Assembly: GCA_041396665.1 (NCBI GenBank)
Contig: JAWKYE010000014.1
Coordinates: forward strand, 102,189 to 166,188
Direction: 5' to 3'
DNA length: 64,000 nucleotides
Source of the DNA: Burkholderiaceae bacterium
GTDB taxonomy: Bacteria > Pseudomonadota > Gammaproteobacteria > Burkholderiales > Burkholderiaceae_E
The notes beneath the pieces are model-generated. The model ran no database searches, was not told the origin of the DNA, and saw nothing but the letters and a program-made list of their open reading frames with translations. This document shows, piece after piece, positions 1 through 64,000 of the stretch. The position numbers were made by a program, and so were the translations under genes. The stretch's first letter is position 1, and every line of letters starts with the position of its first letter.

Positions 1-590
1 TGCCGGGCCTGCTGGCGGCCTGCCAGGCCAGCCACCCGGCGGTGTCGGTCCAGCTGGTGGTCGCCAACAGCGAGGACCTGATGCGCCAGCTGCGCGAGTT
101 CCATCTGGACTGCGCGTTCGTCGAGGGCGACGTGTCCGACTCTTCGCTGGACCGCGAGGCCTGGCTGCAGGACCGGCTGTGCGTGGTGGCGCGCAGCGGC
201 CATCCGATCTTTCGCAGCCGCCGCGGCCAGACCGAACAGCGCCTTGCCGACTACGGCTGGACATTGCGCGAGCGCGGCTCGGGCACCCGCGAGATCTTCC
301 TGCGGGCAATCCACCCGATCATCGGCGCCCCACGGATCGCGATCGAACTGAACGAACCCGAGACCCAGAAGCGGCTGGTGCGCCAGACCGACCTGCTCAG
401 CTGCATCAGCCACCGGGCGATCGGCCAGCCAGGTATTGCGGATGGCCTGCGCGAGGTCACCGACCTGAGCGCCGGCCTGCGCGCGGCACTGACCCGGCGC
501 TTCTGGATCGTGCGCCACCCGCAGCGCTTCCAGTCGGAGGCGCTGCGGGCGGTGGTCGACGAGGCGCACCGGATGAATTCGCCTTCGTGA
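1..590 (+). CDS. LysR-family transcriptional regulator, C-terminal effector-binding domain (5' end lies outside the window)
   Basis: The ORF reads from the window edge and contains an LTTR substrate-binding-domain-like sequence (…LCVVARSGHPIF…WTLRERGSGTREIF…). No N-terminal HTH is visible, so the gene is truncated by the window. Confidence 0.7.
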   Translation, partial: PGLLAACQASHPAVSVQLVVANSEDLMRQLREFHLDCAFVEGDVSDSSLDREAWLQDRLCVVARSGHPIFRSRRGQTEQRLADYGWTLRERGSGTREIFLRAIHPIIGAPRIAIELNEPETQKRLVRQTDLLSCISHRAIGQPGIADGLREVTDLSAGLRAALTRRFWIVRHPQRFQSEALRAVVDEAHRMNSPS

Positions 591-807
591 GGGACCGGGC
601 TTGGCCAGTACGCGCAGCGGATCGATTCGCCATCACCGCTGAACAGGCAATCCGGACGCTGAATAGTCGTTGTCAGTCGACAGACGAAGGACTAGAGTAG
701 TCTGGCTCGATTCGCAGTTTTTTCTGGAGCACGCCGTCCGGTTCCTTGTTGATCCAGTCAGCCGGCTTTGCCGCGACTAATCGCAGTTCAACTAAAGGGA
801 AGTGAAC

Positions 808-1223
808 ATGAAAACGAATTCAGGCGGATGTTTGTGCGGCAAAACGAGGTATTCATTCTCCGGCGATCCCGTCATGGTGGCGGCCTGTCACTGCGTTCAC
901 TGCCGAAAGCAAAGTGGCCGGCGTTCTCGATGAACCTGGCGGTCCCCGCTGAAACCGTCACCTTCGAAGGGGACGCACCAAAGGTCTACGAGGACACCGG
1001 CGCCAGCGGCTTGAAGGTGCTGCGCAAATTCTGTGCGAACTGCGGCTCGCCCCTGGTGTCCGACGTCAAGGCCTTTTCAGGATTGCTGTTCATCAAGGCC
1101 GGCACGCTGGACGACCCCGGTTGGGTCAGGCCCGGTGCAGAAATCTGGTGTGACTCGAAGCTGGGCTGGGCCACCTTGGGCAGTGAATTGCCCAAAATGC
1201 CGGGAAACCCGCCGGCCGGCTAA
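808..1223 (+). pseudogene. GFA family (CENP-V / glutathione-dependent formaldehyde-activating) protein with a single frameshift
   Basis: ATG at 808 with a GGGAAG ribosome-binding site. The N-terminus MKTNSGGCLCGKTRYSFSGDPVMVAACHCVHCRKQSG carries the GFA Cys motifs and stops at 931-933. The C-terminal half (AFSMNLAVP…FCANCGSPL…AGTLDDPGW) continues in the 768..1223 frame. GGC-CGG-CGT-TCT-CGA-TGA at 915-933 is 1 nt short of the expected G-x-A-F-S-M reading. Confidence 0.7.
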
Positions 1224-1297
1224 GATGTGTGATCGCTTGTCCAGGGGGCTGGTCTCAGTCGCCTGGCTTTGGTCATCCATCAACCGTGAGTCATGGA

Positions 1298-2144
1298 ATG
1301 TCAATCGAGGTCACCCCTATCCCCGACAGTTTCGCCGCGATGGTTTCCGGCATCGAGATCTCCGGTAACGCCGCGCCCGAAGACGTCGCCCGTACCCGCC
1401 AGGCGCTGCTCGATCACGGCGTGATCGTGATCCGTGGTCAGCAGTTCGATGACCACCAGCACGTTGCCTTCAGCCGGCTGTTCGGCGAGATCGAGTTGCA
1501 CACGCAAAGGCCTGGCTGCTGCCAGACCTGCCCGAGATCCTCGCGCTGAACAGCCGGGGCGAGCGAGCACCAAGCCGATCATGAACGGCGGCGCCTACTG
1601 GCACAGCGATGTCAGCTACAAGGCCCGCCCGCCGATCGGCTCGCTGCTGCACGGCATCGAAGTGCCCCCCGAGGGCGGCGACACGCTCTACGCAGACATG
1701 TGCGGCGCCTACGAGGCGCTGAGCGATGAGATGAAGGCCCGCCTGGCCGGTCTGCGCGCAACGCACAGCTACGTGCAGCGATACGAGGCAATGTCTGCCG
1801 ACGATCCGGAGCGCCCCCAGCTGACCGCGCAGCAGTTGGCCGAGGTGCCGGCGGTCAGCCACCCGGTGGTGCGAACCAATCCCGAGAGCGGCCGCAAGGC
1901 GCTGTACATCAACGAAGGTTTCACCGTCGCCATCGAAGGGCTGCCGCAGCACGAGGGCCGCGCGCTGCTCGATGAGTTGTTCACTCACAGTACCGACGAG
2001 CGCTTTCGTTATCGCCATCGCTGGCAGGCTGGCGATCTGGTGATCTGGGACAACCGCACCACGATGCACTGCGCGACCGCCTACGACCGGCGCCACGCCC
2101 GCAACCTGCACCGCACGACCATCGTCGGCGACGTGCCGGTTTAA
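1298..2144 (+). pseudogene. TauD/TfdA-family alpha-ketoglutarate-dependent dioxygenase with two frameshifts
   Basis: MSIEVTPIPDSFAAMVSGIEISG…FGEIELH is in frame 2. LPDLPEILALNSRGERA is in frame 1 at 1519-1575. KPIMNGGAYWHSDVSY…DNRTTMHCA…TIVGDVPV is in frame 0 and runs to the stop at 2144. The reading frame therefore changes twice within about 70 nt. Confidence 0.75.
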
Positions 2145-2404
2145 GGGATACGCTCGGGCAGGTCCTGCCCGGCGATCGCCAGACTGCGGGCCAGCAGATC
2201 GAGGTCGCCCGCCTGGTGGGCCAGGACCAGGCCCAGCTTGGCCAGGAACAAGGCCTCGTTTCCCGGGCCGGCGCGATCGATCGCCCCGGCGATCATCTCG
2301 TAGGCCGCTTCCAGTTTGGCCGGCCCGAGACCGCCGGCCGAACTGGCCGCGCTCGTTGCGGCGTTGTCGCTCGATTCAGGCCTGCTGGCGTCTTGTTCGT
2401 TCAT
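2141..2404 (-). CDS. DUF2783-like small protein
   Basis: 87 aa (MNEQDASRPE…LEAAYEMIAGAIDRAGPGNEALFLAKLGLVLAHQAGDLDLLARSLAIAG). Its ATG overlaps the stop of the upstream monooxygenase (ATGA), suggesting translational coupling. Confidence 0.55.
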   Translation of the reverse strand: MNEQDASRPESSDNAATSAASSAGGLGPAKLEAAYEMIAGAIDRAGPGNEALFLAKLGLVLAHQAGDLDLLARSLAIAGQDLPERIP

Positions 2405-4029
2405 TCGGCGTCCTTTCCCAGTGCGCTGCGCAGCACCTGCTGCCAGGGTGCCGACGCTTCGTTTCGCCAACGGCCGGCGACGTGCAGGTCGGGCCGCAAC
2501 AGCATCAGCGCGCCCTCGCCCAGACCCAGGCGCGACAACAACTCGCCCTCGACATCGACGAGCCGTCGGCAGCTGTCGGTCACTTCGCCCGGATCGACGA
2601 CATCGACCGCCCCGGGCGCATGAACATGCAAGACCCGGAACGCGGCGTCGATCGCGCGACCCTGCGACAGTAAGCGCGCGAGCCGCGGACCATCGCCCGG
2701 CCGGGCCCCGAGCACGGCCGTGAAGCCGCTGCCCGCGTGATCGAGCAGAAACGATCCCGCCTGGACCCGTGCGTTCAGGCACGCGGCACCGACCGGCGAA
2801 CCCACCGCTGCCGGCCACCCGTCGTCGCCGGCCTGCGGGCTGGCCAACGGCGAGTCGGCATAGGTGTAAGGGGTCATCTGGCGGGGATTGGCCAGTTCGC
2901 GCGCAAACCCGTGCGACACCGACAGCGACAATACCGCGTCGCGCATCAACTCGTGGCCACGGGTCGGCGGCGTCATGAAGCGGGCGCTGCGGCTGGCATT
3001 GGCAAAGACGTCCAGCGTCGCCCCGCGCCGCTCGACACTGTAGCTGTCGAGCAGACTGTCGGGCGAGGTGCCATCGAGCACCCGGGCCAGCTTCCAGCCG
3101 ATGTTCTGCGCATCGGCCAGCCCGTTGTTGAGCCCGCGCACGCCGAAGATCGGCACGATGTGCGCGGCATCGCCGATGAAGAACACCCGTCCGTGCCGGT
3201 AGTCATCCAGGCACAGCGTATTCGCGGTATAGATGCTCCACCACTCCAGCGCCCAGTCATCACGGTGGCCGATCTCGGCCAGGATCGCGCCGACCCGCGT
3301 GCGGATCGCCGCTTCCTGAACCGCCGCCTCGGGATCCTCGCCCGGCTGCAACTGGTAGTCGATCCGCCACAGGTCGTCGGGCTGGCGGTGGATCAACACC
3401 GTCGCGCCGGGATTGGAGTCCGGGTGAAACAGCGCCCGCCGCTCGGTCGGGTAATCGTGGCGCATCTGCACGTCGGCGATCACGTACCGCCCCTCGTGGT
3501 TCTCGCCCTGCAGCCGCAGCCCCAGTCGCTGGCGCACGGCACTGCGCGCACCATCGGCGGCCAACAGGTAGCGGGCCGGCTGCCGGTAGCTGCCGTGCTC
3601 GCTGCGCAGGCTGGCCGTGACCTGTCCGTCGCCCTGCGCCAGGTCCAGCAACTCGGTGCCCCAGCGCGCATCGATCAGGGCACTGGACGACACCGCATCC
3701 CACAGGTATTGCTCGATGTACTGCTGTTGCAGGTTGTACATCGGCAGGTAACGCTCGGCCGGCGCGTGCGGCATGTCAAAGCAGAGTATCTCGCGGCCCC
3801 GGTAGAAGCTGCGGCCCCGGGTCCAGCCCAGTGCCTTGGCGAGGAACGGGGCAACCGCGCCGACCTGGTCGAGCATCTGCATGCTCTGGCGGGCGATGCA
3901 GATCGCCCGGCTGCCGTCGTTGAACGTGGTCTTGCGCTCGATCAGCACGCTGCGCGTGCCGTGCCGGGCCAGTTCCAGCGCGGCCATCATGCCGATCGGT
4001 CCGGCGCCGACGATGAGCACCGGTGCCAT
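2401..4029 (-). CDS. FAD-dependent aromatic-ring monooxygenase (MhpA/PheA-like hydroxylase)
   Basis: MAPVLIVGAGPIGMMAALELARHG Rossmann/FAD motif. GDAAH and DG..S signatures. A long C-terminal domain ending LLRPDLHVAGRW. One continuous frame of 543 aa from the ATG at 4027-4029. Confidence 0.85.
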   Translation of the reverse strand: MAPVLIVGAGPIGMMAALELARHGTRSVLIERKTTFNDGSRAICIARQSMQMLDQVGAVAPFLAKALGWTRGRSFYRGREILCFDMPHAPAERYLPMYNLQQQYIEQYLWDAVSSSALIDARWGTELLDLAQGDGQVTASLRSEHGSYRQPARYLLAADGARSAVRQRLGLRLQGENHEGRYVIADVQMRHDYPTERRALFHPDSNPGATVLIHRQPDDLWRIDYQLQPGEDPEAAVQEAAIRTRVGAILAEIGHRDDWALEWWSIYTANTLCLDDYRHGRVFFIGDAAHIVPIFGVRGLNNGLADAQNIGWKLARVLDGTSPDSLLDSYSVERRGATLDVFANASRSARFMTPPTRGHELMRDAVLSLSVSHGFARELANPRQMTPYTYADSPLASPQAGDDGWPAAVGSPVGAACLNARVQAGSFLLDHAGSGFTAVLGARPGDGPRLARLLSQGRAIDAAFRVLHVHAPGAVDVVDPGEVTDSCRRLVDVEGELLSRLGLGEGALMLLRPDLHVAGRWRNEASAPWQQVLRSALGKDAE

Positions 4030-4121
4030 CGTCGGCCCGTGATCGCCAGTCGGCACCGGCGCCGCCTCGAATACCGGATAGTCGAAGTACAGCGACTCGA
4101 GCGGCCCGCGGCCGGCGGGCC

Positions 4122-7100
4122 TCATGCCGATGACCTCTGCTCTGCCGGGCGGGTTGCACCGCTCCCGCCGTCGGTCTGCGACGCCGATATCGCCGCCCTG
4201 ACCTGCCGCTCCGACGCCTCCTTGACCGGGCCGAACCCCCTGATCTGGTCGATCGATTCGGCCTGCGCGAGCCGCCGCGCGTGATTGGCCGCGTCCAGCC
4301 CGGTGCACCAGCGCCGCACCAGTTGTTCATGCCAGTCGATCAACGCGCGCTCGCGCCGTCGCTCCTGTTGCCAGCCAAACGGATCCAGGCGCGTGCCGCG
4401 CAAGCGGCGGCCATGTGCAAGCCCCTTGAGCACCGGCCGGATCCATCCGCCGAACCGTCGCTTGCCCGGTCGCCCGCGCGAATCGGTACCGGCGCTGAGC
4501 ATCGGCGGTGCGAAGTGATGGGTGAGCACGTAGCCGGGTTCGTACTGCGCATCGAGGCCGGCAACGAAGGCCGGATCGTGCTGCAGGCGCGCCACCTCAT
4601 ATTCATCCTTGTAACTCATCAACCGAAAGTGCGCCTGTGCGACTGCGCGGGTCAGCTCGTCGCGCCCGAGCCCCGACTCGGCCTGTCGGACCTGGCCGAC
4701 CACGGCCCGGTATCGGTCGGCCCAGGCGGCATCCTGGTAGCCCTCCAGGAAACGCGCGCGCGTCTCGATGAAGTCCTCCAGCCCGGGCGCAGCGTCGGCA
4801 TCGCCGTCGTCATCGCCGCCAGGCTTCGCGATCCGCTCCGGGGCGGCGCGGGCGATCCGGCCCAAGGCGAACGCCTGCCGGTTGGCCGCCACCGCGGTGC
4901 CGTTCAGATCGATCGCCGCGAGCAGCGCCGCCTCGGACACCGGCACCGCACCGTCCTGCCAGGCATAGCCCAGCATCATCACGTTGGCGAATACCGCGTC
5001 CCCCAGCAAGCGCTCGGCGAGCGCATTGGCATCGAGTGAGCGCACGTTGGAGCGGCCCACCCGGTCGGCGATCGCCTGCACCCGCAGGTCGATCGCCAGC
5101 GTGGCGTCGCGCTGGCGCACGATGTCGCCGGTGGGCATCTGCGCCAGGTTGACCACCGCGCGCGTGCCCTCGCGCAGGCAGGCGGCCGCCTTGGGCGACG
5201 CGCTGACCACCGCATCGCAACCGATCAACGCATCGGCCCGACCGCGCTCGATGCGCACCTGGTGCAGCGCCTGCGGCGCGCCCGCCACGCGCAAGAAGCT
5301 GATCACCGGACCGAACTTCTGGGCAAAACCGGTGAAATCGAGCACGCTGACCCCCTTGCCCTCGAGGTGCGCGGCCATTGCCACCACGGCCCCGACGGTG
5401 ATCACCCCGGTGCCGCCGACCCCGGTGACCAGCAAGTCGAACGGATCGTCCAGCGCGGGCAGTGTCGGCGACGGCAACCCGCGCACCAGCGCCGCCGGAT
5501 CGGTGCCGACCGCGCCCTGACGGGCGCGCCGCGTCCCCTCGATCGTGACGAAACTGGGGCAGAAGCCCTCGAGGCAGCTCAGGTCCTGGTTGCAGGTCGA
5601 TTGGTTGATCCGGCGTTTGCGCCCCAGCGGGGTCTGCAGCGGCTCGACGCTCAGGCAGTTCGACGCCACCGAACAGTCGCCGCAGCCCTCGCAGACCAGC
5701 GGGTTGATGACCACCGTCTCGGCGGCCATCGGCAGTTGCCCGCGCTTGCGCCGGCGCCGCTTCTCGGTCGCGCAGGCCTGCTCGTAGATCAGCACGCTGA
5801 CCCCGGCGATCTCGCGCAACTCGCGCTGCACGGTATCGAGTTCGCGCCGATGGTGCAGGCTGACGCTGGCGGGGAAGTCGGCCAGGTCGAACTTGTCCGG
5901 GTCGTCGGACACCAGCGCGATCCGTTGTACGCCCTCGGCACGCACCGAGTGCGCGATCGCCTGTACGCTGATCGGGCCGTCGACCGGCTGGCCGCCGGTC
6001 ATCGCGACAGCGTCGTTGAACAGGATCTTGTAGGTGATGTTGGCGCCCGCCGCCAGGCTCTGGCGGATCGCCATCGAGCCCGAGTGGTAGTAGGTGCCCT
6101 CGCCCAGGTTCTGAAAGATGTGCCGGCGCCCGGTAAAGCGCGACGATGCCGCCCAGTTGACCCCTTCGCCGCCCATCTGGATCAGCGACGTGGTCTCGCG
6201 GTCCATCCAGCTGGCCATGAAGTGGCAACCGATGCCGGCCAGCGCCTGCGAGCCCTCGGGCACCCGGGTCGACGTGTTGTGCGGACAACCCGAGCAAAAG
6301 TAAGGGGTGCGGGTGGCGCCGGCGATAGCAATCACCGCCCGCGCGCCCGGCCGGGCCAGTGCCGCGGCCCGGCCGCGAAAGTCGTGTCCGGGAAACAGCG
6401 GATCGAGCCGGGCGGCGACGATCGCCGCCAACTGGATCGGCGACAATTCGCCTATCCAGGGCACCAGCGTGTGGCCGTTCTCGTCCTGCTTGCCCACCAT
6501 GCGTTGCGGCTTGTCGCCGGGCCAGTCGTAGAAGTACTCCTTGAACTGACTCTCGATGATGCCGCGCTTTTCCTCGACCACCAGGATCTCGCGCTTGCCG
6601 CGCACGAAGGCCAGCGCATCGCGCGGCGCCAGCGGCCACACCATGCCGACCTTGTACAGGTCTATCCCCAGACGCCGGCACTCGGCCTCGGTCAGTCCGA
6701 GCAGGCGCAGCGCCTCGAGCAGATCGCCGTGGGCCTTGCCGGTGGTGACGATGCCGTAGCTGGCATCGTCCAACCCGTAGATCCGTCTGTCGATCGGATT
6801 GGCCTCGGCAAACGCGAACACCGCCCGCTTCTTGGCCTCGAGGCGCGCCTCGATCTGCGGCCCGGCAGGTCGGGCCAGCGGTAGTGCAACCCATCGGCAG
6901 GCGCATCGAATACCGGCCTGGCAAACACGCGGTCGGGCCCGACCTGGACCGAGGCGCCCGACTCCACCGTCTCGGAGATCGCCTTGAAGCCGACCCACAT
7001 GCCCGAGAAGCGGCTCAACGCATAGCCGTACTCGCCAAAGGCCAGGTACTCGGCCACACTGGCCGGATTCAGCGTCGGCATGAACCAGGCCATGAAGGCC

Positions 7101-7655
7101 ACATCGCTCTGGTGCGGCATCGACGAGGACACGCAGCCGTGGTCGTCGCCGGCCACGACCAGCACGCCGCCGGTAGGCGAACTGCCGTAGGCATTGCCGT
7201 GCTTGAGCGCATCGCCGGCGCGATCGACCCCGGGCCCCTTGCCATACCAGAGCGCGAACACACCCTGCACCCGCGGTGCGGATCGGTCTCGACCTGCTGG
7301 CTGCCCAGCACCGCGGTCGCCGCCAGGTCTTCGTTGACCGCGGGAGGAATTCGATCCGGTGCGACTCGAGCAGATCGCCGACCTGCCAAGCGCCTGGTCG
7401 ACCCGCCCAGCGGCGAGCCCGGTAGCCGGACACGAAGCCGGCGGTGTCGAGGCCGGCGCGCTTGTCCCGCCTGGCCTGATCGAGCAGCACCCGCACCAGC
7501 GCCTGGGTGCCGGTCAGAAAGACGCGGCCGCTGCCTTCGCGGTAGCGATGCTCGAGCCGGTAGTCGGCAAGCGTCGGTGGCTCGGTGGGCGGCGTCGCGG
7601 TCGCACCCGCTTCATTCTCCCGGCCCATGGCCCGGACCAGATCATCACTGCCCAT
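4122..7655 (-). pseudogene. Indolepyruvate/2-oxoacid:ferredoxin oxidoreductase family protein (IOR-like, about 1150 aa), multiply frameshifted in the N-terminal third
   Basis: The N-terminus (…RVFLTGTQALVRVLLDQARRDKRAGLDTAGFVSGYR) and the region from about residue 270 onward (EAKKRAVFAFAEANPIDRR… CxxCGxC… HFMASWMDR, Fe-S/TPP regions) sit in the main frame. Residues about 75-270 are Arg-rich garbage in that frame. The real sequence (PAVNEDLAATAVLGSQQV…; VFALWYGKGPGVDRAGDALKHGNAYGSSPTGGVLVVAGDDHGCVSSSMPHQSDVAFMAWFMP…) lies in the ORFs 7069..7389 and 6692..7270 in the other two frames, so there are at least four frame changes between about 6900 and 7400. Confidence 0.8.
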
Positions 7656-7911
7656 CGTCGCGCTCCCGACAGTCGCCGGGCCGATCGGCCCGGCACCCGT
7701 TGTTGGTCTCCATGGGTGGCAGTCTAGGCGCCCCGCCAGAAACCGCCAGTTTTTCTTGTTCGGGAATCATGGGCATGTCAGTTCTTCCTTCCCAACGGCG
7801 CGCGCGGATCCGCCACGGCCTCCCCGAACCGGCAGAGGCCGCAGCCCACTGGTGCAATAATCCACTGCAGCCGGCCCACCAGCGGACCGCGCCCCACGAC
7901 AACAGGAGCCA

Positions 7912-9561
7912 ATGATGAGCGACACCGTGATCTACCACGCCAAGAAGATCATCACGATGAACCCGAATCGGCCGCTGGTGAGCCACGTGGCGGTTCGCGA
8001 TCGTCGCATCCTCGCGGCCGGCTCGCTCGACGAGATCCGCCAGTGGGGGGATTTTCCGGTAGACGAGCGCTTTGCTGACAAGGTTCTGATGCCGGGCCTG
8101 GTCGAAGGCCACAGCCACATCATGGAAGGCGCGTTGTGGGCGTTCGTCTACGTCGGCTTTCATGACCGGATGGATCCCAACGGCAAGGTGTGGCCCGGTG
8201 CCAGGGACCTCGAGGCGGTGATTCAGCGACTGGTCGAACAAGAGGCGAAGTTGTCCGACCCGAAGACGCCGCTGGTGGCCTGGGGGTTCGATCCGATCTA
8301 CTTCAAGTCGCGCCGCTGCGTGCGCACCGACCTGGACCGCGTGTCCAGGCAGCGCATCATCGCGATGATGCATGCCAGCGGACACATCATCAACACCAAC
8401 AGCGCCGGTCTCGAGGTGGTCGACTGGCTGCGCCAGGGTGTCGAGCATCCGGGCATCCCGTTGGGCGACGACGGTATCCCCACCGGCGAACTCAAAGGGC
8501 CCGAGGCGATGCAGCCGGTGATGGGCAAAACGCCACTGGACCGGGGCTTCCTCGGCGCCAACCACGACGGCCTGGTGATGTTCTCGCGGCTGTGCGTGCG
8601 ACGTGGCGTCACCACGGCCACCGACCTGGCCAGCCCGCTCACCGACGACGTGCTGGCGACGATGCGCCAGACGATAGGCGCCGACGGCTACCCGATCCGC
8701 CTGGTGCCGCTGCTGCGCCTGCTGGCGGATCCGGTGGCCAAGACCATCGAGCGTGCCCGCTGGCTGGCCACGCAGTCGACCGACAAGCTGCGCCTGGGCC
8801 GGGTCAAGCTGGTCATCGATGGCTCGATCCAGGGCTTCTCGGCGCGCATCCGCTGGCCCGGCTACTTCAACGGCGCCCCCAACGGGCTCTGGTACACCGC
8901 ACCCGACGCACTGCGCGAGGTTCTGTCACTGGGGCTGCGCCACGGCGTGCACATCCACATGCACACCAATGGCGACGAAGCGACCGAACTGGTACTGGAC
9001 ACGATGACCGACCTGTCGCGCGATCACAGCTGGGCCGATCACCGCTTCACGTTCCAGCACTGCCAGCTGGCCGACGAGGCGCAGTTCCGCCGGATGAAGG
9101 CGCTGGGCATGGGGGTGAACCTGTTCGCCAACCATGCGTTCTACTGGGGCGACGAGCACTACACGCAAACCGTCGGGCCCGAGCGCGCCGAGCGCATGAA
9201 CGCCTGCGCCACCGCGTTGCGCGTCGGCGTGCCGCTGGCCATCCATTCCGATGCGCCGGTCACGCCGCTGGGCCCGCTGTTCACCGCCTGGTGCGCGGTC
9301 AACCGCCAGACCTCGAGCGGGCGCACGCTGGGCGAGGCACAGAAGATCCCGGTGGCCGACGCACTGCGCGCGATCACGCTCGGCGCCGCCTACTCGCTCA
9401 AGCTCGACTCCGAAATCGGCTCGATCGAGGCCGGCAAGCAGGCCGACTTCGCGGTGCTCGGGCAGGACCCGACCGAGGTGGCACCCGAGGCGCTGCGCGA
9501 CATCCCGATCTGGGGCACGGTACTGGGCGGCGAGGTCAACGAGGCCGGCAAGGGCTCGTGA
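7912..9561 (+). CDS. Amidohydrolase-family metal-dependent hydrolase (YtcJ-like, amidohydrolase 3)
   Basis: 549 aa, intact. PGLVEGHSHIMEGA and HMHTNGDEA…HSDAPV metal-ligand motifs. AGGAGCC ribosome-binding site before the ATG at 7912. Confidence 0.85.
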   Translation: MMSDTVIYHAKKIITMNPNRPLVSHVAVRDRRILAAGSLDEIRQWGDFPVDERFADKVLMPGLVEGHSHIMEGALWAFVYVGFHDRMDPNGKVWPGARDLEAVIQRLVEQEAKLSDPKTPLVAWGFDPIYFKSRRCVRTDLDRVSRQRIIAMMHASGHIINTNSAGLEVVDWLRQGVEHPGIPLGDDGIPTGELKGPEAMQPVMGKTPLDRGFLGANHDGLVMFSRLCVRRGVTTATDLASPLTDDVLATMRQTIGADGYPIRLVPLLRLLADPVAKTIERARWLATQSTDKLRLGRVKLVIDGSIQGFSARIRWPGYFNGAPNGLWYTAPDALREVLSLGLRHGVHIHMHTNGDEATELVLDTMTDLSRDHSWADHRFTFQHCQLADEAQFRRMKALGMGVNLFANHAFYWGDEHYTQTVGPERAERMNACATALRVGVPLAIHSDAPVTPLGPLFTAWCAVNRQTSSGRTLGEAQKIPVADALRAITLGAAYSLKLDSEIGSIEAGKQADFAVLGQDPTEVAPEALRDIPIWGTVLGGEVNEAGKGS

Positions 9562-10595
9562 GCAGCACGGGCAGATTACCGGTCACCGTGATCGGCGGCT
9601 ACCTGGGTGCCGGCAAGACCACATTGGTCAACGGCCTGCTGCGCCAGGCCGACGGCCGCCGGCTGGCGGTGCTGGTCAACGATTTCGGCGAGCTGTCCAT
9701 CGATGCCGACCTGATCCGCTCGGGCAGTGACACGGTGTTGCAGCTGGCCGGCGGTTGCGTCTGCTGCTCGATCGGCAGCGACCTGATCGGCGCACTCACG
9801 TCGGTACGCGAGGTGATAGCCGATCCCGATCACGTGATCGTCGAGGCCAGCGGGGTCGCACTGCCGGCCACCGTGGCCGCCACCGTGACGCTGGCCCCGG
9901 GCATGCGTCGCAACGGCGTGGTCGTGATGCTCGATGCGTCCCGGCTCGACAGCCTGCTCAACGATCGCTACCTGGCCGATACCGTGCAACGACAGATCGC
10001 TTCGGCCGATCTGCTGCTGCAAAGCCATGCGGATGAACTGGACCCGACCGGCACCGAGGCGTTACAGGCCCAGGTGCGGGCGTTGAACGAGCGCGCACCG
10101 TTGCTGGACAGCGCGCGCGGCACCGTGCCGATCGATCTCGTGCTCGAACCACGGCTGCCCGGCGCCGCCGGCTGGCTGAACCCGGGCGATGGCACCCGCA
10201 CGCTGCGGGCGCAAGACACTGCACCCTCGGGCGAGAACGGACAACCGCTTCAGCAACACCTTGTCGATACCGCGGGCCGGGCCACGCACGCGCGGTTCGA
10301 ATCGCGCGGTTTCGCGGCCGGCGCACCGATCGATCCGCAGCCTTTGCAGCAGGTGCTGGCCGACCGAACGCTGGGCATCGAACGGGCCAAGGGCATCTTT
10401 CGTCGGCCCGACGGGCAGATCGTCGTCGTGCACGCGGTGGCCGGCCGTGTCGATCTGGAGATCATGCCGAGCGACGCCACACCGGCCGGCCTCGAGCGCC
10501 TGGTACTGATCGGCGTACACGATCGCTGGCAGCCTGCGGCGATCGCCGCCGCACTGGCCGCCCAGGGGTGGACAGCGTTGGCGCAGCCAGAATAA
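9558..10595 (+). CDS. COG0523 / CobW-family GTPase (putative metallochaperone)
   Basis: GTG start overlaps the amidohydrolase stop (GTGA). P-loop GGYLGAGKTTLVN, CVCCS (GCxCC) metal-binding motif, and a C-terminal CobW_C-like domain. Confidence 0.85.
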   Translation: MSSTGRLPVTVIGGYLGAGKTTLVNGLLRQADGRRLAVLVNDFGELSIDADLIRSGSDTVLQLAGGCVCCSIGSDLIGALTSVREVIADPDHVIVEASGVALPATVAATVTLAPGMRRNGVVVMLDASRLDSLLNDRYLADTVQRQIASADLLLQSHADELDPTGTEALQAQVRALNERAPLLDSARGTVPIDLVLEPRLPGAAGWLNPGDGTRTLRAQDTAPSGENGQPLQQHLVDTAGRATHARFESRGFAAGAPIDPQPLQQVLADRTLGIERAKGIFRRPDGQIVVVHAVAGRVDLEIMPSDATPAGLERLVLIGVHDRWQPAAIAAALAAQGWTALAQPE

Positions 10596-10662
10596 AGCGG
10601 TACCATCCCCGCACAAAGCCATACCAAGGGCTACAGATAACGATCCATTCCTGGAGGAAGCA

Positions 10663-12258
10663 ATGAGCAACGATCTCGTTCGTCGTCGCCTGATGCAGGC
10701 GGCCGCGGCAGCGGCCGGTGGCGCCATCATGGGCATTCCGATGCAGACCCTCGCCGCAAGGGCCAAGGGCGGCCTCATCGTCATAGGCACCACACAAAAA
10801 CCCCGTCACCTGAACTCCGCCGTGCAATCGGGCATCGCCACGATGTCGCCGGCCGCGCAGTTGTTCGCGTTTCCGCTGCTGATGAACGGCAAGTGGAAAC
10901 CGCAGGGCTACCTGGCCGACAAGTACGAGCTCTCCGACGACGCGCGATCGATCCGCCTGCACCTGCGCGAGGGCGCCACGTTCCACGACGGCCGCCCGAT
11001 CACGTCCGCCGACTTCCAGTTCTCGTTCGAGGCGGTGCGCGCGCACCATCCGTTCAAGTCGATGATGGGGCCGGTGCGCGCCGTCACGCTGGACGGACCC
11101 CAGGTCGCGGTCGTGCGTCTCGAGGCACCGCACCCGGCGCTGCTGCTGGCGATGTCGACCTCGTTCATGCCGATCATCCCCAAGCACATCTTCGATGACG
11201 GCCAGGACCTGAAAAGCCACCCACGCAATGCCGACCCGGTCGGCTCGGGTCCGTTCAAGCTGGTCGAATTCAAGCCGGGCCAGCACATCATCATGGACCG
11301 CTACGAAGATTTCTTCATCAAGGACCAGCCGGCCATCGATCGGTTGATCATCAAGGAATTTCGCGACCCTTCCAGCCTGGTGTTGGCGCTCGAGAAGGGC
11401 GAGGTCGACGTACACCCGCAATTGCTCGACCCGCGCGAGATCAAGCGGGCGCAGGCCAACTCGAATCTCTTCATCGAAAAAGGCCACGCCCCCGCGATCG
11501 GCCCGTTGAACTGGCTGGCCTTCAACACGGCCAGCCCCAAGTTGTCGGACAAGCGGGTGCGCCAGGCGATCAACTTCGCGATCGACAAGAAGTTCATCAC
11601 TGACACCCTGTTCGACGGCATCCACCAACGCGCGACCGGGCCGATCGCCAATGGCAGCCCGTTTCACAGTGACAAGGTCGAGCACTACAACCTGGACCTT
11701 GCCAAATCCGCGGCGCTGCTCGATGCCGCCGGGTTGAAGCCCGATGCCGGGGGCAAACGGCTCGAGTTGCAGATCGACACGATTCCCGGCAGCCCGGCCC
11801 TCAAGACCTTGCAGGAATACGTGAAGGCGGCGCTGGCCAAGGTCGGCATCGAGGTCAGCCTGCGCCAGTCGCCGGACTTCCCCACCTGGGCCAAGCGGGT
11901 GTCGTCGCACGACTTCGAGATGACCGTCGACTCGGTCTGGAACTGGGGTGACCCGGTGATCGGCGTGCACCGCACCTACGATTCGACCAACATCCGCAAG
12001 GGCGTGATCTGGTCCAACACCCAGAGCTACAGCAACCCACGGGTCGACGAGCTGATGACCAAGGCGGCAACCGAACCCGACGAGGGCAAGCGCAAGAAAC
12101 TGTACGCCGAGATGCAGAAGATCGTCGTCGACGACTGTCCACAGGCCTTCCTGATCGAGAACACCTTCCACGCCGGCTGGAACAAGCGGGTCAGCGGCCC
12201 GACCGACAGCATCTGGGGGGTGATGGCCCCGCTGGCGAAGAACTCGGTCAAGACCTGA
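10663..12258 (+). CDS. ABC transporter substrate-binding protein, family 5 (peptide/nickel/opine type)
   Basis: 531 aa with a twin-arginine signal (RRRLMQAAAAAAGG). SBP_bac_5-like sequence throughout. GGAGG ribosome-binding site 7 nt upstream of the ATG. Confidence 0.9.
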   Translation: MSNDLVRRRLMQAAAAAAGGAIMGIPMQTLAARAKGGLIVIGTTQKPRHLNSAVQSGIATMSPAAQLFAFPLLMNGKWKPQGYLADKYELSDDARSIRLHLREGATFHDGRPITSADFQFSFEAVRAHHPFKSMMGPVRAVTLDGPQVAVVRLEAPHPALLLAMSTSFMPIIPKHIFDDGQDLKSHPRNADPVGSGPFKLVEFKPGQHIIMDRYEDFFIKDQPAIDRLIIKEFRDPSSLVLALEKGEVDVHPQLLDPREIKRAQANSNLFIEKGHAPAIGPLNWLAFNTASPKLSDKRVRQAINFAIDKKFITDTLFDGIHQRATGPIANGSPFHSDKVEHYNLDLAKSAALLDAAGLKPDAGGKRLELQIDTIPGSPALKTLQEYVKAALAKVGIEVSLRQSPDFPTWAKRVSSHDFEMTVDSVWNWGDPVIGVHRTYDSTNIRKGVIWSNTQSYSNPRVDELMTKAATEPDEGKRKKLYAEMQKIVVDDCPQAFLIENTFHAGWNKRVSGPTDSIWGVMAPLAKNSVKT

Positions 12259-12265
12259 GCCGCCG

Positions 12266-12297
12266 CCGGGCTGGCTGAATCGATCCAGCCAACCCGG
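12266..12297 (+). other. Intercistronic stem-loop between the SBP and permease genes
   Basis: CCGGGCTGGCTG-aatcgat-CCAGCCAACCCGG. About a 12-bp stem with one bulge/mismatch and a 7-nt loop, 8 nt after the stop codon. Confidence 0.4.
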
Positions 12298-12314
12298 TCT
12301 TCGGTGCCCAGACC

Positions 12315-13289
12315 ATGTCTGTCCTCAAGCTGATCCTCGAACGGCGCGCCGACGCGGCGCTGATGGTGTTCGCCGTGCTGGCGATCTACTTTGCGCTGTT
12401 CCATGCCGCACCCGGCGACCCGGCGATGGTGATCGCCGGCGAGATGGGCGGCGCCGACGAGGCGGTGCTCAACCAGATCCGCGAGAACTTCGGCCTCAAC
12501 AAGCCCATTCACGAGCAGTTCACGATCTACATGGGCCGGGCGCTGCAGGGCGACCTGGGCCAGAGCTACCTGTACAGCCAGCCGGTGCTGGACCTGATCA
12601 CCGAGCGCCTGGGGCCGACGATCCTGCTGGTGCTGACCGCGCTGGTGTTTGCCATTGTCATCGGCACCCTGATGGGGGTGTTCGCCTCGCGCCGCCCCGA
12701 CAGCATCCGCAGCGGCGTCGTGACGATCTTCTCGCTGGTCGGCTACGCGATGCCGGTGTTCTGGACCGGCATCCTGCTGGTCATCCTGTTCGGCAAGGTC
12801 TGGCCGATCATGCCGATCTCGGGCATGACAGACCCCCGGCTATACGGCGGTTTCTGGGAGACCACGCTCGATGTCGCCCACCACCTGGTGCTGCCCGCGT
12901 TCACCCTCGCGCTGATCTACCTGGCGCTGTACAGCCGGCTGTCGCGGGCCAGCATGCTCGAGGTACTGGGCTCCGATTACATCCGCACGGCGCGCGCCAA
13001 GGGCCTGTCGGAAAACGTCGTCACCTACAAGCATGCGTTGCGTAATGCGATGATGCCCATCGTGACGATGGCCGGCCTGCAGTTCGGCAACCTGCTGTCG
13101 GGCGCGGTGCTGGTCGAAACCGTTTACTCGTGGCCCGGACTGGGCACGCTGGCGCTCGACTCCATCCTCGGGCGCGACTACCCGACCTTGCTGGGCGTGC
13201 TCACCTTCGGCGCGATCCTGACCATCATCGCCAACCAGCTGACCGACCTGAGCTATCGGTTCATCGACCCACGGCTGCGCATCCGATGA
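12315..13289 (+). CDS. ABC transporter permease (DppB/OppB-like)
   Basis: 324 aa, intact. BPD_transp_1 signature region …YIRTARAKGLSE…. Confidence 0.9.
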   Translation: MSVLKLILERRADAALMVFAVLAIYFALFHAAPGDPAMVIAGEMGGADEAVLNQIRENFGLNKPIHEQFTIYMGRALQGDLGQSYLYSQPVLDLITERLGPTILLVLTALVFAIVIGTLMGVFASRRPDSIRSGVVTIFSLVGYAMPVFWTGILLVILFGKVWPIMPISGMTDPRLYGGFWETTLDVAHHLVLPAFTLALIYLALYSRLSRASMLEVLGSDYIRTARAKGLSENVVTYKHALRNAMMPIVTMAGLQFGNLLSGAVLVETVYSWPGLGTLALDSILGRDYPTLLGVLTFGAILTIIANQLTDLSYRFIDPRLRIR

Positions 13290-14191
13290 GTGCCAACGCC
13301 CCCCCTGTCAGCAACCTGTCCGATGCGCAGGCCCGGGCCATCGAGGTGTTGTCGCCGTCGCGCGAGGCATGGCGGGTGTTTCGCAGCAACAAGGCGGCGA
13401 TGGTCGGGCTGGTCATCCTCGGTTTCGTCGTACTCGTGATGGCGATCGGCCCCGGCCTGTACGGGGTCGACCCGTTCGCGATCGTCGCCGACCCGTTCAC
13501 CGGGCCGTTCGAGAACCCGGTGGTGTGGCTGGGCACCGACTACCTGGGCCGCGACATCCTGTCGGGCATGGTGGCCGGCGGCCGCGGCACGGTGATCGTC
13601 GGCCTGTCGGCAGCGCTGATCACGGTGTTGATCGGCGTCACCATCGGTTCGGTGGCCGGCTTTTTCGGCGGCTGGGTCGACGAGGTGCTGATGCGCATCA
13701 CCGAGTTCTTCCAGGTGCTGCCCTCGCTGTTGCTCGCGATGGTGCTGGTGACCCTGTTCTCGCCGTCGCTGCTGGTGGTGACGATCGCGATCGGCTCGGT
13801 CAGCTGGCCCGGCACCGCCCGCCTGGCACGGGCCGAATTCATGCGCCTGCGCAAGCTCGAGTATGTCAGTGCGGCCCGCGCGATGGGCGCCGGCAATACG
13901 CGGCTGATCCTTGGCGAGATTCTGCCCAACGCGCTGCCGCCGCTGATCGTGTCGGCCACGCTGATCATCGGCGTCGCCATCCTGTTCGAGGCCGGGCTGA
14001 GCTTTCTGGGCCTGTCCGATCCCAATGTCATGACCTGGGGTCAGATGATCGGCAACAACCGCCAGTACGTGCTCGATGCCTGGTGGGCGGTCACCTTTCC
14101 GGGGATCGGCATCTTTCTCACCGTGCTGGCGGTCAGCCTGATCGGCGATGGCCTGAACGATGCGTTCAATCCCAAACTGCACCAGCGCTGA
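13286..14191 (+). CDS. ABC transporter permease (DppC/OppC-like)
   Basis: The ATG overlaps the upstream stop (ATGA). MSANAPPVSN… with an N-terminal TM segment and a permease core. Confidence 0.85.
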   Translation: MSANAPPVSNLSDAQARAIEVLSPSREAWRVFRSNKAAMVGLVILGFVVLVMAIGPGLYGVDPFAIVADPFTGPFENPVVWLGTDYLGRDILSGMVAGGRGTVIVGLSAALITVLIGVTIGSVAGFFGGWVDEVLMRITEFFQVLPSLLLAMVLVTLFSPSLLVVTIAIGSVSWPGTARLARAEFMRLRKLEYVSAARAMGAGNTRLILGEILPNALPPLIVSATLIIGVAILFEAGLSFLGLSDPNVMTWGQMIGNNRQYVLDAWWAVTFPGIGIFLTVLAVSLIGDGLNDAFNPKLHQR

Positions 14192-14194
14192 CCG

Positions 14195-15211
14195 ATGCCG
14201 CCCGATCCGATGAGCGCCCCCCCTGCCCCGGCCGCCGAACCGCCGCTGCTCGACGTGCGCGACCTGTGCGTCGAGTTCCAGACCCGGCGGGGCACCGCGC
14301 ACGTGCTCGAATCGGTGTCGTTCCAGTTGCGCCGCGGCGAGACGCTGGGCATCGTCGGCGAGTCCGGCTGTGGCAAGAGCATCACCGCGATGAGCATCAT
14401 GCGCCTGATCCCGGTGCCGCCCGGGCGGATCAGTGCCGGCCAGGTGTTGTTCGATGGCGCCGACCTGCTGCAGTTGGACGATGCGAGGATGCGCGAGATC
14501 CGCGGCAACCGGATCTCGATGATCTTCCAGGAACCCATGACCTCGCTCAACCCGGTGTTCACCGTCGGCGACCAGATCGCCGAGGCCGTGCAATTGCACC
14601 AGAGAACCGATGCCCGGGCGGCGCGCGAGCGCGCGATCGAGATGCTCGGGTCGGTCGGGATCCCGTCACCCGCCACCCGGGTCGACGAATATCCGCACCA
14701 GTTCTCGGGCGGCATGCGCCAGCGGGTGATGATCGCGATGGCGCTGGCCTGCGATCCCGACCTGCTGATCGCCGACGAGCCGACCACCGCACTGGACGTG
14801 ACCGTGCAGGCGCAGATCTTCGACCTGATCGGCGATTTGCGCGAGCGCACCGGCACCGCGGTGATCCTGATCACCCACGACATGGGCGCGGTGGCCGAGA
14901 TGACCGACCGGGTCGCCGTCATGTACGCCGGGCGCATCGTCGAGGAAGGCACCTGCGCCGACGTCATCGAGGCCCCGCTGCACCCTTATACCCGCGGGCT
15001 GATCGCCTGCTCGCCGGGCCGGCGCACGACGGCGGTGGGCGAACCGCTGGCCGAGATCCCCGGCACCGTGCCCTCGCTGCTCGAGCGCACTGGTGGCTGC
15101 GCGTTCGCCGATCGCTGTGCCGACGTGCAGCCGCGCTGCCACGACGGCCTGCCCGGTTACACGGTGCAGGCCAACGGCCACCGTGTCCTTTGCTGGCTGC
15201 ACCATGACTGA
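14195..15211 (+). CDS. ABC transporter ATP-binding protein (DppD/OppD-like)
   Basis: Walker A GESGCGKS, signature FSGGMRQR, Walker B LLIADEPTTALD, and an oligopeptide C-terminal extension. Confidence 0.9.
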   Translation: MPPDPMSAPPAPAAEPPLLDVRDLCVEFQTRRGTAHVLESVSFQLRRGETLGIVGESGCGKSITAMSIMRLIPVPPGRISAGQVLFDGADLLQLDDARMREIRGNRISMIFQEPMTSLNPVFTVGDQIAEAVQLHQRTDARAARERAIEMLGSVGIPSPATRVDEYPHQFSGGMRQRVMIAMALACDPDLLIADEPTTALDVTVQAQIFDLIGDLRERTGTAVILITHDMGAVAEMTDRVAVMYAGRIVEEGTCADVIEAPLHPYTRGLIACSPGRRTTAVGEPLAEIPGTVPSLLERTGGCAFADRCADVQPRCHDGLPGYTVQANGHRVLCWLHHD

Positions 15212-16244
15212 CCCGGCCAACCCGTCCTCCCCGGTCACCGCGCCGGACACGCTGCTGTCGGTGCGTGACCTCAAGGTGCACTTCCCGCTGGGCAGCTCGC
15301 TGTTGCGGGCCGCCCGCCATGTCAGGGCGGTCGATGGCATCAGCTTCGATGTCCCCCGCGGCACCACCTTCGGCATCGTCGGCGAGAGCGGTTCGGGCAA
15401 GAGCACGACCGCGCTCGCGGTGATGCGCCTGGCGCGGATCACCGCCGGCAGCATCCACCTGGGCGGCACCGACATCTCGCGTGCCGCGGGCGAGGCGCTG
15501 CGCCGCGAACGACGACGCTTCCAGATGGTGTTCCAGGACCCGTACGCCTCCCTCAATCCACGCAAGCGCGCCGGCGACTCGATCCGCGAGGCGCTGGACC
15601 TGATGGATGTCGGGGACCCCGCCGGTCGCGCCGACCGCGCGCGCGAACTGTTCCTGCAGACCGGCCTGCGGCCCGAGCAGCTGATGCTGTTCCCGCACCA
15701 GTTCTCGGGCGGCCAGCGCCAGCGCATCGTGCTCGCCCGCGCGCTGGCCGCAAACCCCGAACTCGTGGTCTGCGACGAACCGGTCTCGGCACTGGACGTG
15801 GCGATCCAGGCGCAGATCCTGAACCTGATGAAGGGCCTGCAACGCGAGTTCGCGCTGACCTACCTGTTCATCTCGCACGACCTCGGGGTCGTGCGTCACA
15901 TGTGCGACAACGTCGCGGTGATGTACCTGGGCCGCATCGCCGAAATGGCGCCCCGCGAGCGCCTGTTCGATCAACCGCTGCATCCGTACACGCTGGCGCT
16001 GTGGTCGGCCGCGCCGTCATTCGATCCGCGCAAGCGCGGCCGTGCCAAGCGCGTGCGTCTGCAGGGCGATCCGCCCAGCCCGATCGACATCAGGCCCGGC
16101 TGCCGTTTCGCCGGGCGCTGCCCGTTCGCCGAGGATCGCTGCCGCGCCGAGGACCCGGCACTGCGCACGATCGCGCCCGGGCACCAGGTGGCCTGCCACC
16201 GCGTGTCCGATGCCGGCGAGCCGCAGTATCCCGCGTTCGCCTGA
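15204..16244 (+). CDS. ABC transporter ATP-binding protein (DppF/OppF-like)
   Basis: The ATG overlaps the dppD-like stop (ATGACTGA). GESGSGKST, FSGGQRQR, LVVCDEPVSALD. Confidence 0.9.
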   Translation: MTDPANPSSPVTAPDTLLSVRDLKVHFPLGSSLLRAARHVRAVDGISFDVPRGTTFGIVGESGSGKSTTALAVMRLARITAGSIHLGGTDISRAAGEALRRERRRFQMVFQDPYASLNPRKRAGDSIREALDLMDVGDPAGRADRARELFLQTGLRPEQLMLFPHQFSGGQRQRIVLARALAANPELVVCDEPVSALDVAIQAQILNLMKGLQREFALTYLFISHDLGVVRHMCDNVAVMYLGRIAEMAPRERLFDQPLHPYTLALWSAAPSFDPRKRGRAKRVRLQGDPPSPIDIRPGCRFAGRCPFAEDRCRAEDPALRTIAPGHQVACHRVSDAGEPQYPAFA

Positions 16245-16266
16245 CACTGGCTCCGGTCCCCCGACC

Positions 16267-16743
16267 ATGTCTGCGCCCGTGAGCCCGCTTTCGGCCCTGC
16301 TGGTCGGCCTGCAGTTCGGCCTGTTGGCGCTGCTCGCCTGGCCTGTCGGGCCGATCCGGCTCGACGCCTGGGCCGGCCTGGGCTGGCTGCTCGTGGCCCT
16401 GGCGATCGCTCTGGGCATCTGGGCGATCGTGGCGATGCGCCTGGACACCTTCAGCGTGATGCCCGAACCCGCGCCACGGGGACGCCTCTGTACGCGCGGA
16501 CCCTACGGCTCGATCCGCCACCCGATGTACAGCGCGGTGCTGCTGGCCGGCCTGGGCGCCAACCTCGTGCACGGCACGCGCTGGCAGTGGATCGGCCTGC
16601 TCGCACTGGCGATCGTGCTGGTGCTCAAGATCCGTCGCGAGGAAAACCTGCTGCGCCAGCGGTTTGCCGACTACGATGCCTACGGCCGACGCACGGGCGC
16701 CTTGCTCCCAAACCTCTTCGGACCCCGCGGTCCGTCGTCTTGA
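16267..16743 (+). CDS. Isoprenylcysteine carboxyl methyltransferase (ICMT/PEMT) family membrane methyltransferase
   Basis: 158 aa and multi-TM. Contains the RHPMY…EE..L family motif (SIRHPMYSAVLLAGLG…IRREENLLRQRF). Confidence 0.7.
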   Translation: MSAPVSPLSALLVGLQFGLLALLAWPVGPIRLDAWAGLGWLLVALAIALGIWAIVAMRLDTFSVMPEPAPRGRLCTRGPYGSIRHPMYSAVLLAGLGANLVHGTRWQWIGLLALAIVLVLKIRREENLLRQRFADYDAYGRRTGALLPNLFGPRGPSS

Positions 16744-16924
16744 CGCAGCCCGGTTCACCGACTCTGCCGATTGATCGCCTGGGCGGCATACCCGAAGGCA
16801 GGTCCTTTGACGGTTTCGAGAGCAAGCGTTCAAGCAACGCCCCGAATCATCGTAAGTGGCCATTGATCCAGGCCCTGAGAACCGCCTGCCGACCAAGCGC
16901 TGGAGCGCGACTGCCACTTGCAGA

Positions 16925-17857
16925 TCAGCTCAGCAGTGTGATCTCGTTGAGACAGGGTCGTGCGCCGTCGCGTCCAAAGGTCGCCCGGAATTTCGATGCC
17001 TGGGCAAACGGCGTGCGGCCTGACAGGATCGCTGCATCGATCGCCAGAAAGACGATGCTTTGCGGATCCTGCGCGACGACCTTGGTCAGTTGCAGTTTGC
17101 GCTGCTTATAGTCCGCGCCTTTGCCAACCAAGGTGTTGCGCATGAACGGACCTGAATAGAGCTCCCGCATCGATGGACAGAGCGTTGCCAGGTAACTATC
17201 GATATACCCGTTTCGCAGGTCGTGGAACGCGTCCCTGGCGATCTGTTCGACGGGCTGGCCCGATGCCGTTTGAGCCAGTTTTTCAGACTGCTGCTTTTCG
17301 ATCAGACCGTCAAGGCGGACACTCTCTTGGGTTTGCTGTTCAAGTCGGGTCTGACATGAGCTCTCATTCGCGCACGCCTGCTCGGCCAGCGCCATGCATT
17401 CGGATTCGACCCGGCCTGCGACCTTTGCGGTGCCCGGACTGACGATTGCCACGGATCGTTCATTGGCTATGCACGCACGCACCAGTGCCTCATCGGTGGA
17501 AAGAGGTTCCTGCAGTTCGGTTAGTTCGACAGAGATCTTGCGGACCCGGTCAGGCCCGCGAACACCGCTTCCGTCGATCCGGGCGCCAGGTCGCCACCAT
17601 GCCACCGCGATGCTGGAACCACGCTGCGAAGGGGCGATGCGCAACCTGCGCGATTCGCGATCCTGGAGCCGGTTGGAGGGCGTGCTCAGCGGTATCCAGG
17701 CGACGGGCTCATTGAGCGGCTGGACATGAACATCGGCTCCCGTGCGGTTCTCGATGAGCAGATGCGCGCCCGCGACATGAACCCGTAGGTCTTCGGTCGG
17801 CTCACGGCCGCAACCGATGAGCCAGAGGCTTAGCATCACCATCAGGAGTCGCTTCAT
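16925..17857 (-). CDS. Hypothetical lipoprotein (no recognisable domain)
   Basis: MKRLLMVMLSLWLIGCG lipobox signal peptide. An alternative upstream ATG lies at 17875. Local GC is about 57% against about 70% in the flanks. Confidence 0.55.
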   Translation of the reverse strand: MKRLLMVMLSLWLIGCGREPTEDLRVHVAGAHLLIENRTGADVHVQPLNEPVAWIPLSTPSNRLQDRESRRLRIAPSQRGSSIAVAWWRPGARIDGSGVRGPDRVRKISVELTELQEPLSTDEALVRACIANERSVAIVSPGTAKVAGRVESECMALAEQACANESSCQTRLEQQTQESVRLDGLIEKQQSEKLAQTASGQPVEQIARDAFHDLRNGYIDSYLATLCPSMRELYSGPFMRNTLVGKGADYKQRKLQLTKVVAQDPQSIVFLAIDAAILSGRTPFAQASKFRATFGRDGARPCLNEITLLS

Positions 17858-17871
17858 GTTTGTCGACCCAG

Positions 17872-18495
17872 TCATTTTCGGGTGCCGCCAAAGCCCGAGA
17901 TGCAGGAACTGCCGTCAGGCTGCCTGCCTATCCCCACCGAAAAGGCCATGGGATCGGACACCCTTTGAACACCCGCAGGACCATTCTGACGACGAGTCGC
18001 CGCAAAGAGCACTCCGGAGCGCTGATGCCTGATGACCTCGCCGATCTCGACCCATTGCCTGGCCAGGGCATCAGCCGACTTTTTCAATTGACCTGTCATA
18101 CCCGGCTGCAGATAACCCGAGTTGGCGCATAGCCAGGATTCAAACCGTGAAAGATCTGTCACCAGCAATCGAAACGCTTCCCGCGCGAATGCCTCGCGTG
18201 CCTGCGGTCCGGCGTCAAAGGCGGGTCTGCCCGGTGCGGCCGAACTGACAGCCTGTTTGGGCTGCGACTGACCGGAAAATACAGAAGATTCCGGCGGGGT
18301 TTCCGCGCGCCGGTCCGCCGCCGGCGTTTCCGGTCGCGACGCCCCGGATTCGCGTGGCGGACCGACAGGGGGCCGGTCGGCATCACACGCTTGAGCCTGA
18401 TAAGTCACCTGTCCGTCGACAACACACTTGTAAACACCAGCGTGCGCCGGCACGAGCAATCCGGTCAGCAGTGACGCAACAAAGAAATTCTTCAT
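17872..18495 (-). CDS. DUF4124-domain secreted protein
   Basis: Signal peptide MKNFFVASLLTGLLVPAHA followed by GVYKCVVDGQVTYQAQAC (DUF4124-like). The remainder is Pro/Ala-rich. Lower GC. Confidence 0.65.
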   Translation of the reverse strand: MKNFFVASLLTGLLVPAHAGVYKCVVDGQVTYQAQACDADRPPVGPPRESGASRPETPAADRRAETPPESSVFSGQSQPKQAVSSAAPGRPAFDAGPQAREAFAREAFRLLVTDLSRFESWLCANSGYLQPGMTGQLKKSADALARQWVEIGEVIRHQRSGVLFAATRRQNGPAGVQRVSDPMAFSVGIGRQPDGSSCISGFGGTRK

Positions 18496-18782
18496 GAGTC
18501 CTCGGGCGAATCAGGGTGCCTCAGCGCCGGCCGGGAACGCGGCGCATGATGCTTGCGTGGCGAACGACGGTCGCAGTCTGTCATCACCGATCGATGACAT
18601 CAATCACCCGACACCAGCCAGTCGACAAGTGGTCGTTGGCTCGAATCGGGCGGCGCCGACCAAGCCATCTGCCAGGCCAGGCACATCGACCGATTCGTGG
18701 CGCCTGCTGACGCTTGGTCGGTGCGGTCAGCATCGGCATCGTCGGGCATACTTTGGGTTTTGCTATCAGGCATGCATGAGCC

Positions 18783-19436
18783 ATGCGTCAGATCGAGTGT
18801 TTCTACGACTGCTCCAGCCCCTGGACCTACCTTTGCGTACACAACCTGCCGGCGCTGGCCGCGCGCCCCGGCGCCACCATCGTCTGGCGACCATTCCTGG
18901 TGGGCGGGGTGTTCAATGCAGTCAATCCCAGCGTCTACCAGTCGCGCCAGACACCGGTGCCGGCCAAGGCGGCCTATCTGGCCAAGAGCATCACCGACTG
19001 GGCTCGGCTGGCCGGCCTGGCGATCCACTTTCCGCCGCCGGTATTCCCGGTGAACAGCGTCAAGGCGATGCGCGCCTGCCTGTGGCTGGACGATCCGGCC
19101 CGCCAGCACCGCTTCGCGTTGGCGGTGTTCGACGCCTATTTCGGGCGCGGGTTGGACATCTCGCAGGACGACGTGCTGCGCGAAGTCTGCGAGCGCACGG
19201 GTGAGGATGCGGACGCCGTGTTTGCCGGCATCGCGCTGCCGGGCATCAAGGATGGGCTGCGGGCCAATACCGACGAACTGATCGCGCGCGGCGGCTTCGG
19301 TTCGCCGACGATGTTCGTCAACGACACCGACATGTATTTTGGCAACGACGCGCTGCCGCTGGTCGAGGCGGCGCTCGCGCGGCTCGGTCAGGCCCCCGTG
19401 CCGCAACGCGTTGCGGGTCACGATCCGCGGGCTTGA
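18783..19436 (+). CDS. 2-hydroxychromene-2-carboxylate isomerase family protein (DsbA-like thioredoxin fold)
   Basis: IECFYDCSSPWTYL N-terminal motif and a C-terminal RGGFGSPTMFV, typical of the HCCA isomerase family. 217 aa. Confidence 0.8.
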   Translation: MRQIECFYDCSSPWTYLCVHNLPALAARPGATIVWRPFLVGGVFNAVNPSVYQSRQTPVPAKAAYLAKSITDWARLAGLAIHFPPPVFPVNSVKAMRACLWLDDPARQHRFALAVFDAYFGRGLDISQDDVLREVCERTGEDADAVFAGIALPGIKDGLRANTDELIARGGFGSPTMFVNDTDMYFGNDALPLVEAALARLGQAPVPQRVAGHDPRA

Positions 19437-20358
19437 CCCACCTCTTCGCGCAGCACCAGGTGCATACCCGTGAGCAGGAAGACCAACGCCGGCCACGCCA
19501 GCGCAGGCACCGCCTCACCGACCAGCAACGTGGCCAGCACGAACGCCGTCACGGGTTCGGCCAGGGTCAGGGTGACGGCCGTCGCCGCCGAGATCAGCCG
19601 CTGCCCGCTGGCGAACAGCAGGTAGGAAACACCGGTTGCCACGACCCCCAGGTAGATCAGCACGGGCCAGGCGATGCTGCCCGGGACGGGCCATCCGACG
19701 AGCCACCAGGCCACCGGCGCCGCGAGCAGGGCCGCTATCGAAAACACCCCGGTGCTCACCTGCAGCGGGCTCGCCGGACCGCCGACCAGTCGCTTGTTCA
19801 ACATCGCGTACGCCGCGTACGCCAGCCCCGCCAGCAGGCAAAGCAACGCGTGCCCGACAGAGACGAGCGCCGACGGACCGACCGGACTGACCAGCAATAC
19901 GCCGCCGGCCACCGCCACCAGGGTGCCCAGCCACCATCGTCCCGAGGGTCGGTGCGAATCGAACAATGCCTGCAGCAGCCCGGCCCAGATCGGTGCGCTG
20001 CCGATCGCCACCGCGGTGCCGACAGCAATGCCGGCGCCGCGCACACCGGCAAAAAGAGCAGGTTGTACGGGGCCATGCTTGCGCCGGCCAGCAGCAGCAA
20101 GCCCCATCTGGCGCGAGGCCCTGGGACGACGGGCGCCGGCCGGCGTGCGCCCAGCAGCGCACCCGCCATCACGAAGCAAAGCGCGGCCACCGCCATCCTC
20201 AGGGTGCCGATCCAGAGCGCCGACAACTCCAGCGAGGCGAACGATTGCGCGGTTCCGGTCGTGCCCCAGAGGATGGCCGCCGCAACCACGAGCAGCGCGC
20301 CGCGCCCCGGCAAGGCACGCCGCGGGACCGACTCGGGGCCGGTGTGAATCAGAGTCAT
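19418..20358 (-). pseudogene. EamA/DMT-family transporter with one frameshift
   Basis: The N-terminal half (MTLIHTGPE…LLVVAAAILWGTTGTAQSF…FVMAGALLGARR) is in the 19798..20490 frame. The C-terminal half (…AVGTAVAIGSAPIWAGLLQALF… to the end) is in the 19418..20179 frame. The switch is near 20050-20070. The 3' end overlaps the convergent isomerase gene by 19 nt. Confidence 0.7.
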
Positions 20359-20501
20359 GACACAGGCTGGCAACGCGCGCGGGAATCGGCCGACCATGTT
20401 ATCAGCGGCCGCTCCCCTGCCGGCCAGCCCATCAACCGGGGTCCTGCCATGACGGATAATGGGGGTTGGCACCCGCCAACCCACGCCCATGGAGACCTGA
20501 C

Positions 20502-22286
20502 ATGCTCGACACCCTGATCAAAGGCGGCACCGTCGTCGATGGCACCGGCAAGCCGGCCTTTACCGCCGACATCGGCATCCGCGACGGGCGCATCGAGCAT
20601 GTCGGCAAGGGTTCGGTCCAGGCCCGCGAGACCATCGCCGCCGACGGCGCCACGGTCACGCCAGGCTTCGTCGACATCCACACCCACTACGATGGTCAGG
20701 CGTCGTGGGACCAGACGTTTTCGCCCAGCCTCTTGCACGGCGTGACGACCGTCGTGATGGGCAACTGCGGGGTCGGCTTCGCGCCGGTACACGATCATGA
20801 TCACGAGCGCCTGATCGAACTGATGCAGGGGGTCGAGGAAATCCCGGGCGCGGCGCTCGAGGAAGGCATTCAGTGGGGCTGGAATTCGTTCGAACAATAC
20901 ATCGACGCGCTCGATGCCAAGCCTCACTCGTTGGACTTCATGACGCTGGTGCCGCATGACAGCCTGCGCCTGTTCGTGATGGGCGATCGCGCCGCCAACC
21001 GCGAAGCGGCTACCGAGGCCGACTGCGAGGCGATGCAGGGCCTGCTCGCCGCCGCGTTGCGCAAGGGCGCGATTGGCTTCTCGACCGGCCGTTCGGACAA
21101 CCATCGCACGGCGCGCGGTGAGGAAACCCCGTCCGGCGAGGCCGACGCGCGCGAACTGAACACGCTGGCCGCTGCCCTGCGGGCCTGCCGTACCGGGTAC
21201 TACACGCGGTCAGCGACTACGACTGCATGCGTTCCGGAGGACGGCGACGAGCGGATGCGCTTCGATCGCGAGTACGACCTGCTGGCGGGCATGGCGCGCG
21301 CCGGCGGCCGCCCGCTCGCGCTGACCTGGCTCGAACGCATCAACGCCCCGCAGCAGCACCGCTGGCTGGCCGACCGGGCCGATGCCTCGTTCGCCGAGGG
21401 TTTGGACATCCGCCTGCAGACCGCCTGCCGGCCGGTGGGCATCATGAACGGGCTGGACACGAGCTTCAACGTGCTCAAGTCCTACCCCGGTTACCGGGAG
21501 ATCGGCCACCTGCCGGTCGCCGAGCGTCTCAAGTATCTGCGCGACCCAGGGTTCAAGGCCCGTTTGCTGGCCGAAAAACCGGTCAAGCTGGCCCAGGTCG
21601 GCTCGGCGGTGCCGCCGTTGGTCGACCAGGTCGTCGCCGACCTGGCCAATACCGCCGCGGTGATGTTCCCGCTGACCACCGGTACCGACCTGACACCGAA
21701 CTACGAGCCCGATCCGTCGACCTCGTTCGCGGCCCAGGCCAACGCGCGGGGCGTGTCCGCGCTGGAGGTGATCTACGACTACCTGGCCGACGGCGACGGC
21801 GGCAACCTGATCTACTTTCCGATCTTCAACTACCTGCGCGGCTCGATGGACACGCTGCACGAGATGCTCTCGCATCCGCGCGCGCTGTTCTCGCTGGGCG
21901 ATGCCGGCGCGCACGTGGGCACGATCTGCGATGCCAGTTTCCAGACGACGATGCTGTCGCACTGGGTTCGCGACCGTGCGCGCGGCGCGCGCTTCTCGAT
22001 CGAACAGGCGGTCGAGATGATGAGTGCACGCAACGCCCGTCACCTGGGCCTGACCGACCGCGGCCTGATCGCGCCCGGGATGCGCGCCGATCTGAACATC
22101 ATCGATGCCGCCCGGGTGGCGCCGCTCAATCCGCACATCGTGCGCGACCTGCCCGCCGGCGGGCGCCGCGTCGTCCAGGGCGCGCGGGGCATGCTGGCCA
22201 CGCTGGTCGCCGGCCAGGTGATCTGCGCCAATGGCGAAGTGACCGGCGCGCGGCCGGGCCGCTGGCTCAGCGCCGCGAAGGGCTGA
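20502..22286 (+). CDS. N-acyl-D-amino-acid deacylase (D-aminoacylase) family amidohydrolase
   Basis: MLDTLIKGGTVVDGTG…PGFVDIHTHYDG metal-binding motif and a C-terminal DAGAHVG. GGAGA ribosome-binding site. One continuous 594-aa frame. A short patch at about 21190-21240 (…TGYYTRSATTTAC…) looks atypical and may hide a compensated frameshift. Confidence 0.75.
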   Translation: MLDTLIKGGTVVDGTGKPAFTADIGIRDGRIEHVGKGSVQARETIAADGATVTPGFVDIHTHYDGQASWDQTFSPSLLHGVTTVVMGNCGVGFAPVHDHDHERLIELMQGVEEIPGAALEEGIQWGWNSFEQYIDALDAKPHSLDFMTLVPHDSLRLFVMGDRAANREAATEADCEAMQGLLAAALRKGAIGFSTGRSDNHRTARGEETPSGEADARELNTLAAALRACRTGYYTRSATTTACVPEDGDERMRFDREYDLLAGMARAGGRPLALTWLERINAPQQHRWLADRADASFAEGLDIRLQTACRPVGIMNGLDTSFNVLKSYPGYREIGHLPVAERLKYLRDPGFKARLLAEKPVKLAQVGSAVPPLVDQVVADLANTAAVMFPLTTGTDLTPNYEPDPSTSFAAQANARGVSALEVIYDYLADGDGGNLIYFPIFNYLRGSMDTLHEMLSHPRALFSLGDAGAHVGTICDASFQTTMLSHWVRDRARGARFSIEQAVEMMSARNARHLGLTDRGLIAPGMRADLNIIDAARVAPLNPHIVRDLPAGGRRVVQGARGMLATLVAGQVICANGEVTGARPGRWLSAAKG

Positions 22287-22304
22287 GGCTCCGGCGCGGG
22301 TCGG

Positions 22305-22772
22305 TCAGAGGATCTCGTACAGGTTCAGGTGCACGGCGCTGGCCTCGCGGGCACCGACCCCGACGGCCAGCACCCGGTTGACCCAGTCGTAGCGCGGATC
22401 GCCGGTTTCGAAACGGGCGTGGGTGCGCATCGAGTAACTGGCCGGATCGACCGACTCGCCGCGCGCCAGCGCCGCCATCACCGCCGGCGGGCCGTGCCGC
22501 AGACCGAGGTTGCGGATTTCGATGATCGCGCCGTCGTCGGTCTGCATCGCGTAACGGGTGTCCAGAAAAGCGGTGCTGTCCGCGTACACGGTCTGCCAGT
22601 CGGCGCCCAGATTCAGGATGGTCCCCTGCAGGCGCTCGCCTGTCACCCGGCCACCGATGATCGGGATGATGCGTCGGCGGCCCCCCGGGCCCATGCCCAT
22701 TTCCATCGGGGCAGCCAGCATGACCTCGAAGTGACAGAGCGGGGAAAGCGTCGGTTCAGGCAACTTGATCAT
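22305..22772 (-). CDS. DUF3237-domain protein
   Basis: 155 aa (MIKLPEPTLSPLCHFEVMLAAPME…), intact. Overlaps the upstream MarR gene by 17 nt. Confidence 0.7.
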   Translation of the reverse strand: MIKLPEPTLSPLCHFEVMLAAPMEMGMGPGGRRRIIPIIGGRVTGERLQGTILNLGADWQTVYADSTAFLDTRYAMQTDDGAIIEIRNLGLRHGPPAVMAALARGESVDPASYSMRTHARFETGDPRYDWVNRVLAVGVGAREASAVHLNLYEIL

Positions 22773-23253
22773 CTATCGGGTCTCCGGGCGCACCCACGCG
22801 CCATAGCAAATCGAGTAACTGGGCCCGCTCGGACGGGCTCAGGCCGGCCAGCGCCTGGTCCTCCATCGTCAGCGATTCGGCATGCGCGCGGGCCTGCAGG
22901 CGCCGGCCCGTGGCGGTCAGGCTGACCAGCAGCGAGCGCCCGTCGCGCGCGTTGCGCCGGCGCGCGAGCAGGCCGCGCGCCAGCAGCCGCTCGACGATGA
23001 CGGTCAGGTTGGGCGCCTTGAGACGCAGCGCGACCGCCAGTTGCTTTTGCGTCATCGGCGCCCGGTCGGCCAGCAGGCCGAGCAACGCGAACTCCACCGG
23101 CCGCAGCTCGAACGGTACGCCGATACGCGCCAGGAACACGTCGCGCAGTTGCAGCTGCACCTGCAGCGCCGCATAGCCGACCAGGTGGCGCAGCGACGCG
23201 CCCGGCACGGTCGCGTCGGTCCGGGCCGGCACCTCGTCGGCGAGCGCGGCCAT
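22756..23253 (-). CDS. MarR-family transcriptional regulator (HcaR-like context)
   Basis: Winged-HTH region TQKQLAVALRLKAPNLTVIVERLLARGLLARRRNARDGRSLLVSLTATG. The ATG immediately follows the stop of the decayed CoA-ligase gene (TGAATG). Confidence 0.85.
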   Translation of the reverse strand: MAALADEVPARTDATVPGASLRHLVGYAALQVQLQLRDVFLARIGVPFELRPVEFALLGLLADRAPMTQKQLAVALRLKAPNLTVIVERLLARGLLARRRNARDGRSLLVSLTATGRRLQARAHAESLTMEDQALAGLSPSERAQLLDLLWRVGAPGDPIDDQVA

Positions 23254-25114
23254 TCAGCGGCCCTGATGGATCACGTGCACCAACGGGTCGTCGCCGGCCT
23301 GCGACGCATGCAGTTTCTCGACCAGGGCCGCCCGGTGGGCCAGCACCGCCCGCTGGTTGAAAGAGGCGCGTCGGTGATCTCGCCAACATCGATCGACGGC
23401 GGTTCGGTCATCAGCATCAGGCGCGCGACGCGGGTCGGGCTGCCGGTGCCGGCGGCGTACTGGCGCTCGAGCAGCGCACGGAACCAGTCCGGCAGCGCAG
23501 GCGACGTGACATCGTTCGCAGGTCGGTCACCGCCGAACCGAGCAGGCGCGCACTCGTCGGGCCGCACGAACACCAGCAGGCCGACATCGTCGCGGTTCAG
23601 GCCGGTGACGATCACCGTCACCACACGATGGGCGCCGTCGTGAATGACCCGCGCCCGCAACGGGCCGACGCTGACGAAGGTCCCACTGGAGAGCTTGAAG
23701 TCTTCGGCGATGCGGCCATCGAAACGCAGCCCGCGCGCTGCGGATCGACGAGGTCGCTTCAGGCGGCCGCGCGGTCCAGTAAAAGCCCTGCTCGTCGAAC
23801 GCGGCCCGGCTCAGTTCGGGTTCGCGCCAATGGCCAGGCATCGGGTTGGGGCAAAACGGATCTCGGTCTTGCCCTCGAGTGGGACCAGGCGCACCTCCAC
23901 CCCCGGGCACGGCGAATGTCGCCGGCCTGCACATCGGTGCCGACGGCGAGGTATCGACGGTGCGGTTCGGTCATACCCAGGCCGGTGATGATCGGAATGC
24001 GTTCGCCGACGATGCGTTCGGCGGTGGCATCCAGCAGGCATCCCAGACCGGCTGCGACAATGCGGCCCCCGGAATAGAAAAAGCATCGCACCTTGGCCAT
24101 CAGGCGCCGGGCCAGTGCTCATCGAGGCCATCGCGCCGGCGATCTCCTCGAAGCCCTTGGGCACGTTGAAGTAGATCGTCGGCGAGATCTCGCGCAGGTA
24201 CGCAGCGTCTCGTCGATCAGGCCGGGCGCCGGCTTGCCATCGTCGATGTACATCGTGCCCCCGTGAAAGAGCACGATCCCGACGTATGACTGCCGCCGAA
24301 CGTGTGGATTCCAGGGCGGCCAGTCCGACCAGCACCGGCGGCGCCTCGGCCGAGAAGGCAGGCACTGGAGGCTAACATCTGCTGGTTCGAGCAGAGCATC
24401 CGCTGGGTGGTGATGACCCCCTTGGGCATGCTGGTCGACCCGAGGTGAACAACACCTTGACCACGGTGTCGGCATTCACCGCATCGTGGGCCGCCCACAA
24501 CCGATGGCGCCCGGCACCGTCTGCAACAGGTCGGCATACGAGGTCAGTGCGCGCCCGGCCGACCCGGTCATCGACATCACCTCGACCTGGTCGCCGACCG
24601 CCTTGTCGATCGCGCGGGCGAAGCGGTCGGCATCGTCGGCGAACACCAGGCCTGGCTCCAGCCTGGCCAGGATGTGCCGCAGTTTGCCAAAGTCGCCCGA
24701 TTGCAACGCGTAGGCCGGCGACACCGGCGTGTGGGGCACGCCGACCCACTGGCAGGCCAGCGCCAGCGTGAAATGCTCGATGCTGTTGCCCGACAAGATG
24801 GCGACCGGACGATCGGCGCCCAGCCCGCGATCGACCAGTGCCTGGCCCAGCGCGCGGACCCGCGCCAGCATCTGCCGGTAGCTGACCGTCTGCCACGCAC
24901 CGTCGGCGCCCCGGCGCGCGACCACCGTGCGCTCCGGCGCCCTGGCCGCCCAGTGCTCGACACGATCGGTGAGGCGCGCCGGGTAATCGAGCAGCGCCTC
25001 GGTCGACATCACCCGGGTGTCATCGGGCGCCACCTGCTCGATCCGGGCCGACACGCAGCCACCGAACTTCGCGTCGCGCCAGCGGGGCTGCCGGGCAGCG
25101 GTCGGCTTGTTCAT
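23254..25114 (-). pseudogene. AMP-dependent synthetase (feruloyl/hydroxycinnamoyl-CoA synthetase-like acyl-CoA ligase), at least six frameshifts
   Basis: Recognisable pieces lie in all three frames. N-terminus MNKPTAARQ…LTDRVEHWAARAPERTVVAR…PVAILSGNSIEH…PVSPAY (24476..25411). The AMP motif VVHLGSTSMPKGVITTQRML (24217..24537). IVLFHGGTMYIDDGKPAPGLIDETL (24119..24475). EVRLVPLEGKTEIRF (23811..24365). GSPTRVARLMLMTEPPSIDVGEITD (23271..23660). The C-terminal tail NQRAVLAHRAALVEKLHA ends at 23254. Confidence 0.75.
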
Positions 25115-25119
25115 CAGGC

Positions 25120-25978
25120 ATCTCGGCCGGTTGCACCTTGGCGGCACGACCGGCGGCGAACGCCTGCATCCGCGCCTTGGCATCGCCGTCGCTCTGAGCG
25201 TCGCAGCCATCGAGATCGGTGAACAGGCCTCCTGGAGCCGAGCTCGGCGATGCGCGGCAACGCATGCATGACCGCGTAGGTGGACGGCGAATTGCAGCGT
25301 CCGCGCCACCAGCCTGCACGCGTGCGCGAAGCCCTGGCCGGCGGCGACGCCTGTAGTTGACCAGGCAGTCGCTCGGCCTGGGCGCTGGAAGCGCCGACCG
25401 GTGAGCATCATGGGTCATGCGGCTCACGCCGATCCAGGCGCGGAATGCGCACCGAGCGCCGCCGACGAACAGGCCCCGCTGGCCCTCGGGCAGTGCGAAG
25501 AACGCGTCGGGCTCGGCAATGCGCAGGTGGGCCAGGGCCGCCAGTTCGAGACCGCCGCCGACCCCACCGCGCCACGCAGCACCGCGATCACCGGTGCCCG
25601 GCCATGCTGGACCTGGTCGAAGGCCGCGTGCCACATCCGCCGCGAATGGGCGATACCGCCGGCGGCATCGTGCTCGTCAGCGACGACCGTCGAGGCCCCG
25701 CGCAGGAAATGCAGGCCCTGCCCGCTGACGATCGCGCGCGGTGGCGGCGGCTGCACGAAGCGCTGCTGCAACACTGCAGCACCATGTCGTCGCTGAGCGC
25801 ATTGCGCTTGGCCGGCCGGTTCAACTCGATGTGCACGATGGCACCCGTCTACTGGGACACGCAGGTGATGCAGCGCGGCAAAGGGCTCGCCCAGCGGTTC
25901 GAAGGCGTTGGGCAGCTCGGACGACAGGGTGGCAGTATTCAAGGCTTGTCTCCGGGTTGGATCAACGGCGATAATCAT
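25120..25978 (-). pseudogene. Enoyl-CoA hydratase/isomerase (crotonase) family, feruloyl-CoA hydratase-lyase-like context, at least three frameshifts
   Basis: …EPFAALHHLRVPVDG / IVHIELNRPAKRNALSDDMVLQ / …[13 protein letters not shown] / [34 protein letters not shown] / MMLTGRRFQ are distributed over three frames. The end coordinate is approximate. Confidence 0.65.
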
Positions 25979-25988
25979 AAACCATATC
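25970..25988. promoter_or_regulatory. AT-rich Fur-box-like operator in a divergent promoter region
   Basis: GATAATCATAAACCATATC matches the 19-bp Fur consensus GATAATGATAATCATTATC at 15/19 positions. It sits inside a 45-bp tract of below 35% GC (25968-26015) in an otherwise 70% GC sequence, between the divergent crotonase and amidohydrolase genes. Confidence 0.3.
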
Positions 25989-26059
25989 GTTATCATTCAT
26001 AACTAATATTTATCCCCGTTGCTTGCCTTCCCATCGCCAGAAACCGGACGCCGCCGCCC

Positions 26060-26939
26060 ATGAAAACCGAAGACCTGATCGCCATCGACATCCACACCCA
26101 CGCCGAAGTGTCGTGCTGGAACCCTTTTGACAAGTACGGCGAGGAATACGACCGAGCCGCCGACCAAGTACTTTCGCTCCAGTCGCCGCCCGACGATCGC
26201 CGAAACGATCGCCTACTACCGCGAGGAAAAAGATCGGCTGGTCATGTTCACCGTCGATGCCGCCGAAACCAGCATGGGTCGGCGCCGCACTCCCGAACCG
26301 AAGTCACCCGCGGCCGCCAACGAGGCAACAGCCGGCTGGTGATCGTTCGCCAGCATCGGTCACCTAGGGCAAGATGGGCGCGCGCGAGGCCCGCCGGCTG
26401 ATCGAGGGCACGGCGTGCGCGGTTTCAAGTTCCACCCGACCGTGCAGGGCTTCTACCCGCAGGACAAGATGGCCTGGCCGATCTACGAGGTGATCAACGA
26501 ATACAAGATGCCGGCCATCTTTCACAGCGGCCACTCGGGCATCGGCAGCGGCGTACGTTGCGGCGGCGGCCTGCGCCTGGAGTGCTCGAACCCGATGCAC
26601 CTGGACAGGGGTGGCCGCGACCTTTGGCGACATGCAGATCATCATCGCCCACCCGTCCTGGCCTGGCAGGACGAGGCCTTGTCGGTGGCACTTCACAAGC
26701 CCAATGTCTGGATAGACCTGTCGGGCTGGTCGCCCAAGTACTTTCCGCCGCAACTGGTCCAGTACTCGAACACGCTGCTTCGCGACCGGATCCTGTTTGG
26801 TTCCGGATTTCCGCTGATCACCCCCGAGCGCTGGATGAAGGACTTCACCGAGGCCGGTTTCAAAGAGGAGGTCCAGCCCGGCATCCTCAAGGGAAACGCG
26901 ATGCGCCTGCTCGGGTTGCAGGCACCCGCCGCGGCGTGA
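26060..26939 (+). pseudogene. Amidohydrolase-2 (COG2159, ACMSD/LigI-like TIM-barrel hydrolase) with at least four frameshifts, including a compensated pair
   Basis: MKTEDLIAIDIHTHAEV (frame A). KYFRSSRRPTIAETIAYYREEKDRLVMFTVDAAETSMGRRR (frame B, 26127..26342). GFKFHPTVQGFYP…IFHSGHSGIGSG…NPMHLD (frame C). A 20-aa out-of-frame patch follows (RGGRDLWRHADHHRPPVLA), where GVAATFGDMQIIIAHPSWPW is the alternative reading. The frame is then restored (QDEALSVALHKPNVWIDLSGW…) to the stop at 26939. Confidence 0.75.
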
Positions 26940-27039
26940 TCCGCGACGCTGCGCGGTGCGCGATGGCGATACGCGGACAATCCCGCCAGCCCGGGAGCGC
27001 TTCTCTATAATGGGTGACCCTCGACCCCGGAGACACCCA

Positions 27040-30000
27040 ATTGAACGCACCGGTCCAGCAAAGCCGCATGGAAATGGCCCTGCTCGACCGTTGCGGTCGA
27101 GCAGGGATGGCTCGCGGCATGCCGGGCTATGGTACGACTGCCGATCCAGCAACGGCTGCGCGACGCGGCCGCCGGCCTGAACACCGGGGGCTACATCTCA
27201 GGCTACCGCGGCTCGCCGCTGGGTCGCTACGACATCGAGCTGTGGGCGGCCGAGGAATACCTGAAAAAGCAGAACATCGTCTTTCGTGCCGGCGTCAATG
27301 AAGACCTGGCCGCGACGGCGATCTGGGGCGCCAGTATGTCGGCGCCTTTCCGGTGCCAAGGTCGATGGTATTCGGCATCTGGTATGGCAAAGGGCCGGGG
27401 GTCGATCGCTCCGGCGATCCGTTCCTCGTGCAGACCTGGCCGGTGCCGCACCGCACGGTGGCGCGATCGCGCTGGCCGGCGACGATCACGGTGCCAAAGT
27501 CCAGTACCGTGGCCAACTACTCCGGACCTGAACTTCGTCGCCGCCGGCATCCCGCTGCTCTATCCTGCCAATGCTCAGGAACTGCTCGATCTGGGCCTGC
27601 ACGGCATCGCGATGAGTCGCTACTCGGGTTGCTGGGTCGGCATGAAGGTCGTCACCGACGTCGTCGAGGGCGGTGGCTCGGTACTGGTCTCGCCGACTTC
27701 ACCCGGTGATCGAGCTGCCGCCCTGCCCACCGAACCGGTCGGCGGCCACAACAGCCGCGCCATCGACGCTCCGCTGCCCCAGGAGGAGCGCCTCTATCAC
27801 CGCAAGCACTGGCGGTGCTGGCCTACGCCCGGAGCCAGCGGCTCAACCGGATCGAAGAGGTCAAGCCGCCTGCTTGGGCGCGGGTCGGCGTGCTGGCCGC
27901 GGGCAAGGCCTGGCGGGACCTTCGCCAGGCGATGGTGGCGCTGGGCATAGACGTCACCAGGCGCAGGCACTGGGCCTGCGCATCATGAAGGTCGGCCTGG
28001 TCTGGCCGCTGGACCCCGAGATCGTGCGCGAGTTCGCCGCCAGGCTCGACGCGATCGTCGTCGTCGAAGAAAAGCGCCCGCTGCTCGAGGGACCAGTTGC
28101 GTGCCGTGCTCTACAGCGCAGCAAAACTCGCCAACTCTATGGCAAGCACGCGAACGGCGGTCTTCGACCAGAACCAGAAGGCCAGTTGTTTCCCAACCGC
28201 CACGGCGAGATCAACCCCGGCCTGATCGCGCCGCATGCTCATGCGAAGTGCTGATCCGCGAACCCAACTGTTACTTCGATCCGCAACGGCTGCGCGGCCT
28301 GGCCCCGGTGCCAGGTTTTTCGAGACACCGACGCGCCCGATTCCTTGGCCGGAGGCGCGCCGCGAAGACCGCGACAAAGACCACACGGTGGTGCCGATCC
28401 GCGCGCCCTCGTTCTGCTCGGGCTGCCCGCATGCCCCGCTCAGCCAGGTGCCGGACGGCAGCCGGGCCTTGGCCGGTATCCGGCTGTCACTCGACCGCAC
28501 TGCGAAGACCCGGTCAAGACCACGACCTGGTCGCACATGGGCGGCGAAGGCGTGATGTGCAAACGGCCGAACAGCCGTTCACCGAAGAGCCGCACGTGTT
28601 CGCCAACCTGGGCGATGGCGCAGCTCTTTCACTCGGGTTTTCCTGGCGGTGCGCCAGGCGGTCGCCGCCCATGTGCCGATGACCTACAAGGTGTTGTTCA
28701 ACGGCTTCGTCTCGATGACCGGCGGCCAGCAGGTCGACGGTGAGATGACCGTGCCGGGGATCCTGGCGCAGTTCGCCGCCGAAGGCGTGCGCAAGATGGC
28801 GGTGGTCACCGACGAGCCGGCCAAGTACGAAGGGCTCAAGCTGCCCGATGGCGTCCCGGTGCATCCGCGCGACCAGCTCGATGCGGTGCAACGGGAGTTT
28901 CGCGAATACAAGGACGTTTCGGTCATCGTCTACGACCAGCCCTGCGCAACCGAGCGCCGCCGCCTGCGCAAGCGCGGCAAGTGGGCCGATCCGGATCTGC
29001 GCACCTTCATCAACCCGGCGGTGTGCGAGGGCTGCGGCGACTGCGGCAAGCAGGCCAACTGCCTGTCGATCGAGCCGCTGGAAACCGAGCTGGGCCGCAA
29101 ACGGCGGATCAACCAGTCCAGCTGCAACAAGGACTTCTCCTGCGTCGACGGCTTTTGCCCGAGCTTCGTGACCGTGGCCGGGGGCAAGCTGCGCAAGTCG
29201 GCCCAGGGCGCCAAGGCCACCTCCACGACGGCCTCGCCGCAGGCGAGCGCCGCGCTGCCGGTAGCGCCGGCAATCGATCTGCCCGATCCGGTCTTCGAGC
29301 GCCCGACCGATGCCTCCTACAGCATCCTGGTCACCGGCATCGGCGGCACCGGCGTGGTCACGATCGGCCAGACGCTGGCCGTGGCCGCCCACCTCGAGGG
29401 CTACTTCTCATCGAACCTCGATGTCACCGGCCTGTCGCAAAAATACGGCGCCGTGCTCTCGCATATCAAGCTCGCCCCCGAGGCCCGCATGCTGCATGCC
29501 ACCCGCATCGCCGCCGGCGAAGCCGATGCACTGGTCGGCTGCGACCTGATCGTCACCGCGGGCGACGAATCGATGGCGCGCCTGAGCAAGGGTCGCACCG
29601 GTGGCGTGGTCTGCACGGACATGGTGCCGACCTCCGAGTTCGCCCGCAATCCCGACTGGCGGGCCGACGACAAGGCGTTGTTCGCGCGGGTCAATGACGC
29701 GGCCGACGGCAAGTTGCAGGGTTTCGAGGCGCTGCGCCTGTCCAAGACGCTGCTGGGCGACGCGATAGGCGCCAACATGATGCTGCTGGGCGCCGCCTGG
29801 CAGATGGGTCGCATCCCGTTGTCGCGAGCCGCGATCGACCGCGCGATCGAACTGAACGGCGTGGCCGTGGCCATGAACAAGTCGGCCTTCGACTGGGGCC
29901 GGCGCCTGGTCGTCGACCCCGACGCGGTGCTGCGCCAGGCTGCGCCGGCCAGCCACGCGGCCCAGGCCAAGGTGATCAGCCTGAACCGGCCGCGGCTGCA

Positions 30001-30686
30001 GTCGCTGGACGACATCGTCAAGCACCGTCGCCAGTTGCTCACCCAGTACAAGAACCGCGGCTGGGCCCTGCAAATTCTCCGACCAGGTCGAGCGCATCAG
30101 CGCCGCCGAATCAGCGCTGCCCGTCAGTGCCGGCAAGCAGGCGGTGGCCAAGGCGGTGGCCCGCAACCTGGCCAAGCTGATGGCGCACAAGGACGAGTTC
30201 GAGGTCGCCCGCTTGTTCTGACCAGTGAGGAATTCCGCAAAGAGCTGGACGACACCTTCGAGCCTGGCTACACCTTGCGGTTCCACGTGGCCGGTGGTCC
30301 ATTCGGCAAGCGCGATGCCAGCGGTCGGCTGCAAAAGGCCGAGGTCGGCCCGTGGCTGATGACCGGGTTTCGCTGGCTTGCCCGGATGCGCTTCCTGCGC
30401 GGCGGCCTCCTGGATGTCTACCGTCACTCCGGACGAGCGGCAACTGGCGCGCAAGCTGCTCACCGACTACGAGTCCGACCTGGTCCTGATCCGCGAGCGA
30501 CTCAGCGAGCGCACACTCGACGACGCGCTGGCACTGGCGAACTGGCCGGACAAGGTGCGTGGCTACGGACACGTGCGCGAAGAGCATGTGCGCCAGGTCG
30601 CGATCGAGCGCGACAGGCTGCGCGCCAGCCTGCAGGCCGGCCCGAGCCCGCGGCCGCAGGCGGCCGAGACGGTGCGGGCGGCCTGA
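27040..30686 (+). pseudogene. Second IOR-family 2-oxoacid:ferredoxin oxidoreductase paralogue, heavily frameshifted
   Basis: LPIQQRLRDAAAGLNTGGYISGYRGSPLG (27129 frame). VFGIWYGKGPGVDRSGDPF (27353). NFVAAGIPLLYPANAQELLDLGLHGIAMSRYSGCWVGMKVVTDVVEGGGS (27129..27950). MKVGLVWPLDPEIVREFAARLDAIVVVEEKRPLLEG (27673..28254). FCSGCPHAP (28235). HMGGEGV (28345). A long 28649.. frame (MTYKVLFNG… 4Fe-4S CEGCGDCG… to …TQYKNRGWA). KDEFEVARLF-stop at 30221. TSEEFRKELDDTFEPGY…. The C-terminus TPDERQLARKLLTDYESDLVLIRERL… ends at 30686. The N-terminal start position is approximate. Confidence 0.75.
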
Positions 30687-30706
30687 GGCCGCGCACCCCG
30701 GGCGAC

Positions 30707-32990
30707 ATGTCATCCGACGAAGTCCGCACGGCGGGCTTTTGCACCCAGTGCCGCTCGCGCTGTGGCTGTGTGTCGGTCGTGCGCGGGCAACGGCTGCTGC
30801 GCATCGAGCCGCTGCCCGGTCACCCGAGCGGCGAGCAGCTATGCCCCAAGGGCAATGCGGCGCCGGAGCTGGTGTATCACCCCGATCGCCTGACCCACCC
30901 GCTGCGCCGCACCGCACCCAAGGGCGCGGCCGACCCCGGCTGGCAGGCGGTCTCATGGGACGCGGCGCTGGACGAGATCGCGGCCCGGATGAACGGGATC
31001 CGCGACACGCACGGTGCCGAACAGGTGGCCTTCTCGGTGACGACCCCGAGTGGCACCCACATGTCGGACGGCATTTCCTGGGTCGAGCGCCTGGTGCGGG
31101 CCTTTGGGAGCCCCAACAACATCTATGGCACCGAGATCTGCAACTGGCACAAGGATTTCGCGTCGCGCTTCACGTTCGGCCACGACATCGGCACCCCCGA
31201 CTTCGCGAACACCGACTGCATCCTGCTATGGGGCCACAACCCGGCCAACACCTGGCTGGCCCGCGCCGGCGAGATCCGCAAGGCGCTGCAACGTGGCGCC
31301 AAGATCGTCGTCATCGACCCACAGCGCACGGTTTTCGCGCGCTCGGCAGATAGCTGGCTTCGCGTACGCCCGGGCACCGACCAGGCGCTGGCCCTCGGCC
31401 TGGCCCACCAACTGATCTCGACCGAGCGGTTCGATGCGGCGTTCGTCGCGCAGTGGACCAACGGGCCGCTGCTGGTGCGTGACGACACCGGGCGACTGCT
31501 GCGCGAGAGCGACCTGCACGGGCAGGGCCGCACCGATGTCGCGCTGGCCGCCGGCATCGGGGAGACCTACTGCGCTACGACCTTGGCAACGGTCGGTGGC
31601 TGGATGAGCACGCGCAACCGGCGTTGCGCACGCCGGCAGCGCTGCGCGTCGCCGATGGCCGGCTCAGCTGCCAGACCGCGTTCTCGCGCTACGAGGCGCT
31701 GGCCGCGCAATTTCCACCGCAGCGCGTTGCCGCGCTCACCGGCATCGAGCCGTCGGCGCTGGGCGTTGCGGCCGACCTGCTGGCCGGCGCGACATCGCTC
31801 GCCTGGTATGCCTGGAACGGCGTCGGCCAGGGTCCGCTGGCCACGCAGACCGATCGCGCGATCTCGCTGCTCTACACGCTGACCGGGCACTACGGCGCCC
31901 GCGGCGGCAACGTGCCGGGGGGCGCCGCGACCTTCGGCGATATCTCCGGTCTGGACCTGCTGGCTCCCGCGCAGCGCGCCAAGGCGCTGGGCCTGGCCGA
32001 GCGACCGCTGGGACCCGGCCTGCACGGCTGGGTGACGGCGCGCGACGTCTACCGGGCAGTCTTGGAGCACGAGCCCTACCCGGTCCGCATGTTGGTGTCG
32101 TTCGGCACGAACTTGCTCGCCTCGCAACCCGATACCGGACTGGCGCGCCGGGCGCTGGCTGCGCTCGAGTTCCATGTGCACGCCGACTTCTCGCTGAACC
32201 CGACGGCCGAGCAGGCCGACATCGTGTTGCCGGTGGCCACGTCTTGGGAACGCGGGGGCCTGCGCACCGGTTTCGACGCCAGCCTGGCCGGCCTGCGGCG
32301 CGTGCAGTGGCGAGCCCCGGTGATTGCGCCGCTAGGCGAGTCGCGCAGCGACATCGACATCGTGCTGGCGTTGGCGCCGCGCCTGGGCCTTGCCCGGCAT
32401 TTTTTCGGCGGCGACGCCGACCGTGGCCACGACGCGATCCTGCAACCGGCCGGGCTCACGCTGGCCGCGCTGCGCGCCTGCCCCGAAGGCGTGGACTTGC
32501 CCGGCGCGGTGCCGTTGCGCGCCCATGCCGGTCCGCGCGCCGACGGCGCACCGACCGGCTTTCCCACGATGAGCCGACGCATCGAGATCTGGTCCGAGCG
32601 CCTGCACGGGATCGGGCAGCCGGCGCTGCCGACACTGGACGGGCAAGACCTGCCACAACCGCCGCCCGGCTTTCCGCTGCGCCTCAGTTCGGCCCAAGAC
32701 CCTCGTCTACTGCCCCAACCAGCATCGCCAACTGCCGTCGCTGCGCCGCCTGATGCCCGACCCCGCTGCTGACCATGGGGACGGCCGCCGCGCAGGCGCC
32801 GCCGGTATCGCGCCGCAACAACTGGGTGATCGTGACAACGCCGATCGGCACGCTGCGTGCGCGGGCACGCCTGTCGACGATGTCGATCCGGGATCGGTTT
32901 TTCGCCCAGCACGGCTGGTGGGTGCCACTAGGGGACGAGGCCGGCGGCGGCGGTCCGAGGCAGCGACGCGTCAATCCGGAGCCAACCTGA
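30707..32990 (+). pseudogene. Molybdopterin-dependent oxidoreductase (DMSO reductase / formate dehydrogenase superfamily catalytic subunit), at least three frameshifts
   Basis: N-terminal Fe-S motif CTQCRSRCGC. The molybdopterin domain (…ILLWGHNPANTWLARAGEI…VVIDPQRT…) runs to about 31600, then continues in the 31624..32772 frame (…YAWNGVGQG…ADIVLPVATSWERGGL…) and in a third frame at 32775..32990. The end is approximate. Confidence 0.65.
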
Positions 32991-33047
32991 ACGCGGTGAT
33001 CGACACCGCCGCCAGGACCGGTGAGCGGCTCGATCGGGCTGCGCTGT

Positions 33048-33399
33048 TCATGGTGCAGTACAGCCGCTCAGCGCACCGGCAGTCCGCCCCGAAACGAAAT
33101 AGGCGGCCCCGACCAGGCAGAGGCCGGCCCACAGGTAGTCGAGCCGGGGCGGTTCTCGCGGGTACAACCAGGCAATCGGCACGAACACCGTCAGCGAGAT
33201 CACCTCCTGGAGGATCTTGAGCTGGCCAATGCTCATCTGCTGATGCCCTATCCGATTGGCCGGCACCTGCAACAGGTACTCGAACAACGCGATTCCCCAG
33301 CTGGCCAGCGTGATCGGCGGTGCTCAGGTTTCGCAGGTGGCCGTACCAGGCCAGCGTCATGAACACGTTGGAAGCAGCCAACAACAGCACGGTTTTCAT
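33048..33399 (-). pseudogene. DUF486 / DMT-like small membrane protein with one frameshift
   Basis: MKTVLLLAASNVFMTLAWYGHLRNLS (frame of 32971..33495), then …FEYLLQVPANRIGHQQMSIGQLKILQEVISLTVFVPIAWLYPREPPRLDYLWAGLCLVGAAYFV (frame of 33048..33287). Confidence 0.6.
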
Positions 33400-33546
33400 C
33401 AGTTGGCATCTCGGCCTTCCGTTTGCTACTCTCAAAGACCCGCAGTGCAGGCGCGACGCTCGACCGGGCAGGCCTGTCCTTCGCGGTATATTCACGGGTC
33501 ACCCGCAACGCGCCCGGCGCCATCGCCCGGCCTCCTGGAGTTCCCG

Positions 33547-33932
33547 ATGACCATCACCCGGCTACACACCAATGCGCGCATGAGCCAGATCGTGCGTCAC
33601 CGCGACACCCTCTATCTTGCTGGACAGAGTCGGTACGGCTTGAGACTGTCGCGCGCCAGACGCAGGACATCCTGGACAAGATCGACAAGCTGCTGGCCGA
33701 AGCCGGCTCGAGCCGCCAGCACCTGTTGCAGGCGACGATCTGGCTGGCGGACATGGCTGACTTTGCCGAGATGAACGCGGTCTGGGATGCCTGGGTGCCG
33801 CAGGGTCATGCACCGACGCGGGCCTGCGGCGAGGCCAAACTGGCCACGCCGCAGTACAAGGTCGAGATCATCATCGTCGCGACCATCGATGATCGCCAGC
33901 CGGCCAGTGGCGGGCGCTCGGGCGACTTCTGA
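33547..33932 (+). pseudogene. RidA/YjgF-family protein with one frameshift
   Basis: MTITRLHTNARMSQIVRHRDTLYLAGQ (33256 frame), then …RLETVARQTQDILDKIDKLLAEAGSSRQHLLQATIWLADMADFAEMNAVWDAWVP…PTRACGEAKLATPQYKVEIIIVAT (33423 frame). The switch is at about 33630. Confidence 0.65.
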
Positions 33933-33952
33933 GCCCCCTCCCCGTCCTGACG

Positions 33953-35151
33953 ATGAGTGATCGTGCGGTCACGGTCTACTGCGGCCTGCTGCTCACGCTG
34001 GCCGCGTTCTCGATCGACATCACGCCACCGTTCTTTGCCGTGATACGCGATGCGTTCGGCGCGAGCGCGGCACGCGATCATCACGCTCAACATCCTGTCA
34101 CTGGGTGTCGGCCAGTTGATCTTCAGGTCTTTCTCCGACCGCTTCGGGCGGCGGGCAGCGATCGTCCAGCGGGCTCAGCCTGTACCTGCTGGGCACGCTG
34201 GTGGCGCTGCTAACAGCCTCGGTCAGCTTCAGTTGCTGGTGGGCCGGTGCTGCAGGGGCTGGGCGCGGCCGCCGGCCCGGTCACTGCCCGCGCGATCATC
34301 GCGACCGCTTCGCCGGGCCAGGCGCTAGCGCAGAACATGGCAGTGGCCAGCGGGATCTTCTCTATCGGGCCGATCCTCGCACCCCTGATCGGCGCCGGGC
34401 TGGTCGCGCTGGGCGGCGACTGGCGCCTGGTCTTCGTTGCCATGGCGACATTGGCCGGCGCGTTGATGCTGACTGCTACGCCTGCCCGAGACCCTGCGGG
34501 TGCGCCGGCTCGATGCGCTGTCACCGCGGGTGTTCCTGACCAACATCGGGCGCGTCTTCAGCGTGCCAAACCCGCTACTTCCTGCTGTTATCGGGCTGGA
34601 TCATGACCGCGATGGTCATCATCGTTGCCGGCATGGCCCGCGTCATGGAGGTGGAATTCGGTATCACCGGTGCGTTGTTTGCCGTGTTGTTCGCGATACA
34701 CGGACTGGGAGTGGTCATCGGCCAGATCGCCAACCACTGGCTGATCGGCCGGATCGGAACCGTGGCCAGCGCGAGCAGCGCGGCGGCGCTGATGACGGCC
34801 GCCACCGCGGTGCTGGCGGTAACGGCAGCGATGGACTGGCTCAGCGGCATCGGCCTGGCCGCGGGGGTTTTCGTGTTTGCGATCGGCTACCTGATGGTCT
34901 ATGCCAATGCCGCCAGCATGACGCTCGAGCCACATGGCGAGATCGCCGGCTTCACCGCCGCGTTCTACGGGTTTTTCGGCCAGGCGACATCGGCGATCCT
35001 GGCCAGCGTGGCAATCGGACTGTTCGGGGGCAGCGCGCTGGGCTTCGCGCTGGCCCTGTTGCTGATCTGCACGCTGACCCTGCTGGCCCTGCTCGGCTGG
35101 CTGCGGGCAAAGTGCCCGGCCGACGCGATCGGTGCCCAGCCCACCGCCTGA
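33953..35151 (+). pseudogene. MFS transporter (Bcr/CflA-like), at least four frameshifts
   Basis: Segments fall in successive frames. MSDRAVTVYCGLLLTLAAFSIDITPPFFAVIRDAFGAS. AIITLNILSLGVGQLIFRSFSDRFGRRAAIV. MLQGLGAAAGPVTARAIIATASPGQALAQNMAVASGIFSIGPILAPLIGAGLVALGGDWRLVFVAMATLAGALMLTA. RVFLTNIGRVFSVP. MTAMVIIVAGMARVMEVEFGITGALFAVLFAIHGLG… continues to the end at 35151. Confidence 0.7.
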
Positions 35152-35172
35152 GCCCGGCGGCAGGCGCCCGCG

Positions 35173-35898
35173 CTACTGCCGGTAGGTGGGATCGCGCAGA
35201 TCGAGCTTGCGCACCAGTGCGCCGTACACCATGTCGCAAACCACGGGTTCGGCCGGACCGGCCTCGCGCACCGTCTGTGCCAGCACCGGCGCGCCCAGCG
35301 AGCGGATCGGACCTGCCGCCGCCGCGGCCAGCTGGATCTCGCAGGCGCGCTGCATCGTCCAGAGCCACATGAAGGCCTCGGGCAGGCTCGTGCCCCAGGA
35401 CAGCAGGCCATGGTTGCGAAGGACCACCGCCCGGTGCGAACCGATGCTGGCCAGCATGCGCTCGCGCTCGGCCGGATTGACGGTCACCCCCTCGAAGTCG
35501 TGATAGGCGACCTGCCCGTGCAACTGGGCCCCGTAGAACGAATCGTGCGACAGGCCCTGCTCGAGGCAGGACACCGCGCATCCGGCCGTCGTGTGCGTGT
35601 GCATCACGCAGTGGGCGTTGTCGATGTGCCCGTGGATCGCGCTGTGGGTGACGAACCCGGCCCGGTTGATCGGATGCTGTCCCGGGCGCACCGGGTGGCC
35701 CTCGATGTCGATCGCCACCAGGTTCGACGCCATGACCTCGTGGTACTGCAGCCCGAAAGGGTTGATCAGGAACACCCGCTCGGGGCCCGGTACCCGCAGC
35801 GTGATGTGGTTGAAGATCATCTCGGTCCAGCCGAGCATGTCGAAGATCCGGTAGCAGGCGGCCAACTCGATCCGGGCCTTGTGCTCGGCGTCGGTCAT
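35173..35898 (-). CDS. Class II aldolase/adducin-family protein
   Basis: MTDAEHKARIELAACYRIFDMLGWTEMIFNHITLRVPG…, His-rich metal site (HGHIDNAHCVMHTHT). Intact. An upstream in-frame ATG lies at 35949. Confidence 0.75.
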   Translation of the reverse strand: MTDAEHKARIELAACYRIFDMLGWTEMIFNHITLRVPGPERVFLINPFGLQYHEVMASNLVAIDIEGHPVRPGQHPINRAGFVTHSAIHGHIDNAHCVMHTHTTAGCAVSCLEQGLSHDSFYGAQLHGQVAYHDFEGVTVNPAERERMLASIGSHRAVVLRNHGLLSWGTSLPEAFMWLWTMQRACEIQLAAAAAGPIRSLGAPVLAQTVREAGPAEPVVCDMVYGALVRKLDLRDPTYRQ

Positions 35899-36010
35899 CG
35901 GGATCTCGCGCTGTCCGTCGCGGGCGCGCTGTTGCATGTGCAGGGCCATGGATTCTTTGTCTCGGCAGGTCTGGATCTGGAAAGTGTACCGCGTAGGCGG
36001 CCGCTGACCT

Positions 36011-37633
36011 TCAATGTAGCGCAGCGATCACCGTATCGACCTGCACGACGGTGGCAACGTTCTGCATCGCGTAGTTGACCGAGGCCAGGTGCCACTCGTC
36101 ATTCATCGTCGAGCAGGCGTCTTCGGGCAGGATCACCCGGTAGCCCTTGTCGGCCCCGGTACGGGCCGTGTGCTCGATCGACATGTTGGTCCAGGCGCCG
36201 GTGTCGATGATCGTCTTGCTGCCCAGCGCCTTGAGCGTGGTCTCCAGCGAACTGCCTTCCCAGGCGCTCATCCGGTTCTTGATCACCACGTGGTCCCCGG
36301 GTTGGGGCTCCAGGCCCGGGGCCGGCTGCGCGCCCCAGGTGTCGCGCACAAGCGCGTTGGCCTCGCGCAGCCCCAGGAACAGCGGCGCATTCATCGGGAT
36401 CTCGAGCGCACCGGGCCCGACGATGAACCACACGTGGATGACCGGTACCCGGTGGCGCCGGCAATGGGCGGCCAGCCGGGCGATGTTGGCGATCGTGTTT
36501 TTCTTCGTGCAATGCGCGGGCGAACCGGAATCGGCGAACGCGCCGCCGGCGATCACCACGTCGTTCTGCATGTCCTGGATCAGCAGCGCGCAATCGGCGG
36601 CCTGCAGGTGTAGTGGGTCGGTGCTCAGCAGCGGGCCGATCGCGGCCCCGGCCGGGCCCGCCGGCGCTGACACCGGCAAAGCCGACGCCGGTGGCGGATC
36701 ACCCGCCGCGGCCGGATGGCCGCGCATGAAGGGCTCGATGCGGGGGCCTATCCGGGTGCGCACCGTGTACACCGAACGGGTCGCGCACACGAACAGGGTG
36801 CGCCAGTCCGGCCCACCCCAGTGCAGGTTGGCCGCCGGCTCGGGGATGCGGATCTTGCCGATCACCCGGCCGCCCGGGTCGAACACCCAGAGCCCGCCGG
36901 GCGCGGTGACCCAGACATTGCCCAGTGAATCGCACTTCATGCCATCGGGCACGCCGGGCAGACCGCTGTCGCGAACCCCCGAGGCGAACAGCCGCGGCCC
37001 CGACAGACCGCCATCGGCCTGCACATCGAACACCCGGATGTTCGCCTGGTCGGTGTCGTTCACGTACAGCAGGCGTTCATCGGGCGAGAAGCACAATCCG
37101 TTGGGCTGCTTGAACAAAAAGCGATCGACCAGCAGTTGCGGCTCGCCAGCGACCTGCCCCGGCGCGATCCTGTAGACCCCCTGAAAGCCTTGCTCAGGCC
37201 GGCGCTCGATTCCGTAGTACGGCATGCGCCCGTAGCTTGGATCGGAAAAGTAGATGGATCCGTCGCTATGAACACAGACGTCGTTCGGACTATTCAGCTC
37301 GCGGCCATCGAAATGGCTGGCCAGCACCTGGCGACGACCCTGCGCATCGAAGCGCGCGACACTCGAGGTGGCATGTTCGCAAACGACGAGGTTCAGCTGC
37401 GCATCATAGGTGAGCCCGTTTCCCTTGTTCGAGCCGCGCAGCTGTTCGCGCACGCCGGCCGCGCTGTCCCAGCGGCGGCGCACATCGCCGGGCATGTCCG
37501 AGAACAACAGGTATTGACCGCGTGGATGCCAGATGGGCCCCTCGGTGAACTCGAAACCGGTGGCCAGTTGTTCCACTGGCGCGTCGGGCTCGATCAGGTC
37601 GTCAAAAGCGGGATGCAGTCGTTGATGTGCCAT
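36011..37633 (-). CDS. Fusion protein with an N-terminal SMP-30/gluconolactonase/LRE-like beta-propeller and a C-terminal isochorismatase-family (cysteine hydrolase) domain
   Basis: Residues 1-290 look SMP-30-like (…FTEGPIWHPRGQYLLFSDMPGD…SPNDVCVHSDGSIYFSDP…NGLCFSPDERLLYVND…). A Pro/Ala linker follows (PAAAGDPPPASALPVSAPAGPAGAAIG). Residues about 340-540 look isochorismatase-like (…ALLIQDMQNDVVIAGGAF…VPVIHVWFIV…VIKNRMSAWEGSSLETTLKALGSKTIIDTGAWTNMSIEHTARTGADKGYRVILPEDACSTM). One uninterrupted 540-aa frame. Confidence 0.7.
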   Translation of the reverse strand: MAHQRLHPAFDDLIEPDAPVEQLATGFEFTEGPIWHPRGQYLLFSDMPGDVRRRWDSAAGVREQLRGSNKGNGLTYDAQLNLVVCEHATSSVARFDAQGRRQVLASHFDGRELNSPNDVCVHSDGSIYFSDPSYGRMPYYGIERRPEQGFQGVYRIAPGQVAGEPQLLVDRFLFKQPNGLCFSPDERLLYVNDTDQANIRVFDVQADGGLSGPRLFASGVRDSGLPGVPDGMKCDSLGNVWVTAPGGLWVFDPGGRVIGKIRIPEPAANLHWGGPDWRTLFVCATRSVYTVRTRIGPRIEPFMRGHPAAAGDPPPASALPVSAPAGPAGAAIGPLLSTDPLHLQAADCALLIQDMQNDVVIAGGAFADSGSPAHCTKKNTIANIARLAAHCRRHRVPVIHVWFIVGPGALEIPMNAPLFLGLREANALVRDTWGAQPAPGLEPQPGDHVVIKNRMSAWEGSSLETTLKALGSKTIIDTGAWTNMSIEHTARTGADKGYRVILPEDACSTMNDEWHLASVNYAMQNVATVVQVDTVIAALH

Positions 37634-37677
37634 GGTCGGACAACTCCAGGGTCAGAGGCGGGAATCAGAGGCGGTCA

Positions 37678-38580
37678 TCAGAGGCGGTAGATGCGGGCGG
37701 CCGTGTCATGCAGCACCGCGCGCTGCGCAGTCACCGGCAGCGACGACAGCGCCGCCCGATGTGCCGACAGCAGGCCGGCATAATCGGTCCACAGCTTCTC
37801 GATCGGGAAGTTCGAGCCGAACAGGCAACGCCCGGCGCCGAACAGGCGCACGGTCTGATGCACGATCTCGGCGATGTGCGCCGGATCGTTGCGATGCAAG
37901 AAGGTGCCCAGGCCCGAGGTCTTGCTGACGACGTTGGGCTCGGCCGCCAGCCGGGCCAATCCGGCCAGCCAGGCGGCCTGCCCCTGCTCGCCGGGGTCTT
38001 CGGGCATGCCGGCATGTTGCAACACGAAGGTCACTGCCGGGCAGCTGCGTGCCAGCGCGGCCGCCGCCGCCATCTGCGACGTAAAGACCTGCAGCTCGAA
38101 GCACCAGCCGTAGTCGGCGAGCCGGGCGATGTTGCGCTGCACCTGGGGCTGCAGCGGCATATCGGGGGTGACAGCGAAGCGGTACAGCGGGTTCTCGTGC
38201 CAGTGAAACTGCTGGCGTATGCCGCGCACCTGTTCGATCGCCGCGAGGCGGTCCAGATCGGGGCGCACATCGGGCTGGGTGAAATCGGCATAGGCGACGA
38301 TCGCCTGCGGCCAGCCATGCTGCTGCGACACCTGCTGCACCCAGCGCGCCTCCTGCTCGAACTGCCCGACCGGCCAGTTGGCCTGCACGTAGACCGACTG
38401 TCTCACCCCCAGGCCGGCGATGTCGCGCAGGTACTCCTCGATCAGATAGTCGCGCATGATCGGCTCGTAAGGCCCGAAGATCCGCGGCTGCATCGTGCCC
38501 TGCAACCAGGCGAGATCCCGCTGGCGCCAGATGTGGTGATGGGCATCGATCACGTCGATTGCGCCGCTCTCGTCGGTCAT
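37678..38580 (-). CDS. Amidohydrolase-2 family TIM-barrel hydrolase (lactonase/decarboxylase-like)
   Basis: MTDESGAIDVIDAHHHIW…, FHWHENP, VLQHAGMP, a C-terminal …LFGSNFPIEKLW. The ATG overlaps the downstream VWA gene start region (ATGA at 38577-38580). Confidence 0.8.
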   Translation of the reverse strand: MTDESGAIDVIDAHHHIWRQRDLAWLQGTMQPRIFGPYEPIMRDYLIEEYLRDIAGLGVRQSVYVQANWPVGQFEQEARWVQQVSQQHGWPQAIVAYADFTQPDVRPDLDRLAAIEQVRGIRQQFHWHENPLYRFAVTPDMPLQPQVQRNIARLADYGWCFELQVFTSQMAAAAALARSCPAVTFVLQHAGMPEDPGEQGQAAWLAGLARLAAEPNVVSKTSGLGTFLHRNDPAHIAEIVHQTVRLFGAGRCLFGSNFPIEKLWTDYAGLLSAHRAALSSLPVTAQRAVLHDTAARIYRL

Positions 38581-39719
38581 CGGAACTCCTTGGCCAGGGT
38601 CAACAGGGACGAACAAAGGCTGGCGATCGATGAGCCGTCGTCGAGCCGGGAGAGCATGGGCCTGATCGCGAGCATCGCCTCGGTCCGCGGTTCGTAGCGT
38701 GGATCGCCGGCCAGCGGCGACAGCCACAGTACCTGCCACGCCCGCTTGGACAGCCGTGCCATCGCCTGCACCAGCGCCCGTGGATCGCCGCGCTCCAGCC
38801 CGTCGGACACCACCACCACCAGCGCGCCGCGGGCAAAATCGGCATGACGCGGGATCGCCAGCAACGCGCCCAGCGCCTCGCCTATCCGGGTGCCGCCGTC
38901 GAAGTCGGCCACCAGCGACGCCGCCCGATTCAGCGCCCTGGCCTCGTCACGCAGCCGCAGCGCGGGACTGATCCGGGTGAGCCGGGTGCCGAGCGTGAAG
39001 CATTCGAAGTGATCGGCCGCCTGGCCCAGCGCATGCGCGAGCCGGAATGCATTGACCGTGTTCGCCTTCATCGAACCGGACACATCGATCAACAACAGGA
39101 TCCGCCGCTGGCGTCGCTTACGCGCCCACCGGTAAAGGCGCAGGGTTTCGCCGTCGCGACTCACCAGTTCGCGCAGATTGCGCCGCATGTCGTAGCGATC
39201 ACCGCGGTGGCTGGCCGCGCGCCGGTAGGACAACCGGCTCGGCAGCGCCGTGCCCGCCTCGCGCCGGAACCGGCGCAGCAGCGCCGAATCGCCGATGTCG
39301 CCAAACGCCCGACCGGTCAGCAGTTCGCCGCGGCTCGCCTGCTCGCCGACCGGGCTCTCGGTCTGCGGTTCGGGCACATCCCCCTGGCCGCTGTCCTCGT
39401 CGAACACCTGCATCTCGTCATCAGGCGCCTCGGTGGTCGCCGGGGCGGCCAGGCTCTGCCCGGCAAAGAACATCCGGAACAGCGCATCGAATTCGGCAAA
39501 GCGCTCGGGCGGCGGCGCCAGCGTGGCGCGCGCGGCGCGCAAGACGCCATGCAGGCTCGAGGGACGCAGCAAGCCGATCGATTCGACGAAGGCCATCGTC
39601 TGGTCCGGCGATACCCGAAAGCCGTTGGCCCGTAGCAGCGTCGGAAACACCACGAACGGCTGCGCCGCCTGCGGCAAAGCCTCGGGCAGCAGAGGGTCGG
39701 GACGATGGGCGGGCAGCAT
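38577..39719 (-). CDS. coxE: VWA-domain protein, CoxE-like
   Basis: 380 aa. VWA/MIDAS ILLLIDVSGSM…T..G. N-terminal CoxE-like region. Part of the cox-like operon. Confidence 0.75.
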   Translation of the reverse strand: MLPAHRPDPLLPEALPQAAQPFVVFPTLLRANGFRVSPDQTMAFVESIGLLRPSSLHGVLRAARATLAPPPERFAEFDALFRMFFAGQSLAAPATTEAPDDEMQVFDEDSGQGDVPEPQTESPVGEQASRGELLTGRAFGDIGDSALLRRFRREAGTALPSRLSYRRAASHRGDRYDMRRNLRELVSRDGETLRLYRWARKRRQRRILLLIDVSGSMKANTVNAFRLAHALGQAADHFECFTLGTRLTRISPALRLRDEARALNRAASLVADFDGGTRIGEALGALLAIPRHADFARGALVVVVSDGLERGDPRALVQAMARLSKRAWQVLWLSPLAGDPRYEPRTEAMLAIRPMLSRLDDGSSIASLCSSLLTLAKEFR

Positions 39720-39723
39720 CGGA

Positions 39724-40593
39724 TCAGCCGATCAGTTCGTCCAGCCGGTCGGCCAGGTAGGCCAGGTCGTCCTGGTCCTTGACCGCCACGCCGATCGCCC
39801 GCCGGAACGCCAGTGGCCAGTCCGAGCCCTGATCGTTGAGCAGGGTCGCCGCCTGCGCCCACTCGACGGTCTCGGCGACCCCGGGGGGCTTGGACAGCGG
39901 TTCGGCCCGCAACCGGCCCACCGAGCGCACGACCCAGTCGGCCGTGGCACGGGCCACCTCGCTGGCGCGCATCATCACGATCTGCGCCTCGCGCTGCGGG
40001 CCCGGGTAATCGATCCAGTGGTAGACACAACGCCGTCGCAATGCCTCGTGCAGTTCGCGGGTACGGTTGGACGTCAGTACCACGACCGGCCGTCGCGTCG
40101 CGCGCACCGTGCCGCGCTCCGGGATGGATATCTGGAAGTCGGACAGGAACTCGAGCAGGAAGGCCTCGAACTCATGGTCGGACCGATCGATCTCGTCGAT
40201 CAGCAAGACGGCATCGTCGGGCGATTGCAGCGCATCGAGCAGTGGCCGCGCGATCAGGAACTCGTCCCTGTAGATGTTCAGGTACTGGTCCGACGCCTGG
40301 CGGATCGCCAGCATCTGGCGCGGGTAGTTCCACTCGTACAGCGCCGCCGCGGCGTCTATCCCCTCGTAGCACTGCAACCGGATCAGGCGCCGCCCCAGCA
40401 CCGACGCCAGCGCCTTGGCCGCCTCGGTTTTGCCCACGCCAGGCGCGCCCTCGAGCAGCAGTGGCTTGCCCAGCGCGAGGCCCAGGTAGGCAGCGGTGGC
40501 CAGCCCCTCGTCGGCCAGGTATTGCGCGGCCAGCAATGCCTGCTCCAGCTCCTCGGGGCTGGCGATGCCGGCGATGGTCCGTTGCAGTGCCAC
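39724..40593 (-). CDS. coxD: MoxR-type AAA+ ATPase, CoxD-like
   Basis: Walker A LLLEGAPGVGKTEAAKALA, Walker B LLIDEIDRSD, and the sensor region. Confidence 0.8.
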   Translation of the reverse strand: MALQRTIAGIASPEELEQALLAAQYLADEGLATAAYLGLALGKPLLLEGAPGVGKTEAAKALASVLGRRLIRLQCYEGIDAAAALYEWNYPRQMLAIRQASDQYLNIYRDEFLIARPLLDALQSPDDAVLLIDEIDRSDHEFEAFLLEFLSDFQISIPERGTVRATRRPVVVLTSNRTRELHEALRRRCVYHWIDYPGPQREAQIVMMRASEVARATADWVVRSVGRLRAEPLSKPPGVAETVEWAQAATLLNDQGSDWPLAFRRAIGVAVKDQDDLAYLADRLDELIG

Positions 40594-40596
40594 CGA

Positions 40597-41619
40597 TCAG
40601 TACACCGGTTGCGGCTGCGCGCCACCCAGCTCGCGCAGGCCGCGCAGGATTTTCTCGGGCGTGATCGGCAGCTCGGTCACCCGCACCCCGACCGCGTTGA
40701 ACACCGCGTTGGCCACCGCCGGCAGCACCGGGTTGGCGCACATCTCACCCGGCCCCTTGCCACCGAACGGTGCATCGGGCGCCGGCCGCTCGAGGATCGC
40801 GATGTCGTGCGGGGCCACCTGGCCGGGCCCGGGCATCAGGTACCCGTCAAAGTCGACCGGGCCGTGCTCGCGGTCCGGATAGTACGGCTCGGTCGTCTCG
40901 TAGAGCGCGTGGCTCATGCCCATCCAGGCGCCTCCCACCAGCTGCTGCTCGACCAGTTTCGGATTCAGCGCCCGCCCCACCTCGTAGGCCGAGTTCATCC
41001 GGAGCACCTCGACTTCGCCGGTTTCATCGTCGACCGTGACGTCGACCACCATCGCGGCATGCGCAAAACACGAAACCGGCGTCATCTCGCCGGTCTGGGG
41101 GTCGACCTCGGACAACGGGATCAGGAAGATGCCGCGGCCGGACACGGTCTTGCCGTGCTTGAACTGCGCCGCGTTGCAGGCAGCGCCGGTGGTGATCGTA
41201 TTGGCCGGCGCGCCCTTCACGTGGATATTGCCCTTGCCGTCGGTCTCGAGGTCCTGCGGGTTCACCTCGAGTTCCTCGGCCGCCGCTTCCAGCATCACCG
41301 CCCGTGCCTCGCGGGCCGCCTCGATCACGGCGTTGCCGACCCGGTGCGTGCCACGCGACGCGAACGAACCCATGCAGTGTGGGCCGGTGTCCGAATCGGC
41401 GGTGTCGACGTAGACATCGCCAACCGGCACGCCGAGGGTTTCGGCGGCGATCTGGCGGGTCACCGACTTCATCCCCTGGCCCAGGTCGATGGACGACAGG
41501 GCCACGGTGAACTTGCCGTCCGGATTGGAATGCACCAGCGCCTGGCTGGGGTCGCCACCCAGGTTCATGCCGATCGGATAGTTGATTGCCGCAAAACCGC
41601 GGCCGCGATGCAAGGCCAT
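40597..41619 (-). CDS. Xanthine dehydrogenase / aerobic CODH-family molybdopterin-binding large subunit, C-terminal half (CoxL-like, split gene)
   Basis: MALHRGRGFAAINYPIGMNLGGDP…GQGMKSVTRQIAAE…GGKGPGEMCANPVLPAVANAVFNAVGVRVTELPITPEKILRGL are typical of the C-terminal Mo-cofactor-binding domains. The ATG lies 1 nt after the stop of the upstream N-terminal-half ORF. Confidence 0.75.
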   Translation of the reverse strand: MALHRGRGFAAINYPIGMNLGGDPSQALVHSNPDGKFTVALSSIDLGQGMKSVTRQIAAETLGVPVGDVYVDTADSDTGPHCMGSFASRGTHRVGNAVIEAAREARAVMLEAAAEELEVNPQDLETDGKGNIHVKGAPANTITTGAACNAAQFKHGKTVSGRGIFLIPLSEVDPQTGEMTPVSCFAHAAMVVDVTVDDETGEVEVLRMNSAYEVGRALNPKLVEQQLVGGAWMGMSHALYETTEPYYPDREHGPVDFDGYLMPGPGQVAPHDIAILERPAPDAPFGGKGPGEMCANPVLPAVANAVFNAVGVRVTELPITPEKILRGLRELGGAQPQPVY

Positions 41620-41620
41620 G

Positions 41621-43696
41621 TCAGCGCCTCCTGCCCGTCAGAGATGAGAACCCGCGGTAGGCGCGGGGCGTGTCCGGCTTGTCCTCGTCTTGCGCGGCCG
41701 GCGGCACCGGCGCCGTGACAGGCGTCGGCGACGAAGGCGCCTGGCCTGGCGCCGCGCGCTGTTGGGCCGCAGAACCGCGGGGGCCTGCGGCCTTGCCGGG
41801 TGCGGGAGCCCCGTACGGAGCCGGTGCGCCGTAGGGGGCGGTGGATCCCGAAGGCGCGGGCGCGCCGTAGGGGGCCGGAGAACCGTAAGGAGCCGGAGAA
41901 CCGTAAGGCGCCGGGGAACCATAAGGGGCCGGGGAACCATAGGGAGCCGGGGATCCGTAAGGCGCCGGCGACCCGGAAGGCGCCCGCGAGCCGTAAGGCG
42001 CCGGCGATCCATACGGCGTTGGCGACCCGTACGGCGCCGGGGCGCGGTAAGGCGCCCTGCCGGGAGTGGGTGCCGCCTGTCCCGGCGGCCGGGACAGCAC
42101 CGGGGCCGCGGCGCGCTCGGGAACCGGCGCCGGTGTCGGGCGCGCCGGCGCCGGCCGGGTTGCCGCCGGTGCCGGTCCCGGGCGGGCCGGCTCGATCCGC
42201 TGGGTGGGCGCACGCCGCCCGTCCGATGGCAGGTGTGGCTCGTCTGCGGCCCTGCCTTTGCGCCGATCGCCGATCCGCCCGTGCTCGTCGGTGACCGTGT
42301 GTGGAATCCGCGCCCGCTCGCCGCCACCATCGCGCAGCGACGACATCTGCTGGTAGACCTCGCCGATCGGCCACTGCGCCTTCTGAGCGGCCACCTGGCA
42401 CGACTCGATCAGCGCACAGTTCTTGGCCTCGCGTCGATGCGCCTTCATGTCGCCATCGCGATAGGCATTCAGGATGCGCAACTCGATCGGGTTCATCCGC
42501 AACTGCGAAGCCACCACGTCCATGTGGCTCTCGATCGCGAAATCCACCCCGGTGATGCCAAAGCCGCGCATCGCGGTGGCCGGCGTGCGGTTGGTATAGA
42601 CGCAGAACACGTCGCTGCTGACATTGGGGATCGTGTACGGCCCGGGCAGGTGGCCGGTGGCCTTGATGATCGCGTAGCTGGACAGCCGGGTGTACGCTCC
42701 CGAATCGAAGTAGCCGCGAAACTCGCGCGCGACGATCCGCCCATCGTTCATCACGCCGTCGCGGATGTACCAGCGCTCGGCACCGCGCGGCGCCCCGACC
42801 TGCATCTCCTCTGCCCTGTCCCACATGAACTTGACCGGCCGTCCGGTCAGCATGCAGCCCAGGATCGCCATCGGCTCGACCTGGCTGTCCACCTTGCCCC
42901 CGAAGCCGCCGCCCACGGTGCCCCCGATGAAGTGCATCTTGTTGGACGGCAGGTTCAGCAGCTTGGCGGCCGTGCCCAGCGAAAAGAACAAGGCCTGGGT
43001 CGACGTGTGGCAGACGATCCGGTCGTTGGTCTCGGGCGCGGCGATCGCGCCGTTGGTCTCGGTGGGCGCCTGCTCGATCGGCGACATCTGGTAGCGTCCC
43101 TCGATCACGTGGTCGGCCTTGGCGAACGCCGAGGCCACGTCGCCGAATCGCAGCTTCTGGTGATCGTAACGCTCGTGAAAATCGAAGGTGTTGTCGGGGT
43201 ACACGTCATTGACCACCGGCGCATCCGGTAGCAGCGCTTCTTCCACGTCCAGCACGTGCGGCAATACCTCGTACTCGACCACCACCGCATTGACCGCGGC
43301 CCTGGCCTGCGCGTCGGTCTGCGCAATGATCGCCAACACCGGCTCGCCACGGTAACGGACCTTCTGCGAAGCCAGCATCGGCTCGTCGTCGCGGCCGAAC
43401 TCGATCAGGCTGAGCAGCGTGTTCAGGTTGACCGGCACGTCGCGTGGCTGCACCACCCGCACCACCCCCGGCAGGCGCTCGGCCTGCGAAAAGTCGACCC
43501 GCCGGATCCGCGCATGGTGGTGCGGGCTGCGCACGCAGCGCATGTGCAACAGGCCCTCGAACAGGTGATCGTCATAGAACGGGCTGCGCCCGGTCACGTG
43601 ACCCAGGATGTCCTGGCGGATCGTCGGCTTGCCGATCTCGTTCAGGTCGTCATCGCGTTCGTCGGCGAACAAGTCCTTGCGAAATTCAATGGCCAT
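41621..43696 (-). CDS. XDH/CODH-family large subunit, N-terminal half (CoxL-like) fused in frame to a 0.7-kb Pro/Ala/Gly/Ser/Tyr-rich repeat tail
   Basis: MAIEFRKDLFADERDD…HMRCVRSPHHHARI…GGTVGGGFGGKVD (molybdopterin motif)… through CALIESCQVAAQKAQWPIGEV at about 42370. About 230 aa of low-complexity sequence follow, including (APYGSP) x about 14, and a stop at 41621. AAGGAA ribosome-binding site before the ATG at 43694-43696. Confidence 0.7.
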   Translation of the reverse strand: MAIEFRKDLFADERDDDLNEIGKPTIRQDILGHVTGRSPFYDDHLFEGLLHMRCVRSPHHHARIRRVDFSQAERLPGVVRVVQPRDVPVNLNTLLSLIEFGRDDEPMLASQKVRYRGEPVLAIIAQTDAQARAAVNAVVVEYEVLPHVLDVEEALLPDAPVVNDVYPDNTFDFHERYDHQKLRFGDVASAFAKADHVIEGRYQMSPIEQAPTETNGAIAAPETNDRIVCHTSTQALFFSLGTAAKLLNLPSNKMHFIGGTVGGGFGGKVDSQVEPMAILGCMLTGRPVKFMWDRAEEMQVGAPRGAERWYIRDGVMNDGRIVAREFRGYFDSGAYTRLSSYAIIKATGHLPGPYTIPNVSSDVFCVYTNRTPATAMRGFGITGVDFAIESHMDVVASQLRMNPIELRILNAYRDGDMKAHRREAKNCALIESCQVAAQKAQWPIGEVYQQMSSLRDGGGERARIPHTVTDEHGRIGDRRKGRAADEPHLPSDGRRAPTQRIEPARPGPAPAATRPAPARPTPAPVPERAAAPVLSRPPGQAAPTPGRAPYRAPAPYGSPTPYGSPAPYGSRAPSGSPAPYGSPAPYGSPAPYGSPAPYGSPAPYGSPAPYGAPAPSGSTAPYGAPAPYGAPAPGKAAGPRGSAAQQRAAPGQAPSSPTPVTAPVPPAAQDEDKPDTPRAYRGFSSLTGRRR
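41804..42058 (-). repeat. Imperfect 18-bp tandem repeat array (about 14 units) encoding (A/T)P(Y/S)G(S/A)(P/R) hexapeptides
   Basis: Units on the + strand: GGAGAACCGTAAGGAGCC, GGAGAACCGTAAGGCGCC, GGGGAACCATAAGGGGCC, GGGGATCCGTAAGGCGCC, GGCGACCCGTACGGCGCC and so on. They are in frame with the coxL N-terminal ORF on the - strand. Confidence 0.85.
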
Positions 43697-43704
43697 GATG
43701 TTCC

Positions 43705-44196
43705 TTACGCACGGCGGCCGCCGCCCTGGCGGGCAGCCACCAGGATGGCGTCGATGATCGGCTCGTAGCCGGTGCAGCGGCAGATGTTGCCGCCGATCGC
43801 CTCGATGACCTCGTCCCTGTCGGGGCTGGGGTTGCGATCGAGCAAGGCCTTGGCAGCCATCAGCATGCCCGGGGTACAGTAGCCGCATTGGGCGGCGAAG
43901 CCCTCGATGAAGGCGGTCTGCAACGGATGCAGCGTCGCGCCGTCGGACAGGCCGCTGACCGTGCCGACCTCGCGCCCCTCGACGGTCTCGGCCAAGGTGA
44001 GGCAGGACAGCTGCGGTTCGCCGTCGACCAGCACCGTGCAGCAGCCACAGGTGCCCTGCCCGCAGCCGTACTTCGGACCCAGGTCGCCGACGCCACGGCG
44101 CAGCACGTCGAGCAGGTTCTGCCCGTCTTCGACGAACACGGCCTTGTCCTGGCCGTTGAGGGAGAACTGGAGCGGTTTTCTGGCCATCGACATCAT
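43705..44196 (-). CDS. coxS: (2Fe-2S)-binding small subunit, CoxS-like
   Basis: CGQGTCGCCTV and CGYCTPGM Fe-S motifs. 163 aa, intact. Confidence 0.85.
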   Translation of the reverse strand: MMSMARKPLQFSLNGQDKAVFVEDGQNLLDVLRRGVGDLGPKYGCGQGTCGCCTVLVDGEPQLSCLTLAETVEGREVGTVSGLSDGATLHPLQTAFIEGFAAQCGYCTPGMLMAAKALLDRNPSPDRDEVIEAIGGNICRCTGYEPIIDAILVAARQGGGRRA

Positions 44197-44238
44197 CCTG
44201 TTGTAGGGAGGGTTGCGCGCCTGCTCATCGCGACGGCG

Positions 44239-45056
44239 TCACTGTGCCAGCAACAGGCGGCGCAGGTGCACCGGCGCCACCTCGCGCCGGTACCAGCCCG
44301 AGGCGATCGAGTCGGTCGGCGGATCGACACCGTCCAGACAGTGATGCAGCGCCTGGGCGATTCCCGCTTCGGTCAGGCTCTGTCCCTCGAGCGCCTGCTC
44401 GAGCGCCGGCACCCTGAACGGCCGGCGTGCCATCGAGCCGTAGGCGACGCGGGCACCGGCGATCCGCGAGGACCGCGACGGCAGCAGCGCGGCGATCGTC
44501 ATCACCGCGATGCCCCGGGGCCGCACGCGCGACACCTTGCGAAAACGCAGGGCATCGCGCGCCGGCCGCGCGAATGACACCGTCGAGACGATGCCGGCCG
44601 GACGCTGCGGCCCCTCGAGCGCCAGCAGGAAGTCCTCGAGGGCCCAGACGGTCTCGCCGGCCGGCGACACCAGCGTGAGTTCGGCCTCGAGCACCAGCAA
44701 CGCGCAGGTGAAGTCGCCGTAGGGAGAGCGCGCGAACAGGTTGCCGCCCACGGTGGCCGTGGTGCGCACCGCCGGCCCGCCCACTTTTAGCGCCACCGGC
44801 GCAAGAAACGCCAGTTCCCGGCTGGCCAGCACCTGGCTCATCGTCACCCCGGCGCCCAGCACCAGACGATCGCCGCGCGCGTCGATCCGGGTGAACGCCG
44901 GGTCGGTGGTGCGCACCAGCGTCTCGAATCGCAGGCGCCCTCGTTGACGGCCCGCATCACCAGCGTGCCGCCACCGAGAAAACCGGCGCCCCCGGGGGCA
45001 GCCAGCGCACGGGCGGCCTCGTCGAGCCGGGCGAACGCCTTGACGGTCAGGGTCAT
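44239..45056 (-). pseudogene. coxM: FAD-binding medium subunit, CoxM-like, with one frameshift
   Basis: The N-terminus MTLTVKAFARLDEAARALAAPGGAGFLGGGTLVMRAVNEG (44844..45056 frame) is typical of the FAD-binding subunit. The remainder (…LVRTTDPAFTRIDARGDRLVLGAGVTMSQV… to the stop at 44239) is in the 44239..45120 frame. The switch is at about 44950. Confidence 0.7.
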
Positions 45057-45526
45057 GAGTCACGGTCCTTGGTGTGATGGGAGGCGGCCTGCTCATCGAG
45101 CAGCCGGGCAACGGCGGCAAACCCCGCCTCGTAGATCTGCTTGCCGACCATGTCCTTCATCTGGTCGGCCAACCCGGCAAGAGTGTCGAACTGGCACGAC
45201 CATTCCCAGAAGGTCAGGTTGCCATCGGTCACCGGTACCAGCTGGATGCGGGCAACGTAGTTGAGCAATGGCACCGGCGTATCCAGCAGACAGTAGCGCA
45301 ACGTGGCCGTGGCATCGGACAGCTCGAGCAACTGCTCGCGCAACTGCGCGCCATCGGCCAGCCGGAAGTTGCGCACGCAACCGACCGCATCGGTCGGGCG
45401 ACCGCGCTCCAGGTGGCTCTGGGCGACCGCCGGATGCCAGCGATCATGGCCGTTGAAGTCGCGCAGCACCGCCCAGACCCGGTCGATCGGGTGCTCGAGC
45501 ACGGTGCTGCGGGTCAGCTTGATCAT
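45053..45526 (-). CDS. SRPBCC-family (polyketide cyclase / CoxG-like) protein
   Basis: 157 aa (…VWAVLRDFNGHDRWHPAV…), intact. Confidence 0.7.
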   Translation of the reverse strand: MIKLTRSTVLEHPIDRVWAVLRDFNGHDRWHPAVAQSHLERGRPTDAVGCVRNFRLADGAQLREQLLELSDATATLRYCLLDTPVPLLNYVARIQLVPVTDGNLTFWEWSCQFDTLAGLADQMKDMVGKQIYEAGFAAVARLLDEQAASHHTKDRDS

Positions 45527-45538
45527 GGTCCGCGCCCG

Positions 45539-45979
45539 CTACTTGCGCGTGAAGCGCCGCTTGAGCGCGTCGAACCCGGCCTGGAAGACGTTGCCGCCCA
45601 CTCCCTGCACCAACTCGTCCTCGACCTCGGGCGCGCACTCGAACTCGGCCGACCACTCGGCAAAGCAGCGGTCGCCATCGGTGATCGGCGTCAGCCGCAG
45701 CGTCGACACGTAATCGGTCAGCGGCATCGGGCTTTGCAGGATCGAGTAAGTGCACGACATCTCGTAGTCGGACAGCGCCAGCAGCTTCTCGCGCAGCTGG
45801 TCGCCGTTCTGCAGCCGGAAACTGCGCACACAGCCGACCCGGTCGGCCGGTTCGCCGTTCTCTATCTGGCTGTCGGCAATGCGCGGATGCCAGCGCGGCA
45901 ACCCGTTGAAATCGCGGATGCGCGCCCAGACTTCCGCGGCCGGCGCATCGATCACGCTAGAGACAAACACCTTGGCCAT
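45539..45979 (-). CDS. SRPBCC-family protein, tandem paralogue of the previous gene
   Basis: 146 aa (…VWARIRDFNGLPRWHPRI…VGCVRSFRL…), about 45% identical by eye to 45053..45526. Confidence 0.7.
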   Translation of the reverse strand: MAKVFVSSVIDAPAAEVWARIRDFNGLPRWHPRIADSQIENGEPADRVGCVRSFRLQNGDQLREKLLALSDYEMSCTYSILQSPMPLTDYVSTLRLTPITDGDRCFAEWSAEFECAPEVEDELVQGVGGNVFQAGFDALKRRFTRK

Positions 45980-45991
45980 CTGCTCGCTCCG

Positions 45992-48782
45992 TTACTTGCG
46001 CTTGGCCGGCGCGTCGGGCTTGTCGCCGCCACCCGAGGCGTCACCGCTGGCGGCCGGCCCCTTCGTATCGCCCTTGCCCTGCCCCACGTCCTTGGCAATC
46101 GCCGTCATGTCGCGTGCCTCGCGGATCAGCCCGCCCATCTTGGACAGGTTGCCTCCCTCGATGCCGATGTCCGCGAGCAGGCTGTCGACCATCGGCGCCT
46201 GCACCCGGTAGCGCAGCGCCGAATCGATGACCTCGTCGGTCGCGTTCTTGCGCTCGCCCGAACCCGAGCCCCCGCCACCCAGGCCATCGAGTTGCATGAT
46301 GCGGATGTCGTTGATCTTCTCCATCGGCTTGACCGACGCGGCGACGATGCCCTCGATGTGCTCGAGCAGCTTGCGCCGGAACAGCGAGTAACGGGCTTCG
46401 TCGGTGAGGACGTTCTCGGCCTCGTTGAGCAGGCGCTGGCCCTCGGCCTCGACCGCGGTCCGGATCGCCTGCGCCTCGGCCGCGATCCGCGCCTCCTCGG
46501 CGGCCTTCTCGGCCAACGTGACATCGACGGCCCGGCGCCGGTTCGCCTGCTCGGTCTCGCGCGCGGTCGTGACCTGCTCCTCGGCCTCGGCCACCTTGAC
46601 CCGGGCCAGGTCGGCCTTGGCCTGGGCGGCCAGTTCCTCGAGCGACTTCTGGTAGAGCGAGATCGCCTTGTCCATCAGCGAGCCCTCGATCGCCAGGTCG
46701 CGCTCGACCTCCTTGACCCGGCGCTGCCTCTCCTGGTCGATCCGCGCCTCGTCCAGCGCGCGCTCGGCCTCGATCCGCCGCTGCTCGACCTGCTCGTTGA
46801 ACGCCACTTCGGATTCGCGCAACGCCTGCATCCGTGCCACCTCGAGCAATTCGATCGTGCGCCGACGCTCCAGTTGCGCGGCATCGAGTGCCTGCTGGCG
46901 CTGCACATCGAGCGTCTCGCGCGCCTTGCTGGCCTCGATCCGTTCCCGTTCCAGGTTCAGCTCGACCGTGATGCGCTCGCGCTCGACCTTGTCACGCATC
47001 CGCTGCTCGGCCGACTCGATCGCCTCGTTGCGCTGGATCTCGCGATCGCGGGTCTGCTGGTCGGCCTCGATCCGCTCGAGCACCACCTGGCGCTCGTGTG
47101 CGATGCGCGAGGTGTCGACCGCGGCCCGCGCCGATGCCTCGGCCTGCTCCAGGGCCTTCTGACGCTCGATCTCGAGGTTGCGGGTTTCCTGCTCGGATGC
47201 GATCCGGTCGGCGGCAATGCGCTTCTCGTGCACGATGCGCGCCGAATCGATCGCCTCGCGGGCCTTGACCTCGGCCTCCTCGAGGATGCGTCGCCGTTCG
47301 ATGTCCAGCGCCGCGATATCGCGTTCCTGGCCGATACGCTCGGCCGCCAGCCGCTTCTCGCGGCTGATGCGCGCGGCCTCGATCGCCTCGGTGGCGGCGA
47401 TCTCGGCCTCGTCCAGCGTGCGCTGGCGCTCGATCTCGAGCTCACCGGGTACGCCGGTCGGCGGCGATCTGCTCGGCGCTGATCGCGAACTCCTGCGAGA
47501 TACGCAGCTTCTCGGCGGCCTCGCGGGCCGCCAGGCTGGCCTCGTCGATCGCCAGCGTGCGCTCGATCTCGCGCCGCTGGGACGCCTCTTCCTTGGCGAT
47601 GCGCGCCGCATTCACCGAGCGCTCCTGGTCGATCCGCGCGCGCGCCACGGCCTCGGCCGCGGCGATCTCGGCCGACTCGATCTCGCGGCGCCGCTCGATC
47701 TCGCGCGCCTGGGTCTTTTGCTCGTTCTCGATGCGGTTTTCGGCGAGCGAACGTTCCTGGTCGATCCGGGCCAGTTCGACCAGCTGGCGGGCCGAGATCT
47801 CGGCCGAGTCGACGCTTTGCTGGCGGCTGATCTCGCGCTGGCGGATCTCGCCCTCGGAACTGATCCGCGCCTCGGCGATCGTGTGTTCGTTGGCGATCCG
47901 CTGCTTCTCTATCGTCTCGCGGGCGATGATCTGCGCCTGCTCGGCCTCGGTGTCGCGCTGCGCCCGCTCGCGGGCCAGCTCGGCCCGCTGCTGGGCGCGC
48001 CGGAACTCGACCTCGCGTTCCTGGTCCAGCCGCGCCTCCTCGCTTTCACGCTCGATCTGCAAGGCCTGCTTCTCTGCCTCGAGGTTGCGCGCGCGGATGC
48101 GGATCATCGCGTCCTGCTCGATGTCGTTGCGCAGCTTGCGCTTGCCCTCGATGTCCTCGATCAACCGGGTCAGACCCTCGGCATCGAAACGGTTGGACGG
48201 GTTGAAGAATTCCAGCTCGGTCTGGTCGATGTCGCGAATGGCCACCGATTCGAGCTCCAGGCCGTTCTGCGACAGGCTCTCCTGGACCGTCTCACCGACC
48301 CGGCGCACGTAGTTGGCCCGCTGCTCGTGCATCTCCTCCATCGTCATCTCGGCCGCCACTGCGCGCAACGCCGAGATGAACTTGCCCGACAGCAATTCGT
48401 GCAGTCGGCCCTGCTCGAGCGTGCGCCGACCGACCGTCGAGGCGGCCACCGACACCGACTTGCGATCGGGCCGTACCCGCACGTAGAACTCGGCCTCGAC
48501 GTCGACCCGCATCCGGTCCTTGGTGATCAGCGCATTGTCGCGTGCCCGCGCCACCTCGAGCTGCAGCGTGTTCATGTTGACCGGCGTGATGTCGTGCAGG
48601 ATGGGCCACACGAACGCGCCGCCGTCGATGACCACCTTCTCGCCCAGGAAGCCGGTGCGCACGAACGCGATCTCCTTGGTCGATCGCCGGTACAGCCGGT
48701 TGATCACCCAGTAGATGATCGCGATGACGATGACGACCAGGATGAACCAGAGGATCAGTTGCCCGATGAATTGCCCTGTCAT
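45992..48782 (-). pseudogene. Flotillin/SPFH-domain protein (YqiK-like) with a very long Glu/Arg/Ala coiled-coil repeat region and one frameshift
   Basis: N-terminal TM segment plus SPFH domain (47442..48782 frame), ending …FAISAEQIAADRRTR-stop. The protein continues in the 45992..47611 frame from …GELEIERQRTLDEAEIAATEAIEAARISREKRL… to the C-terminal flotillin region (…IRIMQLDGLGGGG…) and a Lys/Asp-rich tail. The switch is at about 47450-47480. Confidence 0.65.
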
Positions 48783-48854
48783 GACTTGTCTCCGAAAACA
48801 CCTTCTGCAAACCTGCTCATGTCGCTTTCCCCACCGTTGACCCCATCATCGCCT

Positions 48855-49688
48855 TCAAACCCGGCCGATGCGCTTGAATTGGGCGGTCCGCTCGGTCAGC
48901 GCCTGCTCGGTCGGCAGGCGCTCCATCGACGAGGCACCGTAGAAACCGTGGCACAGCCGCGTGTTCTGCAGCACGTACTGCGCATCCTGCGGCGTGGCCA
49001 CCGGGCCGCCGTGCACCAGCACCAGGATATCCGGGCGCACCGCGAGCGCCGCCTCTGCCCAGGCGTCGACCAGCGCCGGACACTTTTCGAGGGTGAGCGC
49101 GGTCCGCGCACCTATCGTCCCGCCGGTGGTCAGGCCCAGGTGGCAGACGATGATGTCGGCGCCGGCGCGCGCCATCGCCCGGGCCTCGTCCTCGTTGAAC
49201 ACGTAGGGCGTGGTCAGCAGGTCCTTGCCATGGGCGCAGGCGATCATGTCCACCTCCAGCCCGTACGACATCCCGGTCTCTTCCAGGTTCGCCCGGAACG
49301 TGCCGTCGATCAGCCCCACCGTGGGAAAGTTCTGCACGCCCGCAAACCCCAGTCGTTTGAGTTCGTCCAGGAACACGTCCATCCGCCGGAACGGGTCGGT
49401 GCCGTTGACCCCGGCCAGCACCGGTGTGTCGCGCACCACCGGCAACACCTCGGCGGCCATCTCGACGACGATCTGGTTGGCATCGCCGTAGGCCAGCATG
49501 CCGGCCAGCGAGCCACGCCCGGCCATCCGGTAGCGGCCCGAGTTGTAAATGACGATCAGGTCGATGCCGCCGGCCTCCTCGCACCTGGCCGACAACCCGG
49601 TACCCGCGCCGCCACCGATGATCGGTTCGCCGCGTCGCGCCATATCGTGGAATCGCGCCATCAACGCGCGCCTGTCACCAACACTCAT
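48855..49688 (-). CDS. Phosphoenolpyruvate hydrolase-like family protein (TIM-barrel partner of UPF0261)
   Basis: 277 aa, [59 protein letters not shown]…, intact. The ATG overlaps the stop of the repeat ORF (ATGA). Confidence 0.75.
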
Positions 49689-49876
49689 GGGGACTCTCCT
49701 TCAGGCTTCGCCTTCCGGTATTCGCCCTTGGGGCGGCCCTGCGGGCTCATCGGACTTTCACCTTCAGGCTTCGCCTTCCGGTATTCGCCCTTGGGGCGGC
49801 CCTGCGGGCTCATCGGTCTTTCACCTTCAGGCTTCGCCTTCCGGTATTCGCCCTTGGGGCGGCCCTGCGGGCTCAT
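49685..49876 (-). repeat. Perfect 3 x 63-bp tandem repeat forming a 63-aa ORF, each unit starting ATG: 3 x [19 protein letters not shown](S/R)P
   Basis: The period is 63 bp (unit starts at 49701, 49764, 49827). The three units differ at only 2-3 positions. The ATG of unit 1 overlaps the UPF0261 stop and the stop overlaps the PEP-hydrolase ATG. Confidence 0.85.
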
Positions 49877-51160
49877 GACACCCTCCGTTTTCGGCTGTCC
49901 CGCGGGCTGCCGTTGCCCCGGCTGCGCCGCAGGCCGTGCACCGCGTAGAAGGCGCGCAGCACCTCGTCGGCAAACGCCGGATCGTTGATGTGCATCGGCA
50001 GGCGCACCAGTTGCCGCTCGCTGCTGCGGGTCACACTGGCCTCGATCGCGGCGAACAAGACCTCGGTGAGCGCCGGGTCGTGAAACGGCTGGCCGGGCGC
50101 ATCCAGTGCCGACAGCCCGCCCTCGGGCATCAGGAAGCGCACCGGGCCGCGCATGCGGTTCAGCTTGGCGCCTATCCAGCGGCCGATCCGTTCATTCTCC
50201 TCGGCGTTGGTGCGCATCAGCGTCACCTGCGGGTTGTGCATCACCAGTTGACGCTGTTCGCGAATCGCCTCGGGCACCGAGTCGGGTGCGCCGAAGTTCA
50301 CCATGTCCAGCGCGCCGGGGGCGCCGACATACGGCATCGCGGCTCGCACGAAGGCCTCGAGCCGGTCTTCGGTCGCCGCCAGCACGCCGCCGGCCAGCAG
50401 GTCCGCAATCTCGGTGGTGGTCAGATCGATCACGCCCATCACCTGACCGGTGTCGACCAGGTTCTCCATCGCGCGCCCGCCCACCCCGGTCGCATGAAAG
50501 ACCAGGCAGTCGAAGTCGTCGGCCATCGCGCGGCTGATCCGTTGCACCGCGGGCGTCGTGACCCCGAACATCGTCAGGCCGACGGCAGCTCGCTCGGCCA
50601 ATGCCGCCTGGCCCAGCCGACGCCCGGCACTGCCCGCCAGTTGCTGCTCGCGGCGCGCCCGTGCCATGCCGATCATCGCCTGCGCGGCATTGCCCAGCAC
50701 GTCGCGGGTGATCCGGTTCAGGCCCTGCACATCGGCGACCGAATGCATCATCATGATGTCCGACGGCCCGACATAGGCGCGACGTCGCCGCTGGCCACCG
50801 TCGAGACCATCAGCTTGGGAACACCGATCGGCAGCGCCCGCATCGCCGGCGTGACCATCGCCGTCGCCCCTGATCCGCCCGCGCCCAACAGGCCGGCAAT
50901 GCCGCTCTGGCGTCGCACCCAGCGCTCGAAGGCCAGCGCCATGCCGGCCACCGCCTCGCCGCGATCGGCAACGAACACGCCGGCCGCACCCCGCGGGTGC
51001 CACGCGGCCACCTGGTGCGCAGGGATGTCGGCCGACGACTGGCGCCCACTGGTCGACACATCGACCAGGCGCACCGCGATCCCCGCCGCCTTGAGCAGAT
51101 CGCGCAACAGCCGCAGTTCCTCGCCCTTGGTGTCCAGCGTGCCGGCCACCAGCACCACCG
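49873..51160 (-). pseudogene. UPF0261 (Tm-1-like ATP-binding) family protein with one frameshift
   Basis: N-terminal [19 protein letters not shown]…[15 protein letters not shown] (frame of 50751..52154), then [25 protein letters not shown]… to the stop at 49873 (frame of 49873..51966). GAC-GTC-GCG-CC / TAT-GTC is 1 nt short. The N-terminal start is uncertain (possibly GTG in DAVVLV). Confidence 0.7.
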
Positions 51161-51404
51161 CATCGCCGAGCGACGAAAGCGGACGCAGATCGACCCGCGG
51201 ATCGGCTGCCGGCGCCACGTCCGACACGGTGCGTGCCGAGGCCACCAACCGGCTGACCGGTACCGGGCGGCTCCAGCGGGTGGGCAGCGTCGGGTTCGAC
51301 TGGTAGATCCGGTGCACGCTCGCCACCGGCGCCTGGGCCTGCTGCGAACCGGCGCCGGTGGCGGACACGGCGTCGTCTTGCGCATCGTGGTGACTGCCGC
51401 GGCC

Positions 51405-52136
51405 CACGCCCAGCAACGATTGCTGCAGGTCGCGGTCGGCGGCCAACGCCTCGGCCGGCATGATCCGGTTGACCCGCCCGTTGACCATGATCGCGACCTG
51501 CTCGGACACGGCCGTGGCCACCCCGATGTTCTGCTCGATCACGAGCACGTCGATGTCCCCTTCCTCGCCCAGTCGGTGCAGGATGTCGGCCACCTGCGCA
51601 ACGATCACCGGCGCCAGGCCCTCGGTCGGCTCGTCCATCACGAGCAGCCGGGGGTTCATCAGCAGGGCCCGCGAAATCGCCAGCATCTGTTGCTCGCCGC
51701 CCGACAACTGCGCACCGCCGTTGCCGCGCCGTTCGGCCAGCCGCGGAAACGTGCTGTAGATGCGGTCTATCGTCCACGCACCCTCGCGGGTGGCCACCAT
51801 GCGCAGGTGCTCGTCGACGGTCAGCGAGCGCCAGAGCCGCCGGCCCTGGGGCACGTAGCCAACGCCCAGCAGCGCGACCTCGGCCGGCGCCAGGCCGACC
51901 AGGTTGCGCCCGTGCAAACGGATACTGCCCCCGGCCACCGGCTCCAGGCCCATGATCGCCTTGCACAACGACGTCTTGCCCATGCCGTTGCGGCCCACCA
52001 CGGACAGCACGCCGTGATCGAGCGTCAGGTTCACCCCCTGCAATGCGTGCGACGCACCGTAATACAGGTTCAGGTCGCGGATCTCGAGCGCCGCCGCGGC
52101 GCGGTCGCGTGGGCCCGGGGTGCGGGATTCAGCCAT
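51405..52136 (-). CDS. livF: Branched-chain amino acid ABC transporter ATP-binding protein (LivF-like) with no stop codon; reads in frame into the UPF0261 gene
   Basis: Walker [10 protein letters not shown], signature LSGGEQQML, Walker [14 protein letters not shown]. Ends …[15 protein letters not shown] (equivalent to the E. coli LivF C-terminus …AYLGG), but translation continues for about 80 codons into the UPF0261 N-terminus without a stop. Confidence 0.7.
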
Positions 52137-52931
52137 GGGTGAAGCCCCCGCCAAGATACAGCGCCTGGACCTGCGGGTCCGATTCGATCTCGGCCGGCTT
52201 GCCTTCCTTGAAGATACGGCCGTTGTGCATCATCGTGACACTCTCGGACACCCGCAGCGCGACATCCATGTCGTGCTCGATGACGATGTAGCCGATGTGC
52301 TCGGGCAGCCCGTTCAGGATGCCGACCAGTTCGCGCCGTTCGGTCGGCGACAGGCCCGCCGCCGGCTCGTCGAACAGGATGAAGCGCGGGGCGCCGGCCA
52401 GCGCCAGCGCGATCTCGAGCTGGCGCTGCTGGCCATATGACAACTGTGACACCGGCAGCTCGCGCACATCGCCCAGGTGCACCGCGTCGGCCAGGTCGCG
52501 CGCCGACTGCATCAGCGAGTCGTGCTGACGCGGCCGGATCATCGAGAAGCGCGCCCGCGACACCCCCGGCAGGCCAGGTAGACGTTGTCGATCACGCTCA
52601 GGCCGCCAAACAGCAGCGAGATCTGGTAGGTGCGCCGCAAGCCGCGACGGATCCGCTCGTGCGCCGGAAATGTCGTGACATCCTCGCCGAACAGCCGGAT
52701 GACGCCCGAAGTGGGCAGGAAGTCGCCGGTCACGCAATTGAACAACGTGGTCTTGCCAGCGCCGTTGCTGCCCAGCACCGCGCGGCGCTCGCCCGGGCGC
52801 ACGCTCATCGTGATGTCGGACAGCGCCGCCAGCGCACCGAAGTAGCGGCTGACCCCGCGCAGTTCGAGCGCGTTGCCGCTGCCGGCCAGCGGGGCTGCCC
52901 GGTCGGCCGGGGTATCGGCTCCCGGACTCAT
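52129..52931 (-). pseudogene. livG: Branched-chain amino acid ABC transporter ATP-binding protein (LivG-like) with one frameshift
   Basis: N-terminal half MSPGADTP…LELRGVSRYFGALAALSDITMSVRPGERRAVLGSNGAGKTTLFN… (52539..52991 frame) stops after …NVYLACRG. The gene continues as …ARFSMIRPRQHDSLMQ…LSYGQQRQLEIALALAGAPRFILFDEPAAGL… (52129..52737 frame). Confidence 0.7.
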
Positions 52932-54004
52932 GGCCCCCCCACCTTGCCGGCCAGCGGATCTTCGCGGCGGCGCTCGCGAAACCGCTGCCACAAGCCGAGT
53001 ACCCCGTCGGGCGACCAGAACACGATCACCAGGAAACCGAGCCCGATCAACAACTGGAATCGCTCACCGGCCAGGCCCATCGCGACCAGCGCATCCAGCG
53101 CGAAGGTGCGCAGCAGCACGTAGATCAGGGCGCCGATGAAGGGCCCGATCGGGTGGCGCAGCCCGCCGACCACGGCGATCACCAACAGGTCGATGACCAC
53201 GTTGATGCCCGCGGTGCCCGGCGACACCTGGCCGTTGAGCCAGACCAGCAACACACCGCCTAGCGCGGCGATGAAACTGGCGAACGCGTAGGCCGCGATC
53301 CGGTGCGCGGTGACATTGAAGCCCAGCGCCTCCATGCGCCGCGCATTGTCGCGCACGCCCTGCAGCGCCAGGCCGAACGGCGAGCGCGCCACATACAACA
53401 CCGTGGCGTAGGACAACGCGGCGAAGAACAGGCTCAGGTAGTAGAACGGCTTGGGGCCGCGCCAGTCGACGCCGAACAACGGCGGCGGGGCGATGCCGTT
53501 GAAGCCCGAGAACCCGTTGAAGATCACGTAGTTCTGGCGGGTGAAGTAAAAAAAAGCCGATGCGATCGCCAGCGTGATCATGATCGTGTAAATGCCCTCG
53601 GTGCGCACCGCCAGCGCTCCGACCAGCGTACCGAACACGGTGGCCACCCCGATCGCCAGCGGCAGCGCCACCCACCAGGGCCAGCCCAGGCTGATCGTGG
53701 TGATCGCGCTGTTGCCAAAGATCGCCACCAGGTAGGCGGCCAGCGCCGCCACGCTCATCTGCGCCAGGCTGACCATTCCCCCATAGCCGGCCAGGAACAT
53801 CAGGCTCAATGCGATCATGCCCAGCACGAACGCCCAGCCGAAGATCTGGTAAAGCACGAAGTCGTTGGCCAGCACCGGCATGAACAACAACACGATCGCC
53901 AGCGGCCAGTAGGCCGGCGGCACCTTCATGAACGCCGAGATCTGCCTGTCGTAGGGATTGCGCACCAGGAAGCCGTCGCGGCCCGGATCGACGTTCGCAG
54001 CCAT
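52928..54004 (-). CDS. livM: Branched-chain amino acid ABC transporter permease (LivM-like)
   Basis: 358 aa, multi-TM, intact. Confidence 0.85.
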   Translation of the reverse strand: MAANVDPGRDGFLVRNPYDRQISAFMKVPPAYWPLAIVLLFMPVLANDFVLYQIFGWAFVLGMIALSLMFLAGYGGMVSLAQMSVAALAAYLVAIFGNSAITTISLGWPWWVALPLAIGVATVFGTLVGALAVRTEGIYTIMITLAIASAFFYFTRQNYVIFNGFSGFNGIAPPPLFGVDWRGPKPFYYLSLFFAALSYATVLYVARSPFGLALQGVRDNARRMEALGFNVTAHRIAAYAFASFIAALGGVLLVWLNGQVSPGTAGINVVIDLLVIAVVGGLRHPIGPFIGALIYVLLRTFALDALVAMGLAGERFQLLIGLGFLVIVFWSPDGVLGLWQRFRERRREDPLAGKVGGP

Positions 54005-54005
54005 G

Positions 54006-55061
54006 CTAGCGGCCCTGCCCCATCAAGCCCTGGGGCCGGAAGGCTAGTACGACGACCATGATCAGGAAGGTCAGCACGACCGCGTAGGTGGGCATGTAGA
54101 CCGAGCCGAACTGCTCGGCCAGGCCGATCAGCAACGCGCCCAGCGCGGCACCGGGAATGGAGCCCATGCCGCCGACGATCACGACGACCAGCGACGCCAG
54201 CAGAAAGCGCGTGTCCTCGCCGGGCGCCAGCGACTGGAAGGTGCCCCCGACCACGCCCGCCATGCCGGCCAGGCCGGCGCCCAGCGCGAACACCAGCACG
54301 AACACCCGCTGGATGCGCACGCCCGAAGCCGCGAGCATGTCCCGATCGTCGACACCGGCCCGCACCAGCATGCCGACGCGGGTTTTATTCATCGCCATCC
54401 ACATCAGGATGCCGATGACCACCGAGGCGATGAAGATGACGATGCGCACCATCGGGTAGCGCAGGTAGACGAATTCGCCGCTGCTCTTGACCGCCGTCAC
54501 CAGCGGCAGCGTCATCGGCCCTGACAACCAGGCCGGCGTCTGGATCTGGTAAAAGTCGCCGCCAAAGCCCCAGAGCATCAGGTCGGCAGCGACGATCGAG
54601 ATGCCTATCGTGACCAGCGTCTGGCGCAGGTCCTGGCCTTCCATCTTGCGAAACACCAGCACCTGCAGCAACACCCCCAACGCCCCGGTGACGACAAAGG
54701 CCGCGAGAAACGCCGGCAACCACCAGCCGGTGGCCTCGGCCACCGTGTAACCGACATAGCCGCCAAAAAGGTACAGCGAGCCGTGCGCCAGGTTGACGTT
54801 CTGCATCAGTCCGAAGATCAGCGTGAAGCCGCTGGCCACCAGAAAGTACAACCCGCCCAACGTGATGCCGTTGAACAACGCGCTCAGGAAGACCTTCTTG
54901 CGACCCAGCAGGTCGTCGAGCCAGTCGGGCCAGGGCGCGAACACCGCCCACAGCAACAGCCCCGCCAGCACGAGCAGCAACAGCGACCAGGCCGGGTGGC
55001 GCTGCACGAAGCGGCTCACCGGCCCCCCGTCGGGCATTGCCGGGCGGACCCTGCGGTCCAC
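54006..55061 (-). CDS. livH: Branched-chain amino acid ABC transporter permease (LivH-like)
   Basis: 351 aa, multi-TM, intact. The start may be at the internal MPDGGP. Confidence 0.85.
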   Translation of the reverse strand: MDRRVRPAMPDGGPVSRFVQRHPAWSLLLLVLAGLLLWAVFAPWPDWLDDLLGRKKVFLSALFNGITLGGLYFLVASGFTLIFGLMQNVNLAHGSLYLFGGYVGYTVAEATGWWLPAFLAAFVVTGALGVLLQVLVFRKMEGQDLRQTLVTIGISIVAADLMLWGFGGDFYQIQTPAWLSGPMTLPLVTAVKSSGEFVYLRYPMVRIVIFIASVVIGILMWMAMNKTRVGMLVRAGVDDRDMLAASGVRIQRVFVLVFALGAGLAGMAGVVGGTFQSLAPGEDTRFLLASLVVVIVGGMGSIPGAALGALLIGLAEQFGSVYMPTYAVVLTFLIMVVVLAFRPQGLMGQGR

Positions 55062-55202
55062 CGGCCTCTGGTGTCAGGAAAAATCATTGTCTCCATTGGC
55101 CCCTGCCGGGCCTAAAGCCGGGAGGACCACCGACCAGGCAGCCACCCGCCGCGATCGACTCGCTGGCACGGCCGAGCATAGCAGCGCAGCCGCGCCGCGA
55201 CG

Positions 55203-56081
55203 TTACGCGGAGTCTTGCGCCGGGGCCGAGGCCGCGGACTCCCCTTCGAACCAGTGCGCCACCCGACGGTAGTTCGACGGCGGGATACCGACATTGGACA
55301 CGAAGAACCGGCTGAAACTGGCCTGCGACGAAAATCCCAGGTCCAGTCCTATTGTCGTGATCTGGTCACGACTGCGGGTCAGGCGGGTCAGCGCCCGCTC
55401 CATGCGCAGCGTGTTCAGATACAGGTTGGGGGTCAGGCCCAGGTGCTCGCGAAACAGCTTGAAGAAATGCGGCCGGGACAGCCCGGCCTGGCGCGCGATC
55501 CGCTCGAACAGCAACCGGTCGCCCAGGTTCAGCCCCTCGGCCATCAGGCGCAACGAGCGCGAAATGCGCGAGTCGTGGCCGGCCAGGCGGGCCCCGAGAC
55601 GACTGGTTGGCGCAGGGACCGCGTGCCAGCTCATGTCGAAGCATGCCTCGGTCAGGTCGAAAAGGTCGGTTTCGAAGCGGGCGGTGCTGTCCAGGTCGAG
55701 CATGCCGTCGACGACACGCTCGACCATCAGCCGCGCCTCGTGGGTCAGCCTGATGAACGGCGACCCGAAACGCATCGCCGGCAGCTGCGATTCGCGGCTC
55801 TGCGACTGGAACCACTGCTGGCGAATGTAGAGCACGAGGCACAGCATGCCCGGCTCGAGCGGGTTGACCAGCAGGCTGTGCGCCTGCCACGGATTGACCG
55901 CACCGACGACCGCGCGCGACAGCCGTTGCGCGCGCCCGTCGATCGTGAGCTCGTGGGTGGCGCCGTCGACATAAAAGATCAGGTGCCCTTCCCGGTGCGC
56001 ATGCGGCAGGAAATCACGGTCGACACTGTAGACCGTAGCCCGGCCGAAGGCGCCATGGAAAGCGGCGATCGCTCTGCTCAT
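55203..56081 (-). CDS. AraC-family transcriptional regulator
   Basis: N-terminal cupin-like sensing domain and a C-terminal HTH (…IARQAGLSRPHFFKLFREHLGLTPNLYLNTLRMERALTRL…GFSSQASFSRFF…). Confidence 0.8.
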   Translation of the reverse strand: MSRAIAAFHGAFGRATVYSVDRDFLPHAHREGHLIFYVDGATHELTIDGRAQRLSRAVVGAVNPWQAHSLLVNPLEPGMLCLVLYIRQQWFQSQSRESQLPAMRFGSPFIRLTHEARLMVERVVDGMLDLDSTARFETDLFDLTEACFDMSWHAVPAPTSRLGARLAGHDSRISRSLRLMAEGLNLGDRLLFERIARQAGLSRPHFFKLFREHLGLTPNLYLNTLRMERALTRLTRSRDQITTIGLDLGFSSQASFSRFFVSNVGIPPSNYRRVAHWFEGESAASAPAQDSA

Positions 56082-56322
56082 TGCTGTTACAGCCTCCGCG
56101 GTGCCGTCGTCGGACGGCCGTCTCCTCTCGGAGCATCCTATCCGAATTGCGGGCGCGATGTCTCGCCTTGCGGATCGGAAGGCGATCCGGACGCGGATGC
56201 TGCATAGCAATAAAACGGCCGGGATCAGGCTCGATCAATCAGCAGTTCTTTCCGCGCGGGCCTTACACGAAAAGAAACAGCCGGGCCATCGGCCCGGCTG
56301 CTGCACCGCAAAAACCCAATGT

Positions 56323-57582
56323 TCAGTACGAGGTCTTGCACTCGGGGGCATCGCGGCTGGGCAGGCCCAGCCTGGCGAAGCTCTCGGGCGACAGGCCCAG
56401 CGTCTGGTTGACGTTCTCCTTCATGCTGACCAGCTTGGTCGCCAGCGACCCATCGGGCAGTTCCACCACCTCGGACACGAAACTGGTGCCGATCGCCTGG
56501 CGGTTCTTGTCCAGCCGGAACTTGCCATTGGGCGCATCGAGCACCAGGTTCTTGAGCCCCTCGCGGAACTTCTTGTGGCCATCGGACAGATCACCGTTGA
56601 TCTGGTTCAGTACCGTGATCGCGGCCAGCGTCGCGTTGTGATAATTGGTCGCGAGCAGCGACGGCGTCGGGAAACGCTGGTCGGGCGGGAAAGCGTCCTG
56701 GTAGGCCTTGACGTAGGCCTTCCATTTCGGATTGTCCCAGTTGTCGGCCTGCGCGCCGGACGACGGCACCCCGATGAGCGCCTTCTTGGCATCGCCCTTG
56801 GCATTGAGCACGGTGCCATCGACCATGATCGTGCCACCGACCAGCTTGGCATTGCCGCCCGCCTGCTGGTACTGGTTCAGGAAGTTGACCGCATCGCCGC
56901 CCCCCAGGCCCAGGTAGATCGCATCGACATCGTCAGGCAGCGCCGCGATGATCGAGGCAAAGTCCTTGGTGCCCAGCGGCACCCAGAAGCGCTCGCTGAC
57001 CTTGCCGCCTGCCGCGCAGTACTCGGTGAGCAGCCCGAAGACCTGGGTGTAGATGAACGAGTAGTCGTCGCCGACGGTGGCGATGTTCTTGTAACCCTTG
57101 GTCTTGTAGATGTAGTCGCCCAGGCCCTGTGACCACTGCGCGCCATCCATATTCCAGCGGAAGTAATTCTCGCTGGGGGTCACGAACGTGGTTTCCAAGG
57201 CGCCCGAGGCGTCGTCCAGGAAGGTCATCTGGGGCTGGGTCTTGGCATAGTCACGGATCGCGATGCCCTCGGAACCGGACAGCGGCCCGATGACCAGGTC
57301 GACCTTGTCCTGCTCGACCAGCTTGCGCGCGGCGCGCACCGCCGAGTCGGGGCTGGCATCGGTTGCCGCGTAGATCACCTCGACCTCGCGCCCGCCCGCC
57401 TTGCCTCCGGCCGTCTTCAGCGCGGTCTTGAAACCGCGCACGCCATCTTCGCCCAGCACCGTGTAAGTGCCTTCCAGCGTGGCCATCACACCGATCTTGA
57501 GTTTCTCCGCAGCCAATGCCGAACTGCTGGCCGCCACCGCGAACACGGCCGCCGCCGCGGTCGAAATCAGTCTCTTGTTCAT
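56323..57582 (-). CDS. Branched-chain amino acid ABC transporter substrate-binding protein (LivK/LivJ-like)
   Basis: Signal peptide MNKRLISTAAAAVFAVAASSSALA. Peripla_BP_6-like sequence. Strong AAGGAGA ribosome-binding site 8 nt upstream. Confidence 0.85.
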   Translation of the reverse strand: MNKRLISTAAAAVFAVAASSSALAAEKLKIGVMATLEGTYTVLGEDGVRGFKTALKTAGGKAGGREVEVIYAATDASPDSAVRAARKLVEQDKVDLVIGPLSGSEGIAIRDYAKTQPQMTFLDDASGALETTFVTPSENYFRWNMDGAQWSQGLGDYIYKTKGYKNIATVGDDYSFIYTQVFGLLTEYCAAGGKVSERFWVPLGTKDFASIIAALPDDVDAIYLGLGGGDAVNFLNQYQQAGGNAKLVGGTIMVDGTVLNAKGDAKKALIGVPSSGAQADNWDNPKWKAYVKAYQDAFPPDQRFPTPSLLATNYHNATLAAITVLNQINGDLSDGHKKFREGLKNLVLDAPNGKFRLDKNRQAIGTSFVSEVVELPDGSLATKLVSMKENVNQTLGLSPESFARLGLPSRDAPECKTSY

Positions 57583-57821
57583 GAATTCGTCTCCTTGGAA
57601 TGCTGCGATCCGGCGGGCAAGGGCCCACCGCCCGACACTTGGCATCGCCTCGCCGGGAACCGGCGCCGATGTCTCGGATCAGTATAGAACGGCTGTCCGG
57701 CTGCGGGCCGCTCCGGACATGCCGAAGGGTGTGCTGACATACCCGAGCGTCTGATTCGATGCCGACCGGCCAACCGGGTTCTGTCCAAGACCCCGGTGAC
57801 CGCCGCGATCGGACCCAACCA

Positions 57822-58109
57822 TCACTTGAAACGGGAACTGGCCGCCTTCATCGCGTTGCCCATCGCCTCCCAGGCGCTTTCCATGCCGACCCGCAGGTCG
57901 CGCCAGGCATCATCGCTGGCCGCCCGGAACTCGGCCATCTTCGCCAGCCCGTCCTGTTGCAGTTTTTGCAAGTGGTCGATCTGCTTCTGGTACTCGACAC
58001 GCGCATCGGCCTGCGCACCGGCCGCCTTGGCCTTGAGTTTCTCCATCTCCGCATGCCATTGATCCATCTGGGCCTGCATGGTCTTCTCGAACGATTCCTT
58101 GCTGTTCAT
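57822..58109 (-). CDS. Small coiled-coil protein of unknown function
   Basis: 95 aa (MNSKESFEKTMQAQMDQWHAEMEKLKAKAAGAQADARVEYQKQIDHLQKLQQ…). GAGGGAG ribosome-binding site. Confidence 0.5.
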   Translation of the reverse strand: MNSKESFEKTMQAQMDQWHAEMEKLKAKAAGAQADARVEYQKQIDHLQKLQQDGLAKMAEFRAASDDAWRDLRVGMESAWEAMGNAMKAASSRFK

Positions 58110-58234
58110 GTCGGTGACTCCCTCTGTCGGACATCAGATAAAGACTGCGATCTGCCATCAGCTTAGCCCCAATATCGCGATAAAGGAAAGCGACGGGCTG
58201 CTATGGGCCGCAGCAGACCGCCTGAGACGGGAAG

Positions 58235-58600
58235 TCAGCGCGCTTTCGCCGACGCCTCGAACTGATCCATCGCCTCCTGCACGTGGGTGGCGTACATCAG
58301 CGCGGGACCTCCACCCATCAACACCGCGACCCCTAGCGCGTCGACGATCTCGGCGCGGCTGGCGCCCGCGTGCAACGCGTCATGGGTGTGGAATGCGATG
58401 CAGCCGTCGCAACGCGCCGACACGGCGATCGCCAGCGCGATCAGTTCCTTGGTCTTGGCGTCGAGCGCGCCGCTGCCGACCGCCGCAACGTGCAGCGCGT
58501 TAAAGCCCGACATCATCGACGGCGCGGCCTGCGCCAGGGTCTTGAGTTGGCCCTGGATATGCGCCAGTTGTTCCGGGTAGTTCTTGTTGGGGGCAGTCAT
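58235..58600 (-). CDS. Carboxymuconolactone decarboxylase / AhpD-like family protein
   Basis: MTAPNKNYPEQLAHIQGQLKTL…ALAIAVSARCDGCIAFH (CxxC…H AhpD core motif). GGAG ribosome-binding site. Confidence 0.7.
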   Translation of the reverse strand: MTAPNKNYPEQLAHIQGQLKTLAQAAPSMMSGFNALHVAAVGSGALDAKTKELIALAIAVSARCDGCIAFHTHDALHAGASRAEIVDALGVAVLMGGGPALMYATHVQEAMDQFEASAKAR

Positions 58601-58697
58601 GTTCGCTCCAATGGCTGGAAAACCCCGATCTTCACCCGCCTCGACGAAACCGGCATTGACCCGCGTCAATCCGACCTTCCTGCATGCCCACCCGGGA

Positions 58698-59894
<1,197 letters not shown>

Positions 59895-60022
59895 CAGGCC
59901 GCCTTCCCGTGCCGGGTATCGGTGTCGATGCGGCCATCGACGAAATGCACGGTGCGCCGGTAGCAGGCGGCCATGTCTATTTTCGTGCGTGACCATGATC
60001 ACCGTGATCTGCCGGCTGCAGT

Positions 60023-60647
60023 TCAGCTCGCTTCAGTCAATTCCATGATCTCGCGACTCATCTTGGTGTCCAGGTTCCCCGTGGGCTCGTCGGCCAGCAG
60101 CACCCGCGGCTCGTGACGATCGCGCGCGCGTCGCCGCGCGCTGCTGCTGGCCGCCGGACAACTCGCCGGGCGAAAGTGGCGCTCGCGGCCGGCCAGCCCG
60201 ACCTGGCGCAGCGCCCGCATTGCCCGCTCGCGCCGTTCGGCCTGGGCCATGCCACGATGCCAGTAGATGAGCGGCAGTTCGACGTTCTCGAGCGCGCTGC
60301 TGCGCGACAACAGATTGAACCCCTGGAAGACGAAACCGAGAAAGTGACGCCGCAACAGCGCCCGCTGGTGCCTGGCCAGCGTGCCAGCGTCGTACCCCTC
60401 GAACAGGTAGCGTCCGCTGCTCGGGGTATCCAGGCAGCCGATCATGTTCATCGCCGTCCGATTTGCCGGCGGACGGACCCATGATCGCGACGAACTCGCC
60501 CGCCTCGATGCGCAGGTCCACCCGGTCAGCGCCGCCACCCTGGCCGCGCCGGAGCCGTAGATCTTGGACACCTGCTCAGTTGGATCAGCGACGGCGTGGC
60601 CGGCTGCACCGGGACCGGCGCCCGGTCAACGGCTTGCAGCCGGCTCA
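60023..60647 (-). pseudogene. ABC efflux ATP-binding protein (MacB ATPase / LolD-like), at least four frameshifts
   Basis: …LIQL / EQVSKIYGSGAARVAALTG / DLRIEAGEFVAIMGPS / TAMNMIGCLDTPSSGRYLFEG…VFQGFNLL…ALENVELPL / PGELSGGQQQRAA / LLADEPTGNLDTKMSREIMEL are spread over three frames. Confidence 0.65.
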
Positions 60648-60659
60648 TCGATGATCACC

Positions 60660-61920
60660 TGCTGACCCGTCTGCAACGCGCCCGAGACCACTTGCGAGCG
60701 ACGACCATCCGCGGTTGCCCCGACCTTCACCGGCACGGCCACCGGGCTGGCGTCGCGCAGGATCCACACCTGGCGATCGGTTCCCGTTTATTGGGTTCGG
60801 GCTGGCGGCACGCAGCTCTCGGCATACCCGGCAATAGTTTCTTGAAAAACTTTGCGATCATCCTCGGCAGAGCCGTTCGGCGCGGGGCTGAAACGCAGGG
60901 CCTCGTTGGAAACCCGGTGAGCACGTCGTTGCGCTCGAGCACCGTTATCTCGGCAGTTGCGGTCATGCCTGGGCGCAGCAACAGGTCCTGGTTGTCGGTG
61001 TCCAGCACCGCCTTGTAGGTCACCACGCCCTGCACCACTTGCGAACCGTAGCGCAACGTGCGGATGCGTGCATTGAAACAGCGATCAGCAAACGCATCCA
61101 CGGTGAAGACGGCCTGCTGGCCCTCTTTGACCGGCCGATGTCGGCCTCGTCCACGATCGACCCGCACTTCCATCCGGCCAAGGTCTTCGGCAATGGTGAA
61201 CAGCACCGGTGCCTGCAACGACCTTGAGGCCACCACCTGGCCCGGTTCGACGTTCGATCGAGCACCACACCGTCGATCGGCGAACAGATACAGGCCTTGG
61301 ACAGATTGGTCTCGTTGAGCTTCAGTTCGGCCTGCGCCGCCTCGAGGTCGGCGCGCGCGCGAGCTGCCGAGGCGATCGCCCAGTCATACCCGGCACGCAA
61401 CGCGCCGATCTCTTGCGAGGACACCAGCCCGCGCTCGGCCAGCACGATCTGTTTGCGAGCCAGCTCGGCCCTTGTCTGGGTCACGGTGGCGGCCGTCGAC
61501 GATGTGCGCGCCGGCCGACTGCACGCGGGCCCTCGAGCTGGCCAGCGTGGCCTCGAGCCGGTCGGTATCGAGTTCGGCCAGCGGCTGACCGCGCGTGACC
61601 CGCGCATTGAAGTCGACCGCCACCGAGCGGATGATGCCGGACAATTCGCTGGACACCTCGACCCGGTTGGTCGGCTCGACCGTGCCGGTCGCGGTGACGA
61701 TCACGACGATGTCGCCATTGGCGGCCGGATCGGTGCGCCACTCGGCCTGGCGCTGCGCGCGGCCGTCACTACCCGCCCACCACCAGATGCCGGTGGTGGC
61801 CATGACCGCCAGCAACGCCAGCGCCAGCCATCGTCGCGCCCGGCGCCTGCGCCGTGCGCCGGGGTCAAGGCCCAGCAGTTGTTCTACATCAGCCGCGGGC
61901 GGCTGGGATGACTCGGCCAT
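60660..61920 (-). pseudogene. HlyD-family membrane fusion protein (MacA-like), at least three frameshifts
   Basis: N-terminal MAESSQ…RWLALALLAVMATTGIWWW…GTVEPTNRVEVSSELSGIIRSVAVDFNARVTRGQPLAELDTDRLEA (61384..62166 frame). …TQTRAELARKQIVLAERGLVSSQEIGALRAGYDWAIASAARARADLEAAQAELKLNETNLSKA…PIDGVVLDRT (61020..61607). …LFTIAEDLGRMEVRVDVDEADIGR…VVQGVVTYKAVLDTDN…LRPGMTATAEITVLERNDVL (60727..61236). Both end coordinates are approximate. Confidence 0.6.
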
Positions 61921-62197
61921 GGGAACGGGAATCCGGGAAGGAGGGGGTGCGCCCGATGGCGCTGTCGATGCACGGGCACCGCTTGAACAACATTCGAAGC
62001 AATGCGCCGGATCAGGGTATCGGGGACCCGTGTCGCGATCCTTGAGCGGGATCAAGCGCGCTGCGGATGGCGCTCGAGTCGTGTCTCGCGCTGGCTTGCA
62101 CCGGTCGCGATCGCAATCCGATTGACGCAACGCAACATCGGGGCGCCGGCATGCCGCTACGATCAAGTCACGTCAAGTCAGCCAAAAGGAAAGAACA

Positions 62198-62514
62198 TGA
62201 ACGACATGGACATGTTGCGCGAAGACCGTCGTCGCCTTGCCGAAGACCTCAAGCTCGTCGTTCGCGACGCCGAGAACATTCTGCGCCACAAGGTCGCCGA
62301 GGCCGAGGAAGGCTACGAGGAAGCGCGCTCCCGTCTCGAGCGCAGCATCGATTCGGCACGCGGCGAATTGCGCAAGATCGAGCGCTCATTGATCGAGAAC
62401 TCGCGCGAGGCGCTGGACAGTACCGAGCAGTACATGCGCCGCCACCCGTGGGAGTCGGTCGGCGCCGGGGTCGGCATCGGCCTGTTGCTCGGCGCCTTGT
62501 TCGCGCGCCGATAG
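62198..62514 (+). CDS. DUF883 (ElaB/YqjD-like) stress-associated membrane-anchored protein
   Basis: MNDMDMLREDRRRLAEDLKLVVRDAENIL…C-terminal TM segment VGAGVGIGLLLGALFARR. AAAGGAAAG ribosome-binding site. Confidence 0.75.
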
Positions 62515-62526
62515 ACGGCATCCCCG

Positions 62527-62892
62527 ATGGGCCTGGAGCAGTCGCTCAAGGGACTGGCCAGCCGCCTGGTCGCGATCGCCGGCACCCGGTTGGAGCTGGC
62601 CGCCGTCGATCTCGAGGACGGGCTGTTGCGCATGGCGATCCTGCTGCTGGCCGGCATCGCCGGCGTGCTGCTGCTCGTCGCCGGCTCGATGTTCGGCGCG
62701 GTGGCCCTGCTGATCTGGCAATGGGACGCGGCCCGGCTGCTGACCGCGTCGTTGATCGGCATCGGCTACGTCGTGGCCGCGGGGGTCATTGCCGGCGTGG
62801 CCTGGCGCAGCTACCGGGATCGCCCGCCATTGCTGCACGCCACGCTTGCCGAATTGCAAGCCGATAGGCGCAGCCTGGGAGAGCACCCGTGA
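62527..62892 (+). CDS. YqjE-like (DUF1469) inner membrane protein
   Basis: 121 aa with two TM segments (ILLLAGIAGVLLLVAGSMFGAVALLIW…). Follows the DUF883 gene as in the E. coli yqjD-yqjE-yqjK arrangement. Confidence 0.65.
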   Translation: MGLEQSLKGLASRLVAIAGTRLELAAVDLEDGLLRMAILLLAGIAGVLLLVAGSMFGAVALLIWQWDAARLLTASLIGIGYVVAAGVIAGVAWRSYRDRPPLLHATLAELQADRRSLGEHP

Positions 62893-63164
62893 TCGCCCGG
62901 CTGGCCCGCCTCGAACAAAGACGACACGCGCTGCGCCTGCAGGCCGACGAGCAGCGCCGCCAGGCGCGGGCACTGTTGCAGCAGGGGCGCGAGGCCACGG
63001 CCCCGACCCAGCTGGCCGGCCAGGTGCTGGGCCGGCTGGGCCGGCATCCGGGTGCGATCGTCGCGGTGGTCGGCCTGCTGGTGGCGTTAGGCCCTGGCAG
63101 GCGCCGTGCGCTGGCCAGGGCGGCATCGGCCGGCCTGGCAGGCCTGCTGGCCAGGCGCCTCTAA
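62889..63164 (+). CDS. YqjK-like small protein
   Basis: 91 aa. Its start overlaps the upstream stop. An Arg/Gln-rich N-terminus and one TM segment. Confidence 0.55.
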   Translation: MIARLARLEQRRHALRLQADEQRRQARALLQQGREATAPTQLAGQVLGRLGRHPGAIVAVVGLLVALGPGRRRALARAASAGLAGLLARRL

Positions 63165-63199
63165 GACCCCGACTGCGCCGGCTGCCTGGCGCGGCGGCA

Positions 63200-63520
63200 T
63201 CAGTGACCCATCCGGCGCAACTGCGAGCGCAACTGCTCCAGTTCGTCCAGCAGGTCGAGCGCCAGCGCGGCACCGGCGGTGTTGACCCCGAGGTCGCGTT
63301 CCAGGCGCAGCGCCCGGCGGACGCGCCAGATGGTGGTCAGCGAGAAGCGCCACTGCGCCGGCGCCGGTCCTCGTGGCTCGATCACACCCTCGGTGACCAT
63401 CGCGATCAACAACTCCTCGCTGACCGCGCAGGCCTGGCACACCTGCGCCAGCGTCAGTTCGGGCTCCTCGAGCGGCAAGTCGATCGGCGACATCGATCCT
63501 GGTTGCTTGTTCATGGCCAT
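63200..63520 (-). CDS. cbpM: Chaperone modulatory protein CbpM (MerR-like HTH)
   Basis: MAMNKQPGSMSPIDLPLEEPELTLAQVCQACAVSEELLIAMVTEGVIEP…, about 106 aa. Its start abuts the cbpA stop. Confidence 0.7.
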   Translation of the reverse strand: MAMNKQPGSMSPIDLPLEEPELTLAQVCQACAVSEELLIAMVTEGVIEPRGPAPAQWRFSLTTIWRVRRALRLERDLGVNTAGAALALDLLDELEQLRSQLRRMGH

Positions 63521-64000
63521 CAGCTCCCGAAATGCGCACGTGGATTGAACGACTGGGCTTTCTGCAGCGCCTGCCATGCCTGCCGGGCCGCCTCGGTGTC
63601 CGCCGGCGGCACGGCGATCTTGAGCACCACGTAGAGGTCGCCCGCCACCTTGCCCGGGATGCCCTTGCCCTTGAGGCGCAGCTTGCGTCCGCCCGATGAA
63701 CCCGCGGGCACCTGCAACTCGACCTTGCCGGCATCCGGGGTCGGCACCTCGATCGTCGCCCCCAGCGCGGCTTCCCACGGCGCGATCGGCACATCCAGAA
63801 AGACATCCCGACCTTCGACGTGATACAGCCGGTGCGGCTCGAACTCGATCTCGAGGTACAGGTCGCCGGCCTCACCACTGCCCAGCCCGGGCCCGCCCTG
63901 CCCCGCCAGCCGGATCTGCTGGCCCTGGCGCAGGCCCTTGGGAATACGCACATCGAGCGTCTGCTCGCGCATGCCCGGGCGGCCCTGCTCGTCGATGAAC
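63520..64000 (-). CDS. cbpA: Curved-DNA-binding protein CbpA (DnaJ homologue), C-terminal part; the 5' end lies outside the window
   Basis: DnaJ C-terminal domains (…GDLYLEIEFEPHRLYHVEGRDVFLDVPIAPWEAALGATIEVPTPDAGKVELQVPAGSSGGRKLRLKGKGIP…). Confidence 0.75.
   Translation of the reverse strand, partial: FIDEQGRPGMREQTLDVRIPKGLRQGQQIRLAGQGGPGLGSGEAGDLYLEIEFEPHRLYHVEGRDVFLDVPIAPWEAALGATIEVPTPDAGKVELQVPAGSSGGRKLRLKGKGIPGKVAGDLYVVLKIAVPPADTEAARQAWQALQKAQSFNPRAHFGS

Follow-up and report, generated by a model that had tools for sequence, protein, structure and literature searches.

A molybdenum hydroxylase with a split Mo-binding subunit and a conserved, repeat-bearing disordered tail

The window analysed here, a 64,000-nucleotide stretch from a Burkholderiaceae bacterium (GCA_041396665.1, contig JAWKYE010000014.1), encodes a molybdenum hydroxylase whose Mo-binding subunit is divided between two genes, here called L and M (Table 1). 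Most probably the locus specifies a functional split enzyme, with L and M translated separately, M by coupling to L, and with a selected, clade-defining disordered tail on L that would serve as a tether. The original prediction read the locus as a coxL-like gene split by an in-frame low-complexity insertion, possibly a repeat-expansion lesion that inactivates the enzyme. Every element of its description is present in the sequence; the tail of L, however, is a conserved design feature of its clade rather than damage, and is apparently undescribed. The locus and its thousands of homologues should not be annotated as a broken coxL. The clade is a widespread one of uncharacterised split molybdenum hydroxylases, mostly in Alphaproteobacteria, and is defined by a disordered tail with two conserved short motifs; Shinella zoogloeoides, Roseibium and Aquibaculum are among its culturable carriers.

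Table 1. Features of the L/M locus and its surroundings (positions numbered within the window)
Feature	Position	Strand	Basis or remark
CoxE-like VWA protein	38577-39719	-	downstream of M in most loci
MoxR-type AAA ATPase	39724-40593	-	downstream of M in most loci
M gene, NdhM-like C-terminal half of Mo-binding subunit	40597..41619	-	340 aa, MoCoBD_2 (Pfam)
TGA-C-ATG termination/re-initiation junction	41617..41623	-	TGA 41621-41623, ATG 41617-41619
L gene, NdhL-like N-terminal half of Mo-binding subunit	41621..43696	-	691 aa + TGA
Distal conserved basic motif, aa 666-691, ends ...RAYRGFSSLTGRRR	41624..41701	-	120 homologues
AGGAGG, Shine-Dalgarno for M within penultimate two Arg codons of L	41627..41632	-	sequence and 69 loci
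Hypervariable Pro/Ala/Gly/Ser/Tyr-rich spacer, aa 483-665	41702..42250	-	no Pfam match
14 imperfect 18-bp units, (A/T)P(Y/S)G(S/A)(P/R/T), aa 548-631	41804..42055	-	codon parsing
Minor 21-bp imperfect repeat, 3.2 copies, encodes PAPAATRPAPARPTPAP	42124..42191	-	Tandem Repeats Finder
Proximal conserved tail motif, aa 448-482, YQQMSSLRDGGGERARIPHTVTDEHGRIGDRRKGR	42251..42355	-	alignment of 120 homologues
L catalytic core, aa 1-447	42356..43696	-	Moco-binding motifs intact
[2Fe-2S] small subunit gene	43705..44196	-	Fer2 + Fer2_2 (Pfam)
FAD (coxM-like) subunit gene, 1-nt frameshift near 44934	44239..45056	-	FAD_binding_5 + CO_deh_flav_C (Pfam)
Two SRPBCC (Polyketide_cyc2) genes	45539-45979, 45053-45526	-	Pfam; without linker or membrane anchor
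Flotillin-like gene, Band_7 + Flot, frameshifted near 47444	45992..48782	-	comparison with locus L014

L contains the a/b-hammerhead Ald_Xan_dh_C (PF01315) and MoCoBD_1 (PF02738) domains across residues 33-408, while the MoCoBD_2 domain of M is PF20256. The active-site motifs of a xanthine dehydrogenase (XDH)-family Mo subunit are distributed over the two proteins. The Gln of TQ (Q234), GGGFGGK (residues 262-268) and RGFG (377-380) are found in L, where they are invariant across the 120 sequences of alignment A3, and the Glu of the G-x-G-E motif is found in M, the GPGEM of which aligns to the GVGEP catalytic-Glu segment of NdhM. The best PDB match of L is 3HRD_A (NdhL; E = 9e-61, query 15-440) and that of M is 3HRD_B (NdhM; query 4-328 versus chain 3-325). 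The L core was modelled by AF2 with pLDDT >90, and its top fold match is again 3hrd_A (TMt 0.85). By sequence, L and M belong to the xanthine dehydrogenase / aldehyde oxidase / CODH family as its Mo-binding subunit, and the Pfam domains and 3HRD chain matches bear out the earlier view that this subunit is made as two polypeptides. The coxL-like label does not hold: CoxL models score far below cutoff (TIGR02416, 167 versus 991 bits; NF040766, 165 versus 950), and among solved structures nicotinate dehydrogenase comes nearest. No NCBIfam equivalog was found at its cutoff, hence no substrate can be assigned to the L/M enzyme. M, which starts MALHRGRGFAAINYPIG..., is identical to NCBI MEZ5738892.1, and its 120 homologues are all 339-349 aa long; the exact L sequence is absent from the protein collection searched.

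The core of L reads normally to ...QKAQWPIGEV, ending at residue 447 (about 42356, where about 42370 had been predicted). The break between L and M lies between the helix after MoCoBD_1 and the G-R/K-G-x-G strand, and aligning both halves to homologues, as had been recommended, places their boundaries at the NdhL and NdhM chain ends of 3HRD (A, 425 aa; B, 330 aa), which coincide with the end of the L core and the start of M. Eubacterium barkeri nicotinate dehydrogenase (NdhF/S/L/M; PDB 3HRD) is likewise a four-subunit XDH-family hydroxylase with two Mo-binding proteins, NdhL and NdhM (PMC10331938). It differs in that NdhL stops at residue 425 without a tail, and its identity to L/M is only about 30%; E. 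barkeri is moreover a Firmicute anaerobe with a Se-dependent enzyme, for which an SRPBCC, MoxR/VWA or flotillin context is unreported. Separate L and M genes are kept across 69 loci. In clustering at 50%, the next relatives are L proteins of 433-463 aa without a tail, and fused proteins of 750-780 aa lie further out. The tail-less sister proteins end directly after ...MSS; at sister locus L146, the end of L is ...MQMSSYGEV* and M begins 1 nt later, in a matching gene order (SRPBCC-FAD-FeS-L-M-MoxR-VWA-amidohydrolase). Because the tail-less sister clades are also split, the tail did not arise by insertion of DNA into a fused gene, as had originally been supposed. The two-chain split, with the same break point as E. 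barkeri NdhL/NdhM, is on these comparisons ancestral, and the tail was evidently gained after it, by extension of the C-terminus of a subunit that was separate by then.

Coupling signals for L and M are present in the sequence at their junction. The genes meet in AGG AGG CGC TGA C ATG, the stop-C-ATG arrangement with a next reading frame from 41619 that had been predicted, so that the stop and start are adjacent and the Shine-Dalgarno of M is embedded in L. AGG and AGA, rare Arg codons, are terminal in L: AGG occupies codon -3 in 54 of the 69 loci, and AGG or AGA occupies codon -2 in 64 of 69. Synonymous sites are frozen here, with a third-position entropy of 0.19-0.74 bits at the Shine-Dalgarno codons versus 1.2-1.9 at the 23 other scored codons. 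The stop-to-start distance is between -4 and +4 nt in 66/69 loci, and L terminates with TGA in 63/69. This spacing and the Shine-Dalgarno support the suggestion of coupled translation as in naturally split subunits. Ribosomes ending L at the TGA would re-initiate 1 nt downstream on M via the embedded AGGAGG, a compact case of coding sequence doubling as the next gene's ribosome-binding site.

Beyond the catalytic core, about 245 codons of L precede the TGA, forming a tail of three parts. In the proximal motif, S453 and D470 are invariant among 120 homologues and G457-459, R461, P465, T467 and G473 are conserved at 93% or above. Pro makes up 28% of the window's spacer, Ala 22% and Tyr 6.4%. Spacers range from 36 to 187 aa in the same homologues, that of the window being the longest there. 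The distal motif, of the pattern ...F..SG.RRR at the C-terminus, is again well conserved (R673 93%, F683 99%, S687 88%, G688 97%, RRR 97%). Synonymous sites vary freely at its conserved Ser and Gly codons, which argues for selection on the protein. An AF2 run on concatenated L and M, with homologues aligned by MAFFT (alignment A1), failed at a mean pLDDT of 41. In the AF2 model of L, pLDDT was 75-83 for the proximal motif and 30-54 for the spacer and distal motif. Together with the Tyr content of the spacer, these low values agree with the predicted disordered Tyr/Pro repeat tail on the first polypeptide. A Pfam search of three isolated tails returned only a sub-threshold match to collagen-like PF01391 (E = 0.38, 11 bits versus a cutoff of 27), and Gly recurs at every sixth residue, not every third. 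The tail no longer shows GC3 coding bias. An opposite-strand gene in this region was considered and rejected: long + strand reading frames are ordinary at 70% GC, and these are without GC3 bias.

The spacer carries the repeat array. Codon parsing resolves exactly 14 units, where about 14 had been estimated, although the exact repeat number is insecure because the window assembly is indel-prone. Tandem Repeats Finder reports an 18-bp period with 10.7 copies (41865-42056) and, across 41811-42040, periods of 36 and 54 bp; the array scores are 181-187. The units are about 75-81% identical. Pairwise comparison of the units gives 79/37/341 differences at codon positions 1/2/3 (75% at the third position), and 266 of the codon differences are synonymous as against 115 non-synonymous. 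Searching the window for the 18-mer with up to three mismatches gave 8 matches, all within the array, versus 0.08 expected by chance; no copy of the unit was found elsewhere in the window, and the idea of a dispersed repeat was rejected. The proposed likeness to a CTD repeat fails on its period, which is six residues (18 bp, APYGSP) and not seven (YSPTSPS). At another locus, L076, an independent (GGTPAYAA)n array is found.

The 120 closest L homologues are 504-687 aa long and have the tail in every case; over 69 genomic loci the tail measures 106-245 aa, with a median of 156. L081, whose M is 94% and whose L core is about 97% identical, is the closest relative; its tail is 274 aa long with many in-frame indels, contains a diverged xP(Y/H)GSP array, and ends RGFTSLTGRRR*. 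The original prediction held that a Pro-rich linker of the same length and conserved sequence in close relatives would mark an ancestral domain rather than an insertion. Relatives largely bear this out, with a Pro-rich tail and conserved flanking motifs in every close homologue.

The genes for the [2Fe-2S] and FAD partner subunits lie directly upstream of L, and further upstream, beyond the FAD gene, both SRPBCC genes are conserved (80 loci). The flotillin-like gene stops 12 nt short of the start of the first SRPBCC gene, and in L014 this gene is a single 956-aa reading frame. In the coxM-like gene, the N-terminus (MTLTV...RAVNEGA) is encoded in one frame from 45056 and the remainder (LRFETLVRTTDP...) in another; the change of frame fits one missing C at about 44934. 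A genuine frameshift here would inactivate the enzyme in the source organism. The contig is MAG-derived, however, and at least four genes of the window are frameshifted, the coxM-like gene included (near 44934, 47444, about 50830 and about 52570), which makes assembly error the likelier cause.

Several other readings of the locus were weighed. Had recent slippage broken a formerly fused large-subunit gene, L would be a repeat-expansion lesion or pseudogene in a decaying operon, and the frameshifted coxM-like gene, a tail longer than any other (69 loci, 120 homologues) and the missing GC3 bias all speak for this. It is nonetheless highly improbable and largely refuted, since the split and tail are ancestral and conserved, with a tail in all close homologues, the active-site motifs are intact, 245 codons stay in frame to a conserved C-terminal motif, the array of L081 is likewise in frame, and the diverged units differ mainly at silent sites. 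The coxM-like frameshift noted originally is real in the assembly; it does not stand as evidence of decay, because frameshifts also affect at least three further genes of the window, unrelated to coxM. The same indel-type frameshifts in a MAG contig, and the error-prone assembly of tandem repeats, raise the possibility that collapse or expansion during assembly produced the array or its copy number. This seems rather improbable: a related organism (L081), assembled independently in Logan, has a homologous array in the same place, the units are diverged enough for unique assembly, and the reading frame and terminal motif are intact. AGGAGG-CGC-UGA-C superficially resembles an RF2 recoding site, with a Shine-Dalgarno-like sequence 3 nt before UGA-C and M in the +1 frame. 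A prfB-like +1 frameshift or readthrough would yield a fused L-tail-M protein in which the tail is an interdomain linker. We reject this as extremely improbable, given that L and M do not keep a fixed frame relation (spacings of -4, -1, +1, +2, +3 and +4 nt are all found), the P-site codon CGC is not slippery for +1 re-pairing, M invariably starts at an ATG of its own, and in E. barkeri the NdhL and NdhM chains are separate.

The remaining alternatives concern what the tail is for. Distal conservation could act at the RNA level only, as a Shine-Dalgarno and unstructured mRNA for M translation, with the peptide a functionless passenger. Nucleotide-level constraint is indeed clear at the last two or three codons, and an Rfam covariance scan of 37000-47000 gave no match at E up to 1; this reading is very improbable all the same, as F683, S687, G688 and R673 are conserved despite free synonymous variation, the proximal motif, with its invariant residues, is some 600 nt away from the start of M, and the tail-less sisters couple translation with a short end alone. 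AAA+ remodellers often engage disordered termini, and most loci have MoxR and VWA genes downstream of M, so the tail might be a handle by which a MoxR AAA+/VWA (CoxD/CoxE-like) maturation machine opens the apo-enzyme for cofactor insertion. Against this, which makes it quite improbable, tail-less L146, L148 and L149 have MoxR (67-69% identical) and VWA genes, while tail-bearing L002-L005 are without a nearby MoxR or VWA gene. Because the tail-less sisters carry the same accessory genes, the tail is dispensable for the basic fold and for MoxR/VWA maturation. Finally, the tail may be a membrane-platform tether, its variable spacer letting the distal basic motif dock the soluble hydroxylase on a flotillin-organised membrane microdomain or on the quinone-carrying SRPBCC protein. 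It would then replace the linker-plus-helix tether of CoxG functionally, by analogy, and the Tyr-rich hexapeptide array might tune its reach or self-association. Of 80 tail-bearing loci, 66-70 keep the flotillin-like gene and the second, anchor-less SRPBCC gene, and the tail-less sister cluster (three loci sampled) lacks both; we consider this specific form of tether unlikely.

We therefore favour the functional split enzyme. L and M are most probably the two separately translated halves of the Mo subunit in a four-subunit (FAD, 2Fe-2S, L, M) XDH-family hydroxylase of the NdhL/NdhM type. The proximal motif, about 35 aa long, is predicted from the model to pack on the enzyme, and the Pro/Ala-rich spacer probably turns over quickly in length and sequence through in-frame slippage. 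The Tyr-containing hexapeptide array would have been produced by slippage in the source lineage and then kept by selection. From this arrangement we infer that the tail is a flexible tether, which would present the distal basic motif to a putative binding partner. As such it offers an experimental handle on assembly of the enzyme, its localisation or its wiring to the respiratory chain.

A literature search for a Pro-rich tail or a split in Mo hydroxylases, or for a link between flotillin and CoxG, found nothing specific. HpdA of Ensifer was considered as a parallel and set aside, its Mo subunit being unsplit and of a different family. In the alphaproteobacterial XDH-family cluster ndrB1B2B3B4 of Sphingomonas melonis TY, ndrB3 and ndrB4 are both reported to be similar to the large subunit; the likeness is by description only, and no tail is mentioned there (PMC5239795). 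The cox cluster of aerobic CO dehydrogenase (CoxMSL, CoxD AAA+, CoxE VWA and CoxG SRPBCC) brings together the same kinds of gene as the window cluster, but CoxL is a single chain whereas the Mo subunit of the window is two. CoxG of Mycobacterium smegmatis consists of an SRPBCC domain, a flexible linker and a membrane anchor (PMC12202499). The window SRPBCC proteins, of the Polyketide_cyc2 type and 146 and 157 aa long, are too short for such a linker and membrane helix (PMC12202499). The likeness to CoxG is conceptual only, a long flexible tether in the coupling of a Mo hydroxylase to the membrane: the CoxG tether belongs to the quinone carrier and terminates in a transmembrane helix, whereas that of the window belongs to the catalytic L protein and terminates in a short basic motif.

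The locus encodes an XDH-family hydroxylase of four subunits, in which the molybdenum-binding subunit is split into an N-terminal half (L, 691 aa) and a C-terminal half (M, 340 aa). It lies in an uninterrupted minus-strand gene run extending from a flotillin-like gene to an SGL/isochorismatase fusion.

Gene organisation of the hydroxylase cluster (window positions)
Gene	Position	Strand	Remarks
Flotillin-like (Band_7 + Flot)	48782-45992	-	frameshifted ~47444
SRPBCC gene 1	45979-45539	-	
SRPBCC gene 2	45526-45053	-	
coxM-like FAD subunit	45056-44239	-	frameshift ~44934
[2Fe-2S] subunit	44196-43705	-	
L	43696-41621	-	hammerhead and MoCoBD_1 domains, residues 33-408
M	41619-40597	-	MoCoBD_2 domain
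MoxR AAA ATPase	40593-39724	-	
CoxE-like VWA protein	39719-38577	-	
Amidohydro_2-type hydrolase	38739-37678	-	
SGL/isochorismatase fusion	37633-36011	-	SMP-30/gluconolactonase-isochorismatase, 540 aa; follows amidohydrolase
Class II aldolase	35173-35949		adjoins fusion

The best solved-structure matches are two separate chains of Eubacterium barkeri nicotinate dehydrogenase: 3HRD_A (NdhL, 425 aa), which aligns to L residues 15-440, and 3HRD_B (NdhM, 330 aa), residue 3 of which aligned onto M residue 4. 3hrd_A is also the top fold match of the AF2 model of L (TMt 0.85). That enzyme is described with two Mo-binding proteins, NdhL and NdhM (PMC10331938); L of the window differs by its C-terminal tail. 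With lengths of 339-349 aa, none of the 120 closest M homologues is fused. The L/M split is thus natural and old; by structure the locus belongs to the NdhL/NdhM split type of molybdenum hydroxylase, and it works likewise. The earlier label "coxL-like" is too specific: CoxL models give ~165 bits where 950-991 are required, and no NCBIfam equivalog reached its cutoff.

The core of L extends to ...AQKAQWPIGEV (residue 447), after which another 244 codons precede the stop. A C-terminal extension is likewise present in every one of the 120 closest L homologues, which are 504-687 aa long and 63-82% identical. In 69 genomic loci carrying both L and M it spans 106-245 aa (median 156), placing the window at the upper end. 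An alignment of 120 L homologues resolves the tail into three zones. The proximal motif, SSL.(D/G)GGGERA.IP.TVTD..G.IGERR, has invariant S453 and D470, with G457-459, R461, P465, T467 and G473 at least 93% conserved. The spacer (36-187 residues; median 27% Pro and 20% Ala) has no conserved sequence. The distal motif ends ...R-P-G-.-S-R-F-.-S-.-S-G-.-R-R-R, with F683 99%, G688 97% and RRR 97% conserved. AF2 run on this alignment gives pLDDT >90 for the core, 75-83 for residues 451-480 and 30-54 for the remainder, which predicts an ordered proximal motif and, in the absence of M and other partners, a disordered spacer and distal motif. The tail is a clade-wide trait of which the window's 14-unit APYGSP array is the extreme; to a specialist the locus would be mildly surprising, not anomalous. 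Databases hold thousands of tail-bearing L proteins under generic names; we found no paper describing the tail.

The original prediction was accurate in every observed particular (repeats, tail, junction and FAD-gene frameshift). Tandem Repeats Finder detected the 18-bp period, and parsing by codon gave exactly 14 hexapeptide units (aa 548-631, window 41804-42055), the largest array seen. The unit is confined to the array (8 matches versus 0.08 expected by chance). Pairwise differences between units at codon positions 1/2/3 number 79/37/341, with 266 synonymous and 115 non-synonymous codon differences. On these counts the peptide repeat has been preserved as silent sites drifted, a pattern unlike fresh slippage expansion. 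The conserved distal residues Ser(-6) and Gly(-5) have free synonymous positions (1.3-1.7 bits), and the tail is translated and selected as protein. In the closest relative found, L081 (a Logan assembly; M 94% identical, ~97% over the shared core), the 274-aa tail ends RGFTSLTGRRR-stop and differs by many indels, every one in frame. Its array is homologous but turned over (...APYRAP APYRSP ... TPYGSP, three APHGSP, two APHGTP, APYGSS). Of 70 tails, 25 contain short tandem repeats. The spacer is thus a slippage-prone stretch that keeps its frame and overall character. An unrelated member, L076, has an independent 24-bp, 6.5-copy array (locus ~6400-6550) encoding (GGTPAYAA)n, so Tyr-containing peptide repeats arose more than once in the spacer.

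A search of 1.84 billion cluster representatives for L relatives returned a single full-length representative (623 aa) of the tail-bearing clade. Among the next relatives, at 35-51% identity, are 433-463-aa L-type proteins that match only as far as the end of the core; from ~39% identity downward they are joined by fused subunits of 750-780 aa. The short relatives terminate 10-30 residues past the core, just beyond an "M(S/T)S" that matches the start of the proximal motif. One group of sister loci contains FAD-FeS-L-M only. The other (L146, L148 and L149; M 66-68% and MoxR 67-69% identical to the window) shares the window's gene order, SRPBCC-FAD-FeS-L-M-MoxR-VWA-amidohydrolase. In L146, the 455-aa L ends ...MQMSSYGEV-stop, 1 nt ahead of the M start. 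As these tail-less sisters are split too, the proposed history, an insertion into a fused gene, is wrong; the tail was added onto an already split subunit.

The L/M junction reads AGG AGG CGC TGA C ATG. The L stop lies between -4 and +4 nt of the M start in 66/69 loci and is TGA in 63/69. The final three L codons are AGG AGG CGC in 35/69, with AGG at codon -3 in 54/69 and AGG or AGA at codon -2 in 64/69. Third-position entropy at these terminal codons is 0.19-0.74 bits, compared with 1.2-1.9 for the other 23 codons scored. At ~70% GC, Arg is otherwise not usually encoded by AGG or AGA. The terminal Arg-Arg is thus set at least partly by an embedded Shine-Dalgarno sequence for M, and the junction appears to be a conserved device coupling M translation to L termination. 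Because the L-M frame offset varies among loci, neither a conserved programmed frameshift nor a readthrough fusion is credible.

Real decay, in a genome accumulating pseudogenes, is a less likely reading of the frameshifts in the window. As assembled, the FAD-subunit gene is frameshifted, one C short relative to its homologues' shared reading ...RAVNEGA-L.F.TLVRTTDP. However, at least three further frameshifts of the same kind occur in the window. The flotillin gene is broken (a single 956-aa ORF in L014), and the Pfam N-domain of a UPF0261 gene and the ABC_tran domain of an ABC ATPase gene are each divided between two adjacent frames (each at ~50800-50880 or ~52554-52590). The remaining cluster genes are intact, and so are the L and M active-site motifs. 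The source is a MAG, and with several same-kind frameshifts in such a sequence, assembly indels are the simplest explanation. A POR/DUF6537 gene (~6860) may carry a fifth.

An ordered anchor, variable-length spacer and conserved terminal motif would constitute a flexible tether presenting a short linear motif. MoxR and the VWA protein are unlikely partners, as the tail-less sister cluster carries both genes. In the window (45992-49688), the SRPBCC genes are immediately preceded by a PEP-hydrolase-like gene and the long flotillin-like gene (~930-956 aa), whose stop is 12 nt from the first SRPBCC start. Among 80 tail-bearing loci, the flotillin gene is present in 66-70 and the two genes are conserved in 51-70; neither gene was found beside tail-less L146 and L149. 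In this small sample, a flotillin gene in the operon and a second SRPBCC gene accompany the tail. The CO dehydrogenase SRPBCC protein CoxG is membrane-tethered via a flexible linker and helix, and shuttles menaquinone (PMC12202499), whereas the window's SRPBCC proteins have no such tether. Together with the co-occurrence, this hints that the L tail may connect the enzyme to a membrane platform.

The SGL/isochorismatase fusion (kept in 52/80 loci) and the class II aldolase, whose position beside it is not conserved, are possible clues to the substrate's pathway. M is identical to NCBI MEZ5738892.1 ("MAG: Burkholderiaceae bacterium"). In a 15-billion-protein collection M is present and the exact L protein, from the same contig, is absent; L may have another start or a pseudogene annotation in the public record. 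Despite the Burkholderiaceae label, every cluster gene has its nearest relatives in Alphaproteobacteria (Rhizobiales, Rhodospirillales, Rhodobacterales; 74-89% identity), an affinity that would reflect either horizontal acquisition of the cluster or a doubtful bin label. The GC content of the cluster (0.65-0.71) is the same as that of its flanks.
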